This document shows positions 1 to 64,000 of a stretch of 64,000 bases of DNA, piece after piece. The DNA is from Planctomycetota bacterium (GTDB lineage: Bacteria; Planctomycetota; Brocadiia; SM23-32; JAKLEA01). The stretch is taken from contig JAKLEA010000010.1 in the NCBI GenBank assembly GCA_022711755.1, positions 128,899-192,898 on the forward strand, in the 5' to 3' direction. The translations under genes were made by a program, and so were the position numbers. Numbering within the stretch: the first letter of the stretch is position 1; each line of letters begins with the position of its first letter. Below the pieces are notes generated by a model. That model was not told the origin of the DNA, searched no databases, and was given only the letters and a program-made list of their open reading frames with translations.

Positions 1-2327
1 TCGCTGTTCCCGTCATTGTTGAAGTCGGCGCTGAAAACGCTGATGGGGCCTGTCCCGACCGCGTAGTTCACACTCGCCCCGAAGCCGCCCGCCCCGTCGC
101 CCAGCAGCACAGAAGCGTTGCTGCCGCCGCTGTTCGCCGTCGCCAAGTCGCTGTTCCCGTCGTTGTTGAAGTCAGCGCTGAAAACGCTATAGGGCTTAGT
201 CCCAGCCGCGTAGTTCACACTCGCCCCGAAGGTTCCCGTCGAATCGAGCGCCGTGAAGGCGTACGTCCCCGCCGCGACAACGTCCCACACCTGATCCGCC
301 GCCCCGTCGCCGTCATGATCCAGTTCGATCGTCCCTGCGCGGTCCACCGTCATATCGAAAGTCGGCGTGTTGTCGTTAGTGATGTTGTCCGTATTCGACA
401 CGCCACTGTCGCTGGCGGCCTGGAGGTCAATGGCGACGGACGCCGCAGTGTCTATCGTCGTCGAGTCGCCCGATGCAGCCGTGTTGCCCGCGATGTCGGT
501 GAAGGTGACGTTCATCGGGTGAACGCCGTCGGCCAGCGCCTGCAACTGGACAAGCAGCACGGAGACGTTGTCGCTACTGTAGTTTGCAGCAGCCAGGTCG
601 CTATTCCCGTCGTTGTTGAAGTCGGCGCTGAAGACGCTGTAGGGGCTTGTGCCAACCGCATAATTCACCGCCGCCCCGAACCCGCCCGCCCCGTCCCCCA
701 GCAGCACGGAGACTTTGTTGCTGCCGAAGGTTGCCGTCGCCAGGTCCACGTTCCCGTCGTTGTTGAAGTCGGCGCCGAACACACTGCGAGGGTACGCGAA
801 AACCTCATAAAACACCGCCGCCCCGAAGCCCCCCGCCCCGTCGCCAAGCAGCACGGAAACATTGTGGCTGTTGAAGTTTGCAGTAGCCAGGTCGCTATTC
901 CCGTCGTTATTGAAGTCGGCGCTGAAGACGCTGTAGGGGACCATGCCTGCCGCGTAGTTCGACGCCGCCCCGAACCCGCCCGCGCCGTCGCCAAGCAGCA
1001 CGGAAACATTGCTGCCGAAAGAGTTTGCGGTTGCCAGGTCGCTATTCCCGTCGTTATTGAAGTCGGCGCTGAAGATGCCGTAGGGGCTGTTACCAACGCT
1101 GTAGTTCACCGCGGCGCCGAAACCGCCCGCGCCGTCGCCAGGCAGCACGGAAACGTTGTCGCTGCCGCTGTTTGCCGTCGCCAGGTCGCTGTTCCCGTCG
1201 CCATTGAAGTCGACGCTGAAGACGCTCCTCGGGGAGCTGCCAACTGAGTAGTTAACCCCGGCGCCGAACCCTCCTGACCCGTCGCCCAACAGCACGGAAA
1301 CGTTGTTGCTGCCGCTGTTTGCCGTCGCCAGGTCGCTGTTCCCGTCGCCATTGAAGTCGGCGCTGAAGATACTTAGTGGGGTTGTGCCAGCCGCGAAATT
1401 CGTCGGCGCGCTGAAACCGCCCGCCCCATTGCCTAACCGCACGGAAATGTTGTTACTGCCGGAGTTCGCCGTTGCCAGATCAGTGTCCCCGTCGTTGTCG
1501 AAGTCGGCGACATAAACACTATAAGGGGCTGAACCGACCCCGTAATTCACCCTTGGTCCGAAACCGCCTGCCCCATTGCCAAGCAGCACGGAGACGTTGT
1601 TGCCGCCGGAGTTTGCCGTTACCAGGTCCATATTCCCGTCGTTGTTGGAGTCAGCGCTGAAGACACTTCGGGGGCCTGTGCCGACCGCGAAATTCGTTGC
1701 GGCGCCGAAACCGCCTGCCCCATTGCCAAGCAACACGGAGACGTTGTTGCCTCCGGAGTTTGCCGTTACCAGGTCCATATTCCCGTCGTTGTTGAAGTCG
1801 GCGCTAAAGACGCTACCGGGACCGTTGCCAACGCCGTAGTTCACTGCGGCGCCGAAATCGCCCGCCCCGTTTCCAAGCAGCACGGAGACGTTGTTGCCTC
1901 CGGAGTTTGCCGTCGCAAGGTCGCTGTTCCCGTCGCCATTGAAGTCGGCGCTGAAGACGCTGTAGGGGGATACTCCGACCGCGTAGGGACGCGCCGCGCC
2001 GAATGTGCCCGTCGCGTCAAGCGCCGTGAGGGCGTACGTGCCGGCCGCGATCACTTCCCAGACCTGGTCAGCCGCGCCGTCGCCGTCATGGTCCAGCTCG
2101 ATCCTTCCGGCCCCGTCAACGGTAACGTCGTAGGTTGGGGTATTGTCGTTTGTGATGTTGTCCGTGGCGGAAACCCCGGAGTCGCTCCCTGGCTGAAGGT
2201 TAATAATCACCGAACTCAGCAGAATCCTGCGCTCGATCAGGTCGAAATGGTTTCTCCAGACCAACCGACCTTTTGACAATCTTCCAAGCTTCTTTGAAGT
2301 CTTCTTGCCAGTGAGTTCCATTGACAT
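1..2327 (-). CDS. FG-GAP/VCBS repeat-containing giant protein, 5' part only (gene runs off the window start). Start codon ATG at 2327 is preceded by GGAGG.
   Basis: The minus-strand frame translates to MSMELTGKK...VFSADFNGDGNSDLATANSGGNNVSVLLGNGAGDFGAAVNYGVGNGP repeated many times, which is the classic FG-GAP/VCBS beta-propeller repeat. An in-frame stop lies just upstream of the ATG. The plus-strand ORF 315..1247 is its antisense shadow. Confidence 0.8.
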   Translation of the reverse strand, partial: MSMELTGKKTSKKLGRLSKGRLVWRNHFDLIERRILLSSVIINLQPGSDSGVSATDNITNDNTPTYDVTVDGAGRIELDHDGDGAADQVWEVIAAGTYALTALDATGTFGAARPYAVGVSPYSVFSADFNGDGNSDLATANSGGNNVSVLLGNGAGDFGAAVNYGVGNGPGSVFSADFNNDGNMDLVTANSGGNNVSVLLGNGAGGFGAATNFAVGTGPRSVFSADSNNDGNMDLVTANSGGNNVSVLLGNGAGGFGPRVNYGVGSAPYSVYVADFDNDGDTDLATANSGSNNISVRLGNGAGGFSAPTNFAAGTTPLSIFSADFNGDGNSDLATANSGSNNVSVLLGDGSGGFGAGVNYSVGSSPRSVFSVDFNGDGNSDLATANSGSDNVSVLPGDGAGGFGAAVNYSVGNSPYGIFSADFNNDGNSDLATANSFGSNVSVLLGDGAGGFGAASNYAAGMVPYSVFSADFNNDGNSDLATANFNSHNVSVLLGDGAGGFGAAVFYEVFAYPRSVFGADFNNDGNVDLATATFGSNKVSVLLGDGAGGFGAAVNYAVGTSPYSVFSADFNNDGNSDLAAANYSSDNVSVLLVQLQALADGVHPMNVTFTDIAGNTAASGDSTTIDTAASVAIDLQAASDSGVSNTDNITNDNTPTFDMTVDRAGTIELDHDGDGAADQVWDVVAAGTYAFTALDSTGTFGASVNYAAGTKPYSVFSADFNNDGNSDLATANSGGSNASVLLGDGAGGFGASVNYAVGTGPISVFSADFNNDGNS

Positions 2328-2782
2328 TAAGCATGCCTCCGGTTGTTCAGAAGAATTATCTCATGAACGGCGAGATTCGTAACATTGACTACCGCGAATC
2401 AACGCCCGACAGAATGGTCGTAAATGCTTCGGTTTGGACAGAAACGATGGCCTCAGCCCCGAAGAACAGTTGGACTAATCGCTTATCTATAGCGCAGTTA
2501 TGATGACTTGTCAAACATCACTGCTGAGATGCTGAAACTATGAAGCAAGCCCCCTTTCAGATCTGGGAGCGACTTGCCGTGCGCGAGTCTTCCTTTCATG
2601 CCACCGCGACTATGTGCCTCCTCTACAACAAACGCGCCATCCCCTGACGAAACACCGGATTGCCGATCCCGTAAAACTTCCTTGGCGGCGGCGGGCCGGC
2701 GGGTTATGCTTGTAGCCCCGCGATCCGGCTCGCGCCGACCGCGGGGAAAATGTAGCAAAACGTCATTGCCGAGGAGATTCCG

Positions 2783-3790
2783 ATGGCCATGCGAAAGGCC
2801 GCGATTGCCTTTGTTTTCCCGCGCAGCACGTTCGAAGACTGCTTCCACATCAAGGAGCGGGAGCGGCTCCGCGCCGTCGCGTCCAACTGGCACGACGCGC
2901 CGGAGAAGATCACCCCCGGAGCCGTCGAGGCGGAAATCAGGGGGGCGGAAATCTGGCTGGGAGGCTGGGGGGCGAAGTTCACCCCCGCCATGATCGAGGC
3001 CCACCCGGAGTTGAAGCTTTACTGCCATTCCGCTGGCTCGATCAAGGGCCTGATTCCGGAGAATTACTGGAAGCTCGGCAAGCGCGTCGTCACGGCCAAC
3101 GCCGCCATCGCGCTGGGCGTCGCGGAGACGTCGCTTGCGATGCTCATCATGGGCCTCAAACGCTTCATCCCGCACTGGCGCAACATCCGCGCGGGCGGCT
3201 GGCGCGCGGCGGACGTTTCAGCGAAGACGAAGGAGATGACTGGCATCACGATAGGCGTCGTCAGCGCCGGGGCGGTCGGGCGCGAAGTCCTGAAGCTGCT
3301 GGGCAATTTCGACGTCAGACGCCTGCTGTTTGATCCATTCGTTGACGCGGAGACGGCGGCAAAGCTGGGCGCGGAGAAGGTCGGGACGCTGATGGAAATG
3401 GCCCCGCAGTTGGACGGGTTGGTCCTTGCGACGCCGAAGCTGCAGGAGACGAACAAGATGATCGGACGGGAGTTCCTGCGCGCGCTGCCGGACGACGCCG
3501 TGCTGGTGAACTGCTCTCGCGGGGCGGTGATTGACGAGGCGGCGCTGATCGAGGAACTGCAGAGGGGGCGACTTTTCGCCCTGCTGGACGTGACGGAGCC
3601 GGAGCCGCCGGCGGTGGACTCCCCGCTTCGCAGCCTTGACAACGTCTTCATCACGCCGCACATCGCCGGCGCGATAACGAACGGACGCCACCGGCAGGGA
3701 CGCCTGATCCTGGATGAGATCGAGCGCTACCTGGCCGGAGAGAAGATGATACACGAGGTGACGGAGGAGAGGTTCGTGATAATGGCGTAG
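2783..3790 (+). CDS. D-isomer specific 2-hydroxyacid dehydrogenase family protein (NAD-binding)
   Basis: Rossmann motif GVVSAGAVGREV, a conserved catalytic region with TPHIAG, and a length of 335 aa. GAGGAG RBS precedes the ATG. Confidence 0.8.
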   Translation: MAMRKAAIAFVFPRSTFEDCFHIKERERLRAVASNWHDAPEKITPGAVEAEIRGAEIWLGGWGAKFTPAMIEAHPELKLYCHSAGSIKGLIPENYWKLGKRVVTANAAIALGVAETSLAMLIMGLKRFIPHWRNIRAGGWRAADVSAKTKEMTGITIGVVSAGAVGREVLKLLGNFDVRRLLFDPFVDAETAAKLGAEKVGTLMEMAPQLDGLVLATPKLQETNKMIGREFLRALPDDAVLVNCSRGAVIDEAALIEELQRGRLFALLDVTEPEPPAVDSPLRSLDNVFITPHIAGAITNGRHRQGRLILDEIERYLAGEKMIHEVTEERFVIMA

Positions 3791-4036
3791 CGGATGATGT
3801 GGTCTGTCCGGCTGGAATGCGCTACGAACGATGATGCAAGAAGCAAGGCTTGGCGTCCATGGACTGCGGCGGCTTGCCGCCGCCTTTGCTGAGGGCGAAG
3901 CTTGCTTCGCCACGGAGCTTTGTTCCTCCGCGAAGCCTTGCTTCAGCCCGCTGTGATACCGCGCGCAAGAAAGCTTGCGCACTCCAAAGCGTCGAACTCG
4001 GAGATTGTGGACTTCTTTCGCTCGAGGTTGAAACAG

Positions 4037-5014
4037 ATGGACGATTTGAAGGTTTTTTCCGGGAATTCGAATCCCGCGCTGACTGATGAGATCTGCCGGT
4101 ACCTGAGCATCAGGCCCGGCGACGTGGCCATCACGCAGTTCCAGAACCAGAACATCAAGGTCAAGATTAAGGAAAGCGTCCGGGGCCAGGACGTTTTTGT
4201 GGTTCAGACCTCATGCCCGCCGGTCAACGAGGGCATCATGGAACTGCTCATCATGATTGACGCGCTGAAGCGCGCGTCCGCCGGGCGCATCACGGCCGTG
4301 TGCCCCTACTTCCCGTACACGAGAAGCGACAAGAAGGACGAGCCGCGCATTTCCATAACCGCGCGCCTCATGGCCGATCTGTTGCAGACCGCCGGGGCGG
4401 ATCGCGTCCTGACCATGAACCTGCACAGCGATCAGATTCAGGGTTTCTTCCGCATCCCGGTGGACCAGTTGGACGCCGGGCCGATCATCTGCAATCACTT
4501 CCGCAAGAAGAACCTGTCCAACTTCACGGTGGTTTCGACCGATGCCGGGCGCGCGCGCTGGGCGGCCACATACGCCGCCGCGCTGGAGCTTCCCCTGGCC
4601 ATCTGCGACAAGCGTCGCATCGGCGACAAGCAACCGGCCAAGGTTGTCAACGTAATCGGCGACGTCAAGGGGCGCTATGCGGCGATCTTCGACGACGAAA
4701 TCCTGACCGGCGGGACGATCTGCTCGACCGTCGAGGCGCTGCAGGAGTTCGGCGTGCTGGGCGTTCACGTCAGTTGCGTGCACGGCGTCCTTGAGGGTGG
4801 GGCGATTGAGAAGCTCGAGGCGGTAAAGCCGACGGAGCTTATCGTCACCAACACGGTCCCCCTTCCCCCGCACAAGGACCGCCCGTTCATAACGAAGTTG
4901 TCCGTCGCGGAGCTTTTCGCCAAGGCGATTCGCAACATCCACGAGCGCGAGTCCGTGAGCATCCTGTTCAAGACGGGGGAACACAAGATACCCGACCCGT
5001 TCCAATTGCATTAG
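4037..5014 (+). CDS. prs: ribose-phosphate pyrophosphokinase (PRPP synthetase)
   Basis: MDDLKVFSGNSNP...ITAVCPYFPYTRSDKK...VVSTDAGRARWA...DDEILTGGT contains the typical Prs motifs. The longer ORF from 3902 has an implausible N-terminal extension. Confidence 0.9.
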   Translation: MDDLKVFSGNSNPALTDEICRYLSIRPGDVAITQFQNQNIKVKIKESVRGQDVFVVQTSCPPVNEGIMELLIMIDALKRASAGRITAVCPYFPYTRSDKKDEPRISITARLMADLLQTAGADRVLTMNLHSDQIQGFFRIPVDQLDAGPIICNHFRKKNLSNFTVVSTDAGRARWAATYAAALELPLAICDKRRIGDKQPAKVVNVIGDVKGRYAAIFDDEILTGGTICSTVEALQEFGVLGVHVSCVHGVLEGGAIEKLEAVKPTELIVTNTVPLPPHKDRPFITKLSVAELFAKAIRNIHERESVSILFKTGEHKIPDPFQLH

Positions 5015-5045
5015 GCCGGCGCGCGGGACATCCCGAACTACACGC

Positions 5046-6815
5046 ATGAAAATACTTGAAACGATCGCGCAGCGAATCTCCGCGGCAACCGGCCTGCCGG
5101 CCGGGGAAGTTGCCGCGCAGTTGACCCCGCCGAAGCGCCCCGAGAACGGCGATTACGCGTTCGCGTGCTTCCCGCTGGCCAAGACCCGGAGGGGCAACCC
5201 GGCGGCACTCGCGCAGGAACTGTCGGCGGCGATCAAGGCTGAGCCGCCCATTGCATCCGTCGAAGCGGCGGGGCCATACCTGAACTTCCGGGTTGAACGC
5301 GCGGCGCTGATCGCGGAAGTTCTGGACGACGCCCGCTCGCAGGGACCGGGCTGGGGACGTTCGGACGCCGGGCGGGGCAGGACGATCATTGTCGAATACT
5401 CCTCCCCGAACATCGCCAAGCATCTGGGCGTGCATCATCTGCGCTCCGCGGCCATCGGGCGGGCGATCTGCAACCTTCACGACGCGGCCGGCTGGAAAGT
5501 AATCAGCCTGAACCACCTGGGCGACTGGGGAACGTCCTTCGGGCAGCTCATCTGCGCATACAAGCGATGGGGCGAGGGCAAACCGCCGGAGGAATTGACG
5601 GTTGATGAACTCCAGCGCCTGTACATCCGCTTCCACGCCGAGGCGAAGGCGCAGGAATCGCTGCTTGACGAGGCGCGGGCATGGTTCCAGCGCCTCGAGG
5701 CCGGCGACGCGGAGGCCCGCAGGCTCTGGCAATGCTTCAAGGACGCAAGCCTGAAGGAATACGAGCGTTTCTACAACTTCATGGGCATACGCTTCGACCG
5801 TTTCACGGGCGAGAGCGGCTCAGCCCCGGAGGTGGATGCCTGCGTCGAGCGAGTGAAGGCGGCGCTGGCAGGCAGGAAGACGAAGCAGGGCGAGGACGTA
5901 TGCCGGATAAGCGACAACGCGCTCATTGTGGACCTCAGCGACGACGACATGCCGCCGCTGATCCTGCAGAAGAGCGACGGGTCGAGCATCTACGCCAGCC
6001 GCGACCTGGCGACGGCGGAGCTGCGGCACAGGGAATTCGGCTTCGACCGATGCGTCTACGTCGTCGGCTCCGAGCAGAAGCTCTACTTCCGCCAGGTTTT
6101 CCGCGTTCTGGAGATGATGGGTTATGAGTGGGCCAGGGACTGCGTCCACGTGGATTTCGGGCTTATCAAGTTTAAGGACGCGGGCACTGGGGAGGTGCGC
6201 AAAGCCAGCACGCGCCGGGGCGAGATTGTCATGCTGGAGGACGTGCTGGACGAGGCGGTCTCCCGGGCGGCGGCGAAAATCCGCGACAACAAGGAGCGTT
6301 TCGAGGAGTCAGACGATCAGGATGCGGCGGCCCGCGCGATCGGGCTGGGCGCGGTCGTCTTCGGGGACCTGAACGTGCGGAGGGCCAAGGATGTCATTTT
6401 CGACTGGGATTCCATGATGGACTTTGAGGGCGACACGGGGCCGTACGTGCAGTACGCCCACGCCCGCGTGTGCAGCATACTGCGCCGCTACGGCGCGGAA
6501 GTCCCCGCCGCGCCGGACGCCGGGTTGCTGAAGCTTGATGACGAATTCGCGCTAGCGAAGGAGATATCAAGATTCCCGGAGGTGGTGAAGGACTCGGCGC
6601 AGACCTGCGAGCCGTGTGTTCTGGCGGGATATCTCTTGAAGCTTTGCGCGGCGTTCGGACGATATTATAATCTGGGGAACCGGGATCGCGATCTGAGAGC
6701 GCTCTGCGACGATCCCGGCGTAAGCGCCGCCCGCGTGGCGCTTGTTGACGCGGCGCGCCGGACAATCAGCAACGGACTGGGCCTGCTTGGAATCAGCGCG
6801 CCGGAGAAAATGTGA
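5046..6815 (+). CDS. argS: arginine--tRNA ligase
   Basis: 589 aa class I aminoacyl-tRNA synthetase with a SSPNIAKHLGVHH (HIGH-like) motif, a C-terminal DALR-type anticodon-binding region, and N-terminal Arg_tRNA_synt_N-like sequence. Confidence 0.9.
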   Translation: MKILETIAQRISAATGLPAGEVAAQLTPPKRPENGDYAFACFPLAKTRRGNPAALAQELSAAIKAEPPIASVEAAGPYLNFRVERAALIAEVLDDARSQGPGWGRSDAGRGRTIIVEYSSPNIAKHLGVHHLRSAAIGRAICNLHDAAGWKVISLNHLGDWGTSFGQLICAYKRWGEGKPPEELTVDELQRLYIRFHAEAKAQESLLDEARAWFQRLEAGDAEARRLWQCFKDASLKEYERFYNFMGIRFDRFTGESGSAPEVDACVERVKAALAGRKTKQGEDVCRISDNALIVDLSDDDMPPLILQKSDGSSIYASRDLATAELRHREFGFDRCVYVVGSEQKLYFRQVFRVLEMMGYEWARDCVHVDFGLIKFKDAGTGEVRKASTRRGEIVMLEDVLDEAVSRAAAKIRDNKERFEESDDQDAAARAIGLGAVVFGDLNVRRAKDVIFDWDSMMDFEGDTGPYVQYAHARVCSILRRYGAEVPAAPDAGLLKLDDEFALAKEISRFPEVVKDSAQTCEPCVLAGYLLKLCAAFGRYYNLGNRDRDLRALCDDPGVSAARVALVDAARRTISNGLGLLGISAPEKM

Positions 6816-6857
6816 GGCATCACCAACGCCGAACACGGAACTCTGACGGGAGCATAA

Positions 6858-7616
6858 ATGCCTCGATTCAAGGCGGTCTTCTTCGACCTTGACGGCACAT
6901 TGTGGGATTCGGCCAAATCGGCCGGGCACGCCATCAGGGCCGTTTCCCCGCGCATCGTCAAGCGAATACCAGCGTTGTCTGTCCCGATGATCGCCAAGGG
7001 GCTTGAAAAGAAGCTCCACGAACTCATCCTCGAGCGTGGCCTGAACTCCCAGGAATGGCTCGACCAGGGGGAATGGTTCCACAGGCTGTTCCTGGAGCAC
7101 GGGGTGGACGACAACCAGTTCGCGCAGGAAATCGCCACCGCCTTCAAGGCTGCCCGAAAACTCACCATGAGATCGTTCGTCTTCCCCGGGGTCGAGGAGA
7201 CGCTTGAGGACCTGGAGCGGGACCACGCCCTCGGCCTGATAACCAACGGACACTTCAGAAACCAGAGGATGACGCTCGATTCGCTGGGGCTGACGCGCTT
7301 CTTCACGCATATCATCGTCAGCGGCGACGAGGGCATTCACAAGCCGGACAAGCGCATATTCCTCCGCGCGCTGGAGAAGGCCGGCGTAACGGCGCAGGAG
7401 ACCATCTACGTCGGCGACACGCCGAAGATGGACATCCCCGGCGCAAGGCAGGTCGGCATCACGGTCGTCTGGTTCTACAGCCGCAGGAAATCCCTCCCGC
7501 CGGGCAGCCCGAACCCGGACTATACCATCACGTCCATCCCCGAGCTGATTGACATCGTGCGGAACCGGAAGCGTTACGACACGCCGACAGACTTCATCCA
7601 GTTGCCGATCCAATGA
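6858..7616 (+). CDS. HAD-superfamily hydrolase (phosphatase-like)
   Basis: HAD motif I FFDLDGTLWDS near the N-terminus, and a C-terminal GDTxxD-like motif (YVGDTPKMD). Confidence 0.8.
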   Translation: MPRFKAVFFDLDGTLWDSAKSAGHAIRAVSPRIVKRIPALSVPMIAKGLEKKLHELILERGLNSQEWLDQGEWFHRLFLEHGVDDNQFAQEIATAFKAARKLTMRSFVFPGVEETLEDLERDHALGLITNGHFRNQRMTLDSLGLTRFFTHIIVSGDEGIHKPDKRIFLRALEKAGVTAQETIYVGDTPKMDIPGARQVGITVVWFYSRRKSLPPGSPNPDYTITSIPELIDIVRNRKRYDTPTDFIQLPIQ

Positions 7617-8650
7617 TCGCCGCCCGTGCGGCGGGCGCCCCCGGAATGAACGCTCAGGAATTCATCAGCAGGTTCAACCCCGCCGGCCTCAAGCCGGTTT
7701 ATGCCGTCCACGGGGAGGAGCGCTACTTTGCATGGCGGATCATTGACCTGGTCCGCAAGGCCGTCGTCGCGCAGGCGGGGCCGAACTCCGTCCACACAGC
7801 CGAACCGAAGGACTCCTTCACCGACTTCGTGAGCGCGCTGCGCACGCGCTCCCTCTTCGCGGAGACGGACAGGCGGCTCGTGCTGATGGAGGACGCGGAC
7901 GACTTTATTCAGAAGAATCGCGAACATCTGGAGCATTACCTCGAATCCCCCTCCCCCGGCTCGGTCCTCCTGCTCTCATGCCGGAAGTGGAACGGCAGCA
8001 CAAGGCTGGCAAAGGCCGTGGATAAGATCGGCGTCTCAGTCGAGACGCGGCGGCTGTATCCGAATCAGTTGCGGGCGTGGCTGATCGAGGAGGCGAAGAG
8101 ACTGGACAAGAGGTTGATGACGGACGCGGCTGACATGATCGCCGAGGCCACGGGAAGCGACCTTTTCGCGCTGCATTCCGAGATAGAGAAGCTCAGTTGC
8201 TACGTTGGCGAGGAGCAGAAGATCACTAAGGACGACGCGGCGGCGGTCTGCAATCAAGCGCGTCCTTATGAGATTTTCGAGCTTACCGACGCCGTCGGGC
8301 GTCACGACGCGCGCAAGGCGCTCTCCTGCGCCCGGGAACTGCTCAAAGGGGCGGGGAGCGAGCGCATACTCTCGATGCTGGCGTGGCAGTGGCGGCGGCT
8401 CTGGGCGGCCAAAAAGACGGCCGCGGCGGGGGGCGGGCCGGAGCAACTGGCGTCCCTGCTGGGCGTGCGGGGCGGCTCCTCCTACCCGTTCAAGCTCCTT
8501 ATGGGGCAGGCCGAACGCTTTACGGAGGATGAGCTTCGCCGCAAGGAGCGCTTTCTGGTCCAGGCGGATATCGAGTCCAAGACGACGTCCATGACGGGCG
8601 ACGCGTATGGGCGCATGATTGAGACGCTCGTCATAAGGCTTTGCTCGTAG
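7613..8650 (+). CDS. holA: DNA polymerase III delta subunit. An alternative start at 7646 (MNAQEF) is possible.
   Basis: LKPVYAVHGEE N-terminal motif and the overall HolA-like architecture. It overlaps the upstream gene by 4 nt (ATGA). Confidence 0.7.
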   Translation: MIAARAAGAPGMNAQEFISRFNPAGLKPVYAVHGEERYFAWRIIDLVRKAVVAQAGPNSVHTAEPKDSFTDFVSALRTRSLFAETDRRLVLMEDADDFIQKNREHLEHYLESPSPGSVLLLSCRKWNGSTRLAKAVDKIGVSVETRRLYPNQLRAWLIEEAKRLDKRLMTDAADMIAEATGSDLFALHSEIEKLSCYVGEEQKITKDDAAAVCNQARPYEIFELTDAVGRHDARKALSCARELLKGAGSERILSMLAWQWRRLWAAKKTAAAGGGPEQLASLLGVRGGSSYPFKLLMGQAERFTEDELRRKERFLVQADIESKTTSMTGDAYGRMIETLVIRLCS

Positions 8651-8711
8651 GGAGTACGAATTCAAGGCGCTGAGAACTTGACGGCGCTTTTACGATAAAG
8701 ATGGAATAATC

Positions 8712-9569
8712 ATGAACGAGCGCGGCGACGGCAGTAAAGAAACGCGCGGACCCGGACGCCCTTCGGAGTGGGCGGTTGGATTTCTCAACCGGATTTTAGG
8801 CCCTCTACTGACTATCCTGTTTCGTCCCACTCTATCGGGTTTGGAGAATCTGCCGGCGGATAGGCCTTTTCTGCTCGTTGCGAATCATTCGGGCGGCCTC
8901 GGACTGGCGGAATTGTCCTGTTTCGCCGCTCTTTATGCGGCAAAGTATGGGACGGGACGTCCGCTGGCGGGATTCGCGCTGCCCATCGGATTCCGAGTCT
9001 GGCCGCTGTCGGCGATACATCGGGCGCTGGGATCGGTTCCCTCGACATATGAGGCCGCCGAGGACGCGCTGGGCAGGGGCGTGCCGCTGCTCGTCTTCCC
9101 CGGCGGTGATCACGAAACACTGCGCCCCATCTGGCAGGCGAATCGGGTGGACTTCGCGGGACGGTGCGGCTTTCTTCGTATAGCGCATAAAGCGAATGCG
9201 CCGATCGTGCCGATGGGCATCCGCGGCGGACACTTCACCGCGCCGATACTGTTACGCTCAAAAGCCCTGGCATGGGCGCTTGCGTTCCCGCGCCTGGCAG
9301 GGGTGAAACGATGGGGAATCAGCTTGTTCGGCCTGATTGTCAGCGGCGTTATTCTGACCGCTCCGTTCGCATGGGTCATCCGGGTGATACTCGTGTGGTT
9401 GTGGCTCGGATCGCCTTTTGTCTATCTACCCATAATCCCGTGGAGGATTCGCTTTATCATTGGCAGCCCTTTGCCCCCTGATTCGCTTTTCTCGCCTGAT
9501 GACCACGATATGGGAAAGGCGCTCGACATTGTCGAACAGGAAGTACAGAAACTTGTGAACCTTGCCTGA
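8712..9569 (+). CDS. lysophospholipid/glycerolipid acyltransferase family protein (PlsC-like)
   Basis: Acyltransferase motif I VANHSGGLGLAE (NHxxxxD-like) and motif III LLVFPGG, with a hydrophobic C-terminus. Confidence 0.65.
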   Translation: MNERGDGSKETRGPGRPSEWAVGFLNRILGPLLTILFRPTLSGLENLPADRPFLLVANHSGGLGLAELSCFAALYAAKYGTGRPLAGFALPIGFRVWPLSAIHRALGSVPSTYEAAEDALGRGVPLLVFPGGDHETLRPIWQANRVDFAGRCGFLRIAHKANAPIVPMGIRGGHFTAPILLRSKALAWALAFPRLAGVKRWGISLFGLIVSGVILTAPFAWVIRVILVWLWLGSPFVYLPIIPWRIRFIIGSPLPPDSLFSPDDHDMGKALDIVEQEVQKLVNLA

Positions 9570-9590
9570 ACGTTGCGGGACTGAGCCTAA

Positions 9591-10763
9591 TCAACCGGCT
9601 GCGACTTCCTTGACCTTGGCCACAAGTTTTCGCCCGTCGTATTCATACGCCAGATTATCGAGGAATGCCTGTCGTATTCGCTGATGGCGTTCTTCCGGAT
9701 TCTCGGGGGACTCCCCGATTTCCCGCATGGCCTGCGCAATGGACTCCGGATCGTCCGGATCGCACACGGCCCCGAGCTTGTATTTCAATATGAGGTTTTC
9801 CATCCCGGGGTAATTGGGCACGATCATCGGCAGCCCGCAGGCGGAATATTCCCCGACCTTGTTGGGCGCGCAGTAGAAATGGCCGATGTAGATGTTCCGA
9901 TAAAGCATGATGCCGGCGTCGGCGACGATGGTGTGCTTGAGAAGGTCGCGGTGATCCATGCGCTCTATCAGGAGCGCCCTGCCCTCCAGCCCGTGTTCCT
10001 TCACGTATCGGACGCATTCCTGATAATAGCGTTCCTGCGGGTTGCCGCCGATGGCCACCATGCAGTAGCGCTCCGGGAGTTTTTCAAGCGCCTTGATCAT
10101 CTCAAGGTTGCAGCGCTCGTCCGCGATCCAGCCCTGGTAGACGATTATGAACGGGTTTTTCGGGGTCAGCTTTTCCTCCAGCTTGCGCCGCATCTCAGGA
10201 TCGCGGGGCGGCATCGGCCAGTCGGAGGGAAGGGAGACCCGGACTGAGAGCGGGATGTCCGCGAGCCGGTGGAAACAGCCCAGTATTCTCGCCCGGTTCG
10301 GGCCGTTGGTGACCACCAGGTCGCTGCGTTTGCAGATGAATTTCTCAAGGCGCTCTATGATCGGCCTCAGGCCCGGCTCAAGGCTTTCGTGCGTGTGATA
10401 AACGATTTTCAGCCTTTTCAACGGCCAAAGACCCATGATCGCGACGGCGCACGCGCCCATGTCATTGATATGGAAAACCTGCCCGGGGTTGCGGCGGCGT
10501 TCGCGGCGTATGGCGCGGGCGAAACGGAGGTGATCGAGAATCTTGCCCATCAATCCGGGACGCAGCTTGCCGTCCGGATGCGTCTCAATCCACTCCAGGT
10601 CCCCTTCCTTTTCGTCTCCGAGCGGGCTTCTGCCGCGCTTGTAGCACAGGACGCGGACTTTCAGCCCGTTGGTTCCCAGGAACCACGCGGGCATGACGAT
10701 ATGCGGGGCCCTCTCCAGCGTCGTCTTGGTTATGAAACAGACTTCCGGTTTGCTTTCGGCCAT
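9591..10763 (-). CDS. glycosyltransferase family 4 (GT-B, group 1)
   Basis: 390 aa with a C-terminal GT1 domain signature and an EX7E-like region (GEYSACGLPMIV...). Confidence 0.75.
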   Translation of the reverse strand: MAESKPEVCFITKTTLERAPHIVMPAWFLGTNGLKVRVLCYKRGRSPLGDEKEGDLEWIETHPDGKLRPGLMGKILDHLRFARAIRRERRRNPGQVFHINDMGACAVAIMGLWPLKRLKIVYHTHESLEPGLRPIIERLEKFICKRSDLVVTNGPNRARILGCFHRLADIPLSVRVSLPSDWPMPPRDPEMRRKLEEKLTPKNPFIIVYQGWIADERCNLEMIKALEKLPERYCMVAIGGNPQERYYQECVRYVKEHGLEGRALLIERMDHRDLLKHTIVADAGIMLYRNIYIGHFYCAPNKVGEYSACGLPMIVPNYPGMENLILKYKLGAVCDPDDPESIAQAMREIGESPENPEERHQRIRQAFLDNLAYEYDGRKLVAKVKEVAAG

Positions 10764-10831
10764 TTGATTCTTCGCCCGGAATCCGCTCCCGAACGAGTCT
10801 CCGACCTGCGGATTCTGAAGATTAATTACAT

Positions 10832-11794
10832 CTACCAGAGATCGCTCATCGGCTCCTTCGTGAACTGCGGGAACTTGTCCGTCAACTCATATACATTTCT
10901 CATCCATTCCAGCGTCCTGGGCAATCCCTCCTCAACCTTCACCGTGGGATTATGCCCCAGGTCGCGCATGGCCTTTGATACGTCCGGACGCTTGCTCATT
11001 ACGTTGTTGGAGTCCTTATCCTTGAAGGAAACCTGACTCCCGTCAAGGCCCACGGTCTTTAGAATGATATCGCTGATTTCCTCGGTGGGGCGACAGTCTG
11101 TCCCGCCGATGTTGTAGACTTCGCCGGCTTTGAAACGCTCGCAGACGCGGGCCAGGGTGGGGATGAAGTCGCCGATGTACATATATACGCGGTCATAACC
11201 CCTGAACACGGTCCACGGCAGGCCGTGAAGCGCGCGATAACAGAAAAGGCAGATCGCGTTGCGGTAGGGGTGATAGAATTCTCCCGGTCCATAAACGTTG
11301 AAAAAGCGGCATCTTACGACCGGTATATTGAACACTTTCTGGAAGTTCATTATCTGGAGTTCATTGGTCCACTTGCTTACGGCATAGTCATTCGGCGGAC
11401 GAAGCGCCTTGCGGTCCGGCAGGTCCTCGGTCATGGCCTCGTCGGTCATCTCGCCGTATATCAATGACGTGCTGGCATAGATGAGCTTGAACCCCTTTTT
11501 TCTTTGAAGTTCGAGGATGTGGCGCGTGCCTATGGCATTGGTCTTCCAGAGGGTTTCGTAGTATTCCTCGCCGCTGGTGCGCCCGAATTCCGCCGCCAGG
11601 TGGTAGACGTAGTCGTAATCCTGCTCGAAGACGCGTTCCATCTGACGGTATTCGGCAATGTCTGCCCTGATGTAGTAATCGTGACGCTGGTGCTGAAGGT
11701 CGCATCCCCAGACCTCGTGCCCCATGCGCCTGAGCGTCGCCGTAAGAGGTTTGCCCAGCGTTCCCATGCTGCCTGTTATTAGAATCTTCGACAT
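10832..11794 (-). CDS. NAD-dependent epimerase/dehydratase family protein
   Basis: N-terminal ILITGSMGTLG Rossmann motif and the catalytic YASTSLIYG / YxxxK region. Confidence 0.85.
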   Translation of the reverse strand: MSKILITGSMGTLGKPLTATLRRMGHEVWGCDLQHQRHDYYIRADIAEYRQMERVFEQDYDYVYHLAAEFGRTSGEEYYETLWKTNAIGTRHILELQRKKGFKLIYASTSLIYGEMTDEAMTEDLPDRKALRPPNDYAVSKWTNELQIMNFQKVFNIPVVRCRFFNVYGPGEFYHPYRNAICLFCYRALHGLPWTVFRGYDRVYMYIGDFIPTLARVCERFKAGEVYNIGGTDCRPTEEISDIILKTVGLDGSQVSFKDKDSNNVMSKRPDVSKAMRDLGHNPTVKVEEGLPRTLEWMRNVYELTDKFPQFTKEPMSDLW

Positions 11795-12241
11795 CTTGGT
11801 TCCTCTTTTTCAACGATCATCGTTCGACGTCGCGCGTCCGCAAAGAATGATCCGGACTTTGCGGGCGCGAGAACACGCGGGCGAGCATTCCATGATTTTT
11901 TATTGACTCCGGCAGGAAGACGGCATGAATGCTCCCCTGACGTGGGACAAGCATAGTCAATGCCGCCGGTCATGTCAAAGGATTTGTTCCATCCGCTTGC
12001 GCCGCGCCATGCTATGCCGTCATTTCGCCCCCGGAGGAATAACGGATCAATCCACAAGCGGCGGCGATTCGACAGCCCGGTAATAACCGACGAGTATTCT
12101 GTCTGCGCCGGCGTTGCCGCGCATCCCGAAAAGGCCGCGCCATGCGAAAACGTCCGGCGCTGGGAATGCGTACATGGAGCAGCGCGGGCGGATTTTCCGC
12201 CCGCGCTGTTGACATGCAGACGCAATTTCGTCCAGGAAGAA

Positions 12242-12487
12242 CTATTTGGCCGGAGTTGCCGAAGCCGCCGCCTGCTCCGTCCCCTCAGCGCCCTCTTCGC
12301 CAGGCTTCTTCGCCGGGCCTTTCTTGGCCTTGACGATCCTGACCCTGACCTTGGGAAGCCCGTAGACGCTGTTCCCGTCAGCCCATCTGCCGTCTTCGCG
12401 AAGAATTGCCAGCCGCTCTGTACGGGTGAGCGTGCCGCGCTGGCGCACCAGACCTGACGCTATCTTAAGGCTCTTGTCTCTTGACAT
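12242..12487 (-). CDS. small basic hypothetical protein (81 aa) with a Lys/Pro-rich C-terminal tail
   Basis: ORF lies immediately downstream of the SPOR-like gene on the same strand. No recognisable family. Confidence 0.4.
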   Translation of the reverse strand: MSRDKSLKIASGLVRQRGTLTRTERLAILREDGRWADGNSVYGLPKVRVRIVKAKKGPAKKPGEEGAEGTEQAAASATPAK

Positions 12488-12515
12488 CTCTTCCCGCTTC
12501 GCCGATCCGAAGGCG

Positions 12516-13208
12516 CTACTGAGCTTTTACCTTTGACGCATAGGCGGACTTGAAATCCTTGTGCGCCTTTATGCGCGAAAGCAGGCTCTGCAGCTCCGGA
12601 TCGTTCTTGTCAGTAAAACGACCCGCGCAAAGCACCACGTTCTTGCCGCCGCTTACCGGCAGCAGAAACTTCTCATGCCCCCCAAACATATCAGCAGGGA
12701 GGCTGTCAAGCAAGCTTTTTGCAGAATCTTTGCGCTTGCTGCTGACCGTGAAGAACATCGCGGTCCAGAATTCCTTCGCGTCCGTCGGGACGCTTGACAC
12801 AACCGCCTTGGGCGCGCCGGATGAAAGATCCTGCGCTTCTCCGTCCCACGGAGTCGGTTCCGTCACAACAGCCTGCGTATCCGCGACGGACGGGGTTTCA
12901 ACCACCGCTTCGGCTGCGGGCTGATCTTTCTCCGGCGTGTCGGCGTTGACTTTCGACGCCTGGAACATCAATGTTCCCAACACCGTGAACACAACAACCG
13001 CAGTCAGCACACCGAAGATCAGCGTGTTACGGTTTAGTTGTTTGAGTTCGGAAGCAGACATTCCGTAGAGATACTTCGTGCTGCTTCCCGTGGTTTCGAC
13101 GCTCATGCGCTGAGAAGCGCTTGGCTCGGTTCCGGACGACTTCTTTCCAGGCGTCGGCGGCACACGGCCGATCCTGTAAACACTATCCCCCTCGTTTCCC
13201 TGTGGCAT
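12516..13208 (-). CDS. membrane-anchored protein with a C-terminal SPOR-like (peptidoglycan-binding) domain
   Basis: One TM helix (LIFGVLTAVVVFTVLGTLMF), and a C-terminal VVLCAGRFTDKNDPELQSLLSRIKAHKDF segment that resembles the SPOR fold consensus. Confidence 0.5.
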   Translation of the reverse strand: MPQGNEGDSVYRIGRVPPTPGKKSSGTEPSASQRMSVETTGSSTKYLYGMSASELKQLNRNTLIFGVLTAVVVFTVLGTLMFQASKVNADTPEKDQPAAEAVVETPSVADTQAVVTEPTPWDGEAQDLSSGAPKAVVSSVPTDAKEFWTAMFFTVSSKRKDSAKSLLDSLPADMFGGHEKFLLPVSGGKNVVLCAGRFTDKNDPELQSLLSRIKAHKDFKSAYASKVKAQ

Positions 13209-13463
13209 TTCTATCCCTCCTGGACGCAGACGATCGGCGGCGGTTAAATTATTCCAATACCGGCAGCCGCCAATTCCGGTCCCCGATTCGGAAACGGATG
13301 ATACAACGCCTCCCGCCGAATGTCAACAGAATTTCCATAAATCTCCAGAAAATCAAGACCTGTGGCAAAACCCGGCTTGTGGGGATAAGCCTGGATACCA
13401 TAGGTTGTATCATGAGTTGCTATGGTGTATATATGCTGTATGGCGCAGGTTTCATTGTGCGCG

Positions 13464-14948
13464 TCAGCCTTCGCCGCATCGCTTCAGAAATTCTTCAACG
13501 AATTCCCGCAATGCCGGGTCTTCTGCTATTTCTTCTTCCATCTTCGCCACGGCATGTCGCACGGTGGAGTGATTGTTCCGGTTGAAATAAGCCCCGATCT
13601 GTTCGAGCGACTCATCCGTTGTCCTGCGCATAAGGTACATGCACAGATGGCGGTATCTCGCTATGGTTCGGACGCGACGCTTGGAATGCAGATCGCTTCT
13701 GCTGATTCCGAAGCGCTCTGTCACAGCCTGTTCGATGTGCGCCGAAGTTGTTTTTGGCGCTACGACGCGGGCGCCTCCTCCACATCCCCGCAAGGCCCTG
13801 CGCGCAAGCTCCGCTCCGGCCTCGCCGATGCCTTCCATTTCCGCATAGGCCCTGACGCTATGAAGCGCGCCCTCCAGTTGCCGGACGTTTTCCCTGCACT
13901 GCCCGGCAATAATTTCAAGGGCTTCCTCGTCGCAATCCAGTCCCATTCCTTCCGCCTTAGCGCGGAGAATGGCCAGACGGGTTTCATAATCCGGGGCGTC
14001 AACCTTTATTATCAGGCCGGCCAGTATCCGGCTGCCCAGATTGGCGTTCAGTTTTGGAACGTCTTCCGGAGCGGCGTTGGCCGCCAGCACAACCAGGCCG
14101 CCACGATCTGTTACTGCGTTGAACGTATGGCAGAATTCTCCCTGTGTCGTGGCCTTGTTGCCGAAGAAGTCCGCGTCATCAATAAGCAGCGCGTCGCACC
14201 CGCGGTAGCGACGGCGGAATTTTTCCATCAAGTCCTTTCCGCCGCGCAATCCGCCAAAAAACTCGTTCGTCCAGCTTTCGGCAGTCGCATAAGTCACATG
14301 TCTTCCGTTCCCGGCGGACTCAATGGCTTCCCGAATGCCTTTCAGCAGATGTGTCTTGCCCAAGCCTGATGCGCCGTGGATGTATAACACATTGAATCTG
14401 GGGCATCGCAATCCGGCAACTTCAAGACAGGCGGCGTAGGCCATTCGGTTGCAGTCGCCGACGATATAGTCCTCCAGGCGCATTCTGCGGGCGGCCTGGG
14501 CGTCAGTCTTATCGGACGCGTCCTCCTCGCCATTCGTTTCCTTTTGAAGCGTTGTTTCCTGGGATTTCCGGACGGCTTCAGCGTTCTGCATGCGTATTTC
14601 CCGCTCACGGCGGAAATCGCGATAAAGCTCGGTTGATATTCGAAAACTGACTTCTATTCGCCTGCCGGCCAGTTCCGACGCGATCTTTTCAAGAATATCG
14701 CGGTATCTTTCCTCGAGGAACTGTTGTACCACGGCGTTGGCCACGCCGACGCAAATTTCCCCATCGGAACTGCGGAGCAGTTGAGTCCGTGCGAACCAGA
14801 GGTCGAAGCGCCTTGTGCCAATATTCTCGCGGAGCCGCGCCTTCACATCCCGCCACATGGCGGCGTCCAGCGTTATTTCCCCGTCTTGCTCCGGTTCGGT
14901 TTCGCGCGCCTCAAGTTCCGAACCAAGAGGGTGTCCTTCCTCCCGCAT
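13464..14948 (-). CDS. dnaA: chromosomal replication initiator protein DnaA
   Basis: AAA+ Walker A LYIHGASGLGKTHLL, Walker B LLIDDADF, and a C-terminal DnaA-box-binding helix-turn-helix RHLCMYLMRRTTDESLEQIGAYFNRNNHSTVRHA. Confidence 0.92.
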   Translation of the reverse strand: MREEGHPLGSELEARETEPEQDGEITLDAAMWRDVKARLRENIGTRRFDLWFARTQLLRSSDGEICVGVANAVVQQFLEERYRDILEKIASELAGRRIEVSFRISTELYRDFRREREIRMQNAEAVRKSQETTLQKETNGEEDASDKTDAQAARRMRLEDYIVGDCNRMAYAACLEVAGLRCPRFNVLYIHGASGLGKTHLLKGIREAIESAGNGRHVTYATAESWTNEFFGGLRGGKDLMEKFRRRYRGCDALLIDDADFFGNKATTQGEFCHTFNAVTDRGGLVVLAANAAPEDVPKLNANLGSRILAGLIIKVDAPDYETRLAILRAKAEGMGLDCDEEALEIIAGQCRENVRQLEGALHSVRAYAEMEGIGEAGAELARRALRGCGGGARVVAPKTTSAHIEQAVTERFGISRSDLHSKRRVRTIARYRHLCMYLMRRTTDESLEQIGAYFNRNNHSTVRHAVAKMEEEIAEDPALREFVEEFLKRCGEG

Positions 14949-15649
14949 TTTGTCCCCTGCTCCCGTGTCGGCGGGCCTGCCCGCCGACTGGTTATGTCAA
15001 TCGCCATAAGGATTCCGATGCGTAAGGCGCATGGCCCGTCTCCGGAATTGCCTCCCGCAAGCGGTTATGCCTCCCGCATAAGCCGCAGCGGAGCGTTTGT
15101 CATCGCAACACGTGCAGAACAGGCGACTTGCAGACGCATAGGACTTGCTGCGCCACTCAGGTCCGGCCGTTTCCGGCCATATCCTTTCGCTAAATCGCGC
15201 CGGTTTGCCGGCGTCAGAGGAACAAAGCAACGATACTGTGGGCGCCAAGCTCGGTTATCGGGAACTTCTTTGCGTCATGTGCGCCACACGAGCCGATACG
15301 AATCCGGCGACAAAGCCGCATTTGAAAAGCGCCGTCAAAGAAGATATCGCCCTGGCTTCAGGGCGAACGGCATTATCGCCAGCCGGACGAACACTGACTC
15401 AGCGGCCACGCTTGCGATACAGCCTGGGCCTCGGCCGCTTAGTCTGTCCGCGTGTTACGACCGGTTGCTTCGTATCAGCCCTTATCCAACGTCGTTGCGG
15501 GCTTCAATCCGGCAATCCGGACACTCTCTGCGAGCCGACAAAACCAACATGCCGTCACAGGCGAGTTTCCTCCACACCGGTCGTTTCCCCACGTTCGCTG
15601 TCCCTTGCTCCTTCCTTTCCTGCGTCCTGCTGAGTTGGCGATTTTAGCC

Positions 15650-16068
15650 TTCCTGAAGCAGGTGTCAAAGCGAAAACACAAAAAAGTCCAGGGGCAGTAC
15701 ATAACTCATTGGCGTGAAGCGAATTATCGCGTTCCGGAAAAATTTCATGGGGGGGAGTGTTAGAGAAATGTTAAGAAAAACTGGGTGATGAGAATATGGC
15801 GACAAGTTGATGAAAGTCTGATGATTGACGCTCACATCACTTTGACTATCATAATGATATGACAATTTGCAAACGAAGGTTGATTTCCGCCTTTCTCCAC
15901 CGCGGCAGGGAATTCCGACTTGGCGATTCAGGAAAAAGATGACTCAGGAAAGTCTCTTATCCCCGCCTCCGCAGCGCTCAGGCAAACATCCTCAGACGGC
16001 CATGTGTTTGACAGGTATAACATTTTTCTTGTAAAGCTCATTTTGTCTCTTATGACACTGCAACCGGG
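15650..16068. promoter_or_regulatory. candidate oriC / DNA-unwinding element upstream of dnaA
   Basis: This is the only markedly AT-rich stretch in the window and contains no ORF. It carries DnaA-box-like 9-mers: TTATCCCCG at 15957-15965 and TTATCCAAC at 15482-15490 in the adjoining leader. It also has repeated TGATGA/ATCAT motifs. Confidence 0.4.
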
Positions 16069-17433
16069 TCACAGAACGCCGTCGGATTTCATGAGATCAA
16101 GCGCCCTGTCGAATGCCGCAAGTGTCTGCGCGACGTCCTGTTCCGAGTGCGCGGCGCTTATCCATGAATGCTTTCCGGGGGTATCCACCCCCCCCAGAAG
16201 CATCGCGCAACGGAACTTGTGGATGACGGCGGAATTTTTTGATTTCAGTTGTTCTGGGGAAATATCGAATTGGGGGAAATCAGCCGCCCGACCGCTCCAT
16301 CCTCCCCCCCCCATCGCCATGCTGTAGCCGGAGCTTAGCCCGTAAGCCGCCCACGGCAACCCGCGATTGTCAATGATCGCATTCAGCCCGTCGCGAAGCG
16401 CCTTGCCTGTCGCGTCGGCGCGGGCGCAGGCCGAACCGTCCGAAACGAGTTCCAGCGTCTTTACGCCCGCCGCCGCCGAGACGGGATTCGCGTTATATGT
16501 GCCCGGATGGTACATCTTGCGCGAGGCGTTCCATTCCGGATCGCTCCCGTATGCCAGCAGGCGCATGATGTCCTCCCTCCCCCCAAGCGCCCCGCCCGGG
16601 AATCCGCCGGCGAGAATCTTCGCCATGCACGTCAGGTCTGGTTTGACGCCGTAGAGCGCCTGCGCCCCGCCGGGGCTGACGCGGAATCCGGTTATGACTT
16701 CGTCGTAGATCAGGACGACGCCGAGCCGCCGCGTGATATCGCGCAGCGGTTTATGGAACGCGGGCCGGACCGGCACGTCCGTGAAACCCCCGCCGGTTGG
16801 CTCGATGATGACCTGGCCGATATCGGGGTCTCGCTTCAGCGTCTCCTCCAGGAGTTCGGGATTGTTGGCGGGGATGACCACCATATTCTCCGACACGCCG
16901 GGCAGGACTCCGCAGGGCAGGACCTTGCCGAAATCCGGGAAGACGCCATGCATGGCGTGGTCGTTCCAGCCGTGGAAGTGCCCCTGAAATTTCAGTAGCT
17001 TGGGCTTCCCGGTGAAGGCGCGGGCAAGGCGCATTCCCATCAGAGTCGCCTCCGTCCCGGAGTTGACGAAGCGAATTTTCTCAACCGACGGCATGAGCCG
17101 CATCACGGCCTTCGCCCATGCTATCTCCAGTTCGTGGCAGGCTCCGAAGTGCGTTCCGCATCCAAGCTGCCGCCCGACCGCTGCGATGACCTCCGGATGA
17201 CGATGCCCGAGGATCAGAGAGCCGTGGCCGACCCAGTAGTCAATGATCTCGTTGCCGTCAACGTCCCATTTGCGGGAGCCTTCGGCGCGCCTGATATAAA
17301 TCGGAAAAGGCTTCAAGAACCGCCCGTCGTGCGTCACGCCGCTCGGAAAGCATTTCTGCGCCTTTTCATAGAGCGCGGCGGAACCCGGAAACTTCTTGCG
17401 GAATTCTCTCTCAATGATTCCATCGGCAGCCAT
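16069..17433 (-). CDS. class III PLP-dependent aminotransferase (glutamate-1-semialdehyde 2,1-aminomutase-like)
   Basis: 454 aa with a typical aminotransferase class III core (GHGSLILGH...YDEVITGFR...K in MAKILAGG). Confidence 0.75.
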   Translation of the reverse strand: MAADGIIEREFRKKFPGSAALYEKAQKCFPSGVTHDGRFLKPFPIYIRRAEGSRKWDVDGNEIIDYWVGHGSLILGHRHPEVIAAVGRQLGCGTHFGACHELEIAWAKAVMRLMPSVEKIRFVNSGTEATLMGMRLARAFTGKPKLLKFQGHFHGWNDHAMHGVFPDFGKVLPCGVLPGVSENMVVIPANNPELLEETLKRDPDIGQVIIEPTGGGFTDVPVRPAFHKPLRDITRRLGVVLIYDEVITGFRVSPGGAQALYGVKPDLTCMAKILAGGFPGGALGGREDIMRLLAYGSDPEWNASRKMYHPGTYNANPVSAAAGVKTLELVSDGSACARADATGKALRDGLNAIIDNRGLPWAAYGLSSGYSMAMGGGGWSGRAADFPQFDISPEQLKSKNSAVIHKFRCAMLLGGVDTPGKHSWISAAHSEQDVAQTLAAFDRALDLMKSDGVL

Positions 17434-17505
17434 GCAATCTCCCCTCAGGGATTTTCCGCGTAAGCGGTTAATCCTTATCAGTTTTCACTTTCTTCTTTCT
17501 ACTTG

Positions 17506-18477
17506 CTACTTGCTATTCGTTTCCCTGTACCACTCCACGAAGGACTGTATTCCCCTCTCGATTGGGAACTTCGGCTCATATCCCAGCAGTCTTTTCGCCT
17601 TGGAGATGTCCGCGTAGGTCGTTGAGACGTCGCCCGGCTGGAGCGGGCGGCGGTCAATGACCGCGTTTTTACCGAGCGATTTTTCGATCAGGCCGATGAG
17701 CGACGCCAGCGTGATGGGAGACGAGTTGCCGAGGTTGATGATCTCGTAGCCCATCGGGCGCTCAAGCGCCGCGACTATTCCGTCGCAGATGTCGGAGAAA
17801 TAGGTGTAATCCCTGCTGGTCGAGCCATCGCCGAAGACCGGGATCGGCTTTCCGCTCTCGATCAGCTTCGTGAATTTGTGGATGGCGAGGTCGGGACGCT
17901 GGCGGGGGCCATAGACCGTGAAGAAGCGCAGGCACGTCACCGGCAGGCCGTAGAGATGGTGGTAGGTATGCGCGTAAAGCTCGCAGGCCCGCTTGGTCGC
18001 GGCATAGGGGGATATCGGCCTATCGCCGCGAAAGTCCTCGGAGAAGGGGACCTGCGCGCTTTCGCCGTAGATGGAGGACGAGGAGCCGAAGACGAACATC
18101 GAGACACCGCTGCGGCGGGCAAGCTCCAGCAGGTTCACCGTGCCCAGGCAGTTGACGCGCTCGTAAAGCAGCGGCTCCTCGATTGACGGGCGCACGCCGG
18201 CGCGCGCGGCCAGATGAACAATCTGCTCCGGTTTCTCCCTTGCGAAGACGTCGCGGCAGAACGCCTCGTCGCAGATATCCCCCTCGCACAGCGCGTAATC
18301 GCGGTTGGCCAGCGCAGCGGCGACGTTGCGGCGTTTGATCTTCGTGTCGTAAAAGCCGTCGAAATTGTCAATGCAGACAATGCGGCGTCCGGACGCCAGG
18401 AGTCGTTCAACAAGATGGGAGCCGATGAAGCCGGCGCCCCCGGTTACAAGAATCGTCAAGGCAGGACCTCCGTGCAA
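17506..18477 (-). CDS. NAD-dependent epimerase/dehydratase (UDP-sugar 4-epimerase / UDP-glucuronate decarboxylase-like)
   Basis: LVTGGAGFIGSHL Rossmann motif and a YxxxK site (YAATKRACE). Confidence 0.85.
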   Translation of the reverse strand: MHGGPALTILVTGGAGFIGSHLVERLLASGRRIVCIDNFDGFYDTKIKRRNVAAALANRDYALCEGDICDEAFCRDVFAREKPEQIVHLAARAGVRPSIEEPLLYERVNCLGTVNLLELARRSGVSMFVFGSSSSIYGESAQVPFSEDFRGDRPISPYAATKRACELYAHTYHHLYGLPVTCLRFFTVYGPRQRPDLAIHKFTKLIESGKPIPVFGDGSTSRDYTYFSDICDGIVAALERPMGYEIINLGNSSPITLASLIGLIEKSLGKNAVIDRRPLQPGDVSTTYADISKAKRLLGYEPKFPIERGIQSFVEWYRETNSK

Positions 18478-18733
18478 TCGGCGCGATCAGTCGCGCCGCC
18501 ATCCCCTCCGAACATGTCCCATCCGACGCGGCGCTTCGCTCATCGCGCCCGATGGGGACTTATGTAGCAGATATTTCAACCGCGCCCGCATGTCAAGAAA
18601 TATCCGGAATGGCGGAGGGACGGGCGCGCGCGCCAACGCAGACGGGTATTGTTCCAGTTTCCGATGCGCTGTTCCCTGTGTTCATCGCTTCTCCCTTTGA
18701 ATTCGCAGTCTTAGCCGCTTGCGGCGTCTGGGG

Positions 18734-18883
18734 GTAGCCTCGGGTGCAACCCGTGGATTGAGCCGTTTGTGACCAACAAGCCCGTGAAACGGGCGCTTGA
18801 AGTTATTCAAGCCGTCAATCGCCCCGCCTGGGGCTTTGAAAATATATTTGACGTTATCCACGGGCTTGCGCACCGAGGCTACC
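18734..18883. other. about 150-nt nested inverted-repeat structured element in the divergent intergenic region
   Basis: Outer arms gtagcctcgggtgc / gcaccgaggctac and inner arms cccgtggat / atccacggg enclose two small hairpins (gcccgt-gaaa-acgggc and cttgaa-gtta-ttcaag). The inner arm reads GTTATCCACG, which is DnaA-box-like. Confidence 0.4.
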
Positions 18884-19210
18884 TACAAACGCCCTTCGGG
18901 CTGGGAAAACGACACGCAAAAGGCGTCCGAAGGCATGTGAACATACCGCCGGTTGCCATCTGAAAATGGACTGCTTTCATACCCGGATAAATTGGCGCAC
19001 CTGAGGGGCGGGGCGCGCATTCGACAAGATGGGTGACATGCATTACCGGCCCTGATTGACTGTTGCCGCCTGTCCCGGTACGCTGATTCCAACATGCAGC
19101 GCCGCCCTGTGATTCCCGACCGCGGGAGAACGGCGGGGCGGCTGAATGAATGGGCGCAAGTCCTTGTCCCGCTTCGTGCATTGCAGACTCACCGGAAAGC
19201 GAGAACGCCT

Positions 19211-21367
19211 ATGTCAGGAATGTCCTGGAGGTTGCTGCCTGTGTGGGCGTCCATGACCGCCGTGCTTGTTTCCTGCGCTTCGGCGCCGGAAGAACGCCAG
19301 CGGACGTTCTACGTGTCGCTCAGCGGCAATGACGCATGGTCAGGAACGGTTGCGGAACCCAACGCGGGCGGGAGCGACGGTCCGCTTGCCACTCTGGAGC
19401 GGGCGCGGGAAACCCTGCGCGCGGCGCCGAAGGACATGCCGCGGCGCATTGTCGTCCGCGGGGGGGACTACCATGTTTCAAAATCGTTCGAGCTGGGGCC
19501 GGAGGATTCCGGAGAGGAGCAGTCCCCTGTCGTCTGGCAGGCGGCTCCGGGCGAGAAGGTCCGGCTCTGCGGCGGGCCGACCCTGACTGCGGACGCCTTC
19601 AGTCCGGCGACCGATCCGGCGACGCTGGGCAGGCTTGATCCGGGCGTTCGCGGGCATGTCATGCAGGCGAACCTGACGGAACTCGGCATCCCGATCCCGG
19701 AGGGATATCCCGATAAGTTTCACGGCGCTCCGCCCGGCGCGGAGCTTTTCTTCAACGGGAAGGCCATGACGCAGGCCAGGTGGCCGGACGATGGTTGGGC
19801 CACCGTGGCGCGGATAATCGAATCCGGCTCAAACCCGCGCGAGGGCGACACGGGGGGAAAGCCCGGCGTCTTTGAATACGCCGGGGACAGGCCGAATCGC
19901 TGGAATGTCGAGGAGGGGGTATGGCTTCTCGGCTACTGGTGTTTCGACTGGTATGAGGAGGCGATCAGGGTCAAGTCCATTGATCGGGAGAAGCGCCTGA
20001 TAACCTTCGTCGGACCGCATCTCTACAGTCTTAAGCAGGGCAATCCCTCTCCCCGACGATTCTGCGCGATAAACCTGCTCGAAGAGCTTGACCATCCGGG
20101 GGAGTATTATCTTGATCGAAAGAAGGGGATTCTCTATTTCCTTCCGCCGGCGGGGCTTGCCGGCGCGCGCGTGACGCTCTCGACGCTGGACTCCCCGGTC
20201 ATATTGCTGAAGGACGCCTCGAACGTCGCGATTCGCGGTTTTGCTGTTGAAGCCTGCAAGGGCAACGCGATTGAGATTCGCGGCGGCGCCGGGAACCGCA
20301 TCGAGGCCTGCGAGATCAGCAACACGCGCCAGTTGGCGGTCTACATTGACGGCGGAGCCGGCCACCGCGTGGATTCGTGCGACATACACGACACCGGGAC
20401 TGGCGGCATCAGGCTCGGCGGCGGAGATCGCAGGACGCTGACGCCGTCCGGGCATCTTGCGATCAACAACCACATATGGGACTTCTCCCGATTGCAGTTG
20501 ACCTATGCGTGCGCGATCTACCTCGACGGCGTCGGCAATCGCGCGGCGCACAACCTGCTCCACGACTCCCCCCACATGGCGGCAGCCATCGGCGGCAACG
20601 ATCACGTCTTTGAATATAACGTCATCCATCGCGTATGCACGGAGACGGACGACTGTGGCGCGATCTACAAGGGAAGGAATCCGTCATGCCGCGGCAACGT
20701 CATCCGGCACAACTTCTGGTATGACATTGGAAGACCGCTGGGGCACGGCAACGCGGCGATCTACTTCGACGACGGGGACGGCGGGGACCTTGTCTTCGGC
20801 AACGTCTTTTTCCGTTGCGGAGAGCCGGGCAGGGGATCGTTCGGGACCGTGTTCTCGCACGGGGGGCATGACATCCGGGCGGAGAACAACGTCTTTGTCG
20901 AGTGCAAGCGGGCGCTCGGTTCCGCCCCGTGGAATGATGAAGTGTGGAAGACCGCCGTCAACGGCGGGCTGGACTGCTTCTGGAACAAGAGGCTGCTGGA
21001 GGAGGTTGACATCACCAAGCCGCCCTACACGACCAGTTACCCGGAGATTGTCGGCTTCATGGACCCGCAGCCGGGGCAGGCGCGCATCAGCCGCGCGAAG
21101 CTGAACCTGATCGTCATGTGCGGGGAGGCGAGCGGCGGCAACTGGAGGTCCGAGCCCGGCGACAACTGGGAAACCAACGATGACCCGGGTTTTATTGACG
21201 CTGCAAAGGGGGATTTCCGCCTCAAGCCCGATTCCGAGGTTTTCAAACGGCTGCCGGGATTCCAGCCGATCCCGTTCGAGAAGATCGGGCTTTACGCCTG
21301 CGATCTGCGCCCGGCGCCCCCGGTTGAAGAGTGGAAGCTCGATCCGCCGAAGCCGATCAAGCCGTAA
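19211..21367 (+). CDS. right-handed parallel beta-helix repeat lipoprotein (pectate-lyase-fold, putative polysaccharide lyase/hydrolase)
   Basis: Lipobox LVSCAS follows a hydrophobic signal peptide. Multiple PbH1-type repeats are present (NVAIRGFAV, NRIEACEIS, HRVDSCDIHDTG, NHIWDF...). The ORF from 19094 has an unlikely N-terminal extension. Confidence 0.7.
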   Translation: MSGMSWRLLPVWASMTAVLVSCASAPEERQRTFYVSLSGNDAWSGTVAEPNAGGSDGPLATLERARETLRAAPKDMPRRIVVRGGDYHVSKSFELGPEDSGEEQSPVVWQAAPGEKVRLCGGPTLTADAFSPATDPATLGRLDPGVRGHVMQANLTELGIPIPEGYPDKFHGAPPGAELFFNGKAMTQARWPDDGWATVARIIESGSNPREGDTGGKPGVFEYAGDRPNRWNVEEGVWLLGYWCFDWYEEAIRVKSIDREKRLITFVGPHLYSLKQGNPSPRRFCAINLLEELDHPGEYYLDRKKGILYFLPPAGLAGARVTLSTLDSPVILLKDASNVAIRGFAVEACKGNAIEIRGGAGNRIEACEISNTRQLAVYIDGGAGHRVDSCDIHDTGTGGIRLGGGDRRTLTPSGHLAINNHIWDFSRLQLTYACAIYLDGVGNRAAHNLLHDSPHMAAAIGGNDHVFEYNVIHRVCTETDDCGAIYKGRNPSCRGNVIRHNFWYDIGRPLGHGNAAIYFDDGDGGDLVFGNVFFRCGEPGRGSFGTVFSHGGHDIRAENNVFVECKRALGSAPWNDEVWKTAVNGGLDCFWNKRLLEEVDITKPPYTTSYPEIVGFMDPQPGQARISRAKLNLIVMCGEASGGNWRSEPGDNWETNDDPGFIDAAKGDFRLKPDSEVFKRLPGFQPIPFEKIGLYACDLRPAPPVEEWKLDPPKPIKP

Positions 21368-21424
21368 TCGGCCGGCGCTCATGGGCGCGGTTTCTGTCGC
21401 GTCGCATTTGCATCGAAGGAGAAA

Positions 21425-23959
21425 ATGATGGAACTGGGAATGAGCAGAAGCGCGATCTGTGTTGCGGCCTTGTGGTCGCTGGCGAGCATGCAGGCGACGT
21501 CGGAGACCATGCTGATGGACTTCGAGACCGACGCCGATCTGAAGGCCTTTCATTACGAGGGCCGCGGGCCTGACACGCCTGTGAAGGAGCTGGCCAGTGT
21601 CGAGAGCTTCGCCACTTCCGGCATGTTCTCGCTTCGCTTTGAGACCCCGGCGTGGAAGGCCGGAATGGCCGAGTGGCCCGCCTTCGAGGGCAGGCCGGCC
21701 ATGACCGACTGGACCGGCTTCGAGCGCTTCGTATTCGAGGTCACGAACGTAACTGACGCCCCGCAACGCCTGTTCCTGTTCATAAGCGACTCGAAGAAGG
21801 CGACGCGGGACGGATACCACGAGCAGATACACATGGCGCCGCGCAGCTATCGCCGCGTAGTGATACATCTCGCGCAGGTAACGGCCAAGGGCGTGGATGT
21901 CGGCGATATTCGCGTCCTGCATTTCTATACCGAGCGCCCCTCGACGGACATGAAGATTCACGTTGACCGCCTCTGCCTCCTGCCCGCAGGTGACGACTTC
22001 CCGGCGGTTTCAGATCCCTATCTGAAGCAGTTCGCCAAACTGCTCAAACCGCGCATGGATTCCTCCCGCCTGCTGCTGCGCGAGACCGGCGAAAAGCTCA
22101 GGAAGGCCGCCGCCGCGTCGCCGGAGATCGGCGCATGGGCGGATGCGTCGCTCAAGGAGATCGAGGCGGAGATAACGCGGATTGAGACCCTCGCCGCGCG
22201 CGGGGACGCCGCCGTGCTTGACGGGCTGCCCGGACTGGCGCTGCTGGAAAGCAGGCTTGAATCCCTTGTGACGGCGGCAAAGCTTCGCGCTGACTTCGCC
22301 GGCGTACGCGGCAAGGTCGAGGTCAAGGGCGGCGCAAGGAAGGACGTCGTGGTCGGCTTCGCAACCTCGATGGAGAAGGTGCTTCCCCGCGCGCTGACTT
22401 CGCCGCTTAACGTCGCCCGGGGGCGCGAGATCAGCCTTGCGCGCAACGAGCGGGAGAGCTTCCAGGTCGTGGTCCTGCCCTTCGAGGGCGATCTGAAGGA
22501 CGTCCGCGTGAACGTGACGGACCTGAAGGGAGAAAAGGGCGCTCGCTTCGAGAAGAAGAACATTGACGCGGTCGTCATGGGCTACGTGAAGACCGCGCAG
22601 ACGCCGCCCTACGGTTCGCCGCACGTCGGATGGTGGCCCGACCCGATCCTGAACTTCCAGACGACGTGCGACGTCGCGAAGGGCGACGCGCAGGCATTCT
22701 GGATCCGGCTGCGCGCCCCGAAGGATCAGCCTCCGGGCCTTTATCGCGGGAAGATCGAGATTGAGGCGGTAGGGAGGAAGATGTTCTCCTTCGACCTCGC
22801 CGCGCGCGTCTACGGATTCGCCATGCCGGACGCGACGCCCCTGCCCCTGGCCGTCACTTTCTGGCCGATGTTCTACGAACCGAACGAAACCGGGGGCTAC
22901 CGCGAGGGCGAATTCCGCGACGAAACGTGGAAAACGCATAAAATGGAATGGGCCGAATTCCTGGCGGATTATTACCTGAGTTATGACAGCCTCTACTCTT
23001 TCAAAAGCTGGGCGCCGGATTTCGAGATTCTGGAGCGATTGCATAAGGAGGGACGCCTCGGCAGATTCAACCTCGGCTACTACAGCGCCTGCGGGCAGGG
23101 CGAAACAGAAACCGGGGAATGGCGCAAGGCGACGATTGACGTGATCCGCCCCCGATACGAGAAGGCGAAGGAACTCGGCCTGCTGGATCACGCCTACATC
23201 TACGGTTGCGACGAGAACCCGGAGGACCGCTTCCCGTTCGTGCAGAGGGCGGCGGAACTCCTGAAAGCGGAATTCCCCGGCGTTCTGGTGCTGACGACGA
23301 CCTATGACCACAGCTTCGGCACGAAGTCGGTCATCAAGGCGATGGACGGTTTCTGCCCGCTCACGCCGCGCTTCGACGCGGAGCTTGCCGCGCAGGCCCG
23401 CGCCGCCGGCAAGGAGGTCTGGTGGTACATCTGCTGCGGCCCGCATCATCCGCACGCCAACATGTTCGTGGAATACCCGGCGATCGAGGGACGCCTGCTC
23501 ATGGGCGCGATGACGGCGAAGCTCCGCCCGGACGGCTTCCTGTATTACGAAATAAGCATCTGGAACTCCCCGCCGATAGAGTCCGGCCCGTTCACTGCCT
23601 GGAATCCGAGAAGCTGGACGACCTACAACGGGGACGGAAGCTGGACGTGCATGGGCCCCGGCGCGACGCCGCTGCCCACGATCAGGCTGGAGAACTTCCG
23701 CGACGGCCTGGAGGATTACGCGTACTTCCGGATACTGGAGGCGACCGTCGGCATGGTCGCCGATTCAAGGCGGCTTTCCCCGCAGAAGACCGAATGGATC
23801 GAGAAGGCCCGCGCGCTGTTGAGCGTTCCGGAGGAACTGGTCAAGGACACTGCGAATTACAGCCGCGATCCGGCGGCGGTCTACAAATACCGGAACAGCA
23901 TCGCGGAGATGATAGAGGCGGCGGGCGTGGATCCGGCCGACCCGTGGGCGAAGCGATAA
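21425..23959 (+). CDS. secreted DUF4091-like putative glycoside hydrolase
   Basis: Signal peptide, then WWYICCGPHHP and FRDGLEDYAYF motifs. It is a paralog of the 45668-48094 gene (WTYLCSGPG, QGVEDYEYMW). Confidence 0.5.
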   Translation: MMELGMSRSAICVAALWSLASMQATSETMLMDFETDADLKAFHYEGRGPDTPVKELASVESFATSGMFSLRFETPAWKAGMAEWPAFEGRPAMTDWTGFERFVFEVTNVTDAPQRLFLFISDSKKATRDGYHEQIHMAPRSYRRVVIHLAQVTAKGVDVGDIRVLHFYTERPSTDMKIHVDRLCLLPAGDDFPAVSDPYLKQFAKLLKPRMDSSRLLLRETGEKLRKAAAASPEIGAWADASLKEIEAEITRIETLAARGDAAVLDGLPGLALLESRLESLVTAAKLRADFAGVRGKVEVKGGARKDVVVGFATSMEKVLPRALTSPLNVARGREISLARNERESFQVVVLPFEGDLKDVRVNVTDLKGEKGARFEKKNIDAVVMGYVKTAQTPPYGSPHVGWWPDPILNFQTTCDVAKGDAQAFWIRLRAPKDQPPGLYRGKIEIEAVGRKMFSFDLAARVYGFAMPDATPLPLAVTFWPMFYEPNETGGYREGEFRDETWKTHKMEWAEFLADYYLSYDSLYSFKSWAPDFEILERLHKEGRLGRFNLGYYSACGQGETETGEWRKATIDVIRPRYEKAKELGLLDHAYIYGCDENPEDRFPFVQRAAELLKAEFPGVLVLTTTYDHSFGTKSVIKAMDGFCPLTPRFDAELAAQARAAGKEVWWYICCGPHHPHANMFVEYPAIEGRLLMGAMTAKLRPDGFLYYEISIWNSPPIESGPFTAWNPRSWTTYNGDGSWTCMGPGATPLPTIRLENFRDGLEDYAYFRILEATVGMVADSRRLSPQKTEWIEKARALLSVPEELVKDTANYSRDPAAVYKYRNSIAEMIEAAGVDPADPWAKR

Positions 23960-24123
23960 ACGAGGGGCAAGGCCCGGCAGAATCGCTTATCAGCTACGGC
24001 TTGTAATCCTTCAGATGCAACAACGATGTAGCACAGCCGTCCCGGCTGCATCGGAACCGTACGGGCGAGACGCCTGCGCTGCAATTTGCGCCGATCAATA
24101 ATCAATCAGGCAACAGCGATGAA

Positions 24124-25368
24124 TTGGCGGCCGGAATGAAGCAGTCAAGGGCGATGACCTTCGGGCGTTACGACTACGCCGCGTTTCTGAGTTTCTTCGC
24201 GTACGCATCCGGATCGGTGGCGCTGCCCGTGGCGCTCGTGTCGGTGGCGCGCGATCTTGGATTCACCCTTGAGGAGGGGGGGATGTCGGCGGGGGGGGCG
24301 CTTCACCTCGGGCGCACGATCCCGATGGTGGCGGCGATGCTGATGTGCGGCTTCGCCGCCGGGCGATGGGGCAAGCGCAGGACGTTCGGGTGCGCCGTGG
24401 TCATGATGGCCCTGGGGATTCTGCTGTGCGCTTCCGCGCCGGGATACGCCGCGCTGATGGCGGCCCTGATGCTGGCGGGAATCGGCGAGGGCGTGGTCGA
24501 GGGGCTGGCGACGCCCTTTGTGCAGGACCTGCACCCGGTCGAGCCGGGGCGCTACATCAACTTCACGCACTCGTTCTGGTCTGTCGGCGTTCTGACGACC
24601 GTGCTGGTTTCCGGCGGGCTGATGTCGCTGGGGGTCTCATGGCGCGTTCTGGTGGGCGCGGTGTCGGGCGTGTCCTGCATCGCGGCGGCGCTGCTTCTGA
24701 TGCCTTCGCAGAAAGGGCGCGAGTATCCCGAGCATCCGGAGCCGATCCACTGGATAACGGTCTGGGGGCGGACGTCGAAGATTCTCCGGACGCCGGGGTT
24801 CTGGCCGTTCTTTGCCGCGATGTTCGTCGCCGGCGGCGGGGAGTTCTGCCTGACCTTCTGGTGCGCGAGCTTCATCCAGTTGAATTTTGTGGACTCGGCG
24901 TGGGCGGGCGGCGTCGGAACTGCCTTCTTTGCGGGGGGCATGGTCCTGGGCCGGACCGGCTGGGGCTACCTGATCAGGCAGCATCAGTTGAAGCATCTCA
25001 TCGTGTGGTCGGCGATCGGCGGCGTCATCGTCACGCTCTTCTTCCCGTTCGTGACCGATCTTTGGGCTTTGTTCGGACTGCTCTTCCTTTCAGGGATCGC
25101 CACGGCCCCGTTCTGGCCGAGCGTGCAGAGCTATTGCGCCGACCGCCTGCCGGAGACGGACGCGACCATGCTCTTCATCATCCTGTCCTGCGCGGGGATT
25201 CCCGGCTGCGGTGTGTTCACGTGGTTGATGGGCTGGATCGGCAATCAGAGCGGGGGGCTGCGGACGGCGTTCTATCTAATACCGGCGTGCTATGTGACGC
25301 TGGCGGCGCTTATCGGGTATGACTGGTGGAAGTCGGTAAGGGGGAGTCTTATACGAGAGCAACCGTAG
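24124..25368 (+). CDS. MFS transporter
   Basis: About 12 predicted TM helices and MFS motif A-like GRWGKRRT between TM2 and TM3. Confidence 0.8.
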   Translation: MAAGMKQSRAMTFGRYDYAAFLSFFAYASGSVALPVALVSVARDLGFTLEEGGMSAGGALHLGRTIPMVAAMLMCGFAAGRWGKRRTFGCAVVMMALGILLCASAPGYAALMAALMLAGIGEGVVEGLATPFVQDLHPVEPGRYINFTHSFWSVGVLTTVLVSGGLMSLGVSWRVLVGAVSGVSCIAAALLLMPSQKGREYPEHPEPIHWITVWGRTSKILRTPGFWPFFAAMFVAGGGEFCLTFWCASFIQLNFVDSAWAGGVGTAFFAGGMVLGRTGWGYLIRQHQLKHLIVWSAIGGVIVTLFFPFVTDLWALFGLLFLSGIATAPFWPSVQSYCADRLPETDATMLFIILSCAGIPGCGVFTWLMGWIGNQSGGLRTAFYLIPACYVTLAALIGYDWWKSVRGSLIREQP

Positions 25369-25462
25369 GGTGGGCGATTCGAACCCACGCGAATGATACG
25401 CTTCACCATTCTACGACACTGTTCAGTTCCGCCTTGAACGAGAGAAAACTTTTCGCGGTCTT

Positions 25463-25620
25463 CCTTCTCCCTGGGGAGAAGGTGGCGCGTCCATAGGACG
25501 CGGCGGATGAGGGGCTTGTTCGGGGGAGAGCGTCATACTGTTCTGCCCCCCCTCACCCGTCGCTTCCCGCGTATGCTGCGCATACGGCGGAAGCGCCACC
25601 CTCTCCCGGCGGGAGAGGGA
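25463..25620. repeat. cluster of GC-rich palindromic (REP-like) hairpins in the convergent intergenic region
   Basis: ccttctccctggggagaagg, gcgcgtcc-atag-ggacgcgc, cgcttcccgcgtatgc/gcatacggcggaagcg and ccctctcccggcgggagaggg are self-complementary. The outer arms ggtggcgc/gcgccacc pair with each other. Confidence 0.5.
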
Positions 25621-25735
25621 TGATTCTTAAGAGCTATGGCGATATCTTGCTTTTCGCGGTGCGGAAGGGCGGGCGAGTCGTGCCTCGCCCGCAGAAAGCG
25701 GCATCATGATGCCGCAGTCCAAACCGTTCAACTTT

Positions 25736-27262
25736 TTATTCGAGTTCCCTGATCCGTATGTTCTTGAACCACACGTCGTTGCCGTGATCCTGGAAACCGA
25801 TGTGGCCCTCGCGCTTCATGTCTTTGTAGGCGATTGGGAACTTGTTGTCCGTGCCGTCGGGATTCTTATGGGCCTCTTTCCAGTCGTCCAGATTCATGTC
25901 AATGATCTGCTCGCCGTTCAGTTCCACCTTGACGCTGGGGCCTTTGCAGGTCAGGACGCAGTGGTTCCACTCATCTGTCGGCTTGCAGGCGTTCTTGCTG
26001 GGGGCGAGGCAGTCGTAGATCGCGCCGCAGTCGTGCTTTTCAACCTTTTCCTTGCCGTAGGAGTCGAAGACCTGGATTTCGATGCCGGTGCTGACGGGGT
26101 CGCCCGTTCTGTCCGTGCGGAAGAAGATGCCGCTGTTGCCGCCCTTGGAAATCTTGAAGTCGAGTTCCAGGACGAAGTCGCCGAAGCGGTCCTTCGTCCA
26201 GATGTATCCGCCGCCCTTGCGGGCCAGGACGCCGTCTTGGATGATCCACTGACCCTTCTTGCAGTCCCAGCGGCCGAGTTCGCGGCCCTTCAGGAGATAT
26301 CGCCAGCCTTCCTTGTCCGCCTCGGCGGTTTGCGCGCTGGGCGCGTCGTCAACCGCCAGGTCGCCCATGGCGTACTGGATGCCGTCCAGGTAATGCTGGA
26401 GGATCGCCGGATTCCAGAATATCTCCTCCATATGACCCAGGGAGCAGTAAAAGACGCGGCCCTTGCCGTAGCGGCGGACCCATGTGACGGCGAAGTCGCC
26501 GTCCTTGCGCTTGATGCCGTCCTTGGACATGTTGGTCTTGTTGACGTCCAGGCTGAGCAGGACGCGCAGGTTCTTGCGCGAATAGGGATCGCGGAACTGG
26601 TAAATCTCATCCCTGACGCTGAAGCCCGCCGCGCCGAAGGCGGCGCAGAGGGGGTGATCCGGCTCCTCGACCTTGACGCCGACCTCTTCGCTCCAGGGGT
26701 GGCCGTCAAAGTAGCCGCCCATCATCTCGCCGTATTCCGCCCAGTTGTAGAAGCAGTCGGTGGCGGCGTGGATGCCGATGAGTCCCTTGCCGCCGGAGAC
26801 GAAGTCCAGCAGGGCTTTGCGAAGGCGGTCGCTCCTCTCGCGGGCTTTGGCCTGCTCCGCCTGGGGGAGCTTGTCGTAGTCGGGCGGCATGAACAGGTCG
26901 AGCGTGGTGTTGTTCATGCAGACGGCGTCGAACTGGGCGAGGCTCTCTGGCTCGAACATGGCGATGTCTTCGCTGGTCACGGTCTCAAACGCGCCGGTCT
27001 TCTGGCCCATGAGTTCGAGGGCTTTGGCGCCGCATTCGATTGAGCTGTGCCTGAAGCCGCGGCACAGGCCGAAGACGAGAATCTTGCGGGGCTTGGCGGG
27101 CTTGGCGCGGGCCTTTTCGGGCAGGTATTTCTTGATGAGTTCCAGTTCGCGTTCGGTCGGCGGCGCGGCGAAGAGAGGGCCGGCGCAGGCGGCGGCGAAC
27201 ATGACAACGGCCAGGGCTTGAGCGAGTCGTGATTGCATCTGTAAGTCTCCTTGATGATTCAA
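25736..27262 (-). CDS. secreted ThuA-like (type 1 glutamine amidotransferase-fold) + DUF1080 (3-keto-disaccharide hydrolase-like) fusion protein
   Basis: Signal peptide, then ThuA-like N-terminal half (KILVFGLCRGFRHSSIE...GLIGIHAATD). The C-terminal half is DUF1080 (GWRYLLKG...DFVLELDFKISKGGNSGIFFR...GHIGFQDHGNDVWFKNIRIRE). Confidence 0.75.
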   Translation of the reverse strand: MNHQGDLQMQSRLAQALAVVMFAAACAGPLFAAPPTERELELIKKYLPEKARAKPAKPRKILVFGLCRGFRHSSIECGAKALELMGQKTGAFETVTSEDIAMFEPESLAQFDAVCMNNTTLDLFMPPDYDKLPQAEQAKARERSDRLRKALLDFVSGGKGLIGIHAATDCFYNWAEYGEMMGGYFDGHPWSEEVGVKVEEPDHPLCAAFGAAGFSVRDEIYQFRDPYSRKNLRVLLSLDVNKTNMSKDGIKRKDGDFAVTWVRRYGKGRVFYCSLGHMEEIFWNPAILQHYLDGIQYAMGDLAVDDAPSAQTAEADKEGWRYLLKGRELGRWDCKKGQWIIQDGVLARKGGGYIWTKDRFGDFVLELDFKISKGGNSGIFFRTDRTGDPVSTGIEIQVFDSYGKEKVEKHDCGAIYDCLAPSKNACKPTDEWNHCVLTCKGPSVKVELNGEQIIDMNLDDWKEAHKNPDGTDNKFPIAYKDMKREGHIGFQDHGNDVWFKNIRIRELE

Positions 27263-27323
27263 TTACGCCATGCGTCGCCGCGCGTAGCACCGCGCGCGCG
27301 CCGCGCGCGTGTTGTTATCGGAG

Positions 27324-28052
27324 CTACTTCCGGGGAATTTCGCGGATGAAGACGTTCCTGAAGTAGAGGGTGTTTCCGTGGTTCTGGAGTTCGATCTGGC
27401 CCGTCGGGTAAATCGGCTTGTCCCTCTCCCAGTAGTTTTCCATCGTGACGTTGTCAACGACCAGTTCGCCGTTGAGGTAGACGGTGACCTTCTCGCCGAC
27501 CATGATGATGCGGAAGGTGTTCCATTCGCCGATGGGTTTGTCGGCGCATTTGGAGGGCTTGCTGGGATTCTTCTGGTTGTTGTACAGCCCTGCGGAGCCT
27601 TCGGGGTGATCGGCGGGGTCCCATATCTGAACCTGGGGGCTGCCGCGCAGGTAGATGCCGCTGTCGCCGTGCTCCTTTATCTTCCAGTCAACGAAAAGCT
27701 CAAAATCGCCGTAGTCCTTTGCCGTGCAAAGACTGTCTCCGCCACCATCGAAGACCAGGACGCCGTCTTCAACCTTCCAGTGAGCGCGCATTTTTTCGTC
27801 GGCCTTCGCCTGCGCTTTGGCCATCTGCTGCTCGTTCAGCTTCGCCCTGGTCGGTGGGCTTTCCACCAGGCCCTTCCAGCCTTCAAGGTCCTTGCCGTTG
27901 AAGAGGGCGACAAAGCCCTCCGGGGGGCAGTTGAGCCTGCTGTCGCAGGCTTTAGCCGACGCGCAGCGCTTCTCCTCCGCCCTCGCGACGCCGATCACGA
28001 CCGCCAGCGCCGCGATTGCGGCGACGGCAAACATTCCGCGCTTATTACTCAT
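27324..28052 (-). CDS. DUF1080 domain protein (3-keto-disaccharide hydrolase family), secreted
   Basis: Signal peptide, then FNGKDLEGWKG...DFELFVDWKIKEHGDSGIYLRG...GQIELQNHGNTLYFRNVFIREI. A conserved DUF1080 C-terminal motif is present. Confidence 0.85.
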   Translation of the reverse strand: MSNKRGMFAVAAIAALAVVIGVARAEEKRCASAKACDSRLNCPPEGFVALFNGKDLEGWKGLVESPPTRAKLNEQQMAKAQAKADEKMRAHWKVEDGVLVFDGGGDSLCTAKDYGDFELFVDWKIKEHGDSGIYLRGSPQVQIWDPADHPEGSAGLYNNQKNPSKPSKCADKPIGEWNTFRIIMVGEKVTVYLNGELVVDNVTMENYWERDKPIYPTGQIELQNHGNTLYFRNVFIREIPRK

Positions 28053-29029
28053 GGTTTGCTCCGATCCTCTTCAAGAAAAGCCGGGCCGGAAGCGCCGAAG
28101 CGCATGATGGTCCGCCCGTCGTTTTCGGAAAGCATTATCATAGCGGAGACGCCGGGGTGTTGTCGAGAATATCGTTCGATCTCCAGCGGTGACATGAGCA
28201 TGAAGGCAGTCGAAAGACAATCACTCAGCGCGCCGGAGGGAGCGGCGCACCACGCGCCGAGTTTCTCCGTCGCCGGGCGTCCCGTGCGCGGGTCAACTAT
28301 GTGATGCCCCTGCAGGAGGATGCCGGAGCCGCTCAGGGAGGCGTCGCTCAGGCTGATATGGCCGAGGCTGCCGGAGTCGTTCTGCGGGTCGCGCAAGGTC
28401 AGCGGCCAGCCCTTCCGCCCCGGAGGGTTGCCGATGGCAAGCGCGCTGCTCTGCCCGCCGTGCAGGACGGCGTTCGGGATTGACCAGTCGCGCAGAAGCT
28501 CCGCCATGCGGTCGAGCGCGTAACCCTTGCCGACGGCGCCGAGGTCAATGAGGACTCCCGACTTTCGGACGCCGACCGAGTGGCCGGAGGCGTCAATCTC
28601 GAGGAGGCTCATGCCGGTCAGCGCCAGCGCGCGGGCAAGGTCGCCCTCGTCCGGTTTGCCGTCATGGGCGGCGCGAAGGCATTTCAAGATTGCGCCGACG
28701 GTCACGTCGAATGCCCCGTTCGTGTCCGCGTTGACCTGCGCCGCCAGCTTGAGACATTCCATCGCGGCGAGGCCGACGCGGATTCTCTGCCCCGGGGCGA
28801 GGGAGTTTATCCGGGAAACGTCGCTGGAGGGCAGGAAGCGGCTGAGTTCCTCCTCAAGGCGGTCAAGCTCCTCGAAACACGCCCGCGCCGCGTCATAGGC
28901 GTACGCCGGGTTCTCCTCGATCATGAAGATTTCGAAGATGGAACCCATCGCGCGATGGCTGAATCGCCGGAGGGGAACGCCTGGGTCTGCCGGGGAGCCG
29001 ATTCTAGCGCCAATTTCGCGGTCGCTCAT
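28049..29029 (-). CDS. apbE: FAD:protein FMN transferase (ApbE family)
   Basis: AMGSIFEIF...DRLEEELSRF..SDVSRIN and GAxxKGYALD (DLGAVGKGYALD) are present. These motifs are diagnostic of ApbE flavin transferases. Confidence 0.85.
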   Translation of the reverse strand: MSDREIGARIGSPADPGVPLRRFSHRAMGSIFEIFMIEENPAYAYDAARACFEELDRLEEELSRFLPSSDVSRINSLAPGQRIRVGLAAMECLKLAAQVNADTNGAFDVTVGAILKCLRAAHDGKPDEGDLARALALTGMSLLEIDASGHSVGVRKSGVLIDLGAVGKGYALDRMAELLRDWSIPNAVLHGGQSSALAIGNPPGRKGWPLTLRDPQNDSGSLGHISLSDASLSGSGILLQGHHIVDPRTGRPATEKLGAWCAAPSGALSDCLSTAFMLMSPLEIERYSRQHPGVSAMIMLSENDGRTIMRFGASGPAFLEEDRSKP

Positions 29030-30600
29030 TTCGCATTGCCCGCCGCAGGGGGAGGGGACGCCGACCGGCGCTCGATGAGCGCGTCCCAGAGATCGGTCCG
29101 GATGTAACAGAGGATGAAAAGCTCCGGCCTTAGGCCGAAGTACTCCTCGTGATATTCCTTCTCAAGAACGGGAAGCAACTGCTCGCGGTATTCCGGCGCA
29201 AGCAGGATTATCGCGGCGCGAGAGTCGGCGGGCGGGTTTGTCCAGAAGCCGACGTTGTCGAATTTGCGCAGGTACCACGGAAGCGGCCAGTAATCCGGCG
29301 CAATCACCTTCACGGTCAGGTTGTGCCGCTCCGGGCTGACGGAGGCGACCTCCTCGACGCGCTCGTAAAGGTGCTCGACGTCATGGACTGGGTGGCCGTA
29401 GACGTAGGGATTGCGCCTGTCCGTATGGAAGCGGAAGTTGAGCAGATAAGTCTGAGCCAGAAGATTTGCGATCCCCGCGGCCATGAGTATGCGGATGATG
29501 TCCTTTCGCGGGACGGTTCGCTGGGCTCTGACCAGGGAGACGGCGCCGACGCCGCCAAGCAGAACCATGCCCTGAAGGGGGCCGAGGGCGCACCAGGGGG
29601 TTTTATACGGAATGGCCGAGTACGCGGCGAGCAAGAGGATGGTGTAGAAGGCCAGGAAGCGGCAGAGCGGGGCCTCGTCGCCGTTGAGGATTCGCGGCGA
29701 GAAGGCGTAGTAAGCGCCCGTGAGCGCCATTACCAGGATGAACGCCTCAGACCATAGATAGCGGTCGCCGTGGCGATTATAGAGCAGAAGCTTGAGGTAG
29801 AAGTTCCAGGGGTGGACGTGGGCGTCGCGCGCGCCGGCATGATGGAAGTAACGGAAGTAGGTGAGGACGGAATCGAGCGGCCCGCGCGGATTGCTGAGCA
29901 GGGAGGAGAAGAGGACGGCGGAAACGCCGGCGCCGAGGAGGACAGCGGCGACGACGTAGCGGCGGTCCGGGCGAAACTTCTCCGCCGTGACGCCGCCGAA
30001 TCTGCGGTTCCAGAGATGCGTCAGGAACAGCGCTCCGGCCATCGCGGCGAAGGCGACGACGCAGGTCTCCTTCGTGGCGTGCATGAGGCCCGCGCCGAGG
30101 CCGGCCAGGAGCAGCCACCCGTCGTCGCGGCTGCGGTAGTATCGCCAGCATCCGCCGATGACCAGGAGCGTGAAGAAGATGAGCAGCGTCTCGTGGATGT
30201 AATACCGGCTGTAGAAGACCATCGCCGGGGAGACGGCTGCCAGCATCGCGGCGTAAAGGACGATCCATCGCCCCAGCTCCTTCGCAAAGAGGAACAGGAA
30301 CGGGATCATGAGCGCGCCGAGGACGGCGGGGAGCGAGCGGAACACGGTTTCGCCGGTCTGCGCGAAGCTGCCGGCCCCGCTCAGCCACATCGGGATGAAG
30401 CTCAGATAGTAGAGGCTGGGTCCGTGATATTCGTCGGGGTCGTAACGATACTCGTTAAGGTCGTACAGATAGCGGAACTTGATAGTGTTGACGGCTTCAT
30501 CGCCATGCATGGGCCGCGCGTCGAGGGCGATAATCCTCAGCGCGACGGCCCCGGCCAGCGCGGCCGCCATCAGGACGCGGAACGTCCAGCGTCTAGTCAT
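29026..30600 (-). CDS. polytopic membrane protein, GT-C fold / glycosyltransferase family 39 (ArnT/PMT)-like
   Basis: 524 aa with more than 10 TM helices and an N-terminal periplasmic-loop DE motif (PMHGDEAVN) typical of ArnT/PMT GT-C enzymes. The start overlaps the upstream stop by 4 nt. Confidence 0.55.
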   Translation of the reverse strand: MTRRWTFRVLMAAALAGAVALRIIALDARPMHGDEAVNTIKFRYLYDLNEYRYDPDEYHGPSLYYLSFIPMWLSGAGSFAQTGETVFRSLPAVLGALMIPFLFLFAKELGRWIVLYAAMLAAVSPAMVFYSRYYIHETLLIFFTLLVIGGCWRYYRSRDDGWLLLAGLGAGLMHATKETCVVAFAAMAGALFLTHLWNRRFGGVTAEKFRPDRRYVVAAVLLGAGVSAVLFSSLLSNPRGPLDSVLTYFRYFHHAGARDAHVHPWNFYLKLLLYNRHGDRYLWSEAFILVMALTGAYYAFSPRILNGDEAPLCRFLAFYTILLLAAYSAIPYKTPWCALGPLQGMVLLGGVGAVSLVRAQRTVPRKDIIRILMAAGIANLLAQTYLLNFRFHTDRRNPYVYGHPVHDVEHLYERVEEVASVSPERHNLTVKVIAPDYWPLPWYLRKFDNVGFWTNPPADSRAAIILLAPEYREQLLPVLEKEYHEEYFGLRPELFILCYIRTDLWDALIERRSASPPPAAGNAK

Positions 30601-31304
30601 TTTGCAGGCTTGCCGTAGACTTCAACCTCTGTGTAGTGGTTCATGTCGTCGGCGGTGCTGCCTTTGCTGTAAAGGCGGATGTAACGGGCCTTGACGCCCT
30701 TGGCGTCAATGTATTTGCCCTCGTAGGTCTCGAAGTAATGCTTGTCCTTGCCGATGCCCAGGCCGGTGGAGTTGTCGTTGTCGTTGTTGAACAGGGTCTG
30801 GACGTTGGTGATGAAGTCCGGATCATCCGCTGTCTGGATGACGACGCCCTTGTAGATGCGGGGGTCGCGGTGATAGTGCCAGACCATGACGGCGTAGAGT
30901 TCGCTCTGGGCGCCGAGGTCAATCTGGACGTGCTGGAGGCCGGGTCCGAGTTCGACGTAGCCGTCCTCCGTGGCCTCCTTGTATCCGTCGGTGACGTTCT
31001 TGAGGTCGCCGACGATCGGCTCCTCGTCGCTGCCTGTGATCTCCTTGTCCTTGGCGAGGTTGTCGCAGCCCTTCGGCACCTTGATGGCCGGGCGGGGGCC
31101 TTTGCGGGCCGGTTCAAGGTTCAGTCCGGGAGGGACGTTCTTTGGCGTTCCGGCGAAGACGGGCTTGGGCAGTTCCAGTTGAAGGTCAACCAGGTCGGCG
31201 TTCGCCGCGGTTGACGCGCACTTTGCCTCCTCCGCGCGGGCGATTGTCGCGCCCAGCAGCGCGGCGGTCACGATCAGGATCGGCAGGTATGTTCGGTTTT
31301 TCAT
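30597..31304 (-). CDS. secreted F5/8 type C (discoidin)-like carbohydrate-binding domain protein
   Basis: Start MKNRTYLPILIVTAALLGA is preceded by AAGGAG. The C-terminus VQIDLGAQSELYAV...ARYIRLY is discoidin-like. The longer ORF up to 31949 is a spurious extension that overlaps the cytochrome b gene. Confidence 0.55.
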   Translation of the reverse strand: MKNRTYLPILIVTAALLGATIARAEEAKCASTAANADLVDLQLELPKPVFAGTPKNVPPGLNLEPARKGPRPAIKVPKGCDNLAKDKEITGSDEEPIVGDLKNVTDGYKEATEDGYVELGPGLQHVQIDLGAQSELYAVMVWHYHRDPRIYKGVVIQTADDPDFITNVQTLFNNDNDNSTGLGIGKDKHYFETYEGKYIDAKGVKARYIRLYSKGSTADDMNHYTEVEVYGKPAK

Positions 31305-31996
31305 GATGATGTCTCCTTGTCTTTCCCGCTCTTTTCCCACAACGGGTGATGGGCCTTGGCCCACTTTTCGCTTACGCGGCCCGTAATGATTGCCTGAATT
31401 GTTCCGGGATTGGCCAGCGTGCCCAGGTAGGCGTGAGCGAGCGCCCACGCGACCAGGAAGAGCGCGCTGAGCCGGTGAACCCACAGCAGAACGCATTGCC
31501 CCGTCGGGTCCAGCGCCGGCCAGAGCCTGCCCAGGCCGGACAGGATGACCGCGAACCCGGCAGTCGCGACGATCCAGAAATATGCCTTCTGCCCGGCGTT
31601 GAAACGCCCGGCGGGCAGGTGGTCGCGCTTCCAGATGTACCCGCCCATCTGGATCATCCAGCGCAGGTCGTAGGGCTTGAATCCGGCGTCGGCGGACCAT
31701 CCGGCCACAATCAGCGCGGCGCCGATCGCGAAGGCCGGGGCGGCATAGTAGTGGTAAAGCATCAGTTTGCCCGTCAGCGACGGCCATCCGGACAGAACGG
31801 CGTAGAAACCCGTGGCTCCCAGCGTCAGGAAGGACAGCAGCGTCAGCGCATGAGCCAGTCGCTCCAGGACGCTGAACCTGCGAATTTCCGGCTTGCCGCC
31901 GCCGGCGTCCTTGTGAGGCGGACCGAAAACCAGCAGGTGCAGGACGCACGCTCCCGCTGTTCCTATTATCGCAGCTATGGCGAGGACGCGAAACAC
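31301..31996 (-). CDS. membrane cytochrome b subunit (Ni/Fe-hydrogenase / formate dehydrogenase gamma-type, b561-like)
   Basis: Four TM helices with conserved His residues (HALTLLSF, HYYAAPAF, HRLSALFLVAWALAHAY). The start codon abuts the stop of the multiheme cytochrome gene. Confidence 0.7.
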   Translation of the reverse strand: MFRVLAIAAIIGTAGACVLHLLVFGPPHKDAGGGKPEIRRFSVLERLAHALTLLSFLTLGATGFYAVLSGWPSLTGKLMLYHYYAAPAFAIGAALIVAGWSADAGFKPYDLRWMIQMGGYIWKRDHLPAGRFNAGQKAYFWIVATAGFAVILSGLGRLWPALDPTGQCVLLWVHRLSALFLVAWALAHAYLGTLANPGTIQAIITGRVSEKWAKAHHPLWEKSGKDKETSS

Positions 31997-33856
31997 CTAT
32001 TCCTTCTCCGATTCGTCGGCGCAGAACGGGCAGGTCTCAAAGCCCTTCAACGCGCCGGCGATTGCCAGGCAGAGGTTATGCAGAACCGTGATTCCCATGA
32101 CCGCCAGGGAACCGAGCATCACGGCGGTGAAGACCGGGCGCAGCTTCAGGGCGGGCGCCCAGCAGTTCATCAATTCCCCGTCCACTCCCTGGAACGCGGA
32201 CATGGCAGTCGAGGCGGGCTTGTCAGCCGCGGGGGAGGCGTCGGCGGTTACGGTTCCGTGGAAGAACGCGGAGTTCTTTTCGTGGCAGTCCGCGCACCCG
32301 CCCGCGCCGAGGGACTGCTGCGCCGGGCGAACGTCGTGCGCCATGGCCCATGCGTAAGGCTTCGCCTCGCCGCCCGCCTTGCCGCCGGCGGAGTAGACGC
32401 ACCCGCCGGAAACGTAGACCGCCGTTCCTTCCCCGGCGGTCTCGGCTAGCGCTTCGAGCACCTTGTCCACGGTCTCTTTGGCAAGCCCGGCGGCTTTCTT
32501 CTCCCCGCCCTCTTCAGAGGCGGCGACCTTGAGAATTGAGCCGGCCGCTTTGGCTACCTTTGCGGGCGGGATGGGTTGTATCCCGCTTCCGGTCATGACG
32601 CCCCAGAAGGCGGGCCACATCATGCGGTGCGGCGCAATCTTCCCGTCCGCGTTCCGGATGAAGACGGGCTGAACTATGCGCGGGGGATCGTCGTTGCCGC
32701 GGTGCAGGCTGGACGGACCGAGGTTGTGCGCCATGGCCGTCTGGACGGGGATGGTCTGGGCTTCCGGCTTCGGGCCGGAGTGGCAGGCCGTGCAACTCAG
32801 CTTGTCCAGGTGGAGTCCGGGCAGACCTGCGTGGCGGGGTCGGGGGGCGCCGAAACGCCCCTGATTCGCGTCGCCGAGGTGACAGCCGCGGCAGGTCAGG
32901 CTCGCGCGCTCAAGATCGGCGCTTTCGCCTTCATAGCCGCGCACTATGTTGTGGCTGATGCCGTTGGCGTGGCAGTCGGAGCAGCCCATGCCGGAGGCCA
33001 GATGGACGTCGCCGTCCGTCTTCCAATCGTCCACGGGTTCCACATCGGCCCGCCTGACGGTGTGGCAGAAGTAGCAGCGGCGCGGATCGGGCTTCTTCTG
33101 AACGTTGAAGAGAACGCGCCCGTCGGAATCGAAGCGGCTCTGGTCATAGACAATTTCCGGGACGAGGTCTTCCGACCCCGGCTCCGGCATTTCCGGATCG
33201 AAATCGTCCGGGAGCCTCATCGCGGAGCCGCGCACGACGCCAAGTCCGGATACGGCAACGTGCGCCCACTTATAGTTCTGTTGCTTGATGAGGCTGCCCC
33301 ATTGCGTCTGATCGTGTTCCGGGGTCGCGTTATGGCACGTCAGACAGTCAATGGTCAGCTTGCCGCTGACGCCCCACCGGGCGTTTGGATCCTTGTCCCC
33401 GTCGGCAAGTTTCTCCCCGGGACCGCCGCCGGGCATGTGATGGCCAAACTTCTGCACGAATTCCCACGGGCTTAACCCGGCGTCGCCCGGACGGAAGGTC
33501 CCCTCCCATTTGCGGTAGGAGAGGGGGATCTGCGTTCTGGCGGCCTTATCCGTCAGAATCCAGGGTTCGCCGGGCCTGCCGGGTGGCGCTTCGGGGTCAA
33601 CGGCGTTGTAGTGCCGCCCGTTGCCCACGGCGTCGTAGTCGTGGCACTTGCCGCACGTGCCTACGGGGGAGTATGGTCCGGTTTCAGACGGCTCTTTGGG
33701 ATCAATGGTTTCCCGGCTTTCGTCGTAGAGGGAGACGCGGTGCGTGAATCGCGCGCGGCTGCCCGTACGCGGGGTTTCCGCTGCGCGGAGTCCCGCCGCA
33801 AGACCGGCTGCCGCGCTGATCAAGCACGGTAGAAGGAAAAGGCGCTTATTGCGCAT
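31997..33856 (-). CDS. membrane-anchored heptaheme c-type cytochrome
   Basis: Signal peptide, then seven CxxCH motifs (CGKCH, CLTCH, CYFCH, CSDCH, CRGCH, CTACH, CADCH). A single C-terminal TM helix (VFTAVMLGSLAVMGITVLHNLCLAIAGAL) is also present. Confidence 0.8.
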   Translation of the reverse strand: MRNKRLFLLPCLISAAAGLAAGLRAAETPRTGSRARFTHRVSLYDESRETIDPKEPSETGPYSPVGTCGKCHDYDAVGNGRHYNAVDPEAPPGRPGEPWILTDKAARTQIPLSYRKWEGTFRPGDAGLSPWEFVQKFGHHMPGGGPGEKLADGDKDPNARWGVSGKLTIDCLTCHNATPEHDQTQWGSLIKQQNYKWAHVAVSGLGVVRGSAMRLPDDFDPEMPEPGSEDLVPEIVYDQSRFDSDGRVLFNVQKKPDPRRCYFCHTVRRADVEPVDDWKTDGDVHLASGMGCSDCHANGISHNIVRGYEGESADLERASLTCRGCHLGDANQGRFGAPRPRHAGLPGLHLDKLSCTACHSGPKPEAQTIPVQTAMAHNLGPSSLHRGNDDPPRIVQPVFIRNADGKIAPHRMMWPAFWGVMTGSGIQPIPPAKVAKAAGSILKVAASEEGGEKKAAGLAKETVDKVLEALAETAGEGTAVYVSGGCVYSAGGKAGGEAKPYAWAMAHDVRPAQQSLGAGGCADCHEKNSAFFHGTVTADASPAADKPASTAMSAFQGVDGELMNCWAPALKLRPVFTAVMLGSLAVMGITVLHNLCLAIAGALKGFETCPFCADESEKE

Positions 33857-33862
33857 CGTTTA

Positions 33863-35233
33863 TCAGACCTTGAACTGCTCGGGGTTGAACTCGACCATGC
33901 CCTTCTTGGCGATTGAGTCGTTGGCGGCCAGAACGGTGACGGCCGTTTCATAGCCGACCTCGCCCGGGCAGGAAAGGGGAGTGCCGTTGCGGATTGCGTT
34001 GAAGAAGTTCTCCAAGTGGACCTGATGGGGCGGCTTGCTCAGATTGGCGACCATCTGCTCCACCACGGCATCCTTCTTGCCGCCGGCCTTGAGTGTCTCG
34101 CCGACCTTCAACGAGATCTCCGACCGTCCCATCTTATCCAACTCGGCGCTATCGTCTTCCCATTCGCGCTTCTTGGCGCGAGGCTCTTTGATGATCTTGC
34201 CGATCGTATCATCCTCAGAAATTTGCATGGTGCCTTCATCGCCAAGGAATGTTTCATATAGATTGCCGAAGCTGGACGTATTCAGGACTTGGTAGTAAGC
34301 CCTGACGGGGCCGGCTTCGGTGGCGTATTCGTAGATCGTCAGGACGTTATCGTACCACTCGCGGCCCTTGTAATAGTCCAGCCCGCCGCTGGCAATGACA
34401 GTCTTCGGCGGCGTCATAAGGAACCAGTTATAGATGTCAATCTGATGGGAGCCGAGGTCGGCGATCAGACCGCCGGAATATTGGCGGAACCAACGCCAGT
34501 TACGGAAACGCTGCATGGTGTCGTAACCGTACTTCTTAAGGGATGCTTCATCCATATCAGCGCCCTTTGCCCAGCCAATCTCGTCGCTTTGGCTGGTGCC
34601 GCGGTTCCATTGCCCGTTGCAGTGCGTGATGCGGCCCAGAATCTTGTCCTTCGTGATCATCTTCAGCGCATGGTGATAGCGCGGGTTGCTGCGGCGCTGG
34701 TGGCCGATCTGGAGGAGCTTCTTGGTTTCGCGGGAGGCGAGGACCATCTCCTTCGCTTTCGCCAGGTCGTTGGACATCTCTTTTTCGCAGTAGACGTGCA
34801 GTCCGGCCTTCATGCAGGCGATGGAGTGTTCGGCGTGGACCCAGTCCGGGCTGGCGACTATGACGGCGTCCAGGTCCTTCTCCGTGGCCAGCATGTCCTG
34901 ATAGTCCGCATAAGGCTTCGCCTCATGGTCAAACTTTTTCAGTATCTTTACCTGGCGGTTGAGGTTGAAAGCCCAAATGTCGCAGACTGCGACAAAACGG
35001 ATGCCCTCGATTTTCAGGGCGTTGTTCACCAGGTTGTTCCCCTGACTACCAGCGCCGATGATGGCGACCTTGAGATCGTCCGGCTTCGGGGTCGTCTTCG
35101 GGGTTTCCTGGGGCTTTTCCTCCTTGGCGGCCTCCTGGCCCATCACGGACGAGGAGAGGACGGCGCCTGCGCCAACCGTGGCAACGGACCGCACGAAATC
35201 GCGTCTTGAGAGCGTGAATTTGATTTCTTCCAT
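33863..35233 (-). CDS. Tat-exported periplasmic Gfo/Idh/MocA family oxidoreductase (glycoside 3-dehydrogenase-like)
   Basis: Twin-arginine signal SRRDFVRSVATVGAGA, then Rossmann motif KVAIIGAGSQG and a Gfo/Idh/MocA C-terminal domain. It lies 6 nt upstream of the heptaheme cytochrome gene. The ORF from 35284 gives a 17-aa longer N-terminus. Confidence 0.8.
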   Translation of the reverse strand: MEEIKFTLSRRDFVRSVATVGAGAVLSSSVMGQEAAKEEKPQETPKTTPKPDDLKVAIIGAGSQGNNLVNNALKIEGIRFVAVCDIWAFNLNRQVKILKKFDHEAKPYADYQDMLATEKDLDAVIVASPDWVHAEHSIACMKAGLHVYCEKEMSNDLAKAKEMVLASRETKKLLQIGHQRRSNPRYHHALKMITKDKILGRITHCNGQWNRGTSQSDEIGWAKGADMDEASLKKYGYDTMQRFRNWRWFRQYSGGLIADLGSHQIDIYNWFLMTPPKTVIASGGLDYYKGREWYDNVLTIYEYATEAGPVRAYYQVLNTSSFGNLYETFLGDEGTMQISEDDTIGKIIKEPRAKKREWEDDSAELDKMGRSEISLKVGETLKAGGKKDAVVEQMVANLSKPPHQVHLENFFNAIRNGTPLSCPGEVGYETAVTVLAANDSIAKKGMVEFNPEQFKV

Positions 35234-35342
35234 GTTGTGTATCCTTTGAATCAGAGTTGTCGGTTTATCCTGCGGACGGGTCATCCGGCGCGCCGCCGGG
35301 GTTCCGTCCCTGAATTATCAAGCGCGGCGTCCGGGCCGGCAT

Positions 35343-36341
35343 TTATTGATCCTTGAGTTCCACGACCCAGATGTTGCGGTAGCGCACCGGATTTCCGTGG
35401 TCCTGCAGGCGCAGCGGGGCGGTCGGCACGGCATCGGCCCCGGCGGCTCCGCCGGTGGGGCCGGGCACGACGAGGTTGTCATGAATGACCTCGCCGTTAT
35501 GCTCTACCGTGACCGTGACGGGCTTGACGACCTTGCCGGCGGCGTCAAAGCGCGCGGCGCGGAAGGTCATGTCGTAGGTCTGCCAGGAGAGCGGCGGGCA
35601 GCAGGCATTGACGCGCGGCTTGGCGATCTTATAGATGCCGCCGCAGTCGTTGTCCGCCGATCTCAGTCCGTATGAATCGAGAACCTGCACCTCGTAGCGA
35701 TCCTGAAGGTAGACGCCGCTGTTGGAGCGGCCCTGGCCGAGGCTGATGGGGTCGTAGCAGCAGCGGAATTCAAGGTGGAGTTTCATGTCCCCGAACGAGC
35801 GGACGGTCTTGTTGTCTCCCTTGAAGACCTCGACGCTGCCGTCCGGCATGGGCTTCCAGTTCTTGTTGATCCACTCGTCGAGGGGGGGATTTTCGCAGGG
35901 GTACTTCAGCAGGACGATCGCGCCTTCCGGGGGCTTGGCGCCCAGCGTGGGGGACTTGCGGATCGTGTATTCCGCCGCGTACTTGTCGCCCTTCTCGGAT
36001 TCCGCGGCGGCCTTGCCGTTGCCGACGGTTCCTGTCCACTTCACGCCCGCGCCTGAATCGTCAATCTTTATCACGCCGTCCTTGAGCATGCCCCTGAGGA
36101 GCAGGCGGGAAATCTTGCCCTTGTGGCCGGGTATGTCGGTCTGGAATACGACGCGATAACGCTCCTTTCCGTCCGGAACGACGTAGACGACGGCCTTCTG
36201 CTCCTCGCCGGCGGCGGGTTTGAAGGTTCCGATGTAGTCTCCCATGAGCTTGTCCGGCAGTTCCTCCAGCGTCACCTGCTGGGCGGACGCCCGGACGACG
36301 AGGACCGAGAGCAGACAGACAAGCAGGGCTGTTCGGCGCAT
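35343..36341 (-). CDS. secreted DUF1080 domain protein (3-keto-disaccharide hydrolase family)
   Basis: Signal peptide, and a C-terminal DUF1080 signature (DMKLHLEFRCC...GVYLQDRYEVQVLDS...LRLQDHGNPVRYRNIWVVEL). Confidence 0.8.
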   Translation of the reverse strand: MRRTALLVCLLSVLVVRASAQQVTLEELPDKLMGDYIGTFKPAAGEEQKAVVYVVPDGKERYRVVFQTDIPGHKGKISRLLLRGMLKDGVIKIDDSGAGVKWTGTVGNGKAAAESEKGDKYAAEYTIRKSPTLGAKPPEGAIVLLKYPCENPPLDEWINKNWKPMPDGSVEVFKGDNKTVRSFGDMKLHLEFRCCYDPISLGQGRSNSGVYLQDRYEVQVLDSYGLRSADNDCGGIYKIAKPRVNACCPPLSWQTYDMTFRAARFDAAGKVVKPVTVTVEHNGEVIHDNLVVPGPTGGAAGADAVPTAPLRLQDHGNPVRYRNIWVVELKDQ

Positions 36342-36496
36342 CTGATCTCTCCGTTGGCGGCGTCCTGCGGCTCATTTGCCGGCCCCCAGCCGCCTCGGGG
36401 ACCGCTTTGAAGGACAAGGGATCATGCGGGAGCGGGTTTGAAACCCATCCCCGCACAATTCAGGTTAACATTGAAGGGAACCAAAGTAAAGAAACA

Positions 36497-36524
36497 GGGC
36501 CGCAGAGTCAAGTCCCTGCGGCCC
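36497..36524. terminator. bidirectional intrinsic terminator-like hairpin
   Basis: gggccgcag-N10-ctgcggccc with T-runs on both strands (tgtttctttactttgg on minus, attttcgccattttt on plus). It sits just downstream of the 36612 stop. Confidence 0.5.
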
Positions 36525-36611
36525 CGGATTTTCGCCATTTTTGCGGATCGCGTCGCCTTCCGCCCGCTCAGGCTCTTTCAGTCTGGAAGCCCTTGCGCGG
36601 GCTTGCCGGAC

Positions 36612-39600
36612 CTATTTCAGCCCTCCCTGGCAATCGCACTTGATGTCGGGAAGCGGGCCGCCGTCGGCGGCTCGGACGCGCGCGCAGGCGGACCAGTTGT
36701 CCTTGTAGTCAACAACCTTGAGCAACAGGTCGTTCCATCCTTCCTTAAGACTGATTTTCACTTTATCTTCCCAAGCTGTGGTCGGGCGCACTGCCTTGTT
36801 GGAATGGACTTCGACGCCGTTGAGCCAGACCTTGATGCCGTCATCGCTGCCGACTTCAAGCTGCGCATCCTGCTCCTTCGGGGAATGGATGCGCGTGCGG
36901 AGATACGCGGCGCGATCGTCCCCTCCAATGGATGCGTCAAGGTTGATCAGCCAGGGCTTGTTGCCTTCTCCGACGTCCTGGTCATTCCATTCGACGCCCT
37001 TCGCATCGGCCTGTTCCGGCGGGAACGCGACGTCGAATATCTCCTGCCCGGTCTTGCCTTCCTGCATGTAAGGCCCGGACACCTGCCAGCAGTCCAGGAA
37101 GGTATCCGGCGAGAAGGAGAGTAGTTCCGTCGCGCCCTGGGACTCGATCTTCAGTCCTTCGACCTTGCCGCCGTCAACGCCGCGAATTCTGGCGCAGGCG
37201 CTCCAGTCCCCGCCGCCGTCCGTGATTTTCATCAGCAGGCAGTTCCAACCCTCGTTGAGGGCGACCTTAACCTTGTCCTCGCCGGGATTCATGCCGCGGG
37301 AGGCGTTGTTCGCGTGGACGACCGCCCCGTTGAGCCAGACCTTGATGCCGTCGTCGCTGCCCATCTCAAGATTGACCTCCTGAGCCTTCGGGGAGTAGAC
37401 CTTGGTCAGGAGGTACGCGCAGCGCTGGTCTCCGCCGATGGTCGCGTTGAGGTCAATCATCCAGGGCCTGTTCTGGTCGGTCCCGACCTTCTGAGAGGTC
37501 CACTTTTCAGACTTGGCTTCAGAAGTCTCAGGCGGGAAGGCCATGTCGAAAAGGGCCTTGCCGTCCTTCCCCTCTTTCAAATACGGTCCGGCGACAAGCC
37601 ATGACGTGATGAAGTCCTCGTATTTCTCGATGATTTCCCGGACTTCCTGCGCCTGTTTGCGCACGGACTCCGACTTGGAGACTTCCAGAACCTTCGTTAC
37701 CGCCGCTTTCGCGGCATCCTTGTCGTCGGCGCTCACGTTTTTGGCAATCTTCACCAGCGCGAAGGCCGCCTCGGTGGAAAGGTCCTTGTCCGCCAGGTAA
37801 GGTTCGACCATTTTGAGGGCGGCGGAGTTGGAGACATCCGCGACGCCGGAGAGGACCATTCTACGTTCCTCGGGGCGCTCGGCGACCTCCATCCCTTTTG
37901 CGAAGAGAGCCAGCGTCTCAGCCGCGGAGCGCTCGCTGGGCAGGCCGACGACCCTGACGTATCCGCGCAGGGCCAGTACCTTTTTCGGGAGGTCGGGGGC
38001 GTTCTTCGCCAGTTGCAGCAGTTCCTCCGCCGGGGCGGCGTCCGGCCACTCGGACAGGACGCGCAGGGCGGTCTCGCGGGTTTCCTCGTCATCGCTCTTC
38101 AGGGCTGCGCGGACGGACTCAAGCGCCTTCGCCCCGCCCAGTCGCCCGGCCGCGCGAAGCAGCGCGCACCGGGTCTTCGGCTGGGCATTTGCCAGTTCCG
38201 CAAGGATGGGGGCGACGCGCGCGTCCTGGTCGGAAATCTGCTTGGCCGCGTTCACAAGGGACGTTTCAGCCGCTCGCTGTTCCGCGCCCTCGGACTTCAT
38301 GAAAAGAGCCAGCACGTCGCCCATGGCCTCAGGCCCGGCGACCATGCTCAGGGCGTCAAATGCGGCGATGCGGACCTTCTTATCCGCGTCCTGCGCGGAC
38401 CAGAGGAGGATGGGCGCGGCGGCGGAGCAGTTGCGGTCGGCGATCACCTGTATCAGGGCAACCTTCCGCCCGGCGTCCGCGCCGGGGATGGCTGCGACGA
38501 TAGCGGCGTCAACCATCTCGCCCTGCGCGGTCTTCAGGCAGGACAGAGCGGTGTTCCGCTCCGCGCTTTCCTCGGACCCGAGCGCCTTCACCATGATCGG
38601 AACGCCCGACGCGCCGGCCAGCGGGACGAGCGCCTGAAGGGCGGCGTTGCGCACCATGAGGCTCTTGCTCTTCGTGGCTTCGATGACGGCGGGCGTCGCG
38701 GAGGTGTCCTTGCGCTCGGAAAGCGCGCCCAGCAGGGCGGCCTGCGCGGCGGGGCTGAGCTTCGGAAGCTGATCGGCGAATGCCTTTGTCGCCTGCTGGC
38801 CCGGCATGTCAACGACGTACCTGGCCGCCGTTGGGAACAGGTTTGGATCGTCCCCGGCCAGAAGCTTTGAGATCAGGGGCACGGACATCTCGCCCCGGCA
38901 GTTGACAATGCCCTGCAGGGCGGCGATCTGGACGTGCGCAGCCTCGCAGGGGCAGAACATGTCATCATAAATCGCCGCGGCGGCAACCTTATCCCCTGCT
39001 GCCGCGAGCCTGTCCGCGCAGAGCAGATAAGAGTCAATCACGAGCGGTCGCGCCGCGCCGATGCAGGCGTCCTTGAGCTGCTTGAGCTTCGCGGCGGCCT
39101 CGGCGTTGCCGATCTTGCCCAGGGCGGCGACGGCGGCGGACGAGGCGTCAGCGTCGGCGTCGTCGGCCAGCGCGGCCAGTTGCGGGACGGATTGCGCGTC
39201 GCCGCGCTCGCCCAGGGAGTTGATGATGCCAATGCGCGTCTTGCCCTGTGCGGCGTTCAGCGCGTTGCGGAGCGCGTCGCCGGCCTCCGGGCAGGGCATG
39301 CGCTCAAGCGCGTAGCGGGCCATGTCGCCGGGACTGGCGGCGCCGGGACCGGCTTCCGGGGCGGCCAGGAGCTTTTCAAGCGCGGGGACAGCCTCCGCGT
39401 CGCCGATCTCGCGCAACTGGCGGCAGACGAAGTCCTTGCACGCCGTTGTGGCGTCTGTGCCCAGGATGGCGGCAAGGCGCTCGGAGACGGCCTTGCGCTT
39501 TGCCGGGTCAGCCGCGGTCGAGTTGCAGTAGTCCTCTATGACGCTCAGGCAGGCGCGTTCCTTGTCATAGTCGTAGGCGACCATGTCGGCGAACGCCTTC

Positions 39601-39785
39601 TCGACCGGGTCCTGCGCGGCCTGCGCCGCCGGGGGCGCGGTTTCCGGCGCGGACGCCGGCGCGGCTTCCGCCGATTCCTGGCCCTCAGGAACCTGTACCG
39701 TTTCCGTCTTGTTCACAACGACGCATGAACAAAGAAAGATACACGAGACTACTGCCGCAATCATTCTCACGCGCGACATGTTCAT
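36612..39785 (-). CDS. HEAT-repeat lipoprotein with two C-terminal PA14 domains
   Basis: Lipobox FLCSCV, a long array of HEAT/PBS-lyase-like repeats (..AVPAL..LL.D.D..VR..A..ALG..), and two C-terminal PA14-like modules (GPY..EGK...DGIKVWLNG..V). The alternative ATG at 39779 has better RBS spacing. Confidence 0.65.
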   Translation of the reverse strand: MNMSRVRMIAAVVSCIFLCSCVVVNKTETVQVPEGQESAEAAPASAPETAPPAAQAAQDPVEKAFADMVAYDYDKERACLSVIEDYCNSTAADPAKRKAVSERLAAILGTDATTACKDFVCRQLREIGDAEAVPALEKLLAAPEAGPGAASPGDMARYALERMPCPEAGDALRNALNAAQGKTRIGIINSLGERGDAQSVPQLAALADDADADASSAAVAALGKIGNAEAAAKLKQLKDACIGAARPLVIDSYLLCADRLAAAGDKVAAAAIYDDMFCPCEAAHVQIAALQGIVNCRGEMSVPLISKLLAGDDPNLFPTAARYVVDMPGQQATKAFADQLPKLSPAAQAALLGALSERKDTSATPAVIEATKSKSLMVRNAALQALVPLAGASGVPIMVKALGSEESAERNTALSCLKTAQGEMVDAAIVAAIPGADAGRKVALIQVIADRNCSAAAPILLWSAQDADKKVRIAAFDALSMVAGPEAMGDVLALFMKSEGAEQRAAETSLVNAAKQISDQDARVAPILAELANAQPKTRCALLRAAGRLGGAKALESVRAALKSDDEETRETALRVLSEWPDAAPAEELLQLAKNAPDLPKKVLALRGYVRVVGLPSERSAAETLALFAKGMEVAERPEERRMVLSGVADVSNSAALKMVEPYLADKDLSTEAAFALVKIAKNVSADDKDAAKAAVTKVLEVSKSESVRKQAQEVREIIEKYEDFITSWLVAGPYLKEGKDGKALFDMAFPPETSEAKSEKWTSQKVGTDQNRPWMIDLNATIGGDQRCAYLLTKVYSPKAQEVNLEMGSDDGIKVWLNGAVVHANNASRGMNPGEDKVKVALNEGWNCLLMKITDGGGDWSACARIRGVDGGKVEGLKIESQGATELLSFSPDTFLDCWQVSGPYMQEGKTGQEIFDVAFPPEQADAKGVEWNDQDVGEGNKPWLINLDASIGGDDRAAYLRTRIHSPKEQDAQLEVGSDDGIKVWLNGVEVHSNKAVRPTTAWEDKVKISLKEGWNDLLLKVVDYKDNWSACARVRAADGGPLPDIKCDCQGGLK

Positions 39786-39850
39786 TCCTTCCTTTTCTTT
39801 GCCGAAACATCGGGGAAATCCCGAATGCCGGGAATCCGTTCGATTATTGC

Positions 39851-41130
39851 TTAAAGAGTCCACGGGCTGCGCCTGGCGCGATCCAGATACCTCGTCGCCT
39901 CCGGATCGTCAATGAACTGCTCCTTGTCCGGATTCCACTTGAGCTTGCGGTCCAGGAGCATGGAGATGTTGGCCAGGTGGGACAACGTGATTGACCTGTG
40001 CGCGATTTCCACCGGAGCGACTGTTTCCTTGCGGGACTTCACGCAGTCTATGAAGTTCTGGTAATGTCCTGGGCTTTTATAGAGGTGTACTTCGCCGGGC
40101 TTGATTTCCGACTGAAGGAGGGACTTCGGATGGGCGTCAATGAACCCGCGGTCCACGTGAACCCAGCCTTCCGTTCCCTCGAAGCGGACGCCGCCCTTGT
40201 TCTTGTTGCTGCAGATCAGCTTGACGCCGTTGGCGTAAAGGTATTCGGTATGGTGCTCGGTGGCTGTGTTGTAGAGGCCCTCCTTAGGGAACACGCCGTG
40301 GCCCTCGATCTCGATGGGGCCGGTATACATCGTTCCGTTGCCCCACTGGGCGATGTCGTTATGGTGCGCGCCCCAGTCGGTGATATTCCCGCCGGAGTAG
40401 TCGAGTATCCAGCGGAAGTTCCAGTGCGTCCGGTTCCTGGTGTAGGGGACCCATGGGGCCTGCCCCAGCCACATGTCCCAGTCGAAGCCCGGTGGCACTG
40501 GTTCCGGCGGCTGGACGCCTGTGCTGGGGGAGCCGCCGATGCCGGTCTTGATGGTGTGCAGCTTGCCGATGCGCTCGTTGCGGACCAGCTCGCAGCCGAA
40601 CCGGAATTCCGGGCCTGAGCGCTGTTGGCTGCCGGTCTGGAAGACCACGCCGTAACGCTTGATCGTGTCGGACATGACGCGCCCCTCGCGCACGGTCAGC
40701 GAGAGAGGCTTCTGGCAATACATGTCCTTGCCGGCCTTGGCGGCGGCAATGGCGATGATGGCGTGCCAGTGATCCGGCGTGGCGATCCCGACGGCGTCAA
40801 TGTCGTCGCGGGCGATAATCTCGCGGAAATCGTTGTAGCCCTTGCAGACGTTGCCGAGGTAGCGGAGGTTGACGGTCTTTACGGAGTCCTCGCGGCGGGA
40901 AGTGTCCACGTCGCAGCAGGCCACGACCTGGCATTCCGGGTTTCCCAGGAACGCGCCCATGTCGCCGTTGCCCATTCCGCCGCAACCGATCTGGCCCATT
41001 ACTATGCGGTTGCTCGCCGAGGGCGTTCCGTTTTTGCCCAGGGCGTTTGACGTGACGATGTAGGGCGCGAAGGCGGCCGAGGCCGCCGCCGTCAGGAACT
41101 GCCTTCGCGATACGTTGCCTTTTCGGTGCA
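39851..41130 (-). CDS. Tat-exported Gfo/Idh/MocA-like oxidoreductase (GH109-like family)
   Basis: Tat signal SRRQFLTAAASAAFA, Rossmann motif MGQIGCGGMGNGDM, and a conserved ATPDHWHA. It is a tandem paralog of 41221..42504. The start coordinate may be off by about 1 nt. Confidence 0.75.
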
Positions 41131-41220
41131 TTCTGAGCGTCTCCAGTGGTCGGGCATTTACGATGTGACGAAACGCGGGGGCGCGCAATGCGCCCTTGCG
41201 CAGAGCATTTTCTCTCGCTG

Positions 41221-42504
41221 CTATGTGAGAGTCCAGGGGCTTCGCATGGGGCGCCCGATCAGGCGGTCGGCCTCCGGATCGTTGACGAATCTCTCCCTGC
41301 CGGGGTCCCATCGCAGCTTGCGCCCGAGCAGCATCGCCATGTTGCCCAGGTGGCAGATCGTCGCGGAGCGATGGGCGACCTCCGCAGGCGCTACAGTTTC
41401 CTTCCTTGAGCGCGCACATTCAAGAAAGTTCAGGTGATGTCCGGGACTTTTATAGAGATGCAGTTCGCCCGGCCCTATCTCGCTGCGGATCAGCGATGGC
41501 GGGTCCGGGCGCAGAACTCCACGATCCACGTAGACGCTTCCCTCCGTCCCGATGAAGAGGACGCCGTTGGGATGATGGTCGTCGCAGATCAGCATGGTCC
41601 CGTCCGCGTATGTGTATTCCACGTGGAAGTGGACGGCAGTGTTGAACAGACCTTCTTTGGGAAAATCGCCGCGCCCCTCGATCTCGACCGGCCCGGTGAG
41701 TTCCGTCCCGTTGCCCCACTGAGCGATGTCGTTATGGTGCGCGCCGAAATCGGTCATGTTCCCGCCGGAGTAGTCGAAAATGTAGCGGAATGAGCCGTGG
41801 CAGCGGGAGGGTGTGTAAGGCGCGCACGGGGCCTGCCCGAGCCACATGTCGTAATCGAATCCCGGCGGAACGGGCTGCGGTTTCTGGATTCCAGTCCTCG
41901 GGCCGGGATAAAGGCCTGTCCTGATCGTATGCAGTTTTCCGATTCTCCCGTTGCGGACAAGCTCGCAGGCGAAGCGGAATTCCCACGAGGAGCGCTGCTG
42001 GCTCCCGCACTGGAAGACGCGGCGATAACGCTTCACGGCGTCGGACATCGCGCGCCCCTCCTCGATGGTCAGGGAGAGAGGCTTCTGGCAGAAGATGTCT
42101 TTTCCGGCCTTCGCGGCCATGATGGTCGGAATGGCATGCCAGTGGTCGGGCGTGGCGATACAGACGGCGTCAATGTCCTTGCGCGCCAGCAGTTCCCGGA
42201 AATCGCGATGGACGGCGCATCCCTTGTCGCGGTAGCGAAGGTTGGTCCTTTGCGCGGCGTCCCGCGCGCGGGCGGCGTCAACGTCGCAGACCGCGACCAC
42301 GCGGCAGTCGCCGTGGCCCAGGAAGATCATCATGTCGCCCATGCCCATGTTTCCCGTGCCGATGCAGCCCATCGTGATCCGCTCGCTTGCCGGGGGGACC
42401 CCGCCCTTGCCCAGCGCGGTCGAGGTTATGACATAAGGGGCGAAGGCTGCCGAGGCGGCCGCGCGGAGGAATGTTCTGCGGGTAAGGAGGGAATGGGGCG
42501 GCAT
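41221..42504 (-). CDS. Tat-exported Gfo/Idh/MocA-like oxidoreductase (GH109-like family)
   Basis: Tat signal TRRTFLRAAASAAFA, with MGCIGTGNMGMGDM and ATPDHWHA motifs. It is about 60 % identical by eye to the adjacent paralog. Confidence 0.75.
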   Translation of the reverse strand: MPPHSLLTRRTFLRAAASAAFAPYVITSTALGKGGVPPASERITMGCIGTGNMGMGDMMIFLGHGDCRVVAVCDVDAARARDAAQRTNLRYRDKGCAVHRDFRELLARKDIDAVCIATPDHWHAIPTIMAAKAGKDIFCQKPLSLTIEEGRAMSDAVKRYRRVFQCGSQQRSSWEFRFACELVRNGRIGKLHTIRTGLYPGPRTGIQKPQPVPPGFDYDMWLGQAPCAPYTPSRCHGSFRYIFDYSGGNMTDFGAHHNDIAQWGNGTELTGPVEIEGRGDFPKEGLFNTAVHFHVEYTYADGTMLICDDHHPNGVLFIGTEGSVYVDRGVLRPDPPSLIRSEIGPGELHLYKSPGHHLNFLECARSRKETVAPAEVAHRSATICHLGNMAMLLGRKLRWDPGRERFVNDPEADRLIGRPMRSPWTLT

Positions 42505-42551
42505 GTCGCGCAAGGTTGTCCGGCGGAACTCAAGGCGAGAATCGGGAACTT

Positions 42552-43508
42552 TCAATCCTTCCCGTTGTCGTCGCCCGGATTCGTTCTGTCCGCCGGTTTC
42601 CTGTCTTCCTGTTTGCTTGTATCCTTACTTTTTCTAATGGAAACGCGGTAGAAGACATATACCAGACAGAGAACGGTCAAAGCAACGGCGGCATAGAAAA
42701 AGTCCCGCCCGGACACGGAATAGACGTGCATACTCTTAGTGGAATCCGGCAATCCGCCAGCGCCGATGAAGGTGAAAATGACTGCGCAGAAGGCCGCAAT
42801 AAGAATGGCCGACAGGATTTCCGGGCGTTTCCTCAACTTCGGGAACGCCAGCGGCAGGTGCAGGTAGATCAGGTAAGCCAGCCAGGTGATGAGGCCGAGG
42901 GTCTCCTTTGGGTCCCAGCCCCAGTAGCGCCCCCACGCGCTCTTGGCCCAGAGCGCGCCGGACGTCAGGCCGATGGTCAGAAACGGGAACCCGAAGGCGC
43001 AGAGGCGATAACACAGCCTGTCAATCGCCAGCCCGCGGGATGTCTTCAGTTCCGGTCGGGCTATCTGGACTATGGCGGAGACGAACGCCGCGCCCATCGT
43101 GCCGTAACCGACGAAATAGGCGGTGACGTGGAGGGGGAACCAGTAGCTGCGCAGGGCGGCTGGAAGCTCCCGCACCTCTGATGAAGCCCTGAAGATTGCC
43201 AGCGCCGTCATCACCGCAGCCAGCGCGCTGCCCAGCGCCCCGAGCAACTGGACGCGGAACTGAAGCAGGACCATGAAGTTTGCGAGCGTCAACATAAATG
43301 TAAAAAAGAAGAGGGACTCGTATAGTCCGGAGGCGGGGAAGTGGCCGGCCTGTCGCCATCGCATTCCGATGAAGGCTACGTTGCAGGCCAGCGCCGCCGC
43401 GCACGCGAAAGTCGCAAAGCCGGACATGGCGTCCCTGCGTCTTATGACGCCTATGGTCCAGACAACTGCGGCCAGTGCGTAGAGGGCGAAGGTCAGTTCG
43501 GCAATCAT
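42552..43508 (-). CDS. ccsA: cytochrome c-type biogenesis protein CcsA (System II heme lyase subunit)
   Basis: WWD/Trp-rich heme-handling motif WGRYWGWDPKE and a polytopic membrane topology. Confidence 0.85.
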   Translation of the reverse strand: MIAELTFALYALAAVVWTIGVIRRRDAMSGFATFACAAALACNVAFIGMRWRQAGHFPASGLYESLFFFTFMLTLANFMVLLQFRVQLLGALGSALAAVMTALAIFRASSEVRELPAALRSYWFPLHVTAYFVGYGTMGAAFVSAIVQIARPELKTSRGLAIDRLCYRLCAFGFPFLTIGLTSGALWAKSAWGRYWGWDPKETLGLITWLAYLIYLHLPLAFPKLRKRPEILSAILIAAFCAVIFTFIGAGGLPDSTKSMHVYSVSGRDFFYAAVALTVLCLVYVFYRVSIRKSKDTSKQEDRKPADRTNPGDDNGKD

Positions 43509-43578
43509 TCCTGATGAGTTCTCCTGGCGGGTTCGCGTATGTGTTTAGCGCCAGTTTTTACTTCTTTTCGGAGAAACT

Positions 43579-43710
43579 TCCTTCCCCCGCGCGTAGCGTG
43601 GGGGAAGGTGTCGCCTCGCTCGTCGAGGCGACGGAAGGGGGCATTCACCTAGCCCCCATCCACCAGCCTTCGGCCGGTCCCCCTTCCCCCGCTACACGGC
43701 GCGGGGGAAG
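43579..43710. repeat. cluster of GC-rich palindromic (REP-like) hairpins
   Basis: cttcccccgcgcgtagcgtgggggaagg, gtcgcctcg/cgaggcgac, gggggc-N9-gccccc, and cttcccccgc-tacacg-gcgcgggggaag. The style is similar to the 25463-25620 cluster. Confidence 0.5.
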
Positions 43711-43802
43711 GTCGCGTATTGTCGCGCTTCGTTTCAACAAGGCGCGGGGCGCTAAACACATACGGGTTCGGAGAACCCACCCTACATTTGTAAGTCCTTA
43801 TT

Positions 43803-45575
43803 TCACAAGGGTTTGAGCGCCTTTCGCATCATCCAGCCGGTCACTCCGACGCTGAGGAGGATCATCCCCGCGTAGACCAGCGGAACACCCGGCTCGCTTA
43901 CGATCTGGAGCACGGCGTACTGCCCCGCCTCCTGATCGTAACCGGATTGCAGTATCTTGAATCCGCCGGCGCTGACCGGATTGTTGACGCTTACGGTCTC
44001 TTCGCGCGGGGGCTTGCCCGGCTCGCGGATCGTGATGTCGCTGTAAAACTGGACGGGCTTCATTCCCCCGCGAAACGCGACGTCCACGCCGGCTATCCGG
44101 CTGCCTTCCGGAGTCCAGGAGTCCACCCACGCGGATTCCTTCCGGCTCCCGATCTCCGCCTCCACCAGCAGCGCCGGCGAACGCAGAGACGGCAGCCCGG
44201 CGCGGCGAACCAGCATGTTCTTCATCAGCAGCGTCGGAATGTAACTGCGGTACAGGATGGACGCGCTCCTGCCGGGGAATTGTATGCTGTCCTTCTCATT
44301 CGGCTCGATTTTTTTCACCGCGCCCCCGTCTCTTCGGATGAAGATGACCGGCTTCTCCCCGCCCAAGTAGAACCAGAGCGCGTTTCGCGCGGGGGCGAAA
44401 TAGCTGATCCTGGCGTCCGGATACAGCCCCTGCTCGCCGCGGCCCATGCCGTGCCCGGAATCGAAATCCGGGTAGAAAGCGAAGACCCAGCGGGGCGAAT
44501 CCGCTCCGCCGGGGCCGATCAACTCCACTTGGGCGGCGGGATTGGCGAACTCGGCATTCGACGGATCGCGGAAATCGGGGCGCGAAGCAATGACGCGCAG
44601 GGAGAACGGCGTTCCCTCCAGCGGGACGGTCTCGCCCGGTTTCGCGTCGAACTCGTAGCCCTTGCCGCCGAGGGCGACGAGGTAGCGCTCCTCAAGGCAT
44701 TCCTTTTCAAGGGTCTCCGGAGGGACGCCGGGGACCTCGCGGGAGAAGAGCGCGATTTCGCCCTCCTGCCAGAAGAAACGCCCGGCTCTGGAATTGCGCG
44801 GGATGAGATACCAGTCCGTAGGGCGGGTGCTCCGCACCCGCGCGGGTTCTGTATTGGCCGCGCGTTCGGCGACTTCGAGAGTCAGCCCGACGGCGGGACC
44901 GTAATCAATTGCTCCAGGGTCGCCCGGCTCTGCGGGGGCCATGCGATACTCGGCGTCGGGCATATAGTCCAGCAGGCGGATTTCGCAACCGGCTTCGGGG
45001 ATTGCAACAGTCCCCCCGAGCGGAACCGTTATCTCCCGCGCGCCGGCGGCTGTCCGGACGGACAGGACCGGCGGCGACGGGTCAATGCGGAAATCGCGAA
45101 GGGCGATCTGGAAGGGAAGCTCCTCAACCCGGCGGTCCCAGGCGAAAACGCCGTCCGGACCCTTGCGGTAAAAATCCACTATCATGTGGTTCTGCGGGGC
45201 GTCCGGCCCGACGGCCATTGCGCCCTCGCGGCGGAACTTCAAGTCCATGACCACGCCGGCCAGGGTCAGAAGGATGCTGAAATGCGTAAGCAGGAACCAC
45301 CCCCCGGGCTTTCCGATGAAGCATCGCCTGACCGTGCATGCCGCAAGATTAACGCCAAACAACGCCAGCAGCGCAATGAACCAGCGGGAACGATAGACGT
45401 CCGTAAGCCCGGCGGCGTGAAGGGCGCGGCTGCCGACCGAGCCGTAAAGCTCAATGTAGGACTCGGCGGGCATGCGCTGAACGATGAGCGTGCCCAGCCC
45501 CGACGCCGCCGATATCAGGATCAGCGTCGCAATGGTCAGGCGTAGCGAAGCCAGTTTATCCAGAAGCGTTCTCAA
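43803..45575 (-). CDS. resB: cytochrome c biogenesis protein ResB/CcsB (System II)
   Basis: 590 aa with N-terminal TM helices and a ResB-like start (LASLRLTIATLILISAASGLGTL). It lies adjacent to ccsA. Confidence 0.75.
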   Translation of the reverse strand: MRTLLDKLASLRLTIATLILISAASGLGTLIVQRMPAESYIELYGSVGSRALHAAGLTDVYRSRWFIALLALFGVNLAACTVRRCFIGKPGGWFLLTHFSILLTLAGVVMDLKFRREGAMAVGPDAPQNHMIVDFYRKGPDGVFAWDRRVEELPFQIALRDFRIDPSPPVLSVRTAAGAREITVPLGGTVAIPEAGCEIRLLDYMPDAEYRMAPAEPGDPGAIDYGPAVGLTLEVAERAANTEPARVRSTRPTDWYLIPRNSRAGRFFWQEGEIALFSREVPGVPPETLEKECLEERYLVALGGKGYEFDAKPGETVPLEGTPFSLRVIASRPDFRDPSNAEFANPAAQVELIGPGGADSPRWVFAFYPDFDSGHGMGRGEQGLYPDARISYFAPARNALWFYLGGEKPVIFIRRDGGAVKKIEPNEKDSIQFPGRSASILYRSYIPTLLMKNMLVRRAGLPSLRSPALLVEAEIGSRKESAWVDSWTPEGSRIAGVDVAFRGGMKPVQFYSDITIREPGKPPREETVSVNNPVSAGGFKILQSGYDQEAGQYAVLQIVSEPGVPLVYAGMILLSVGVTGWMMRKALKPL

Positions 45576-45667
45576 TGCCGGTAAGATGCAACCATGAAGA
45601 GAAGCCGAAAGCGAGGTTGAAGATGATTTCCGCCGACATTATGAAATACAAGATATCAGACCGGCGT

Positions 45668-48094
45668 CTATTTCGCCTCCCGCAGAGTGATTATCGCCTC
45701 AGTCATCCTCATGCGAACGTCCGCAAGGCTTGCTGAACTGATGTTCTTTCTTGAAATCGTCTTCCTTATCGCAAGAAGTTTGTCGTGGTCTTGGCGCATC
45801 CCATTCTTCTCAGCGGACGCCAGGGCGCGCTCCAACTGCCACATGTATTCGTAGTCCTCGACGCCCTGACGCCATGCCTCCCAGCGGCGGCTGGGGATGA
45901 TCGCCTCCCGGCGCGTCGCCTCCGGCGTAGCGGACCCGGAGTCGTACACAATCGCGTAATCGTGATGCGTCCCGTCGAAATCGTCCCATGCGGAACTCGG
46001 TGTCCAGCCCGTGTCGGCATAGGCCCAGAAGCCGCAGCCGCGATACCCCTGATCGAACGCGCGCCAGAACATCAGCCTGTAATACTCCAGCGGAGAAAGA
46101 TCCTTCCCCGGACCGGAGCAGAGATACGTCCAGACGATCTTGCCCGTGTCGAAGATCAGTTTGCGGTCCGCGGGACGGTCGTCGAATCCGTTCAGGTGCG
46201 GGCACCATACATCAATGAATGGCGCAATGGCCTTGATCTCTTCAGTGGTCGCGCCGCCGGTCGGGTCGGCCCAGATTCGCAGCTTCGGGTCAATCTCCTT
46301 CATGAGCCGGCAGAGATCGCGGAAGCCCGCCTCGAGCGTCTCATCGCACGGATACATGAAGAAGCAGTCGTAACCATAGCCGAGGGATTTCATGTGCGCG
46401 ACCCAGGCATTGAGCCACTCGGCGAAATTCGCCTTCCACGCTTCGCTCATCCACGGCCCGCCGAATCTGTCGCCGCCCGGCTTTTCACCGTCCCATCCCC
46501 AGAACCACGAAATCTGATCGAACGGCTCGTGCTTCTTCAGCATCTCGTCGTGGAACGTGAAGTCCATGTCCACGCCCTTCCCTCCCTCGCGCAGCTTGAA
46601 GGATGGAACGCAGGCCGGATGCAGGACGTACACGCGCTGGTAATGCGCCTTGAGGTCCGCGATGGCGGCCTCCTGATTGTTCCTGCACGCGCCCCAGCAG
46701 TTGACATAGGCCCAACTGTAGGTGTTGACGGCGGGTTTTTCGGGGAATTGAACGGGGGCGATCTTCAGAGTCATCGTTTGCGTGACAGGCTGGGCTACGC
46801 ATTCGCCCGATATGACAAGACTCATGTCATATGTGCCCGGCTCCATCCCATGAGTCCTGAGGATCACGAACGCCTGCCTTGTGGTTCCGGGCGGGATCAG
46901 CAGGCCATTCTCATGCGGCAGCGGGAGCGCGTCGAGCGGGCGATGTCCCCCCGCCGTGTCGGACGGAACCGCAGTCCGCAACTCAGCTTGTGAAACCAGC
47001 TTTTCGTTTCCCTCCAGCTTCAGGAACAGCTTCATCTCCCCGCCCGAAGTGTTTGACAGGTTGACGGCGAGAGGCTCGTATTCGCCGATCCAAGCATAAC
47101 TCGAAACGGCCTTTCCCCGTAGTTCCATGTCGGGCGGCGCATATTCGGAGATGTTGACCATCGGGTCGCCCGCCCAGCAGACAAGGCCTTCATGATTGCA
47201 TTCCTTCGCCCACATTCCTGCGCGCGCCCTGCCGATGCGCGACGCAAGCCGCTCAACCGCTTCCGCCGATCCGACCGCCTCGTAGATTTCCTTCTCAATA
47301 GCGTCAAGCTCGGGTTTCAATTCGTCCACCTGCGAAGGCCTGCGGACGGCTGTATCGCCGCGCGCATATGCCCGCAACGCCTCAAGTTCGACAGTCAGTC
47401 GCCCCAGTTTGCGCGTTCCGGTCATGAACTGATCCGCCGATGCGAAGGTCTTCGCATCATCAAACTTCACGTTTGCGGGATCGTGATCGCCCTTCATGAC
47501 CTCGATTTCATCGGTAAAGATGAAGTCTCCGCGCGCCTGCATCCCGACCTGGACGTAGCGCCCCCGCGTCGCGAGCTTCGGCGTCCGGAACTTGTGGACG
47601 TACCAATGCCCGTCCTTGTTCTCGTACTGTTTCAGTCCCGGTTCCGAGACGGCGGCAACCTTGCGGTAGGCCTTCCCGTCGTCGCTGACTATGGCGACGA
47701 TCATGATCGGGAAAAAGACGCCGGCATGCCCGCCCCCGGCCATGTTGACGGCGACGGAGTCAATCGGCTCGACGCGCCCGAGATCAATCGAGACGGTCGC
47801 CTGCCGTCCCTGCCAGCCGACTGTGCCCGGCCAGACCCAGAAATAGGCGGATGTGAATTTCCCGTCGGTTAACTGATTCGGGTCGCCGGGATCGGTGCAG
47901 TAACGATAATTCGGGCGCGGGATGAAATCGCACTTCTTTCCAAGAGCGAGATTCACGCCCGGCTCCGGAGCGCCCTGCCGGGGAAGTTTCTCTTCCGCGC
48001 TCGCATCCGAATGGATGAAATCAGGACAGGCAATTCCGGTTACGCATAGAAACGCCAGAACTCCGACAAATCCGGCTTCAGCGGCTTTTCTCAT
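45668..48094 (-). CDS. secreted discoidin-domain + DUF4091-like putative glycoside hydrolase
   Basis: Signal peptide, an N-terminal F5/8-type-C-like segment, and C-terminal DUF4091-like motifs WTYLCSGPG and QGVEDYEYMW. It is a paralog of 21425..23959. Confidence 0.5.
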   Translation of the reverse strand: MRKAAEAGFVGVLAFLCVTGIACPDFIHSDASAEEKLPRQGAPEPGVNLALGKKCDFIPRPNYRYCTDPGDPNQLTDGKFTSAYFWVWPGTVGWQGRQATVSIDLGRVEPIDSVAVNMAGGGHAGVFFPIMIVAIVSDDGKAYRKVAAVSEPGLKQYENKDGHWYVHKFRTPKLATRGRYVQVGMQARGDFIFTDEIEVMKGDHDPANVKFDDAKTFASADQFMTGTRKLGRLTVELEALRAYARGDTAVRRPSQVDELKPELDAIEKEIYEAVGSAEAVERLASRIGRARAGMWAKECNHEGLVCWAGDPMVNISEYAPPDMELRGKAVSSYAWIGEYEPLAVNLSNTSGGEMKLFLKLEGNEKLVSQAELRTAVPSDTAGGHRPLDALPLPHENGLLIPPGTTRQAFVILRTHGMEPGTYDMSLVISGECVAQPVTQTMTLKIAPVQFPEKPAVNTYSWAYVNCWGACRNNQEAAIADLKAHYQRVYVLHPACVPSFKLREGGKGVDMDFTFHDEMLKKHEPFDQISWFWGWDGEKPGGDRFGGPWMSEAWKANFAEWLNAWVAHMKSLGYGYDCFFMYPCDETLEAGFRDLCRLMKEIDPKLRIWADPTGGATTEEIKAIAPFIDVWCPHLNGFDDRPADRKLIFDTGKIVWTYLCSGPGKDLSPLEYYRLMFWRAFDQGYRGCGFWAYADTGWTPSSAWDDFDGTHHDYAIVYDSGSATPEATRREAIIPSRRWEAWRQGVEDYEYMWQLERALASAEKNGMRQDHDKLLAIRKTISRKNISSASLADVRMRMTEAIITLREAK

Positions 48095-48387
48095 TTCGCC
48101 TTTCTCCCGATCCTGTCGCTATTGTTGATGAAGGCCGGCGGGCGCGACCAATCCTTAATTTACACAGCGAAATGATAACCGCTACCGCCTTCCGACTTCC
48201 AGAGAGCGCGGCAAGATGGCGAATCGGCGCCCCGGGGCAAACACAATCTTATTATACTGATGCCAGCGCAAGAATGACGCAGTCCTGGCACGTTACGCGC
48301 CCGAAAGAATGATTTGCGTTTGTTCAGTATAGCCTTATGGCGCGAACATCAGTAATCGCCCCGCGCGCCTGCGGCGACCTGCCCGAC

Positions 48388-49437
48388 CTACTCTTCCGGC
48401 TTGATCTCCTCGACGGGTTCTTCAGCCTTTTCGTCCTTCTTGTCCTTTTCGTTTTCAGCAGCCTTCTCCCCGTCCGGCTTCTCATCCTTCTTATCTTCTG
48501 CCTTGGCGGGCGGCTTCCCCTTGTCCCCGCCCTTGTCCGCCCCGGCCTCGCCTGAGCCGGTCCATTCCATCCGCTTGATCTTCGGCTCCGGCTCGGCCTT
48601 CTTGTCACCCCCCTTTTCAGACGGCTTCAGCGCCTCGCCCGGCTTCTCCCCCCCCTCTTTCTTCGCGGGTTCCTTCGCCGGTTCGGTCTTCTGCCCCGGT
48701 CCATGCTTCGGCTGGCGTCCCGCAAGTATCCGTTTCACATCGGACGGATCGTATCCCTGCTTTCTTAAATTCCAATATCGCGTGAAGCGCATCGGCTCCC
48801 CGCCGGTGGCGCGGTAGGACTCCATTATCTCCTTTGACTCGAATCCCTCCTTGCGAAGGTTCCAGTAATCCACAACCTTCTCGGAGTTCAAGCCGGCCAT
48901 CTGGAACGAGAACATTATCTCGCGATGATCGTATTCTTTGTGCAGCTCCAGGTATTTCTCGATCCTGTCCGGCTTCTCCCCCCAGAGCGCGAAAACCTCG
49001 TCCAGCTTCCGGTCCAGTTCCCCGAGCTTCCTGAGGTCGGGCTTCTCCTCCTTCAGAACTTCCTCGGCCTCGGCCATGACGGCGTCAACGTACATGGCGA
49101 CGGCTTCCTTTTCCCGCGCCGCGCGCCACGCCGGAATGATGAACTCCACGATCTGCGGCCGCTTCTGGCGGTCCAGGTCCTGCCGGTAGTCAATGAAAAG
49201 ATTTATCAGGTCGCGGTTGCCCTTGGACAGTTCCTTGACGGCGTCGTATTCCCGAACCGGCCACTGGTTCATCGCAAAAAGATTGCGGTACTCCTCGTCC
49301 TCGGAGTTTGTGATCCGGGTCTGGAGTTCGTTCTTGTATTTCTCGATGATCGCCCGCCTGTCCCCGGCAGAAGCCGTTTCGGAAGCGATAAGAATCATCG
49401 CCGCGCACAAGGCGCATATCGCCGCAATAGGTTTCAT
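48388..49437 (-). CDS. secreted hypothetical protein with a Lys/Glu-rich low-complexity C-terminal tail
   Basis: Signal peptide MKPIAAICALCAAMILIASETASA. The C-terminal ~130 aa are dominated by K, E, P, G and A (KKEGGEKPGEALKPSEKGGDKK...). Confidence 0.55.
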   Translation of the reverse strand: MKPIAAICALCAAMILIASETASAGDRRAIIEKYKNELQTRITNSEDEEYRNLFAMNQWPVREYDAVKELSKGNRDLINLFIDYRQDLDRQKRPQIVEFIIPAWRAAREKEAVAMYVDAVMAEAEEVLKEEKPDLRKLGELDRKLDEVFALWGEKPDRIEKYLELHKEYDHREIMFSFQMAGLNSEKVVDYWNLRKEGFESKEIMESYRATGGEPMRFTRYWNLRKQGYDPSDVKRILAGRQPKHGPGQKTEPAKEPAKKEGGEKPGEALKPSEKGGDKKAEPEPKIKRMEWTGSGEAGADKGGDKGKPPAKAEDKKDEKPDGEKAAENEKDKKDEKAEEPVEEIKPEE

Positions 49438-49552
49438 GTGAATGTCCTCCGCCGCGCCCGACAGCACGGGGTGTTTTTTACTGATGTCATTATAGAACAA
49501 CGCATGGCAGAACCGCAATGCCGGCTCAGATTGCGGCATCATCCCGCGCGGC

Positions 49553-50191
49553 TCACTCCGCCGGGCCTGAAACCAGCCTCTCCTCCCGCGGCGCGCCCCC
49601 TTCCGGCAACTCCCCCGACACAAGTTCCGCCCCCATTCGCCGCGCCGCCTCCATCGCCGCCCCGTGCTTCAGAATGTCGCCCTTCGCGTCAACCCTGTTG
49701 ACGTATAGGCTGAGGGCGTGGCGCATCTCCAGCGCGTCGAAGAAATACTTCATCGTCAGCGTCACGGAATCGAACATGAGCCTGCTTTTCGAACCGCCAA
49801 CCGCGATGACCATGCCCCGGCGATCCCGCGCCCCGTCAGGAAAGAGCGGCTGTTTGAGCACGTATCTGCGCGCCCACAGACACTGACAACGGTCAATCAT
49901 CAGCTTGCCCTGCGCGCAGACGCCCATGAAGAATACGGGCGTGGCGAAAATAAGTCTGTCGCTCTCGATCAGTTTGCCGAAGATTTCCTGATAGTCGTCG
50001 TCCAGCCTGCACTTGCCCAGCCCGTAGCAGGCGTTGCATTCCAGGCACGGGCCGATGCTCATGCCCGGCAGCCAGATATATTCCGTCTCCGCCCCGGCGC
50101 TCGCGGCCCCTTCCAGCGCCAGCTTCAGCAGCGTGTCGCTGTTGCCGTCCCTGCGCGGGCCTGACGAAATGCCCAGGACTTTCTTGTTCAT
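49553..50191 (-). CDS. NADPH-dependent FMN reductase-like flavoprotein (iron-sulfur flavoprotein family)
   Basis: KVLGISSGPRRDGNS flavodoxin-like N-terminus, and a CxxCxxC-like cluster (CLECNACYGLGKC). Confidence 0.7.
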   Translation of the reverse strand: MNKKVLGISSGPRRDGNSDTLLKLALEGAASAGAETEYIWLPGMSIGPCLECNACYGLGKCRLDDDYQEIFGKLIESDRLIFATPVFFMGVCAQGKLMIDRCQCLWARRYVLKQPLFPDGARDRRGMVIAVGGSKSRLMFDSVTLTMKYFFDALEMRHALSLYVNRVDAKGDILKHGAAMEAARRMGAELVSGELPEGGAPREERLVSGPAE

Positions 50192-50277
50192 GGCAAACCT
50201 TCCAAATCCCTCGCGCGTCCACCTAATGTCACGCCTTCATTATTACCCTTTCCCCATCGTCCAGTCCAGCGCTCCGC

Positions 50278-52653
50278 ATGAACATCCGCCGCATGGCCAT
50301 TGCCGTATGCCGCGACGCGGGCTATGCTGTAAGTTCAAAGGAAACCCGATCCGTGACCCCAACAGGCAATAACCAATCGCGCCGGGAACTTATGGCCTCC
50401 GTCCGCGACCACTGCGCGGGCCGGCGGACGGGCTGGCTGCAAATCCTGCGCGAAATCGGCGAATACTACGCCGAGGGATTCTACCGCGCCGAATTCGCCG
50501 GCAAGCCCCTCCCGATGCGTTTCGCCGAGGCCATATCCAATACCTACCGCAACATGCCTGTCGAGGTTCCGGAGAAAGGACTCCTTATCCCGCGCCAACC
50601 ATTCGGCAACCCGGACGGCGAACCCTGGCGCGGGGGGGGCATGATTCTCCACTGGCAGCACTCCGCCGGCCCCGTCCTAGCCCCCCGCGAGGTTGTCGCC
50701 GCGCGGAAAACGCTCTTCCCGGAATATGCCGAGTTCATTGACATGTGGCTTGAGGAATGGTCCCGGCGCCGCTACGCATTCGGCGGCTACACGCACAGCA
50801 ATCCGGATTATCCGACCGTTCTCGCAAAGGGCCTCCTCGGAATGAGGGCCGAACTCCTCGAACGCAGCGCCGCAGCGCGCCGCGACGAGCCGGACAATCG
50901 CCCAAAGCTGGACCTCTATGACGCCCTCATCGTCTACGTCGAGGGCGTCGAGGCATGGCATCGGCGTCAGGTCGCCGCCGTTGAGAGAGCCGCCTCTTCC
51001 TGCGCAAATCCCGCCCGAAAGTCTGAGTTGGAACGGTTGATCCCGGAACTGCGACGCTCCCTGCTCCATCCCGCAGAATCCTTTTATCAGGCCGTCCTGA
51101 CCGCGCACTGGGTCTGGCTCCTCGATCCGGCGGATAACTACGGCCATCTCGATCAGTATCTCGAATCCTTCTGGCGCGCGGACATGGAATCCGGCAGAAC
51201 CGACCGGCGCATGACCGAGGGGCTGCTGGACGAGGTTTTCGACAACATGAACCGCGTCGGCGGGTGGAACGTCGCCATCGGCGGGACGCGTCCGGACGGC
51301 TCCGTCGCCGACAATCCGCTGACGATTGAGTGCATCCGTTCCGTCTGCCGCGTGAGGCAGTTGCGCCCCAATCTCGCGCTGCGGGTAAGTTCAAAAACCG
51401 ACGACAGCCTGCTCGTCGAAGCGTTGAAATGCGTCCGCCTCGGGACCGGCAGACCGGCGCTCTACAACGACGATCTCTACATCAAATCGTTGATGGACTC
51501 CGGCCTCGGCCTGGCCATCGAAGACGCGCGGGATTACGCCTTCGGCGGCTGCACGGAGACCATGATCCCCGGCAGGAGCAACTGCGGCTCGCTGGACGGG
51601 GAGCTGAACCTTGCCCAGTGCCTCGAAAGGGCGCTCTGGAACGGACGGGGGCTTGCCGACGGCAGCGGCGGCGTCAACTGCTGGAGGCAGGCCGGCGGCG
51701 GGCCGACAACTGGCTTTCTCTACGACCATGCAAGCTTCGACGACCTGCTTGCCGCCTTCCGCCGCCAGGTGGATTTCGCCACCGATCAGGTTGTCGCATG
51801 GCTCTGGAACGAACACTCCCAGCGTCCTCACAGCGGCGATCCGAAGCTTGCGCGCACCTTCTTCACAAGCGACTGTGTCCGCAGCGGGCTGGGCTTCGAG
51901 GCCGGCGGCGCGCGCTACAACTGGAGCGTCATCACCTATCACGGCATCGCCAATGCCGCTGACAGCCTGATCGCCGTCAGGGAACTCGTCTATGAGAAGA
52001 AGGAGATTTCCGCGCGGCAATTGTTGGACGCGCTGAAGGCCGATTTCGAGGGGCATGAAGACCTGCGGTGGCGCATTCAGAAAGTCCGGCGCTTCGGCAA
52101 CGACGACCCCGTCGCCGACGACGTGGCGCGGGACGTTGCGGAATACGCCTGGAAGCGATTGCGCGAGCATGTTCCCTTCCGCGGCGGGCGCTATCTGCCC
52201 AGCGTCATCCTCTTCGCCACCTACGACGCCGCCGGGCGCAACGTCGGCGCGCTGCCGGACGGGCGCAAAAGCGCCGCGCCGCTGGTGGACTCCGTCGGCC
52301 CATTCGCAGGGCGGGACGTCAACGGCCCCACCGCCATGCTCAACTCCGTCGCCCGGCTTCCGCTCCATCTCGCCGTGGGGACGCCGATACTCAATATGCG
52401 CCTTGCCCCGAAAATCATGGAATCGGATGACGACCTTCGCAAGATCGCCGCCATGATCCGCGCTTTCTTCATCCAGGGCGGAATGCAGATTCAGTTCACC
52501 GTCGTTGACCCCGGCATGCTCCGCCGTGCGCAGGCGAAGCCCGAGGAATTCCGCGACCTCGTCATCCGCATCGGCGGCTACAGCGAATATTTCGTCCGCC
52601 TGAGCCGGGAGCTTCAGGACTCCGTCATCGCCCGCACGGAACACGGCTCCTGA
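50278..52653 (+). CDS. glycyl radical enzyme, PFL2/glycerol-dehydratase-like family. The start is uncertain, and the Met at 50392 is possible.
   Basis: C-terminal glycyl radical motif RIGGYSEYFVRLSRELQDSVIARTEHGS, and a mid-protein Cys loop FGGCTETMIPG. The length of about 790 aa fits the family. Confidence 0.75.
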   Translation: MNIRRMAIAVCRDAGYAVSSKETRSVTPTGNNQSRRELMASVRDHCAGRRTGWLQILREIGEYYAEGFYRAEFAGKPLPMRFAEAISNTYRNMPVEVPEKGLLIPRQPFGNPDGEPWRGGGMILHWQHSAGPVLAPREVVAARKTLFPEYAEFIDMWLEEWSRRRYAFGGYTHSNPDYPTVLAKGLLGMRAELLERSAAARRDEPDNRPKLDLYDALIVYVEGVEAWHRRQVAAVERAASSCANPARKSELERLIPELRRSLLHPAESFYQAVLTAHWVWLLDPADNYGHLDQYLESFWRADMESGRTDRRMTEGLLDEVFDNMNRVGGWNVAIGGTRPDGSVADNPLTIECIRSVCRVRQLRPNLALRVSSKTDDSLLVEALKCVRLGTGRPALYNDDLYIKSLMDSGLGLAIEDARDYAFGGCTETMIPGRSNCGSLDGELNLAQCLERALWNGRGLADGSGGVNCWRQAGGGPTTGFLYDHASFDDLLAAFRRQVDFATDQVVAWLWNEHSQRPHSGDPKLARTFFTSDCVRSGLGFEAGGARYNWSVITYHGIANAADSLIAVRELVYEKKEISARQLLDALKADFEGHEDLRWRIQKVRRFGNDDPVADDVARDVAEYAWKRLREHVPFRGGRYLPSVILFATYDAAGRNVGALPDGRKSAAPLVDSVGPFAGRDVNGPTAMLNSVARLPLHLAVGTPILNMRLAPKIMESDDDLRKIAAMIRAFFIQGGMQIQFTVVDPGMLRRAQAKPEEFRDLVIRIGGYSEYFVRLSRELQDSVIARTEHGS

Positions 52654-52761
52654 GATCGGCGCATCTCATCGCCGCGCGAGAGATCCGAACTTCATCCTGC
52701 ATGATTCCCCTCGACGCGATATAATGCCCCCCTGCCGACAACCCTGCTGGAGGAAACGCCG

Positions 52762-54135
52762 ATGCCGCTGAAATTCGATGTCGTCGCGGAGGAAATCATC
52801 GGGACGTTCGAGAACCCGGACAACGGCTCCGGGCCGATGTGGTGCTACGGCTCTCCCACCATCGTCCGGAACAACGACCGCGTCTTCGCCGCGATTCCGG
52901 AAACGGACAAGGACGCGAAGCCCCTTTGCAACACGCGACGCCGCATCTTTTGCCGGGGCGCGGACGGCAAGTGGGAGCTTGTCTACCGCGCGGATAAGAC
53001 GGACGAGCGCGAGCCGTGCCCTCTCGTGACGCTGCCCGGCGGACGCCTCATCATGTCCGTCAACCCCGCCGTAAGCCCCCGCCCGGCATGGGGGGACGGC
53101 AGAATCCCCCACAACTGCCGGCCGCACCTGCTCGAGTTCAGCGTCCTGGACCCGAAGCAGCCCCCGTCGCAATCCATGCCCGTCTGGGCGAAGGAATACG
53201 AGTTCACGGAGCATTCCTACCGCGGCGTCGCCGCCGATCATCACACCGGCGAAATCCTCCTCCTGAACGTCATCGGCTATGACGGGCAGACCTGGACGAT
53301 GCGCGACTCGGCGGGCCAGTGGGTCAAGCAGGGCTACGTCGGCTTCCCGCTGCGCGGCGCGTATCCGCACCTGGCCCTGCGCAAGGGCGCGGCCTTCATG
53401 ATGGCCGTCAGCGACGTCGTCGAGCCTAACGTCGAGTGGCGCGCGCACAAGCGCAAGGTCACGGGCCAGGAGTGGGATTACGACTTCCGACAGCTCTACT
53501 TCACCTGGACCCCGGACATCCGCGAGCATGAGTTCTCCCCCCCCCTGACCGTCGCCAGCCGGGACGAGACCTGCGGATCAATCCGCAACATGGACATGTG
53601 GATCGCCCCCGACGGCGCGGCGCACCTGGTCTACATTGACCGCAACGTCTGGCACAAGTTCATCCGCGACGAGTTCTTCCCCGGCGTGCCGATCTCCGCC
53701 GAGTTGAAATACTGCGTGATCGAAAAGGGCAAGGTCATACTCCGCCGCACCATTGCGCGAAGCATCGAGGGCATGTTCGACGAAGGCAAGCCCCGCCCGA
53801 CGCCGACGGACATCCCGGACTCGAAGGTCCCCCTGCTTGGCTTCGGCCCCGGTTATGCCGCCCTGCATGCCACCGCCGACGACCGGCTCATCCTCCTCTG
53901 CCACGCCGGATGTAGCGACCCGAAGCAACCCGGCGCCGGCGGCGTCTACGCGATGCAACTGCATCCCGCCGCTGAAGACGCGCCGGTCAAGCTCGACATG
54001 AAGTTCCCTCTCGGCTCCTTCTTCACGGCGACCGTCCGGAACGGTACGATGCCCTCGGACACGATTGACCTCTACGGCCACGGCCCGGAACCGAACACGA
54101 TCCGCTACGCGCAGATCAAGGTGACGCAGCAATAG
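52762..54135 (+). CDS. hypothetical protein (457 aa), no recognisable family
   Basis: A long ORF preceded by GGAGGAAACGCCGATG. No signal peptide or known motif recognised. Confidence 0.5.
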   Translation: MPLKFDVVAEEIIGTFENPDNGSGPMWCYGSPTIVRNNDRVFAAIPETDKDAKPLCNTRRRIFCRGADGKWELVYRADKTDEREPCPLVTLPGGRLIMSVNPAVSPRPAWGDGRIPHNCRPHLLEFSVLDPKQPPSQSMPVWAKEYEFTEHSYRGVAADHHTGEILLLNVIGYDGQTWTMRDSAGQWVKQGYVGFPLRGAYPHLALRKGAAFMMAVSDVVEPNVEWRAHKRKVTGQEWDYDFRQLYFTWTPDIREHEFSPPLTVASRDETCGSIRNMDMWIAPDGAAHLVYIDRNVWHKFIRDEFFPGVPISAELKYCVIEKGKVILRRTIARSIEGMFDEGKPRPTPTDIPDSKVPLLGFGPGYAALHATADDRLILLCHAGCSDPKQPGAGGVYAMQLHPAAEDAPVKLDMKFPLGSFFTATVRNGTMPSDTIDLYGHGPEPNTIRYAQIKVTQQ

Positions 54136-54143
54136 GCCAAAAC

Positions 54144-54195
54144 GGGGACGCTACCCTATTTTGCGGAGAAAATAGGGTAGCGTCCCCATTTTGGG
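54144..54195. terminator. perfect 19-bp stem hairpin with flanking A/T runs (bidirectional terminator)
   Basis: ggggacgctaccctatttt-gcggag-aaaatagggtagcgtcccc followed by attttggg. It starts 9 nt after the 54135 stop. Confidence 0.6.
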
Positions 54196-54209
54196 AAAGG
54201 ACACCCGCC

Positions 54210-55469
54210 ATGCCACCCATGAAGAACCCCGGTAAACTCGCAAAGGACGGCGGAAAACCCGTCAGGACCGCCCCCTGGCCCGCAAGGATTCAGATCGGCA
54301 ACCCCGAAATCAAGGCCGTGACGGCGATGCTTGAGCGCTGCCGCGACCACGGCGGCGCGTTCGACCGCTATGGCGGCGTCGAGGTTGACGCCTACGAGAA
54401 GGAATTTGCCAAAGCCTACGGATGCAGGTTCGCAACCTCGGCAAGCTCAGGCACCGCGGCCATACACGCCGCCCTCGGCGCGCTCCAGCTCGACGCCGGT
54501 TCCGAGGTCATCACAAACTCGATCACGGACACGGGAGCCGTCGCCCCCATCATCTGGAACAACTGCATCCCCGTCTTCGCCGACCACGACCCGGAGACCT
54601 TCCAGATATCGCCCGCCTCGGTGGAGTCCCTCATCACGGACAAGACCCGCGCGATCATCTGCGCCCACATCGCCGGTTGCCCGTGCGATCTTGACGCAAT
54701 CTGCCGTATCGGGAAAAAGGCCGGAATCCCGGTCATCGAGGACTGCGCCCAGGCGCACGGCGCGCGCTGGGCCGGCAGGCCCGTCGGCTCGATCGGCGTC
54801 ATGGGCGCCTTCAGCCTCATGAGCGGCAAGCACACCACCGCCGGCGGGCAGGGCGGCATGGTGACGACCAACGACGAGGCGCTCTACTGGAACGCCAAGC
54901 GCTTCGCCGACCGCGGCAAGCCCTTCAACAGCGACGCCGGCTCCAACCTCTTCCTCGGCCTGAACTACCGCATGACGGAGCTTGAGGCAGCGATAGGGCG
55001 CGTCCAGCTCGCCCGGACGCAGAAAATCGCGGACGCCCGCCGCAAGGTCGTCGCCGGGATCGAGGAGCGCATCGCGGACCTGAAGGCCGTCAGCGTCGTG
55101 AAACGCTACAGGAAGGCCGAGCCGTCCTACTGGTTCCTCCTGATCGCGGTTGACGAAAGCAGGCTCAAAGTGACAAAGGCCGACTTCGCCGCCGCGATGA
55201 GGGCGGAGGGCATACCGTGCGGGGCGGACTACAACGCCGTCGTCTACAAGCAGCGCTGGATCACGGAGCGCCGCGTCTACGGCAACACGGGCTGCCCGTG
55301 GGACTGCCCGCTCTACGGACGGAGGATTTCATACGAGAACATAAACCCCGGCGTGGACGAGGCGGTGAAGCGCCACATGATGATAAGCGTCCACGAGTGC
55401 ATGAAATCGCGCGAGTCGCGCGACATCGCCGCCGCGCTCAGAAAGGTCGAGGCCGCGTATCTGCGTTAA
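54210..55469 (+). CDS. DegT/DnrJ/EryC1/StrS family PLP-dependent sugar aminotransferase
   Basis: DegT-type motifs (FEKEFAKAYG..ATSASSGTAA, IIEDCAQAHGA, SGKHTTAGGQGGMV with the catalytic K). Confidence 0.85.
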   Translation: MPPMKNPGKLAKDGGKPVRTAPWPARIQIGNPEIKAVTAMLERCRDHGGAFDRYGGVEVDAYEKEFAKAYGCRFATSASSGTAAIHAALGALQLDAGSEVITNSITDTGAVAPIIWNNCIPVFADHDPETFQISPASVESLITDKTRAIICAHIAGCPCDLDAICRIGKKAGIPVIEDCAQAHGARWAGRPVGSIGVMGAFSLMSGKHTTAGGQGGMVTTNDEALYWNAKRFADRGKPFNSDAGSNLFLGLNYRMTELEAAIGRVQLARTQKIADARRKVVAGIEERIADLKAVSVVKRYRKAEPSYWFLLIAVDESRLKVTKADFAAAMRAEGIPCGADYNAVVYKQRWITERRVYGNTGCPWDCPLYGRRISYENINPGVDEAVKRHMMISVHECMKSRESRDIAAALRKVEAAYLR

Positions 55470-55517
55470 TCCCCCCCCCCACGCAGACATCGCCTCGGCG
55501 CGGGGATGGGAGGCGGA

Positions 55518-56861
55518 TCACAATCGCCAGGGGCTGCGCATCGCGCGATTGAGCATCCGCGACGCCTCTTCATCCCCTAAAATAGTCTCTTTGACCGGGT
55601 CCCAACGGATCTTGCGCCCCGCGCGTATGGCGATGTCGCTTAGGTGGCTGATGGAGTCGGAACGCACGGCGACGTCTATCGTGCAGACGGTCGGAGAGCG
55701 GCTTTTAACGCAGTCCAGCAGGTTCTGGCCGTGGTTGGCGCTGTCGTAAAGCCGCGTCTCCTCCGGCCCGATAGTGGAATGGAGCAGTTGCGGAGGATCG
55801 GCGTAAAGCCCGCCGCGGTCAACGCTGATCCAGCCCTCTGAACCTATGAATGTCGTGCCGTGCCCCTCGAATCGGCGATAGGCGGCGACAACGGGTTGGG
55901 CGACATTTGCGCTCATGAACCGCATACGAAGACCGTCGGCGTATGCGCACCAGACGTCCCACTCCAGGGCCGTATCATAAAGCCCCTCGTTCGGGAACGT
56001 CCCTTGCCCCTCATATTCCACCGGGCCGGTATTTTCCGTATCGCTGCCCCAGAGGGCGATATCGAGCGGGTGGGATCCCCAGCCGGCGATATAGCCCAGG
56101 GCGTAGTCGGAGATGAAGTAGGCGCCCAGATTGGTGCAGCGGTCCGTGGTATAGGGCGCTTCCGGCGCGGGGCCGAGCCAGAGGTCATAATCGAAGCCCT
56201 CCGGAACCGGCGCGGGCGCGACGGAGCCGCCCGCGCTGCCGCCCGGCGCCCAGACGTGCATCGTGTGCAGCCTGCCGATGCGGCCGTTGCGCACAAGTTC
56301 GCAGGCCTGCCGGAAATGAAACTGCGAGCGCTGCTGAGTACCATACTGGAAGACCGTGCCGTAGCGGGCGCACGTCTCGCGCAGAGCCATGTCCTGGGCC
56401 AGGGTCAGCCCCAGCGGCTTCTCGACGTAGATGTCCTTCCCGGCCTTCGCCGCCAGCATCGCGGCGGGAACGTGCCAGTGGTCGGGCGTGGCGATGATGA
56501 CGGCATCAATGTCCGTCCGGGCCAGCATTTCCCTCAGGTCGTTGTAGACGGCGCAGCCCTTGTAGACGCCGCCGGCCTTGTCGCGGGCATAGTGGGACTC
56601 GATTTCCGCCGCGCGCTCATCCCGGCGCGACATCCTGGGATCGCACACGGCGACAGACTGGGCGCCCGGCAGGTTCAGGAAGCCTCTGAGCAATCCGGAT
56701 CCCTGATTTCCCACGCCGATGTGACCGAGCGTTATCCGCTCCCCGGCGGGAGGGGTTAGGGCATCCCCGAGCGCCTTAGACGTGATCACGTGGCGGGCTG
56801 ATACGATCCCCGCGCCCTTTGCGAGGACATTCTTCAACAGGCGGCGTCGCGTGAGATTCAT
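55518..56861 (-). CDS. Tat-exported Gfo/Idh/MocA-like oxidoreductase (third paralog)
   Basis: Tat-like N-terminus TRRRLLKNVLAKGAG, with GHIGVGNQGSG and ATPDHWHV motifs. Its C-terminal half matches the 39851/41221 paralogs (RSPWRL end). Confidence 0.75.
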   Translation of the reverse strand: MNLTRRRLLKNVLAKGAGIVSARHVITSKALGDALTPPAGERITLGHIGVGNQGSGLLRGFLNLPGAQSVAVCDPRMSRRDERAAEIESHYARDKAGGVYKGCAVYNDLREMLARTDIDAVIIATPDHWHVPAAMLAAKAGKDIYVEKPLGLTLAQDMALRETCARYGTVFQYGTQQRSQFHFRQACELVRNGRIGRLHTMHVWAPGGSAGGSVAPAPVPEGFDYDLWLGPAPEAPYTTDRCTNLGAYFISDYALGYIAGWGSHPLDIALWGSDTENTGPVEYEGQGTFPNEGLYDTALEWDVWCAYADGLRMRFMSANVAQPVVAAYRRFEGHGTTFIGSEGWISVDRGGLYADPPQLLHSTIGPEETRLYDSANHGQNLLDCVKSRSPTVCTIDVAVRSDSISHLSDIAIRAGRKIRWDPVKETILGDEEASRMLNRAMRSPWRL

Positions 56862-59800
56862 GGCTTTGTCCGCTCCAGCAAGCTTGTTGCGGAAAGGCGC
56901 AACCCGTCGGAAGTCAAAACGGCGGGATCAGCCGCATCGCCCGTCTGCGTCTTGGCCTCATTAAGAAACTCGTCCATGTTGTATGTTCCGAACTCCTGGA
57001 TGCACGGACTTGGACCGTAGCGTCCGAAGATTCTCAGCTCGACGGTCGAGCAGCGCGCCGTGGGGAAGAAAAGCGCAAACTCACGGTTCTCATAATGCGC
57101 ATCCGTGATTGTGGCGACAACATTCCCGTCGCAGATCACGTCGAAGTCCCTGGGCGCGTAGTTCGGCGGTTGCTGTCCCATCTGGATGTGGCACAGGATC
57201 GTAATCGCATTGACGTCCGTTGGTTGCTTGTATGTGATTCGGTAGCGATAGAGATTGAGGTTGTCAGTTTCATCCCAGTATGTGACCGGATTGCCGTCAA
57301 TGCCTGCCTGATCCGGGCCGGACGCGCCGTCGGTGTCAATGCCGTCGGGGCTGTCTGCGGCGGCGGCAAGCGAAAGGTTCGTCGGTTTCTCGCGGCGCAG
57401 AAGAGCCTCGGCGGCGGCCTTGCGCGCCGATGGCGCTGCGGCCGCGGCAAAAGCCTTCCGAAGCGCGGCCCTGGCATCCTCCGGAGTTATGGACGGGCAT
57501 GCGGACGCGATCCGGGCCACTGCCAGGGCGGCCTCGTCGGTCAACTCCGGATCGCTTATGCAGTCTGCCGCAAGTTGCAGCGTTACCTGCGACGGGGCAT
57601 TGGCGATTCCGCCCAACAGGGCCTTCTTGTCGGCGGCAAGCGATGCGATTCCCATAGCCTCGGCGAACAGTTTCGCAGTCTCCTCCTGCGGGCGTTCTCC
57701 GGTCCTTCCCGCCAACTGGGCGACGCCACGAAGCGCCAGCGCCTTCAAGGCGGGATCGTTGCAGGAGCGCGCGAAGTCCAGCAGATCGGTCATCGGCGCA
57801 GAATCAGACCAGTCCCCCAGCGCTCGCGCGGCCGCCGCGCGGACTGCTTCATCCCCATCCTTGAGCGACTCGCGCGCCGCCGCCAATGCCTTCCCTCCTC
57901 CTATGCCGCACAGCGCCCGCAACAGTGAAGCTCGAACACCGGGGTCCTTGTCGGGCAGCGCCTTCAGGATCGGTTCCGCAGCCGCGTCCGGCTCGCCTGA
58001 CTTCCTGCAGATCGCGGCCAGCGAATTCTCGATGTTTCTCCGCTCGCTGTCGTTGGGCGTGTTATGGAGGAGACTCAGGAGTTCCGGAATCGCGGATGCG
58101 TCGCCCAGCGCGCCCGCCGCGCGCAGCGCCTCCCTGCGGACGTTCGGGTCCCGGCTCTTTGCCATCCTGAGCGCGTCCGGCATCGCGGATGCCGCCCCTC
58201 GCTCGGCCAGGGCGATAAGCAACTCGCACTGGACCGCGGATTCGGACGCTTCCAGCAACCTGGCCATCTCGGCGTCCGCCTCCCTGTCCGGCAGTCGAAT
58301 CAGGCTTCTGCGAGCCAATCGCGTTTCAGCGTTGCCCTTCGCCGCCGCGAGCCGGGCCAGCAGCGCCACGCATGAAGCGTCGCCCGATTGCCCAAGCGCC
58401 CTGATCGCCGCCTTTCTGACATCGGGGTGATCGCTCTCCGCGGCGACGGCGATCGCCGACAGGCTCGCGCTGTCCCCATGGACTGCAAGGGCATCTATCA
58501 CGCCCAACTGCAACGATGGGGGACATAGGGGCATTTCCGCCGCCAGGGCGCGGACCAGGCCGGCGTCAGGCGCGTCTCGGGCGCACCGCAACGCAGCCGT
58601 CCGGAACGCCGGATCGCCATCCCGCAGAGCGGCCAGAATCCGTTCGCTCGATTTCTCCGGCTCACAAGCTATCAGGCCGGGAAATGCCGCTGTGCGGATG
58701 TGCCTCGGTTTCTCCGCCGCCGACATCTCACGGTAGATTGCCAGGGCTTCGGCAATTTTGCCTGCCCTCCGAAGAGCGTCCGCGCAACACAAAAGCGCGT
58801 TGTCGCACAACGGCTGGAGCTTGCCGGGAACGGCGCAACGTCTCAATGCGTCGGTCGCCGCCGGATTTGCGATCCTGCCCAGGGCGTCAATTGCGGCCCC
58901 GGCGACGATCGGATCGGGATCGTTGAGGCGTTCCGAGATGGCGGGAACGGCAGTCTCGTCACGTCGCGCGCCGAGGCTGTTGATGACCCCCGCAAGCAGC
59001 GATCCCTGAAGCCTGCCGAGCGCTCCCCGCAGCGTGGCTGACGCCTCTTCCCCGGGAATCCTTTCAAGCGACTGGCGGGCGTAAAATGAAAGATCCTTAT
59101 CCTCAAGCAGCGGAAGGAGCGCGGGGATATCCTCCGGAGATCCGATCAGGGACAACTGCCTGCAGACGAACTTCTTGCATTCCAGCGTCGCGCCTGAGTT
59201 CAGCAGGGCGACCATTCCCCCGCGCAGACGTTTGCGCAGCCCAGGGCAGGTTTCCGCGCCGTGAGTCAGCGTCTCGACAAGAATAAGCGCATCGCGATTC
59301 TGTCCGAACTGATAACCGGCGATGGCCTTCAACGCCGAATCCGCGTCCACAGCCGCAAGCTCCCCCGCCTGGGCGGTCTCCGGCCAATTTTCGGCCGGGG
59401 GTATCGTGGCCATGCCCGTCGCCGCCCATTCCGCCGACCGGCAAAGGATCGTCTGCCATGCCGGATTGCGCATCGCGTTGGCGTCGTGGCCCAAAACGAT
59501 GTCCGCGCATCGCCCCTTACCGAAGGATGTTGTGAGCAGAACCGGCTCCAGGTTTCCCGTCCCGCCCTTGTCGGCGTAGGATAATGCGGCGCACAGAACA
59601 TTGGCGGCGGGCTGGACCGGGACGCGATGCCACAGTTCATCGGTAATCCAGAAATCCCTAAGCCCCCGGGTCACGGGATGATTGGCATCCGAAATGGAGA
59701 CGGGAAACGTGTTTATGCTGCCGTGGCCGGTATCCTTGCCCCATGTCGTACATACGATCTGCTGGAATTCCGGCCAATTCTGGAAGGTGGCGGTCGCCGC

Positions 59801-60247
59801 GTGGATGACCACCAGCCCGCCGCCCTCCCGCATGTAATCCAGAAACGCCTGTTCCAGCGCCGGGGGCCAGATTCTATCGTTCACGTTCGGAAAATTGGTC
59901 CAGTTGCTGACAATCACGTCGTAGCGCGGCAGCATGGCGGGATCCATCTTCTCAGGTTGCTCTGTCACATCCACGGAGAATCGTCCGACGGCCTCCAGTT
60001 CCGCCTTCACCACTGGAGTGGTGGAGCGCCAGTCGTGGTTGTTGGCCCCGCTCAGCAGCAAGACCCGGATGACGGGTTTCCCGGCCTCGCTCTTCGCGTT
60101 CGGCTGAGCCGAGGCGAGGGGTGGGGCGACGTCGGCGCATTGTTGCGCACATCCCATAAGCGCCAGCAGCAATGCCCCCGGAAGAGGCATCCATCGGATG
60201 ACGTTGTGCGCATTTCGCATTGGCTTCATGTCCGTATTTCCCATCAA
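56858..60247 (-). CDS. large lipoprotein: ThuA-like N-terminal domain + HEAT repeats + C-terminal F5/8 type C (discoidin) domain
   Basis: Lipobox LMGCAQ. N-terminus VIRVLLLSGANNHDW...GGGLVVIHAATATF is ThuA-like. The central region has HEAT/PBS-like repeats sharing the CKKFVCRQL motif with the 36612 gene. The C-terminus GNPVTYWDE..NAITILC...RIFG is discoidin-like. Confidence 0.65.
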   Translation of the reverse strand: MMGNTDMKPMRNAHNVIRWMPLPGALLLALMGCAQQCADVAPPLASAQPNAKSEAGKPVIRVLLLSGANNHDWRSTTPVVKAELEAVGRFSVDVTEQPEKMDPAMLPRYDVIVSNWTNFPNVNDRIWPPALEQAFLDYMREGGGLVVIHAATATFQNWPEFQQIVCTTWGKDTGHGSINTFPVSISDANHPVTRGLRDFWITDELWHRVPVQPAANVLCAALSYADKGGTGNLEPVLLTTSFGKGRCADIVLGHDANAMRNPAWQTILCRSAEWAATGMATIPPAENWPETAQAGELAAVDADSALKAIAGYQFGQNRDALILVETLTHGAETCPGLRKRLRGGMVALLNSGATLECKKFVCRQLSLIGSPEDIPALLPLLEDKDLSFYARQSLERIPGEEASATLRGALGRLQGSLLAGVINSLGARRDETAVPAISERLNDPDPIVAGAAIDALGRIANPAATDALRRCAVPGKLQPLCDNALLCCADALRRAGKIAEALAIYREMSAAEKPRHIRTAAFPGLIACEPEKSSERILAALRDGDPAFRTAALRCARDAPDAGLVRALAAEMPLCPPSLQLGVIDALAVHGDSASLSAIAVAAESDHPDVRKAAIRALGQSGDASCVALLARLAAAKGNAETRLARRSLIRLPDREADAEMARLLEASESAVQCELLIALAERGAASAMPDALRMAKSRDPNVRREALRAAGALGDASAIPELLSLLHNTPNDSERRNIENSLAAICRKSGEPDAAAEPILKALPDKDPGVRASLLRALCGIGGGKALAAARESLKDGDEAVRAAAARALGDWSDSAPMTDLLDFARSCNDPALKALALRGVAQLAGRTGERPQEETAKLFAEAMGIASLAADKKALLGGIANAPSQVTLQLAADCISDPELTDEAALAVARIASACPSITPEDARAALRKAFAAAAAPSARKAAAEALLRREKPTNLSLAAAADSPDGIDTDGASGPDQAGIDGNPVTYWDETDNLNLYRYRITYKQPTDVNAITILCHIQMGQQPPNYAPRDFDVICDGNVVATITDAHYENREFALFFPTARCSTVELRIFGRYGPSPCIQEFGTYNMDEFLNEAKTQTGDAADPAVLTSDGLRLSATSLLERTKP

Positions 60248-60540
60248 ATTGCCTGCCGCCTTCTACAGGCGGTGATAATAATTGACGGCGCCCCGGCGCG
60301 CCACTGTCCTTATGCGGATTCCCTCCAACCGGCCATGTAATTCCAGTTTGTTTGGGTAATCCGGCATGGCAACCCGCTATTGTATATCATTTGCCTTCCT
60401 CGCTGCTCTTCCTGGATTGCTTCTTGCCGGGCCGACGGCTCTGTGTACGCGTAGCATGCGCCAAGCCCGGCGCAACATTTGGGCCGAGGCGAGAAAATAT
60501 GAAACCATCCCGTCTTTTCCAAGCGCGCCCCAGACGCGCC

Positions 60541-61830
60541 TCATCCGATTAGATGGAGTCTCGTCTGCCGTCCGTCCAGGCAGGTTGCGCCGTCCCGGCG
60601 GAAAACGATGTCCTGCTCGCACGACATACTCACGAGCTGGCCTCCCCATTCCTGAACGGGATGGCGAACGCCGAGTTCCATCGTAAAGCAGGTATCGTAA
60701 TCGAGATTGACCTCCCCGCGCGCTCCAGTGTCGTTCTGCTCCCAGGGCAGGCCGATAAGCGGCCCTGGCTCGTGAAGGAAGCGGCCGACCGAGTGCGAGT
60801 AGATTCGAGGGTTGCTCAGTCCCGCTTCCCTGGCTTTGGCCAGCGCGGTATTGAGAATCTGATTTCCTGTCAGCCCCTGCCTGAATTCGCCCATGAAGAT
60901 ATCCTGGAGCCGGTTGGTCTGGGAGAGCGCGTCCCTGAGGCCTTGCGGCGCGTCCGATTCGCCCGTCCGCAGCACGTATGCGTTCTCCTGAAGGTCGGTT
61001 ATGAAGCGCATATAGATCAGACCCACGTCACAGTGGATCAGGTCGCCCTGGCGGATTACTCCGTCCGCCGGATCGAAACGTTTCTTCATTTCGTCGCTTC
61101 TCTGCACGTCGAAGAACGGCGTGAAGGAATACGTCAACCCCCTGTCGGCCAGGCTCTGCCAGAAGAACCACCTCAGGTCCGTCGTCGTCGTCACCCCCGG
61201 GGTGATGACCGATGTTGAGAAAGTCTCGGCGATTATGTGATGCGTCAGGCGCACAGCCTGCTCGTAGACCGGCAGCTCCTCCTCGATGAACGTCTCAAGC
61301 CACCTGACGCAGAGCTTCTCGGCGGATTCCATCCGCGCTGAAAGCTTAGGACCGAGGGCCGCAACCAGCCTTTCCTTGAGCGTCGCCGTCAGCCCGTCCG
61401 CAGCCCAGATAACGTCGGACTGGTTGATGCCGATACGCTTTGGGCGGCGATCCCGGAGGATTTTTACAAGCGTGGTCCACTGATCGTCCGCGGCGTTCAG
61501 GTCCCATTTCCTCTGATACATGTCCTTCAGGTTCGTCAGGGAAATGTTAAGGCGGTCAACTGTTCCGTCCGGGTTCAGGCAGAAGGCGATGATCTGGAGT
61601 ATCGGCGCCCAGGTGTCGAAGGGAATCATCGCATTGAAGACCGGGTCGTGATTGTCCTCGTTGCAGACAATGATCCAGGTGTCGAAACCGGTTTCCTGCA
61701 TGACCTGCGGAAGCAGGCGGTCAAGCCTGAGCCTGAGCAGGTCGTTGACGACGCGGGCCTGCTCGCGCACGGGCAGAATGCGCGGGCAGCTTGGAATGGA
61801 ACGCGGCAATTCGGGCGCGTGTGTTGACAT
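60541..61830 (-). CDS. M24 family metallopeptidase (Xaa-Pro aminopeptidase/creatinase-like)
   Basis: Pita-bread-fold motifs GDLIHCDVGLIYMRFITD and HSVGRFLHE, with E residues in the C-terminal part. Start chosen at MSTHAPE. Confidence 0.7.
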   Translation of the reverse strand: MSTHAPELPRSIPSCPRILPVREQARVVNDLLRLRLDRLLPQVMQETGFDTWIIVCNEDNHDPVFNAMIPFDTWAPILQIIAFCLNPDGTVDRLNISLTNLKDMYQRKWDLNAADDQWTTLVKILRDRRPKRIGINQSDVIWAADGLTATLKERLVAALGPKLSARMESAEKLCVRWLETFIEEELPVYEQAVRLTHHIIAETFSTSVITPGVTTTTDLRWFFWQSLADRGLTYSFTPFFDVQRSDEMKKRFDPADGVIRQGDLIHCDVGLIYMRFITDLQENAYVLRTGESDAPQGLRDALSQTNRLQDIFMGEFRQGLTGNQILNTALAKAREAGLSNPRIYSHSVGRFLHEPGPLIGLPWEQNDTGARGEVNLDYDTCFTMELGVRHPVQEWGGQLVSMSCEQDIVFRRDGATCLDGRQTRLHLIG

Positions 61831-61935
61831 CGGCACTCTCCTGCCAGTAGTTTGATCTTTGCCAGGGACGCTGAACAGCAACCATGTTAGACCGCCCCGC
61901 GAGGACGTTCAACACGCTTTCATTCGGACAATTAG

Positions 61936-63165
61936 ATGCCCTCAAAATTGAAGGTGACAGCCATGATGCTCCCGGTAATTTCCCTATGCGCTTCCGCGGT
62001 CGGCGGGGAGCTTCCGCCCAAGGCCGACCTTCGCCCCGAATTCATAGCCGCCGGTCTGACTCCGAAATCCCAGGGCAACCGGGGCACGTGCTCCCTGTTC
62101 GCAGTCGTCGGCGTCCTCGAATACGAATACGCGCAGGCCGGGGAGCAGAGCCTGCGGCTGTCCGAGGAATACGTCAACTGGGCGTCGCACAATTCCAACG
62201 GGCGACGCTCCGACGGGTCCTTCTTCTCCGATGCCGTCCGGGGGATGCGCATCTCCGGCGTCTGCCGGCAGGACCTGATGCCGTACGTCGCGCAATGGAA
62301 CGATTCTGTAGCTCCTTCTGTTGACGCGGTCAAGGACGCCGCAAAACGAACCGACATCGCCCCGCGCTGGATCAAACACTGGAACGTGAAGACAGGGCTG
62401 ACCACGGCGCAGATGCAGGCCATCAAGTCCGCCATCGCAGGCGGTCACCCGGTCGCAGTCGGGATGCGCTGGCCGAAGAACGTCCGCTTCGACGCTGACG
62501 GCGTCATTGCATATTCGGATGGCGACGAGGTTTTCGACGGGCACAGCATAGTCTACGTCGGCTACGAGGATGACGCGGCGAAGCCGGGCGGCGGGGTCTT
62601 CATCTTCAGGAATTCATCCGGGCCGGAATGGCGGGAGGCCGGCCATTCGCGGCTCTCTTACGCATACGTCCGCGAGTTCGCCAACGACGCGCTTGAGCTG
62701 CGCGTCGGGACGAGCGATAAACTGCCGCGAAACTCAGAAGCCGCCGATCCGGTCGAATTCGATGATATGAAGGCGGCTTCACCGGACGGCGTCTCCAGCG
62801 CCCGGCAAAGCATGGCTTCATGGGGAAAAGAGCTTTGGAGCGGCGGCGATCAGATCATCTGTCACGGCAGGCAGGGCGACGTGATCGAGTTCGAGTTCGC
62901 GGTTGACGCGCCCGGCGCGAAGGGTCTATGCCTTTTCGCCACCAAGGCCCCTGATTATGGAGTCGTCCAGGTTCGGCTTGACGGGCGGGACATGGGCGAG
63001 CCGATTGACCTTTACTCGCCGGAAGTGGTTCCCACCGGGAGGATCAATCTTGGAGACGTTCGGCTTGAGACCGGCGCGCATCGTATTGCCTTCACAATCA
63101 AGGGAAGAAATATCGAATCGTCGGGATGCGCATTCGGCCTGGACTGTATTGAACTGTCGCGTTGA
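61936..63165 (+). CDS. papain-like (C1 family) cysteine peptidase with a C-terminal beta-rich domain
   Basis: QGNRGTCSLFA (Gln-oxyanion and catalytic Cys), GHSIVYVGY (His) and FRNSSGPEW (Asn) form a catalytic triad pattern. A signal peptide-like N-terminus is present. The alternative start at 61963 is possible. Confidence 0.65.
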   Translation: MPSKLKVTAMMLPVISLCASAVGGELPPKADLRPEFIAAGLTPKSQGNRGTCSLFAVVGVLEYEYAQAGEQSLRLSEEYVNWASHNSNGRRSDGSFFSDAVRGMRISGVCRQDLMPYVAQWNDSVAPSVDAVKDAAKRTDIAPRWIKHWNVKTGLTTAQMQAIKSAIAGGHPVAVGMRWPKNVRFDADGVIAYSDGDEVFDGHSIVYVGYEDDAAKPGGGVFIFRNSSGPEWREAGHSRLSYAYVREFANDALELRVGTSDKLPRNSEAADPVEFDDMKAASPDGVSSARQSMASWGKELWSGGDQIICHGRQGDVIEFEFAVDAPGAKGLCLFATKAPDYGVVQVRLDGRDMGEPIDLYSPEVVPTGRINLGDVRLETGAHRIAFTIKGRNIESSGCAFGLDCIELSR

Positions 63166-63203
63166 GATTTGCGGTCATCACATATCGCGAGGCGCGTCCG
63201 AAG

Positions 63204-64000
63204 TCATGGCTTTGAGGATTTCCCCTGACTTTTCAGCATGGCGTCAATCTCAGAAATTTTGAATCGGGCGCAAACCACGGAATGCTTTTCAGCCCCGGGC
63301 CGATGCTTGATGTAGGTGGTGGCTATAATGGTCCCGTCGGGAAGCAATTCCATGCCGGGGTAGCCGCAATCCCCGCCGGCGTGGCTGTGCAGCAATTTGA
63401 CACGGCATTGCCCCGGTTTGCCCGGGCGGATGTCCTCATATTTCCCGATCCATGCGACAAAGTGGCCGAGCGTCGGACTCTCGAGGGCTTTGTCCCTGAA
63501 GGCGATCACAAGACGCCCATCAGCCGTATAAACGCCCATGTGCCGGTCGCCGGTCAGTCCCCATGCCGTATTCGCCGGTTCGCTCCATGTCGTGCCCTCG
63601 TCCCGGCTGAACATGACCAGGCTGCGCCCTTTGTGCGTGTTTTCGCGCATCAGGCAGCAAAGCTCCGCGCCATCCGGGGAGCGGAAGGCGAATGGCTCGC
63701 AGGCCAGCTTGCCCGGCACGTCGGCGGCGATGACCGGCTCGGACCACGTCAACCCACCGTCGCAGGTCGTCGTTTGCATTACTTGCAATGATTTGTCGCC
63801 CTGACCGCAGCGCCGGTGATACATCCCGAGATAACTGTTGTCCCTGAGCCGGATGACGGAGCTGAAGGTCATTACGCATTTGAACGCGTCGCCGAGAGGT
63901 TCCATTTCGCGCCATGTCGCCCCGCTGTCTTCGCTGACGATGCGCGGCATGAACGGCGGCAGACCTTTGCCCCCGGCGCAGGCTGAGAAAACCCACAACC
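63204..64000 (-). CDS. BNR/Asp-box repeat sialidase-like glycoside hydrolase, C-terminal part (gene continues beyond the window end)
   Basis: Three Asp-box motifs: [15 protein letters not shown] and SRDEGTTW. Confidence 0.7.

Follow-up and report, generated by a model that had tools for sequence, protein, structure and literature searches.

A Tat-exported Gfo/Idh/MocA enzyme in a conserved gene cassette with alternative membrane modules in uncultivated bacteria

The glucose-fructose oxidoreductase (GFOR) of Zymomonas is exported by the Tat pathway with tightly bound NADP, and its cofactor is recycled by a second sugar in a redox-neutral ping-pong reaction with no dedicated membrane partner. 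A different type of module is known from Geobacter, where FdnI/HydC-like cytochromes b are combined with multihaem cytochromes c, as in CbcL. The BT2156-BT2160 / AL1-AL5 pathway (Liu et al. 2021, PMC8121099; Nasseri et al. 2024) shares with the locus described here a periplasmic, Tat-exported Gfo/Idh/MocA enzyme, which holds non-exchanging NAD, as well as DUF1080 proteins and, in related loci, xylose-isomerase-like TIM-barrel proteins. This pathway is redox-neutral, and cytochromes, DoxD, ApbE, GT-C and discoidin proteins are not functional parts of it. In the FAD-dependent glucoside 3-dehydrogenase or LacABC type (cited in PMC8121099), periplasmic glycoside oxidation is linked through a c-type cytochrome to the respiratory chain, a logic also proposed for the present locus, but the catalytic subunit is a flavoprotein and not a nicotinamide enzyme. 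Cytochromes have been named as a possible, untested re-oxidant of Tat-exported Gfo enzymes (Nasseri et al. 2024, bioRxiv 10.1101/2024.03.25.586180); apart from this one speculative sentence, a full-text literature search found the present arrangement nowhere described in the papers covered, in agreement with a preliminary description of the locus, which knew of no described system of this kind.

The window, that is, the whole stretch of DNA analysed (64,000 nucleotides from a Planctomycetota bacterium, contig JAKLEA010000010.1), carries nine co-directional minus-strand genes, G1 to G9, running from 36341 to 25736; all features given below with coordinates lie on this strand. The junctions are gaps of 58 nt (G1/G2), 6 nt (G2/G3) and 0 nt (G3/G4), 4-nt overlaps (ATGA) at each of G4/G5, G5/G6, G6/G7 and G7/G8, and a gap of 61 nt (G8/G9). 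These reading frames and junctions, including the 6 nt between the Gfo/Idh/MocA gene and the cytochrome c gene downstream of it, match the preliminary description, and the gaps of 6 and 0 nt together with the four overlaps bear out its view of a tightly coupled single unit; its domain calls all held in profile searches (Pfam, TIGRFAM). Start-codon choice decides two of the junctions, the JGI calls of G3 and G7 being shorter. The long start of G7 is supported by residues R22-M27 (RFxHxAM), which are conserved in 40 orthologues, and the long start of G3 gives a normal signal peptide. No LacABC-type flavoprotein gene was found by Pfam among the nine genes.

A terminator-like hairpin (36495..36526; 13-pair stem with 10 GC pairs, T-rich tail) lies between G1 and the HEAT-repeat gene upstream and probably bounds the nine-gene unit on its 5' side. 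The co-directional genes beyond it (36612..45575), probably a separate transcript, encode according to Pfam the HEAT-repeat protein of 1057 aa, two PF19051-type Gfo paralogues with Tat motifs, and ResB and CcsA, which constitute System II cytochrome c maturation. In many other loci, GfoC2 and HEAT genes adjoin the core, and ResB/CcsA do not recur there.

G2 (33863..35284) encodes a Tat-exported Gfo/Idh/MocA sugar dehydrogenase of the NAD(P) type (PF01408 with PF02894/PF22725) and anchors the conserved cassette. Its twin-arginine signal, recognised in the preliminary description, has the motif SRRDFV, in which RR is invariant among orthologues, as are GxGxxG, E167-K168 and D276..H280; the Rossmann motif, the catalytic Lys and the D-x3-H motif are all kept. 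The AF2 model (pLDDT 80) has an ordinary Gfo fold, with Zymomonas GFOR among its top structural matches. Against the BT_2158 family model, G2 scored 82 bits (cut-off 750) and is not a member; the PF19051-type upstream paralogues are closer, at 136-157 bits, and still not members. It had been argued that a periplasmic enzyme of this kind has no obvious way to recycle its cofactor. This premise did not hold, since a redox-neutral ping-pong with a 3-keto-sugar product is documented for AL3/BT3.

Three of the nine genes encode secreted proteins of the DUF1080 (3-keto-disaccharide hydrolase) family: G1 (35343..36341; PF06439, 103 bits, residues 154-326), which has an N-terminal extension of about 150 aa and a hydrophobic segment at residues 5-23; G8 (27324..28052; PF06439, 163 bits), with a signal-like segment at residues 7-25; and G9 (25736..27262), a ThuA-DUF1080 fusion (PF06283, 151 bits; PF06439, 164 bits). 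A 3-keto-glycoside substrate, as proposed earlier, is only suggested for G2, by such neighbours, and the low score against the BT_2158 model does not add to it.

G3 (31997..33856) encodes a periplasmic heptahaem cytochrome c with a signal peptide, seven CxxCH motifs and a single C-terminal TM helix. Seven haem motifs were present in 73/80 orthologues and the helix in 79/80; all seven CxxCH are invariant, together with 8 further His, a pattern that suits a wire better than a catalytic haem. At 50% identity, the family falls into 541 clusters (E ≤ 1e-30), and no sequence relationship to characterised multihaem proteins was detectable. In contrast to the LacABC type, the cytochrome here carries seven haems, is tethered to the membrane and is paired with a cytochrome b. 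The latter, G4 (31301..31996; PF01292, Ni_hydr_CYTB), is FdnI-like (formate dehydrogenase gamma type): it passes TIGR01583 (119.1 bits, cut-off 115.85), and it aligns to chain C of 1kqf, the two helix-IV His included. As in FdnGHI (PDB 1kqf), a periplasmic dehydrogenase would feed a menaquinone-reducing cytochrome b, but the cluster in the window is without FdnG or FdnH and has the heptahaem cytochrome c in place of the iron-sulfur subunit. Moreover, the helix-I haem ligand is Tyr, not His, in 30/42 orthologues; hence a two-haem FdnI-type redox loop is not assured. Geobacter CbcL-type modules are alike in joining such a cytochrome b to a multihaem cytochrome c, and fused G3+G4 versions exist; here, however, the pair is coupled to a sugar dehydrogenase and the proposed direction is towards quinone.

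G5 (30597..31304) encodes a secreted discoidin / F5_F8_type_C-like protein, left unnamed in the preliminary description, whose identity is weak in the window (weak Pfam hits) and clear in orthologues (PF00754). In nearly all loci its gene lies directly upstream of that for the GT-C-fold membrane protein, here G6 (29026..30600; PMT/PMT_2), a member of the TIGR03663 / Agl23 family (193 bits, cut-off 126) with conserved DE and HGP motifs. G7 (28049..29029; PF02424, 168 bits) is an ApbE-family flavin transferase that retains the motifs DLG..GKGYA.D, HI.DPrtG and D.lSTAf. It has no signal peptide, a hydrophobic N-terminus is absent from all 40 orthologues, and the protein is predicted to be cytoplasmic. 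An ApbE gene within an extracytoplasmic redox cluster is also a feature of ApbE-dependent extracytosolic electron transfer (Meheust et al. 2021, PMC8238504), but there ApbE differs from the signal-less protein found here, and the present cluster is without FMN-binding, DUF2271 or DUF3570 domains or the [S/T]GA[S/T] motif. Cytosolic ApbEs are known only for soluble fumarate reductase (PMC12052999). The target motif D..[ST]GA[ST] was absent from every core protein and every recurring neighbour. The co-encoded flavin transferase named in the preliminary description does recur, but as a predicted cytoplasmic protein with no canonical flavinylation target in the cluster.

Members of the cytochrome c family were found in at least 558 species-level genomes from several phyla, and the top hits are all MAGs. 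A survey anchored on it covered 80 loci from Planctomycetota, Sumerlaeia, Omnitrophota, KSB1, Calditrichaceae, Kiritimatiellota, Verrucomicrobiota and Bacteroidota. In one phylum after another the genes stand in the order Gfo-cytochrome c-cytochrome b, with protein identities of about 40-50%, which is more than chance; the arrangement is real, widespread and undescribed. Cytochrome b lies directly downstream of cytochrome c in 66/75 loci, or about 70/75 with fusions, the two being fused in 3 further loci (L020, L046 and L064). With a strict filter, a G2-type Tat-Gfo gene was found within 500 nt upstream of cytochrome c in 47/69 loci, which inspection raises to about 51-57/69; the two genes are commonly 0-20 nt apart or overlap (median spacing 45 nt), and this holds in many phyla. 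The survey thus upheld the link of a Tat-Gfo enzyme to a membrane-anchored heptahaem cytochrome c and a cytochrome b, and the ApbE, GT-C, DUF1080 and ThuA partners also recur beside Gfo and cytochromes in other loci.

When the search was anchored on G2 instead (63 testable metagenome loci), the next gene was cytochrome c in 24 and the discoidin gene in 24, and neither module adjoined G2 in 15/63. In 28 loci the start of G2 is overlapped by the gene for a DoxD/DoxX-like 4-TM protein, which none of the 80 cytochrome-anchored loci has. Two membrane modules, the cytochrome c/b pair and this quinone-type protein just upstream of G2, almost exclude each other (contingency table 16/0/2/17, Fisher p = 4e-8). 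JGI names the latter 'thiosulfate dehydrogenase [quinone] large subunit', and 2/5 copies pass the Pfam DoxX threshold. Found outside this window, it resembles the DoxDA / DoxX thiosulfate:quinone oxidoreductase but comes without DoxA and with a Gfo protein as putative donor. The nearest neighbour of each G2 sequence had the same architecture in 98/98 cases, which fits co-evolution with the membrane partner. ApbE accompanies G2 in both architectures, sometimes lying between G2 and the cytochrome in L008 and L063 and right after cytochrome b in L030 and L031; DUF1080, ThuA, AP_endonuc_2 TIM-barrel and MFS families flank both alike. The invariant cassette is G2, the discoidin protein, the GT-C protein and the cytoplasmic ApbE, and not the cytochrome chain, which the preliminary description had placed at the core. 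The observations of that description are confirmed and its interpretation is partly borne out: the conserved coupling stands, whereas the cofactor premise fails, the cytochrome chain is not the core and the 3-keto substrate is no more than suggested.

The gene neighbourhood leads us to favour, at about even odds, a net-oxidative respiratory form of the periplasmic keto-glycoside pathway in which G2 would oxidise a sugar and pass the electrons to a membrane module. G2, a putative sugar (secondary-alcohol) dehydrogenase, would fold around NAD(P) in the cytoplasm before Tat export, and its cofactor would be re-oxidised in the periplasm not solely by a keto-sugar co-substrate. In the window, the tethered heptahaem cytochrome would act as a bis-His electron wire to the FdnI-like cytochrome b, which would reduce (mena)quinone; in other lineages, the DoxD/DoxX-like protein would substitute for the pair. 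This swap speaks for a transfer of electrons from G2 into the quinone pool and gives the flow to quinone proposed earlier an independent footing, though we infer its direction, the acceptor and the substrate class. DUF1080, ThuA-DUF1080 and the extra Tat-Gfo paralogues would supply or process keto-sugar intermediates, and the discoidin-like periplasmic protein, the Agl23-like GT-C protein and ApbE would be obligatory accessories of G2. NAD(P)H can donate only hydride, and haems take up electrons one at a time; no case of a Gfo/Idh/MocA enzyme that reduces a cytochrome is known to us. The preliminary description did not mention this two-electron/one-electron mismatch. The simplest conjecture for ApbE is that it attaches FMN to a Tat substrate ahead of export, and that this FMN would serve as the two-electron/one-electron converter between NAD(P)H and haem.

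The constant Agl23-like lipid-sugar protein is left unexplained by a catabolic model. It could instead bring polyprenyl-phosphate hexose to the periplasmic face, where G2 would oxidise the lipid-linked sugar or a derived glycan as a step in the epimerisation or modification of an envelope glycoconjugate, with electrons dumped in the quinone pool via the cytochromes or the DoxD-like protein; DprE1 in mycobacteria would be an analogue. GT-C and discoidin (a sugar-binding type) are indeed G2's most constant partners, above the cytochromes, G6 belongs to TIGR03663, Agl23 has been reported as a candidate hexose-P-dolichol flippase, and GT2 glycosyltransferase genes lie in or beside the cassette at L002 and L121. 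However, catabolic-type flanks dominate (DUF1080, ThuA, xylose-isomerase-like TIM barrels, some with Tat signals, MFS, GH123), with up to five tandem Tat-Gfo paralogues, and no recurring polysaccharide export or polymerase genes were found in the surveyed loci, so we regard such a biosynthetic role as unlikely. A redox-neutral keto-glycoside pathway as in Bacteroides/Alistipes, with cytochrome c/b as an unrelated respiratory module sharing regulation or a genomic island, would fit the characterised AL3/BT3, which recycle NAD by reducing 3-ketoglucose without a protein acceptor, and BT2157, a DUF1080 protein that is a 3-keto-disaccharide hydrolase. Loci in which no Gfo gene lies upstream of the cytochrome (about 12/69), like the G2 loci adjoined by neither module, count against the respiratory reading. 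The close spacing of G2 and cytochrome c in many phyla, the mutual exclusion of the two modules at the same enzyme, the G2 subfamilies that follow their membrane partner and the position of G2 outside the BT_2158 family make the redox-neutral explanation decidedly improbable.

Electrons might also run in reverse, from quinol through cytochrome b and the heptahaem cytochrome to G2, which would reduce a periplasmic keto-sugar or other carbonyl as the electron sink of a fermenting anaerobe. The host lineages are mostly anaerobic, the host itself looks anaerobic from a glycyl-radical enzyme encoded in the window (a trait that also counts against the respiratory reading), catalysis by Gfo enzymes can run both ways, and quinol oxidation is the role of multihaem/cytochrome b modules such as Geobacter CbcL; nevertheless, by general potentials, transfer from menaquinol (about -74 mV) through NAD(P) (about -320 mV) lies far uphill, and DoxD, where characterised, is a quinone reductase, which leaves this direction with little probability. 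That the heptahaem protein itself catalyses the reduction or oxidation of a small inorganic molecule, with G2 incidental, is hardly credible: its weak local similarity to NrfB/NrfA-type haem motifs covers only some 50 residues around two haem motifs, every one of the seven motifs is CxxCH, the invariant His suffice for bis-His ligation of every haem, and solved enzymes gave no fold match.

The new point is an invariant cassette of G2, discoidin, GT-C and ApbE with a swappable membrane module. Under the favoured respiratory reading, the layout of exported dehydrogenase, heptahaem cytochrome c and cytochrome b, present in hundreds of uncultivated bacteria, may represent an unrecognised route from extracytoplasmic sugar oxidation into respiration.

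On the minus strand between positions 36341 and 25736, ORF calling in the window gave nine consecutive ORFs, numbered G1 to G9 from the upstream end, with junctions of 58, 6, 0, −4, −4, −4, −4 and 61 nt in that order; each of the four overlaps is an ATGA. These ORFs and spacings agree with those of the preliminary description. JGI calls shorter versions of G3 (cytochrome c) and G7 (ApbE), and two of the junctions hinge on the choice of start codon. The long start gives G3 a normal signal peptide and, in G7, is needed to cover residues kept in 40 orthologues. G1 to G9 are probably one unit, because a strong terminator-like hairpin (36526-36495, minus strand; 13 pairs, 10 GC, with a T-rich tail) separates the upstream HEAT-repeat gene from G1. 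A scan for sigma-70 promoters was uninformative, with 2 sites found against 2.2 expected. At the downstream end, an MFS transporter gene (24124-25368, plus strand) is convergent with the unit, and a gene assigned by Pfam to GH123 also lies at this flank.

Upstream of G1 are two further Tat-exported Gfo paralogues, both PF19051-type, and a HEAT-repeat protein of 1057 aa (36612-42555, minus strand). The pairing of a PF19051-type Tat-Gfo with a HEAT_2-repeat protein of ~1050-1130 aa is repeated at 55518-60247 (minus strand), where the second copy has an N-terminal ThuA domain. Such GfoC2-HEAT pairs recur beside the core genes in many other loci, and the HEAT repeats are weakly similar to NblB/CpcE bilin-lyase repeats. 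The ResB and CcsA genes of System II cytochrome c maturation (42552-45575, minus strand) are located upstream of the two Tat-Gfo genes and co-directional with them. They were considered as a part of the system and rejected, since their adjacency to the core had no match in the other 80 loci and is confined to this genome, and since the terminator-like hairpin lies between the units. The adjacency is probably a local coincidence, yet it provides what G3 requires. Two ORFs, one of 808 aa (45668-48094) directly upstream of ResB and one of 411 aa (48388-49623), both on the minus strand, had no family match; the former gave a sub-threshold F5/8 type C match only. A glycyl-radical enzyme of the pyruvate formate-lyase type (50278-52653, plus strand) points to an anaerobic host. 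A DnaA gene (13464-14948, minus strand) suggests that the replication origin may be close to the window; the cumulative GC skew turns at two places, around 12-18 kb and around 42-46 kb.

The exported dehydrogenase, G2, carries a Rossmann domain (PF01408, 67.7 bits) with invariant GxGxxG glycines (G77, G79 and G82) and an invariant catalytic E167-K168-E169, reading EKE and not EKP, together with D276...H280 (D-x3-H). Its Tat signal, LSRRDFVRSVATVGAGAV, contains the twin-arginine motif SRRDFV followed by a hydrophobic stretch, and scores 17.1 against TIGR01409 (cut-off 16.7). Orthologues are 42-61% identical across phyla and keep the RR pair, GxGxxG, E-K and D-x3-H without exception. The AF2 model (pLDDT 80) has the two-domain Gfo fold, and its top Foldseek matches (E ~1e-23 to ~1e-22) are scyllo-inositol dehydrogenase, GFOR, RgNanOx, WlbA, glucuronide-3-dehydrogenase and levoglucosan dehydrogenase. 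C3-oxidising and other enzymes score equally among these neighbours of the predicted structure and, as the top matches all lie at ~1e-22, the modelled fold does not settle the substrate or regiochemistry of G2. Against the BT_2158 family model (NF058561), G2 reaches 82 bits where the cut-off is 750, with only the N-terminal half covered; judged by this profile, G2 is not a member of that family.

The last point bears on the oxidation of glycosides to 3-keto-glycosides, which the preliminary description had proposed. G1 and G8 are secreted DUF1080 proteins and G9 is a secreted ThuA-DUF1080 fusion; functions are predicted from domain matches to PF06439 (103, 163 and 164 bits for G1, G8 and G9, respectively) and, in G9, to ThuA PF06283 (151 bits). 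Hydrolysis of 3-keto-disaccharides has been demonstrated for BT2157, a DUF1080 protein. It is the DUF1080 and ThuA neighbours, and not G2 itself, that suggest the 3-keto-glycoside reading. None of the nine genes encodes a domain of the FAD-dependent glucoside 3-dehydrogenases (LacABC/G3DH), that is, the flavoprotein catalytic or the small Tat subunit.

G3 is a protein of 619 aa with a signal peptide, seven CxxCH motifs and a single C-terminal transmembrane helix. Its assignment as a multihaem c-type cytochrome follows from the seven invariant motifs, the signal-like N-terminus and the presence of the ResB and CcsA maturation genes in the window. In an alignment of 32 members, the seven CxxCH and eight further histidines were invariant, which would be enough for bis-His ligation at every haem. 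Seven haem motifs are found in 73 of 80 family members and the C-terminal helix in 79 of 80. More than 2000 homologues were detected at E<=1e-5 in a large protein collection, the top ones being ~40-50% identical over the full length and all named hypothetical; an exhaustive profile search at E<=1e-30 placed the family at 541 clusters at 50% identity, with many members of 750-870 aa. The G3 model (pLDDT 72), compared by fold with the PDB, had no match at E<=0.001, and a profile search of PDB sequences matched only NrfA, over 50 residues around two haem motifs; hence, no structural relative can be named.

The adjoining G4 is a four-helix cytochrome b that scores 119.1 against 115.85 bits with TIGR01583 (formate dehydrogenase gamma) and aligns with FdnI of 1kqf. 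Candidate haem ligands in the window protein are H49, H82, H174 and H188. At position 49, where the helix-I ligand is expected from FdnI, 30 of 42 orthologues have Tyr and 8 have His, as the window protein does; in many members of the family, there may thus be a single b haem or a His/Tyr pair of ligands. The molybdopterin and 4Fe-4S subunits that partner FdnI (FdnG/FdnH) are absent among the neighbours of G4. In three loci (L020, L046 and L064), the cytochromes c and b are fused in a single polypeptide of ~810-830 aa, and L048 probably carries the same fusion. These fusions argue that G3 and G4 act as a single unit.

The surroundings of the cytochrome were compared by scanning one genome per species, which gave at least 558 genomes with the G3 family; the best 80 of these are all MAGs and come from Planctomycetota (Phycisphaerae, Pirellulales, Sedimentisphaerales), Sumerlaeia, Omnitrophota, KSB1, Calditrichaceae, Kiritimatiellota, Verrucomicrobiota and Bacteroidota. 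ORFs were classified by HMMs made from the window proteins and their first matches. Cytochrome b lies directly 3' of cytochrome c in 66 of 75 testable loci and is fused to its C-terminus in three more. A G2-type Tat-Gfo gene was found within 500 nt upstream of cytochrome c in 47 of 69 testable loci under a strict filter, a count that is too low because the overlap filter dropped over-extended ORFs. The figure is 51/69 after inspection and Pfam searches, and 57/69 when loci are admitted in which an ApbE gene intervenes, an AAA-ATPase gene is inserted or the gap is longer; some 12 cytochrome c loci have no Gfo gene upstream. One such AAA-ATPase gene between G2 and cytochrome c (L040:1618-3168) has the look of a mobile insertion. 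The trio of discoidin protein, GT-C protein and ApbE occurs near cytochrome c in about half of the loci, a count that contig extent limits. The arrangement noted in the preliminary description is real, non-random and widespread.

A different picture emerged when metagenomes were scanned with an alignment of G2, which gave 80 loci, 63 of them with enough downstream sequence. The gene next to G2 was cytochrome c in 24, the discoidin gene in 24 and neither in 15. The discoidin-next loci continue with GT-C and ApbE and have no cytochromes. In cytochrome-less loci, a four-helix membrane protein of 150-190 aa runs into the start of G2. At E<=1e-5 this protein has 1469 homologues; the Pfam DoxX model was passed by two of five copies, and in JGI annotation the family is called 'thiosulfate dehydrogenase [quinone] large subunit', which is DoxD. 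Of the G2-anchored loci, 28 carry the DoxD-like gene, whereas the 80 cytochrome-anchored loci gave no example of it. Among loci testable on both sides, those with the gene upstream were followed by discoidin in 16 cases and by cytochrome c in none, whereas those lacking it were followed by discoidin in 2 and by cytochrome c in 17 (Fisher p = 4e-8). The short contig L084 seems to combine a DoxD-like gene with the first part of a cytochrome c gene. The G2 proteins of the two architectures form separate subfamilies; in each of 98 cases, the nearest neighbour came from a locus of like architecture. On long contigs of the DoxD type, the cassette is surrounded by the same accessory families, namely an AP_endonuc_2 TIM barrel, another Gfo, two DUF1080 proteins, ThuA and an MFS transporter. 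A single in-frame ORF of 634 aa in L127 (754-2658) joins the DoxD-like protein to G2, with the Tat motif internal, and may be a real fusion or reflect a stop codon lost in assembly. A DDE transposase gene just upstream of a DoxD-like gene (L114:4162-5292) is another mobile-looking insertion.

Hence, one exported dehydrogenase is alternately coupled to two unrelated membrane modules. Since the same set recurs with either module, the conserved cassette is G2, the discoidin protein, GT-C and ApbE, and it plugs into one of the two. The interpretation given in the preliminary description is partly borne out: a dedicated electron-transfer module physically linked to G2 has strong support from comparative genomics, and the DoxD alternative sharpens it.

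The two remaining partners raise another possibility. G5 is a secreted protein of 235 aa in which F5/8 type C matches are sub-threshold in the window and clear in orthologues, and the GT-C membrane protein G6 scores 193 against 126 bits with TIGR03663 (Agl23 family). It conserves HGDEAV and EYHGP, that is, the DE and HGP motifs of the TIGR03663/Agl23 family. Archaeal Agl23 is a candidate hexose-P-dolichol flippase. GT2 glycosyltransferase genes were observed by or within the GT-C/ApbE part in L002 (17400-18122, minus strand) and L121 (10039-10740), and polyprenyl-phosphate sugar synthesis for the Agl23-like protein would fit them. The Agl23-like and discoidin proteins are constant partners of G2, as would suit a biosynthetic role in which G2 oxidises a lipid-linked sugar or glycan during modification of envelope glycoconjugates; we regard this role as quite improbable. 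Two unrelated membrane modules on one enzyme are what is expected if G2 delivers electrons to the quinone pool: the first is a haem wire that would end in an FdnI-like cytochrome b with a quinone site, and the second is a DoxD-type protein, known from a quinone reductase. General redox potentials would make the oxidation of a secondary sugar alcohol downhill when menaquinone accepts the electrons, but not the reaction in the opposite direction.

NAD(P)H gives hydride whereas haems take single electrons, and a flavin or quinone intermediary is therefore expected, for which ApbE is the obvious supplier of flavin. G7 is an ApbE domain protein (PF02424, 168 bits) with conserved DLG..GKGYA.D, HI.DPrtG and D.lSTA motifs. 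A hydrophobic N-terminus or signal peptide is absent from the window protein and from 40 orthologues, unlike the classical extracytosolic ApbE, and G7 is on this ground predicted to be cytoplasmic. Cytosolic ApbEs are known only for soluble fumarate reductase (PMC12052999). ApbE is placed between G2 and cytochrome c in L008 and L063; in L030 and L031 it comes right after cytochrome b, and the GT-C and discoidin genes are missing there. ApbE therefore seems to be linked to the redox core and not to the GT-C protein. The flavinylation motif [S/T]GA[S/T] was absent from the core and from all 15 cluster proteins, and no recurring motif-bearing ORF was found among all ORFs of ~160 loci. S-N-G-N-T, a conserved stretch in the discoidin protein, was rejected as a degenerate site; its central residue is Asn, not Ala, and it adjoins a Y-x-E-V-E-V-Y-G C-terminal strand of the kind usual in F5/8 type C domains. 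Another candidate, the HATKET sequence of the GT-C protein, was set aside, its topology being uncertain. Our guess is that ApbE would act on G2, because it is the Tat cargo alone, G2 with its paralogues, whose folding takes place in the cytoplasm, before export; the flavinylation site would then be a non-canonical one.

The substrate, the direction of electron flow and the role of ApbE we infer. In the scheme so obtained, NAD(P) would cross the Tat system as a fixed prosthetic group, and cytoplasmic ApbE would already have added covalent FMN. From NAD(P)/FMN, single electrons would pass to the heptahaem cytochrome c and cytochrome b or to the DoxD-like protein, with the Agl23-like GT-C protein and the lectin-like subunit required for assembly at the membrane. 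That these features together define a new class of periplasmic sugar:quinone oxidoreductase is a tentative proposal, to which we give a low probability. The system would share the periplasmic dehydrogenase-cytochrome-quinone logic of FdnGHI and of the FAD-type glucoside 3-dehydrogenase, but is a member of neither family.

Full-text literature searches found no description of this cluster, and the searched passages of an ApbE-cluster survey (Meheust et al., PMC8238504) mention neither Gfo/Idh/MocA enzymes, multihaem terms nor Planctomycetes. What comes nearest in print is a single sentence by Nasseri et al. (bioRxiv 10.1101/2024.03.25.586180), who name cytochromes as a possible re-oxidant of Tat-Gfo enzymes; these authors state re-oxidation of the buried nicotinamide cofactor in vivo as an open point. 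In the Alistipes and Bacteroides enzymes, the cofactor is normally recycled by reduction of 3-ketoglucose (Nasseri et al.), which corrects the earlier premise that a periplasmic Gfo enzyme has no recycling route.

Exported Gfo/Idh/MocA proteins are among the most expanded families of Planctomycetota, Verrucomicrobiota and Bacteroidota and have recently been shown to drive non-hydrolytic glycan breakdown. The cluster offers a concrete, testable system of four to six proteins. A dedicated membrane acceptor, here in two interchangeable forms, would turn extracytoplasmic sugar oxidation into energy-conserving respiration, would assign a function to a cytochrome family of 541 clusters, all of them annotated as hypothetical, and would add cytoplasmic flavinylation of Tat cargo to the known roles of ApbE. 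If true, the sugar:quinone oxidoreductase would be the missing route by which exported Gfo/Idh/MocA enzymes are re-oxidised in vivo, and for uncultivated polysaccharide degraders it would be a major energy-conserving step.

Follow-up and report, generated by a model that had tools for sequence, protein, structure and literature searches.

Which molecule receives the flavin when an ApbE-family FAD:protein FMN transferase is encoded beside no recognizable target? Canonical ApbEs are periplasmic and membrane-tethered (PMC12052999), and about 4% of apbE-bearing genomes have no known substrate (PMC8238504). The question is raised here by a 64-kb stretch of planctomycete DNA (the window), in which positions 28049–31304 of the minus strand encode an ApbE, an 11-helix GT-C membrane protein and a secreted protein of CBM32/discoidin fold. 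The original prediction held that no neighbor was a canonical ApbE target and that a novel flavinylation substrate or a novel flavin-dependent membrane enzyme was implied. As an observation it stands as a whole, since gene content and coordinates match ours; its interpretation is partly supported.

Operon organization and gene identities

The ApbE/GT-C/CBM32 trio forms one tightly overlapped minus-strand operon with a Gfo/Idh/MocA dehydrogenase, a heptahaem cytochrome c and an FdnI-type cytochrome b. On the same strand, the upstream HEAT-repeat gene ends in a terminator-like hairpin (36495..36526; 13-bp stem with 10 GC pairs, T-rich tail), which delimits the operon on its 5′ side. The first gene encodes a secreted protein of the DUF1080/3-keto-disaccharide hydrolase family (35343..36341; PF06439, 103 bits). 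It is followed by GFO_TAT, a Tat-exported Gfo/Idh/MocA NAD(P)-dependent sugar dehydrogenase (33863..35284; PF01408/PF02894), the heptahaem c-type cytochrome (31997..33856; seven CxxCH, Pfam cytochrome c7/c3) and a membrane di-haem cytochrome b of the formate dehydrogenase gamma (FdnI) type (31301..31996; PF01292; TIGR01583, 119.1 bits against a cut-off of 115.85). Next come the 235-aa CBM32 (F5-8 type C) protein (30597..31304), the GT-C protein (29026..30600), ApbE (28049..29029), a second secreted DUF1080-family protein (27324..28052; PF06439, 163 bits) and, last, a secreted ThuA-DUF1080 fusion (25736..27262; PF06283 and PF06439). The junction sequences contain ATGA overlaps at cytochrome b/CBM32, CBM32/GT-C, GT-C/ApbE and ApbE/DUF1080, with the CBM32 gene overlapping both neighbors, the ApbE start the GT-C stop, and the DUF1080 start the ApbE stop. 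Upstream of the cluster on the same strand lie the system II cytochrome c maturation genes for CcsA (42552-43508) and ResB (43803-45575; PF01578 and PF05140 for the pair), a context for its haem c protein.

Profile searches, AlphaFold2 and Foldseek agree with the three identities first assigned to the trio. The GT-C protein clears the TIGR03663 cut-off (193 against 126 bits) and has PMT/PMT_2 matches in Pfam. Its earlier description as GT39-like needs amending: the PMT (GT39) models match the N-terminal part only, and NCBIfam places the protein in the Agl23-type family TIGR03663. The AlphaFold2 model of the 29026-30600 product has a GT-C fold (pLDDT 94), with Foldseek matches to the GT-C enzymes AglB, STT3, ALG12, ArnT and Pmt4; helix count and the positive-inside rule predict 11 transmembrane helices and a periplasmic C-terminal alpha/beta domain. 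Its invariant motifs are DE, HGP, SRYYIxE, ATKET, HxHPW and YKTPW. The 30597-31304 product, whose Pfam F5/8-type-C match is below threshold, adopts a CBM32/discoidin fold (pLDDT 86; Foldseek target TM-score up to 0.80) and carries a conserved N-terminal LPxPxFxGTP segment.

In GFO_TAT the TAT signal model matched weakly, below cut-off, and the RRxF (Tat) motif is kept in at least 88% of 40 orthologues; the solved structures closest to it are those of inositol, glucuronide-3 and C-glycoside dehydrogenases and GFOR. The heptahaem cytochrome has a Sec signal peptide and, by hydropathy, a single C-terminal transmembrane helix (residues 574-592). Its haem motifs are kept in 44 orthologues, and a sequence search for solved homologues returned none.

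A signal-less ApbE with intact motifs

ApbE scores 168 bits against PF02424 (cut-off 25.6) and has all the catalytic motifs (DLGAVGKGYALD, LSGSG, HHIVDPRTGRP and SDCLSTAF). It is distant from characterised ApbEs, at low identity and with a best PDB E-value of 6e-19. Such distance, together with the empty acceptor search described below, would suit a protein that is no longer a flavin transferase but instead binds FAD, cleaves it as a pyrophosphatase, or has a structural part in the GT-C complex. Indeed, Treponema pallidum Ftp shows FAD pyrophosphatase activity. However, all catalytic and FAD/Mg-binding motifs are kept in at least 88% of 56 orthologues, which points to retained chemistry, and we regard loss of transferase function as very improbable.

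ApbE has neither a signal peptide nor a lipobox. A hydrophobic N-terminus was found in none of its 120 closest homologues, none of 56 locus orthologues and none of the ~135 unfused members among the best 150 cluster representatives; across ~300 clade members there was no signal peptide. The standalone protein should thus be cytoplasmic, and periplasmic flavinylation, originally taken as given, cannot simply be assumed. Cytosolic ApbEs do exist, and that of Klebsiella pneumoniae, also without a secretion signal, serves a soluble fumarate reductase (PMC12052999). A role for the present gene as a lone housekeeping apbE serving nqr or rnf is unlikely, because a signal-less ApbE could not reach NqrC or RnfG and because this clade is locked to the cluster in dozens of species.

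Conservation, coupling and fusion

We examined synteny at 80 loci, each representing a species, from a set of at least 597 matched genomes. The cluster occurs across Planctomycetota, Verrucomicrobiota, Kiritimatiellae, Hydrogenedentota and KSB1. ApbE lies directly downstream of GT-C in 50 of 71 loci, and within 10 kb upstream are the heptahaem cytochrome in 35 of 47 and GFO_TAT in 33 of 47. The presence of ApbE tracks the cytochrome (36/2/1/6, Fisher p = 2.3e-5) and GFO_TAT (p = 3.5e-4). CBM32 is directly upstream of GT-C in 67 of 77 testable loci; where ApbE is missing, the pair stands alone amid unrelated housekeeping genes. In locus L014, cytochrome and dehydrogenase are present with no ApbE within reach. 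The GT-C protein, as originally remarked, is unexpected in a redox operon, but it is a genuine member. In the explanation that we favor, this ApbE comes from a separate clade without signal peptides, devoted to a single conserved set of genes.

ATGA overlaps connect GT-C and ApbE at 32 of 58 junctions inspected, where a leader of 20-22 aa usually precedes the ApbE core. About 15 of the best 150 cluster representatives (~10%) are GT-C::ApbE fusions, with non-hydrophobic linkers of ~6 to 140 aa. Loci L003 and L061, both fused, are 62.6% identical over 852 aa, so the fusion is inherited; near the L061 fusion there are only distant Tat-GFO paralogues and no cytochrome. Fusion is predicted to place ApbE on the periplasmic C-terminus of GT-C. 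In addition, a GT2 resembling polyprenyl-phosphate glycosyltransferases is convergent to ApbE in 37 loci, every one ApbE-positive; in this window no GT2 adjoins GT-C.

Coupling and fusion, some of it with almost no linker, raise the possibility that ApbE and GT-C act as one functional unit. The acceptor would then be GT-C, CBM32 or a non-protein molecule handled by GT-C, for instance a glycan or an intermediate linked to polyprenyl phosphate, yielding a flavin-bearing membrane enzyme or a flavin-phospho-glycan that exchanges electrons with the cytochrome chain. The convergent GT2 would fit this scheme, a missing protein motif is expected of a non-protein acceptor, and the ApbE fusions known so far join it to substrates (DUF2271 and eukaryotic fumarate reductase; PMC8238504, PMC12052999). 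Yet the CBM32-GT-C pair occurs elsewhere without ApbE, whose presence follows the redox genes; in L041 (Kiritimatiellae) and L085 (Verrucomicrobiia) ApbE adjoins cytochrome genes rather than GT-C. Moreover, a cytoplasmic standalone ApbE could not reach CBM32 or the periplasmic face of GT-C, and we know of no ApbE with a non-protein acceptor other than water. No Ser/Thr in GT-C or CBM32 is specific to ApbE-positive loci, the sole discriminating position, S227, being within a transmembrane helix. On balance we find a GT-C-centered unit doubtful. A text search of PMC8238504 did not find "glycosyltransferase," and a literature search for ApbE with "mannosyltransferase" gave unrelated titles only.

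The search for an acceptor

As originally surmised, no neighbor is a canonical target: a scan of all 16 cluster proteins found no [ST]G[AGS][ST]. Among the real genes of the window, [ST]GA[ST] matched twice, roughly the chance expectation. One match, SEDSGATW, is a BNR Asp-box, and the other, NSGATL, lies in a ThuA-HEAT protein 28 kb away. Across ~80 related genomes (84 loci), no recurrent protein within 10 kb carried [ST]GA[ST], and no [ST]G[AS][ST] stood at a consistent position in 40 GFO_TAT, 44 cytochrome c, 33 cytochrome b, 78 CBM32 or 84 GT-C orthologues. The DNDNSTGLGIG segment of the CBM32 protein, once noted as a weak near-match, also fails as an acceptor. It has Gly at the flavinylated Ser/Thr position, and the loop is kept in 78 orthologues, equally in loci without ApbE.

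The acceptor might instead be encoded elsewhere, for example as a cytoplasmic FMN_bind-containing reductase of the kind of soluble partner seen in Klebsiella, with the position of apbE reflecting co-regulation or history only. The empty 10-kb neighborhoods are what this would predict, and our inspection of this genome covered 64 kb. However, position, coupling and fusion are kept over five or more phyla, and the statistical association with redox genes is tight, all of which is hard to explain without an ApbE function in the cluster. The FMN_red-family protein at 49553-50236 is also without the motif-bearing extension described for flavinylated FMN_red proteins. We consider a distant acceptor improbable.

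A further alternative is that all ApbEs of the clade are periplasmic, the standalone forms being exported unconventionally (e.g., by hitch-hiking on GFO_TAT) and flavinylating the heptahaem cytochrome or another periplasmic protein. Fused forms carried by GT-C recreate the canonical periplasmic, membrane-tethered arrangement, and standalone ApbE occurs with GFO_TAT in 33 of 38 loci having adequate flanks. NosX, a member of the ApbE family, is itself exported by Tat, and in glucoside 3-dehydrogenase and hydrogenases proteins lacking a signal hitch-hike with their Tat-exported partners. A hitch-hiking ApbE is, to our knowledge, without precedent, and a stable ApbE-dehydrogenase complex is conjectural. 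That none of ~135 diverse unfused representatives gained a signal peptide would be odd if the periplasm were required, and the heptahaem cytochrome, too, has no canonical motif. We regard universal export as unlikely.

Comparison with known systems

It is useful to contrast the cluster with its closest known relatives. Its ApbE is of the ApbE/Ftp family (PF02424) and shares the catalytic and FAD/Mg motifs. It differs in having no Dxx[ST]GA[ST] acceptor nearby, in coming from a wholly signal-less clade, in its translational coupling to, or fusion with, a GT-C protein of the membrane, and in its association with haem proteins in place of FMN_bind, NqrC or RnfG. The NapH-like, MsrQ-like, PepSY-like, DsbD-like and DUF4405 flavinylation-associated systems (PMC8238504, PMC11334425) are transmembrane electron-transfer systems that share a general logic with the cluster: apbE is found near genes for extracytosolic redox proteins and for a membrane cytochrome b with two haems. 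By comparison, the cytochrome b here is of FdnI type (PF01292/TIGR01583), accompanied by a multihaem cytochrome c and a Tat-exported NAD-dependent dehydrogenase; FMN_bind, DUF2271, DUF3570, Flavodoxin_4 and motif-bearing FMN_red proteins are absent.

Agl22/Agl23 of Haloarcula hispanica (TIGR03663) serve dolichyl-phosphate-hexose synthesis and use or flipping (PMC11182771). The present GT-C protein passes the same family cut-off and has the family DE and HGP motifs, and the GT2 adjoining the cluster in relatives resembles polyprenyl-phosphate-hexose synthases. However, it is a bacterial, glycosyltransferase-like protein, always paired with a secreted CBM32 protein and joined to ApbE and a respiratory module. 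Formate dehydrogenase-N (FdnGHI) offers a "works like" comparison only: in both, the catalytic subunit is exported by Tat, the electron-transfer subunit has a single transmembrane helix at its C-terminus, and the cytochrome b is of FdnI type, but the catalytic subunit here is a Gfo/Idh/MocA NAD(P) enzyme instead of a Mo-bisPGD enzyme, and the electron-transfer subunit has seven haems c instead of four FeS clusters. Finally, BT2156-BT2160 of Bacteroides thetaiotaomicron, LacABC and ThuAB share with the cluster a Tat-exported Gfo-type dehydrogenase, DUF1080 hydrolases and ThuA, an NF058561 match in this comparison being far below cut-off (82 against 750 bits). LacABC and ThuAB, both glucoside 3-dehydrogenases, are described in PMC8121099 as cytochrome c-dependent; the Bacteroides pathway has no known electron acceptor, and a ping-pong involving another sugar has been proposed for it. 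Here, by contrast, the Gfo-type enzyme appears wired to a multihaem cytochrome, with ApbE alongside.

Discussion

Our preferred explanation, held tentatively and at somewhat less than even confidence, is that this ApbE is dedicated to a sugar-oxidising respiratory module and attaches FMN covalently within it at a site other than the canonical one, with GFO_TAT as the best candidate acceptor. The redox core is built like formate dehydrogenase-N, and electrons would pass from the Tat-exported dehydrogenase, the proposed donor, through the membrane-anchored heptahaem cytochrome c to the FdnI-type di-haem cytochrome b, the presumed quinone reductase end of the chain. The latter would reduce menaquinone, whose biosynthesis genes adjoin the cluster in relatives. 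This core sits amid periplasmic 3-keto-glycoside pathway genes (DUF1080, ThuA), joined to an Agl23-type GT-C and secreted CBM32 pair that elsewhere stands alone.

Bound NAD(P)H donates hydride, that is, two electrons, whereas haems take one electron at a time. On this biochemical argument a flavin would be needed between them, and ApbE would supply it as FMN attached covalently to a module protein outside a Dxx[ST]GA[ST] site. GFO_TAT would be the sole module component folded on both sides of the membrane, and hence the only one that both standalone (cytoplasmic) and fused (periplasmic) ApbE could reach. Zymomonas mobilis GFOR, a Gfo-type protein, is exported by Tat with NADP tightly bound, and passage with bound cofactor has been proposed also for BT2158 (PMC8121099).

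Several observations count against this explanation. The missing motif means an acceptor site of a new type, for which we nominate no residue. ApbE is coupled or fused to GT-C and not to the dehydrogenase, which by Rosetta-stone logic points to GT-C as the partner or substrate. The conflict between a periplasmic fused and a cytoplasmic standalone ApbE is accommodated, not resolved, by the Tat-substrate argument, and L061 and L014, described above, also fit poorly.

As first proposed, the most favored class of explanation is a novel flavinylation substrate or flavin-dependent membrane enzyme, and conserved synteny, ATGA coupling and recurrent fusions strengthen it. Overall, this ApbE clade probably marks an undescribed flavin-attachment system.

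Results

The ApbE gene stands near the end of a minus-strand unit in a Planctomycetota MAG that carries the label 'Candidatus Brocadiia bacterium'. A strong terminator-like hairpin (36526-36495) lies after the upstream HEAT-repeat gene and before the unit's first gene, which encodes a DUF1080 protein (35343-36341). The second gene (33863-35284) encodes an oxidoreductase of the Gfo/Idh/MocA type that carries a twin-arginine signal and is here called the Tat dehydrogenase. It is followed by a cytochrome c (the heptahaem cytochrome; 31997-33856) that combines seven CxxCH motifs with a Sec signal and a single transmembrane helix at its C terminus, and by an FdnI-type cytochrome b (31301-31996; TIGR01583, 119.1 bits against a cut-off of 115.85); with the dehydrogenase, these form what we call the redox module. 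Next come a secreted 235-aa protein (30597-31304; HOX38160.1), a polytopic GT-C protein (29026-30600; HOX38161.1) and ApbE (28049-29029; HOX38162.1), and the unit closes with a second DUF1080 protein (27324-28052) and a ThuA-DUF1080 fusion (25736-27262). Four consecutive junctions are ATGA stop/start overlaps. Genes for system II cytochrome c maturation, CcsA and ResB, lie upstream of the unit. The 61-nt spacer between the second DUF1080 gene and the ThuA-DUF1080 gene holds a perfect palindrome made only of G and C, CGCGCGCGCGCCGCGCGCG (27291-27311), which might act within the unit as an attenuator or mark a site of RNA processing. Rfam and tRNA scans over the window gave zero matches; thus, the window holds no FMN riboswitch.

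Elsewhere in the window, a DnaA gene (13464-14948, minus strand; 494 aa, Walker A GASGLGKTHLL) adjoins a 1.1-kb stretch without a convincing ORF (14950-16070). The 10-16 kb region has lower GC (0.56-0.58), the cumulative GC skew reaches its minimum at ∼16-18 kb, and the DnaA region is probably the chromosomal replication origin. Three more Gfo/Idh/MocA paralogues, of the PF19051 C-terminal type, are encoded on the minus strand at 39851-41419, 41221-42555 and 55518-56927. The first two, both upstream of the unit, have clear twin-arginine motifs (SRRQFL and TRRTFL), and since their ORFs overlap by ∼200 nt, one start codon has probably been over-called. Proteins of ∼1,100 aa with long HEAT-repeat arrays are encoded at 36612-39863 and 56858-60262 (both minus strand); the former has at its C terminus two copies of a ∼150-aa, weakly DUF1080-like domain, the latter has an N-terminal ThuA domain, and neither is conserved beside the cluster in other genomes. 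An FMN_red/flavodoxin-like gene (49553-50236, minus strand) is divergent from a gene for a pyruvate-formate-lyase-like glycyl radical enzyme (50227-52653, plus strand), which suggests an anaerobic lifestyle.

By its sequence and catalytic motifs, the window protein is assigned to the ApbE family, without the usual signal peptide or acceptor motif. It scores 168.1 bits against PF02424 (gathering score 25.6), covering profile positions 1-266 of 266, and its motifs DLGAVGKGYALD, LSGSG, HHIVDPRTGRP and SDCLSTAF line up with the FAD/Mg and catalytic residues of solved ApbEs. These catalytic and FAD/Mg motifs are kept in at least 88% of 56 orthologues. Such retention speaks for chemistry that is still in place, and a loss of transferase function, with which the lack of a recognised acceptor would agree, we regard as very improbable.

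A Sec or lipoprotein signal and a periplasmic location are typical of ApbE proteins, though not universal. No hydrophobic N terminus, signal or lipobox was found in the window ApbE, its 120 closest homologues or the 56 locus orthologues, including orthologues whose gene stands apart from the GT-C gene. A full HMMER search returned 967 cluster representatives of the clade at E ≤ 1e-30, and among the best 150 of these no unfused member has a hydrophobic N terminus. Longer homologues (P0128, P0173 and others) were considered as multidomain proteins and set aside, their extensions being low-complexity sequence or over-called starts with no extra domains. In the homologue P0455 (685 aa), an N-terminal ApbE domain precedes ∼250 aa of helical sequence and a tail, very rich in Lys, that looks cytoplasmic. 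P0455 may owe its make-up to a fusion made in gene calling; should it be real, it would speak for a cytoplasmic ApbE.

The original prediction called the GT-C protein GT39-like. Its PMT/PMT_2 matches over the N-terminal part agree with that label, whereas NCBIfam places it in the Agl23 type (TIGR03663, 'flippase activity-associated protein Agl23'; 193.2 bits, cut-off 126.25). Structure prediction, suggested earlier for the 29026-30600 and 30597-31304 products, gave a GT-C fold and a CBM32 fold, respectively. The AlphaFold2 model of the GT-C protein (pLDDT 94) has 11 transmembrane helices, and C-terminal residues 407-514 form an alpha/beta domain. Its top Foldseek matches are all GT-C enzymes (AglB, STT3, ALG12, ArnT, ALG9, Pmt4 and PglB), with E = 3e-10 for AglB and query TM-scores of 0.56-0.64 against ALG12, ArnT and Pmt4. 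Sequence and fold thus assign it to the TIGR03663/Agl23-type GT-C proteins, and a glycosyl-transfer or flippase-associated activity is a family-based prediction. All of 79 sequences share residues H32, D34, E35, H59, G60, P61, R88 and R132. The conserved periplasm-facing motifs ATKETC (residues 175-180) and YKTPWC (332-337) both end in Cys; C337 is kept in at least 90% of sequences and C180 is the majority residue only. These two cysteines could be joined in a disulfide, or they could help to bind a ligand in the active region.

The topology of the GT-C protein was derived from helix counting, charge bias and homology. All Lys/Arg-rich loops lie on one membrane side, predicted to be cytoplasmic, and the conserved polar motifs DE, HGP, SRYYIxE, ATKET, HxHPW, YKTPW and NPYVY all lie on the other; the AlphaFold2 model and loop charges put the acidic motif in the predicted extracytoplasmic first loop of the GT-C fold. 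PMT-type enzymes also have 11 helices and a luminal C terminus. Loop charge bias, motif sidedness and likeness to PMT together assign the C-terminal domain to the periplasm.

The secreted protein falls below the Pfam gathering scores for F5/8-type-C domains (PF00754, 20.9 vs. 28.2 bits; PF22633, 21.5 vs. 27.8). In its predicted structure (pLDDT 86), residues ∼100-235 form a CBM32/discoidin beta-sandwich, in keeping with the discoidin-like identity first proposed for it. Foldseek found 265 PDB matches at E ≤ 1e-3, CBM32 modules among them at target TM 0.72-0.80. The modeled fold is of the sugar-binding type and is neither FMN_bind nor DUF2271. At the related locus L004, a second CBM32-like paralogue (12732-13415) lies directly downstream of ApbE, with 52% identity to the window protein (tblastn).

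A pattern scan found the GT-C subfamily in at least 597 species genomes, and the best 80 loci were fetched for synteny. Among these best 80 of at least 597, the CBM32 gene is immediately upstream of GT-C in 67 of 77 testable loci, ApbE immediately downstream in 50 of 71, and the heptahaem cytochrome and the Tat dehydrogenase lie upstream within 10 kb in 35/47 and 33/47, respectively; for cytochrome b, tblastn sensitivity in this survey is low. Taxa with the cluster include Phycisphaerae/Sedimentisphaerales, Pirellulales, Hydrogenedentota, KSB1, Kiritimatiellae and Verrucomicrobiia. The GT-C subfamily is also present on contigs labeled Nitrospiraceae (L009, L014 and L074) and Bathyarchaeia (L046), three of which (L009, L014 and L046) share the cluster architecture, with GT-C proteins 42-48% identical to planctomycete versions; these could reflect mis-binning or lateral transfer.

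ApbE and the cytochrome go together: both are present at 36 loci, ApbE alone at two, the cytochrome alone at one and neither at six (Fisher p = 2.3e-5). ApbE-less loci have the CBM32-GT-C pair alone, among housekeeping genes. Thus, because the pair stands alone where ApbE is absent, it is an independent unit that became linked with ApbE and the redox module. At ApbE-positive loci, genes for a permease (NCS1-like or MFS) and for a cytoplasmic Gfo paralogue recur between those for cytochrome b and CBM32, and menaquinone biosynthesis genes recur as well. Distant relatives have menaquinone-related genes inside or beside the cluster (L041, 5386-7269; L006, 13036-14987; L004, 2540-3535), encoding a MenA-like prenyltransferase, polyprenyl diphosphate synthases, VitK2_biosynth (PF02621) and radical-SAM proteins. 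Such neighbors fit a quinone-reducing role of the module.

The association of ApbE with GT-C extends to gene fusion. About 15 of the best 150 clade representatives are GT-C::ApbE fusions or fragments thereof, with hydrophilic linkers of ∼6 to 140 residues. The two genes overlap by ATGA at 32 of the 58 junctions examined, usually with a 20- to 22-residue leader ahead of the ApbE core. The L003 fusion arose by a single extra A in an AAATGA overlap, and this suspicious junction raised the possibility of assembly artefacts, ruled out by a second fused locus and by the ∼15 diverse fused representatives. Indeed, the fusion is real and inherited, since L061 encodes a fused relative, 62.6% identical to L003 over 852 aa, with a remodeled linker. 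A −1 slippage at A_AAA_TGA was considered as a natural route to fusion. At least four A precede TGA in 16 of 38 ATGA-overlap junctions, but the CBM32/GT-C junction is A-rich in the same way, and loci with 17- to 133-nt spacers or nonadjacent apbE still encode a signal-less ApbE; we judge this route weak.

The search for a flavin acceptor bore out the earlier view that no neighbor is a canonical ApbE target: the motif [ST]G[AGS][ST] is absent from all 16 proteins encoded at 25.7-49.7 kb. Window-wide, [ST]GA[ST] occurs in only two real genes, with ∼2 expected by chance. SEDSGATW (∼63926) is a BNR Asp-box, and NSGATL (∼59197), in the ThuA-HEAT protein 28 kb off, is a chance-level match. The FMN_red protein (∼20 kb away) belongs to a known substrate class but lacks the flavinylation motif and a motif-bearing extension. 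The weak near-match proposed in the CBM32 protein, DNDNSTGLGIG, fails as an acceptor: Gly replaces the flavinylated residue, and this CBM32-fold loop is kept with or without ApbE. No motif recurs at any alignment position in 40 dehydrogenases, 44 cytochromes c, 33 cytochromes b, 78 CBM32 proteins or 84 GT-C proteins, and a six-frame scan of 84 loci (ORFs of at least 50 aa; 1.58 million ORF residues) gave only 43 unrelated singletons; QTSGATV in the L004 cytochrome is one such isolated motif. When ∼40 window proteins were scanned against Pfam and NCBIfam, no hallmark domain of a described flavinylation system turned up in the cluster (Nqr, Rnf, NosR, PceC, EET, NapH-, MsrQ-, PepSY- and DsbD-like, DUF2271, DUF3570, P19, Flavodoxin_4 and FMN_red).

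Two readings that look beyond the redox module bear on these results. ApbE and GT-C may share a substrate, or the acceptor may be GT-C, the CBM32 protein or a glycan. The fusions tie the two enzymes together, and 37 related loci, all ApbE-positive, encode a GT2 convergent to ApbE that resembles polyprenyl-phosphate sugar synthases (cf. Agl22-like donor makers), its matches to AglJ, PpgS and dolichyl-phosphate hexose transferases being below threshold; in the window, Pfam and NCBIfam scans found no GT2 beside the cluster. When GT-C and CBM32 proteins of ApbE-positive and ApbE-negative loci were compared, the sole ApbE-specific Ser/Thr was S227, inside a transmembrane helix. We consider this reading unlikely. 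The acceptor may also be encoded elsewhere in the genome, of which the analysis covered 64 kb; set beside the co-occurrence of ApbE with the cytochrome, this is decidedly unlikely.

Discussion

Our analysis leaves ApbE in two apparent compartments. In the fusions, it is attached to a GT-C domain that is periplasmic by every available criterion; the standalone protein should be cytoplasmic. An atypical GT-C topology would reconcile the two and is contradicted by the distribution of charges, the distribution of motifs and homology. Alternatively, the standalone ApbE could be exported unconventionally. Its extension to the whole clade, with every member periplasmic, would accord with the fusions and with the location typical of the family; set against the uniformly signal-less N termini, we find it quite unlikely. 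Finally, the acceptor could be accessible from both membrane sides. This would single out the Tat-exported dehydrogenase, which leaves the cytoplasm already folded and with its nicotinamide cofactor bound. There is precedent for cytoplasmic cofactor binding before Tat export in GFOR, and the same has been proposed for BT2158 (PMC8121099).

The dehydrogenase, heptahaem cytochrome and cytochrome b would form a layout like that of formate dehydrogenase-N, in which an electron wire anchored by one helix stands between a catalytic subunit exported by Tat and a cytochrome b of the FdnI type, in the setting of a putative 3-keto-glycoside pathway (DUF1080 and ThuA). FdnGHI shares the FdnI-type di-haem cytochrome b subunit (TIGR01583), but it has Mo-bisPGD catalytic and four-cluster FeS subunits where the window encodes a Gfo/Idh/MocA enzyme and a heptahaem cytochrome c, so that the comparison is one of how the module might work. 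A hydride donor cannot feed one-electron haems directly; the step is usually bridged by a flavin, and the attachment of FMN to extracytosolic redox proteins is the work of ApbE. From this mismatch and these roles, we tentatively propose, as a plausible reading that falls short of probable, that ApbE flavinylates a component of the module at a noncanonical site. That component would most probably be the dehydrogenase, a point on which our confidence is lower than on the general statement. The complete system, which we offer as possible and rather doubtful, would comprise a signal-less ApbE, coupled to an Agl23-type GT-C protein and fused to it in ∼10% of lineages, that places FMN on a Tat dehydrogenase or multihaem partner lacking [ST]GA[ST]. 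The flavin would bridge bound NAD(P)H and haem c and so connect the quinone pool with the oxidation of sugars in the periplasm.

About half of bacterial genomes are predicted to have ApbE-dependent flavinylation, and to our knowledge all proven ApbE substrates carry the same short motif. The cluster in the window matches no system in the catalogues of PMC8238504 or PMC11334425, and the word 'glycosyltransferase' is absent from the text of PMC8238504. Literature joining ApbE with 'mannosyltransferase' comprised only titles that, as titles, are unrelated, and TIGR03663 appeared in our literature search in an unrelated context only. The Tat dehydrogenase itself aligns with the glycoside 3-dehydrogenase BT_2158 family over its N-terminal part only (NF058561; 82 bits vs. 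a cut-off of 750). For about 4% of the genomes that encode apbE, no substrate is known (PMC8238504). We rate the present case as an orphan-ApbE system whose context is defined, conserved and unusual.

The cluster pins down one class of orphan ApbE, with 967 representatives (E ≤ 1e-30), a fixed context across several phyla and testable acceptor candidates. Should GT-C prove to be the partner, flavin transfer would be linked for the first time to a lipid-linked-sugar transferase. If the acceptor is the Tat dehydrogenase or the heptahaem cytochrome, the recognition rules of ApbE would be extended, and the electron acceptor of periplasmic dehydrogenases that form 3-keto-glycosides would become directly testable. 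It would also explain how NAD(P)-bound periplasmic Gfo-type enzymes, which are very numerous in Planctomycetota and Bacteroidota, feed respiration.

Follow-up and report, generated by a model that had tools for sequence, protein, structure and literature searches.

Periplasmic glycoside 3-dehydrogenases of the Gfo/Idh/MocA family initiate a pathway of glycan breakdown that has broad specificity and was described only recently. These TAT-exported enzymes carry a tightly bound, non-exchangeable NAD, which in pathways of the BT2156-BT2160 type is thought to be recycled through the reduction of 3-ketoglucose, and the authors of the 3-keto-glycoside pathway speculate that cytochromes may re-oxidize it in vivo. 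The locus analyzed here lies in a 64,000-nt stretch of Planctomycetota DNA, referred to below as the window. Its gene island shares TAT-exported Gfo proteins, DUF1080 proteins and ThuA with the Bacteroides/Alistipes BT2156-BT2160 (AL1-AL5) pathway and with rhizobial ThuAB. However, those systems lack cytochrome genes, whereas the window adds a cytochrome c and b pair, a discoidin-like protein (F58), an Agl23-like membrane protein and ApbE, and its dehydrogenase, designated GfoA, is only distantly related to BT2158.

A cytochrome pair of similar layout is known from Geobacter sulfurreducens, in which CbcBA (Cbc5; GSU0594/GSU0593) oxidizes quinol at low potential. As described, CbcBA combines a seven-haem periplasmic cytochrome c bearing a C-terminal transmembrane (TM) anchor with an adjoining quinone-reactive dihaem cytochrome b of the HydC/FdnI/PhsC superfamily, encoded in the order c then b, and the window pair has the same architecture and gene order. 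Therefore, the window module is a variant of a known arrangement in a new context. Its partners are exported sugar dehydrogenases, whereas CbcBA has an extracellular-electron-transfer context. CbcB is described as having four TM helices and three His, with the fourth supplied by the CbcA anchor, but the window cytochrome b has five helices and four His of its own. The window cytochrome c also has large non-haem inserts, unlike CbcA, and its likeness to CbcBA rests on published descriptions. The CbcBA operon is regulated by sigma54 and BccR; no sigma54-activator (BccR-type regulator) domain was found among the approximately 35 window proteins scanned. The authors who described CbcBA noted that Caldithrix, Bacteroidetes and Verrucomicrobia carry homologous clusters with hypothetical annotations, and fusions are also known in that family.

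Two further comparisons are relevant. In E. coli formate dehydrogenase-N (1KQF), FdnI is a homologous cytochrome b with the same His pattern and an aligned NAGQK loop, and the periplasmic electron-transfer subunit FdnH sets a single C-terminal anchor helix beside it, as is proposed for the window pair. However, the partner there is an Fe-S subunit with a molybdoenzyme rather than a multihaem cytochrome c, and the window protein has an additional N-terminal helix. Cytochromes of the NapC/NirT/NrfH/CymA group and the HAO/octahaem enzymes resemble the window cytochrome c in being multihaem proteins that link the quinone pool and periplasmic redox enzymes. The former have an N-terminal anchor with four or five haems and lack a cytochrome b, in contrast to seven haems and a C-terminal anchor; the latter have eight haems including a catalytic one, whereas the window protein has no variant haem motif.

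Results

The cytochrome genes lie in a run of minus-strand genes (Table 1) with spacings, from GfoA to the DUF1080 gene of the tail, of 6, 0, -4, -4, -4 and -4 nt. The GfoA stop codon is 6 nt ahead of the cytochrome c start and F58 shares 4 nt with the end of the cytochrome b gene, while further upstream the CcsA stop overlaps a Gfo start. The cassette genes lie close enough together to allow translational coupling. We found no description of the whole cassette in the literature.

Table 1. Features of the cytochrome cassette and the surrounding island, in order of position within the window.
Feature	Positions	Strand	Length (aa)	Basis and remarks
ThuA-DUF1080 fusion, operon tail	25736-27262	(-)		Profile match
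DUF1080 protein, operon tail	27324-28052	(-)		Profile match
ApbE-family FAD:protein FMN transferase	28049-29029	(-)	326	PF02424 (E=3.6e-49); without signal peptide
Agl23/TIGR03663-like, PMT_2-like polytopic membrane protein	29026-30600	(-)	524	PF02366, PF13231; 4-nt overlap on each side
F58, secreted discoidin/F5-8-type-C-like protein	30597-31304	(-)	235	Weak PF00754/PF22633 matches
FdnI-type dihaem cytochrome b	31301-31996	(-)	231	PF01292, TIGR01583 and 1KQF_C matches
Heptahaem c-type cytochrome	31997-33856	(-)	619	Motifs and hydropathy; only generic multihaem profile matches
C-terminal TM helix of heptahaem c	32045-32143	(-)		Residues 572-604; hydropathy
Span of the seven CxxCH motifs	32282-33655	(-)		Motif positions
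Signal peptide of heptahaem c	33779-33856	(-)		Residues ~1-26; N-terminal signal-like hydrophobic segment; hydropathy
GfoA, TAT-exported Gfo/Idh/MocA oxidoreductase	33863-35284	(-)	473	PF01408, PF02894
DUF1080 (3-keto-glycoside lyase/hydratase family) protein	35343-36341	(-)		PF06439 (E=2e-29); directly upstream of GfoA
HEAT-repeat protein, upstream island	36612-39863	(-)		Profile match
TAT-signal Gfo/Idh/MocA protein	39851-41131	(-)		TAT motif and profile
TAT-signal Gfo/Idh/MocA protein	41221-42555	(-)		TAT motif; NF058561, 136 bits
CcsA, System II cytochrome c maturation	42552-43508	(-)		Profile match; 4-nt overlap with the Gfo gene at 41221-42555
ResB/CcsB, System II cytochrome c maturation	43803-45575	(-)		Profile match

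The cytochrome c is the sole protein with CxxCH motifs among the window's genes and contains exactly seven of them (residues 68, 171, 261, 292, 322, 355 and 521), in agreement with the first-pass annotation, which had reported seven motifs in a protein of about 620 residues with one C-terminal TM helix. No CxxCK or CxnCH variants occur in its 619 residues. Shuffling the protein 20,000 times gave two or more CxxCH motifs in only 9 cases; therefore, seven is far above chance. Its N-terminal part is haem-poor, with two haems in about 230 residues, and a beta-rich insert is predicted between haems at residues ~365-510 (AF2 model, pLDDT 70). A C-terminal CPFC motif was dropped as a feature, being without conservation.

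This protein belongs to a bounded, unnamed family of 539 clusters at 50% identity, spread over at least 561 species, mainly Planctomycetota with about seven other groups. Several hundred multihaem cytochrome clusters annotated as hypothetical thereby gain a name and a context. In an alignment of 31 sequences (40-48% identity) all seven CxxCH motifs are invariant, as are eight His outside the motifs (H39, H82, H285, H302, H342, H349, H377 and H507). Because of this conservation, seven bis-His electron-transfer haems fit the sequences better than an arrangement with a catalytic haem. Neither the curated multihaem profiles nor the PDB profile search yielded a match to a known family or solved structure. 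Scores were far below cutoff for NrfB (NF008659, pentahaem; 28.9 bits, cutoff 184), the octahaem enzymes of the HAO, tetrathionate-reductase and MccA types (octahaem tetrathionate-reductase model TIGR04315; 22.2 bits, cutoff 375) and the heptahaem MmcA 'methano7heme' model (TIGR04314; 20.9 bits, cutoff 250); NapC/NirT (PF03264) also fell short (16.4 bits, cutoff 24.1), and the PDB search returned NrfA matches only, local and confined to the haem motifs. The earlier judgement that the NrfH/NapC and HAO families do not fit thus holds, and the HMM and PDB profile searches revealed no clear match to a characterized multihaem family of non-sugar function; such a match had been named beforehand as what would speak against the proposal.

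A further reading makes the heptahaem protein an enzyme in its own right, for example an oxidoreductase acting on nitrite, hydroxylamine, sulfite or tetrathionate and linked to quinol/quinone through the cytochrome b, but despite the weak local similarity to haem motifs of NrfA, NrfB and the octahaem family this is very improbable, given the low scores, the lack of CxxCK or any other special haem motif, enough invariant His for bis-His ligation at all seven haems with no obvious free site, and a neighbourhood related to carbohydrates rather than to nitrogen or sulfur metabolism.

The TAG stop codon of the cytochrome c gene runs straight into the GTG start of cytochrome b, as was noticed at the outset, with a Shine-Dalgarno-like GGAGAAGGA just 5' of the GTG. 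The initial label 'b561-like' stands as a Pfam name (PF01292, 'prokaryotic cytochrome b561'; E=6.8e-18, 65.5 bits, cutoff 30.1), but the protein is more precisely a dihaem cytochrome b of the FdnI/HydC type, exceeding the cutoff for formate dehydrogenase gamma (TIGR01583; 119.1 bits, cutoff 115.85) and matching E. coli FdnI (1KQF_C; E=3.9e-12). Its five TM helices comprise an extra N-terminal helix and the four-helix FdnI core, and its candidate haem ligands H49, H82, H174 and H188 reproduce the FdnI pattern of a single His in each of TM I and TM II and a pair 14 residues apart in TM IV. It also carries an FdnI-like 'GRFNAGQK' loop. Among 72 homologues, H82 is kept in 71, H174 in 72, H188 in 56 and H49 in 8; Tyr replaces H49 in most, and H188 is missing in some. 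Both the quinone loop and H49 are limited to a window-like subgroup (8/72 sequences), and therefore a cytoplasmic-side quinone site cannot be generalized to the family. For H593 on the cytochrome c anchor, a role in haem b ligation like that proposed for CbcA was rejected for want of conservation (an anchor His occurs in only 2 of 72 loci). No genes for FdnG/FdnH-type molybdoenzyme or Fe-S subunits were found among the window's genes, and the adjoining partner is a cytochrome c. Thus, the protein belongs to the FdnI family of cytochromes b without being a subunit of a formate dehydrogenase.

The two cytochromes are coupled well beyond this genome. Of 80 cytochrome c loci, 76 contain an FdnI-like cytochrome b, which is the next gene in 69 of the 77 loci with room. 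Many family members are natural c-b fusions whose extension aligns with the b family (hhalign probability 100%, E=4.8e-40). A five-helix membrane bundle is predicted in the AF2 model of one fusion, P0092 (pLDDT 62.5), for which Foldseek returned generic helical bundles only (E>0.4). The c-b module is widely conserved and uncharacterized.

GfoA has a TAT motif (SRRDFV) and a Rossmann motif (GAGSQG), and so shares the TAT signal and Gfo/Idh/MocA Rossmann fold of the BT2158 type. Against the BT_2158 family model (NF058561) it scores 82 bits, below the equivalog cutoff of 750. Its PDB relatives are inositol dehydrogenase, DgpA, GFOR and glucuronide 3-dehydrogenase. It is a putative glycoside 3-dehydrogenase with tightly bound NAD, as TAT-exported Gfo enzymes have been shown to be in published work. 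Co-occurrence of the cytochrome with Gfo/Idh/MocA genes, proposed in the first-pass annotation as a check, proved positive: a Gfo open reading frame (ORF) lies directly upstream in 52 of the 69 loci with room, and a dedicated subfamily of the GfoA type is upstream in 56-58 of them. Across 80 loci, every one of the 58 GfoA-type ORFs is found upstream of the cytochrome gene, and the remaining 81 Gfo ORFs all fall outside this type. The linkage recurs in Planctomycetota, Sumerlaeia, KSB1, Omnitrophota, Kiritimatiellota, Verrucomicrobiota and Calditrichaceae. GfoA is thus a dedicated upstream partner of the cytochrome pair. In about 12 of the 69 loci the cytochrome cassette has no adjacent Gfo gene and housekeeping genes lie upstream.

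The remaining cassette genes are usually present downstream as well: F58 in 38, the Agl23-like protein in 35 and ApbE in 36 of 54 loci. F58 has two conserved motifs (LPKPxFxGTP and NNDxDNSxGxG in a 48-sequence alignment), and no PDB relative was found for it. The Agl23-like protein scores 193 bits against TIGR03663 (cutoff 126). The ApbE target motifs [ST]GA[ST] and Dxx[ST]GA[ST] were found in none of the cassette families and nowhere in the window.

Discussion

We propose, with a probability of roughly one half, that the cytochrome pair is a membrane-bound 'bc-type' module that serves as the redox partner of GfoA and passes electrons from sugar to menaquinone. The Sec-exported cytochrome c would hold seven bis-His haems in the periplasm, anchored by its one C-terminal helix, which would pack on an FdnI-type dihaem b in exchange with the menaquinone pool. 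The module would be dedicated to the TAT-exported, NAD-bound GfoA, and probably would also serve the island's other exported Gfo enzymes, all of which may carry out periplasmic oxidation of sugars or glycosides, yielding 3-keto products. The electron path would then run from the dehydrogenase along the haem c chain and via both b haems to menaquinone, whose reduction would take place at an FdnI-like site close to the cytoplasmic side of the membrane. Such transfer would re-oxidize the non-exchangeable NAD and could conserve energy by a redox loop in the style of formate dehydrogenase-N.

Support for this reading comes from the invariant haem motifs and His, the FdnI identity of the cytochrome b, the c-b coupling, the GfoA linkage, the operon spacing and the island rich in DUF1080 and ThuA. 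Whereas the anatomy, family, coupling and linkage were observed directly, we infer which way the electrons flow, what the substrate is and how NADH passes electrons on to haem. FdnI/HydC relatives take electrons from periplasmic dehydrogenases and reduce menaquinone, as in formate dehydrogenase-N, which offers a precedent for the direction. Several points count against the proposal. No flavin or other two-to-one-electron converter between NADH and the haems was located in the cassette, the loci without an adjacent Gfo gene lack the presumed donor, the FdnI-like quinone loop and H49 are confined to the window-like subgroup, and a glycyl-radical enzyme encoded in the window indicates that the host may be an anaerobe with no obvious use for reduced quinol. 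A tentative extension would make GfoA, both cytochromes, F58, the Agl23-like protein and ApbE together an unrecognized periplasmic glycoside (3-)dehydrogenase:menaquinone oxidoreductase, its non-exchangeable NAD re-oxidized through the haem wire, perhaps with an intermediate flavin that ApbE attaches in a non-canonical way.

The same complex might instead run in reverse, as CbcBA does, as a menaquinol:cytochrome c oxidoreductase feeding periplasmic acceptors. It could, for example, re-reduce NAD+ in Gfo-type 3-keto-sugar reductases, or buffer electrons between oxidizing and reducing Gfo enzymes in a redox-neutral 3-keto pathway. This is unlikely, but several observations lend it weight: CbcBA shares the layout and oxidizes quinol; PhsC-type relatives of the cytochrome b, to which there is a weak match, run that way; the islands hold several different exported Gfo paralogues, and the published pathway requires both oxidation and reduction; and FdnI-type cytoplasmic haem ligands are missing in many homologues. 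However, the window cytochrome b is nearest to FdnI, a quinone reductase, and the association with the cytochrome is limited to a single Gfo subfamily. Moreover, menaquinol (approximately -75 mV) would reduce NAD+ (-320 mV) poorly unless proton-motive force drives the reaction.

Another explanation, which we regard as improbable, is that the pair serves respiration or extracellular electron transfer in general, as a CbcBA/Cbc-like quinol oxidase for metals or other acceptors with no functional tie to sugar dehydrogenases, its Gfo neighbours being common genes in such genomes. The hypothetical clusters noted with CbcBA and the loci with housekeeping genes upstream would agree with it. However, the upstream Gfo is one orthologous subfamily confined to that position (58/58) in many phyla, the spacing fits translational coupling, no outer-membrane conduit or other cytochromes were seen in the window, and the CbcB helix and His arrangement does not match.

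Returning to electron flow from sugar to menaquinone, the c-b module may wire periplasmic sugar oxidation to the respiratory quinone pool. The cassette offers a concrete, widely conserved candidate for re-oxidizing Gfo-bound NAD across glycan-degrading phyla (Planctomycetota, Kiritimatiellota, Verrucomicrobiota, Sumerlaeia and KSB1), and makes the question testable. If this reading is true, anaerobic or microaerobic respiratory chains would have a new electron entry point. In its extended form, with the whole cassette as one complex, PVC-group and related bacteria would gain energy from sugar oxidation outside the cytoplasm, and the missing in vivo re-oxidant of the 3-keto-glycoside pathway would be supplied.

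Finally, the public gene call for an identical JGI contig gives the same genes, with the cytochrome c start placed 11 codons later (608 aa); the ATG at 33856 provides the better signal peptide.

The heptahaem cytochrome c

The cytochrome c ORF encodes a product of 619 aa with a signal-peptide-like N-terminus (MRNKRLFLLPCLISAAAGLAAGLRA/AE), exactly seven CxxCH motifs (residues 68, 171, 261, 292, 322, 355 and 521) and a second hydrophobic segment (residues 572-604) with a short tail after it, which bears out the first-pass annotation of a protein of about 620 aa with seven such motifs and a single C-terminal TM helix. No CxxCK or longer haem-motif variants occur in the 619 residues. The seven motifs are not due to chance, since two or more CxxCH arose in just nine of 20,000 shuffles of the protein. 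As that annotation had also read it, cytochrome b begins where cytochrome c stops, the TAG directly abutting the GTG start of the cytochrome b ORF without a gap; a GGAGAAGGA stretch lies just 5' of this GTG. The same gene set is present in a public gene call on an identical JGI metagenome contig. That call places the cytochrome c start 11 codons further downstream (608 aa); starting instead at the ATG at 33856 improves the signal peptide, which then has an n-region (MRNKR).

A word-indexed search returned more than 2,050 relatives of the cytochrome c, all unnamed or "hypothetical" and mostly from Planctomycetota MAGs. The family is bounded, because its profile, searched exhaustively with HMMER against 1.84 billion representatives, matched 539 clusters at E<=1e-30 vs. 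1,235 at E<=1e-3. All seven CxxCH are invariant in 31 sequences of 40-48% identity, as are eight extra histidines (H39, H82, H285, H302, H342, H349, H377 and H507). On this alignment, the invariant histidines would suffice for bis-His ligation of every haem, which speaks for a probable electron wire and against a catalytic haem. Conservation among the homologues extends neither to the anchor-helix histidine H593 nor to the C-terminal CPFC. Matches to curated models are only generic or far sub-threshold: Cytochrome_C7 (PF14522) scored 39.3 bits (cutoff 24.8) over residues 281-360 only, NapC/NirT (PF03264) 16.4 bits (24.1), NrfB (NF008659) 28.9 bits (184), octahaem tetrathionate reductase (TIGR04315) 22.2 bits (375) and MmcA "methano7heme" (TIGR04314) 20.9 bits (250). 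Against all PDB sequences, the family profile found nothing beyond local haem-motif similarity to NrfA. In the AF2 model (pLDDT 70), the N-terminal domain, poor in haem, and the beta-rich domain are confidently predicted, and Foldseek found no match to the model in the PDB. The cytochrome c family is real, conserved and uncharacterised.

The cytochrome b

The cytochrome b matches PF01292 (Pfam name "prokaryotic cytochrome b561"; E=6.8e-18) and scores 119.1 bits against TIGR01583, the formate dehydrogenase gamma subunit, above the curated cutoff of 115.85. Among solved structures, only that of E. coli FdnI (1KQF chain C; E=3.9e-12) is related to it. In FdnI, TM I and TM II each supply a single haem-ligating His and TM IV supplies two, 14 residues apart, a pattern that H49, H82, H174 and H188 of the window protein reproduce. 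Its loop GRFNAGQKAYFW aligns with GKYNAGQKMMFW of FdnI, a segment that in the Fdn-N structure lies close to the menaquinone site and the cytoplasmic haem. There are five TM helices, including an extra N-terminal one.

Among 72 homologues, H82 (71/72) and H174 (72/72) are essentially invariant. H188 is kept in 56 and missing in 16, H49 is kept in 8 only, with Tyr there in most, and about 45 carry a His on the extra N-terminal helix. Therefore, the window protein falls in the most FdnI-like subgroup, and a cytoplasmic-side quinone site would be predicted for that subgroup only. Because the ligand set varies across the best 80 related loci (L001-L080), some members may have a single haem b or another residue as the fourth ligand.

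The additional helix at the cytochrome b N-terminus is similar to the anchor that ends the cytochrome c, and hhalign aligned the anchor helix of c-b fusion proteins to the N-terminal helix of separate b proteins. This pattern suggests duplication of the helix where the c and b genes meet, either as a fused gene came apart or in the opposite process.

Pairing and gene neighbourhood

Relatives of the cytochrome c were found in at least 561 species, one genome being taken per species, and the window proteins were searched against the ORFs of the best 80 loci. These belong to Planctomycetota (Phycisphaerae, Sedimentisphaerales, Pirellulales, Tepidisphaerales) and to Sumerlaeia, KSB1, Omnitrophota, Kiritimatiellota, Verrucomicrobiota, Calditrichaceae and bins labelled Cytophagia. 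The recurring gene order is GfoA (a Gfo/Idh/MocA oxidoreductase), cytochrome c, cytochrome b, F58 (a discoidin-like protein), Agl23-like protein and ApbE, hereafter the cassette. Of the 80 loci, 76 have an FdnI-like b, and it is the immediate next gene in 69 of the 77 with room; in most remaining loci the b domain is fused to the cytochrome c C-terminus. About one-third of the top cytochrome c representatives are 750-870 aa long, and the fused extension matches the separate b family with an hhalign probability of 100% (E=4.8e-40). These natural gene fusions argue that the c and b proteins work together.

Of the 69 loci with room upstream, 52 have a Gfo ORF whose end lies no more than 700 nt before the cytochrome, and in five more one gene stands between an upstream Gfo and the cytochrome. 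The loci hold 139 Gfo-like ORFs, 58 of GfoA type and 81 of other subfamilies, and all 58 GfoA-type ORFs lie upstream of the cytochrome. In about 12 loci, it is unrelated housekeeping genes, e.g. Tgt or HldE, that precede the cytochrome genes of the cassette. Where enough downstream sequence was available (54 loci), F58 was found in 38, the Agl23-like protein in 35 and ApbE in 36, with all three together in 31.

In the window, the cassette lies in an island of fourteen serial minus-strand genes. Starting with GfoA and ending with the DUF1080 gene that follows ApbE, successive genes are spaced by 6, 0, -4, -4, -4 and -4 nt, and there is a 4-nt overlap between the CcsA stop and the start of the first TAT-Gfo gene. 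At the head of this strand run stand the System II genes for cytochrome c maturation, which plausibly serve the heptahaem protein, since it is the sole CxxCH protein among the window genes. The island's HEAT-repeat protein has two C-terminal repeats that are weakly DUF1080-like, and similar HEAT proteins recur in related loci.

Positions of features in the window
Feature	Island gene	Positions	Strand	Remarks
ResB/CcsB	1	43803-45575	-
CcsA	2		-
ResB/CcsB and CcsA together	1-2	42552-45575	-
TAT-Gfo (two genes)	3, 4		-
HEAT-repeat protein	5	36612-39863	-	1083 aa
DUF1080	6		-
GfoA	7	33863-35284	-
Cytochrome c	8	31997-33856	-
Stretch affected by start choice		33824-33856	-
C-terminal anchor of cytochrome c		32045-32143	-	RPVFTAVMLGSLAVMGITVLHNL
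Cytochrome b	9	31301-31996	-	231 aa
Extra N-terminal helix of cytochrome b		31931-31996	-	VFRVLAIAAIIGTAGACVLHLL
F58	10	30597-31304	-	Secreted
Agl23-like protein (TIGR03663)	11	29026-30600	-	Polytopic membrane protein
ApbE	12	28049-29029	-
F58 to ApbE, after cytochrome pair	10-12	28049-31304	-	4-nt overlaps
DUF1080	13		-
ThuA-DUF1080	14	25736-27262	-
ThuA plus HEAT-repeat protein, then Gfo/Idh/MocA		55518-60247	-	Second pair
Glycyl-radical enzyme		50278-52653	+
MFS transporter		24124-25368
Beta-helix protein, GH123-like hydrolase		19094-23959	+
DnaA		13464-14948	-

Discussion

The first-pass annotation held that the haem count and C-terminal anchor did not fit the NrfH/NapC-type or HAO-like families. 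This stands, yet one known system has a matching layout: the published description of Geobacter CbcBA, a pair of a c subunit (CbcA) and a b subunit (CbcB), likewise gives seven haems, an anchor at the C-terminus and a dihaem b. The anatomy of the c/b pair is not unprecedented. However, compared with CbcBA by description only, the TM-helix and histidine numbers of the b subunit differ, the window family has no conserved His on the cytochrome c anchor, no BccR-type context was found among the roughly 35 window proteins scanned, and the window cytochrome c is much larger. As a bc-type quinone-linked cytochrome module, the c/b pair is a variant whose setting, periplasmic glycoside oxidation, is new and coherent. 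No description of the cassette was found in the papers searched.

Published work has described TAT-exported Gfo/Idh/MocA enzymes (e.g. BT2158 and AL3) that oxidise glycosides to 3-keto-glycosides in the periplasm with tightly bound, non-exchangeable NAD, after which DUF1080 proteins serve as 3-keto-glycoside lyases or hydratases. The authors of that pathway reported the dehydrogenase to be stuck in its reduced form in vitro, and Liu et al. reported that ThuAB, in which ThuB is a Gfo-family protein, is cytochrome c-dependent. The cassette occurs widely and relates directly to a question in the 3-keto-glycoside pathway, namely how the tightly bound NAD is re-oxidised in vivo. GfoA has both a TAT motif and a Rossmann motif, and its relatives include inositol dehydrogenase, DgpA, GFOR and glucuronide 3-dehydrogenase. 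Its assignment as a BT2158 equivalog was ruled out (82 bits vs. a cutoff of 750).

The function of the c/b module is one that we infer. In the best-supported reading, it would be a bc-type module joining one or more exported NAD-bound dehydrogenases to menaquinone. Electron flow from donor to quinone is favoured, with a probability of about 0.5, because FdnI, which reduces menaquinone with electrons from the periplasm, is what the window b most resembles, and because net re-oxidation is what such exported dehydrogenases lack. The system would be electrogenic with a quinone site on the cytoplasmic side, the arrangement in Fdn-N. The proposed mechanism is weakest where electrons must pass from NADH to haem, a step for which a flavin is normally needed. 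The conserved ApbE hints at a covalent flavin; the canonical flavinylation motif is in no cassette protein, and the window ApbE has no signal peptide.

The main rival is flow in the reverse direction, for which CbcBA and PhsC are precedents; we consider it possible but rather unlikely. A role of the cytochrome pair unrelated to Gfo is a doubtful proposal that fits poorly with the dedicated GfoA subfamily. That the heptahaem protein is itself a catalytic multihaem enzyme is very improbable, as this fits poorly with both its haem motifs and its gene context.

Elsewhere in the window, a second pair of genes encodes a ThuA plus HEAT-repeat protein (1129 aa) and, after it, another Gfo/Idh/MocA protein with the TAT-like N-terminus MNLTRRRLL. 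The beta-helix protein and GH123-like glycoside hydrolase, encoded upstream of an MFS transporter, are further carbohydrate-related context. A glycyl-radical enzyme with PFL-like and Gly_radical domains suggests an anaerobic or facultative lifestyle, and the presence of a DnaA gene indicates that the window may be close to the chromosomal replication origin.
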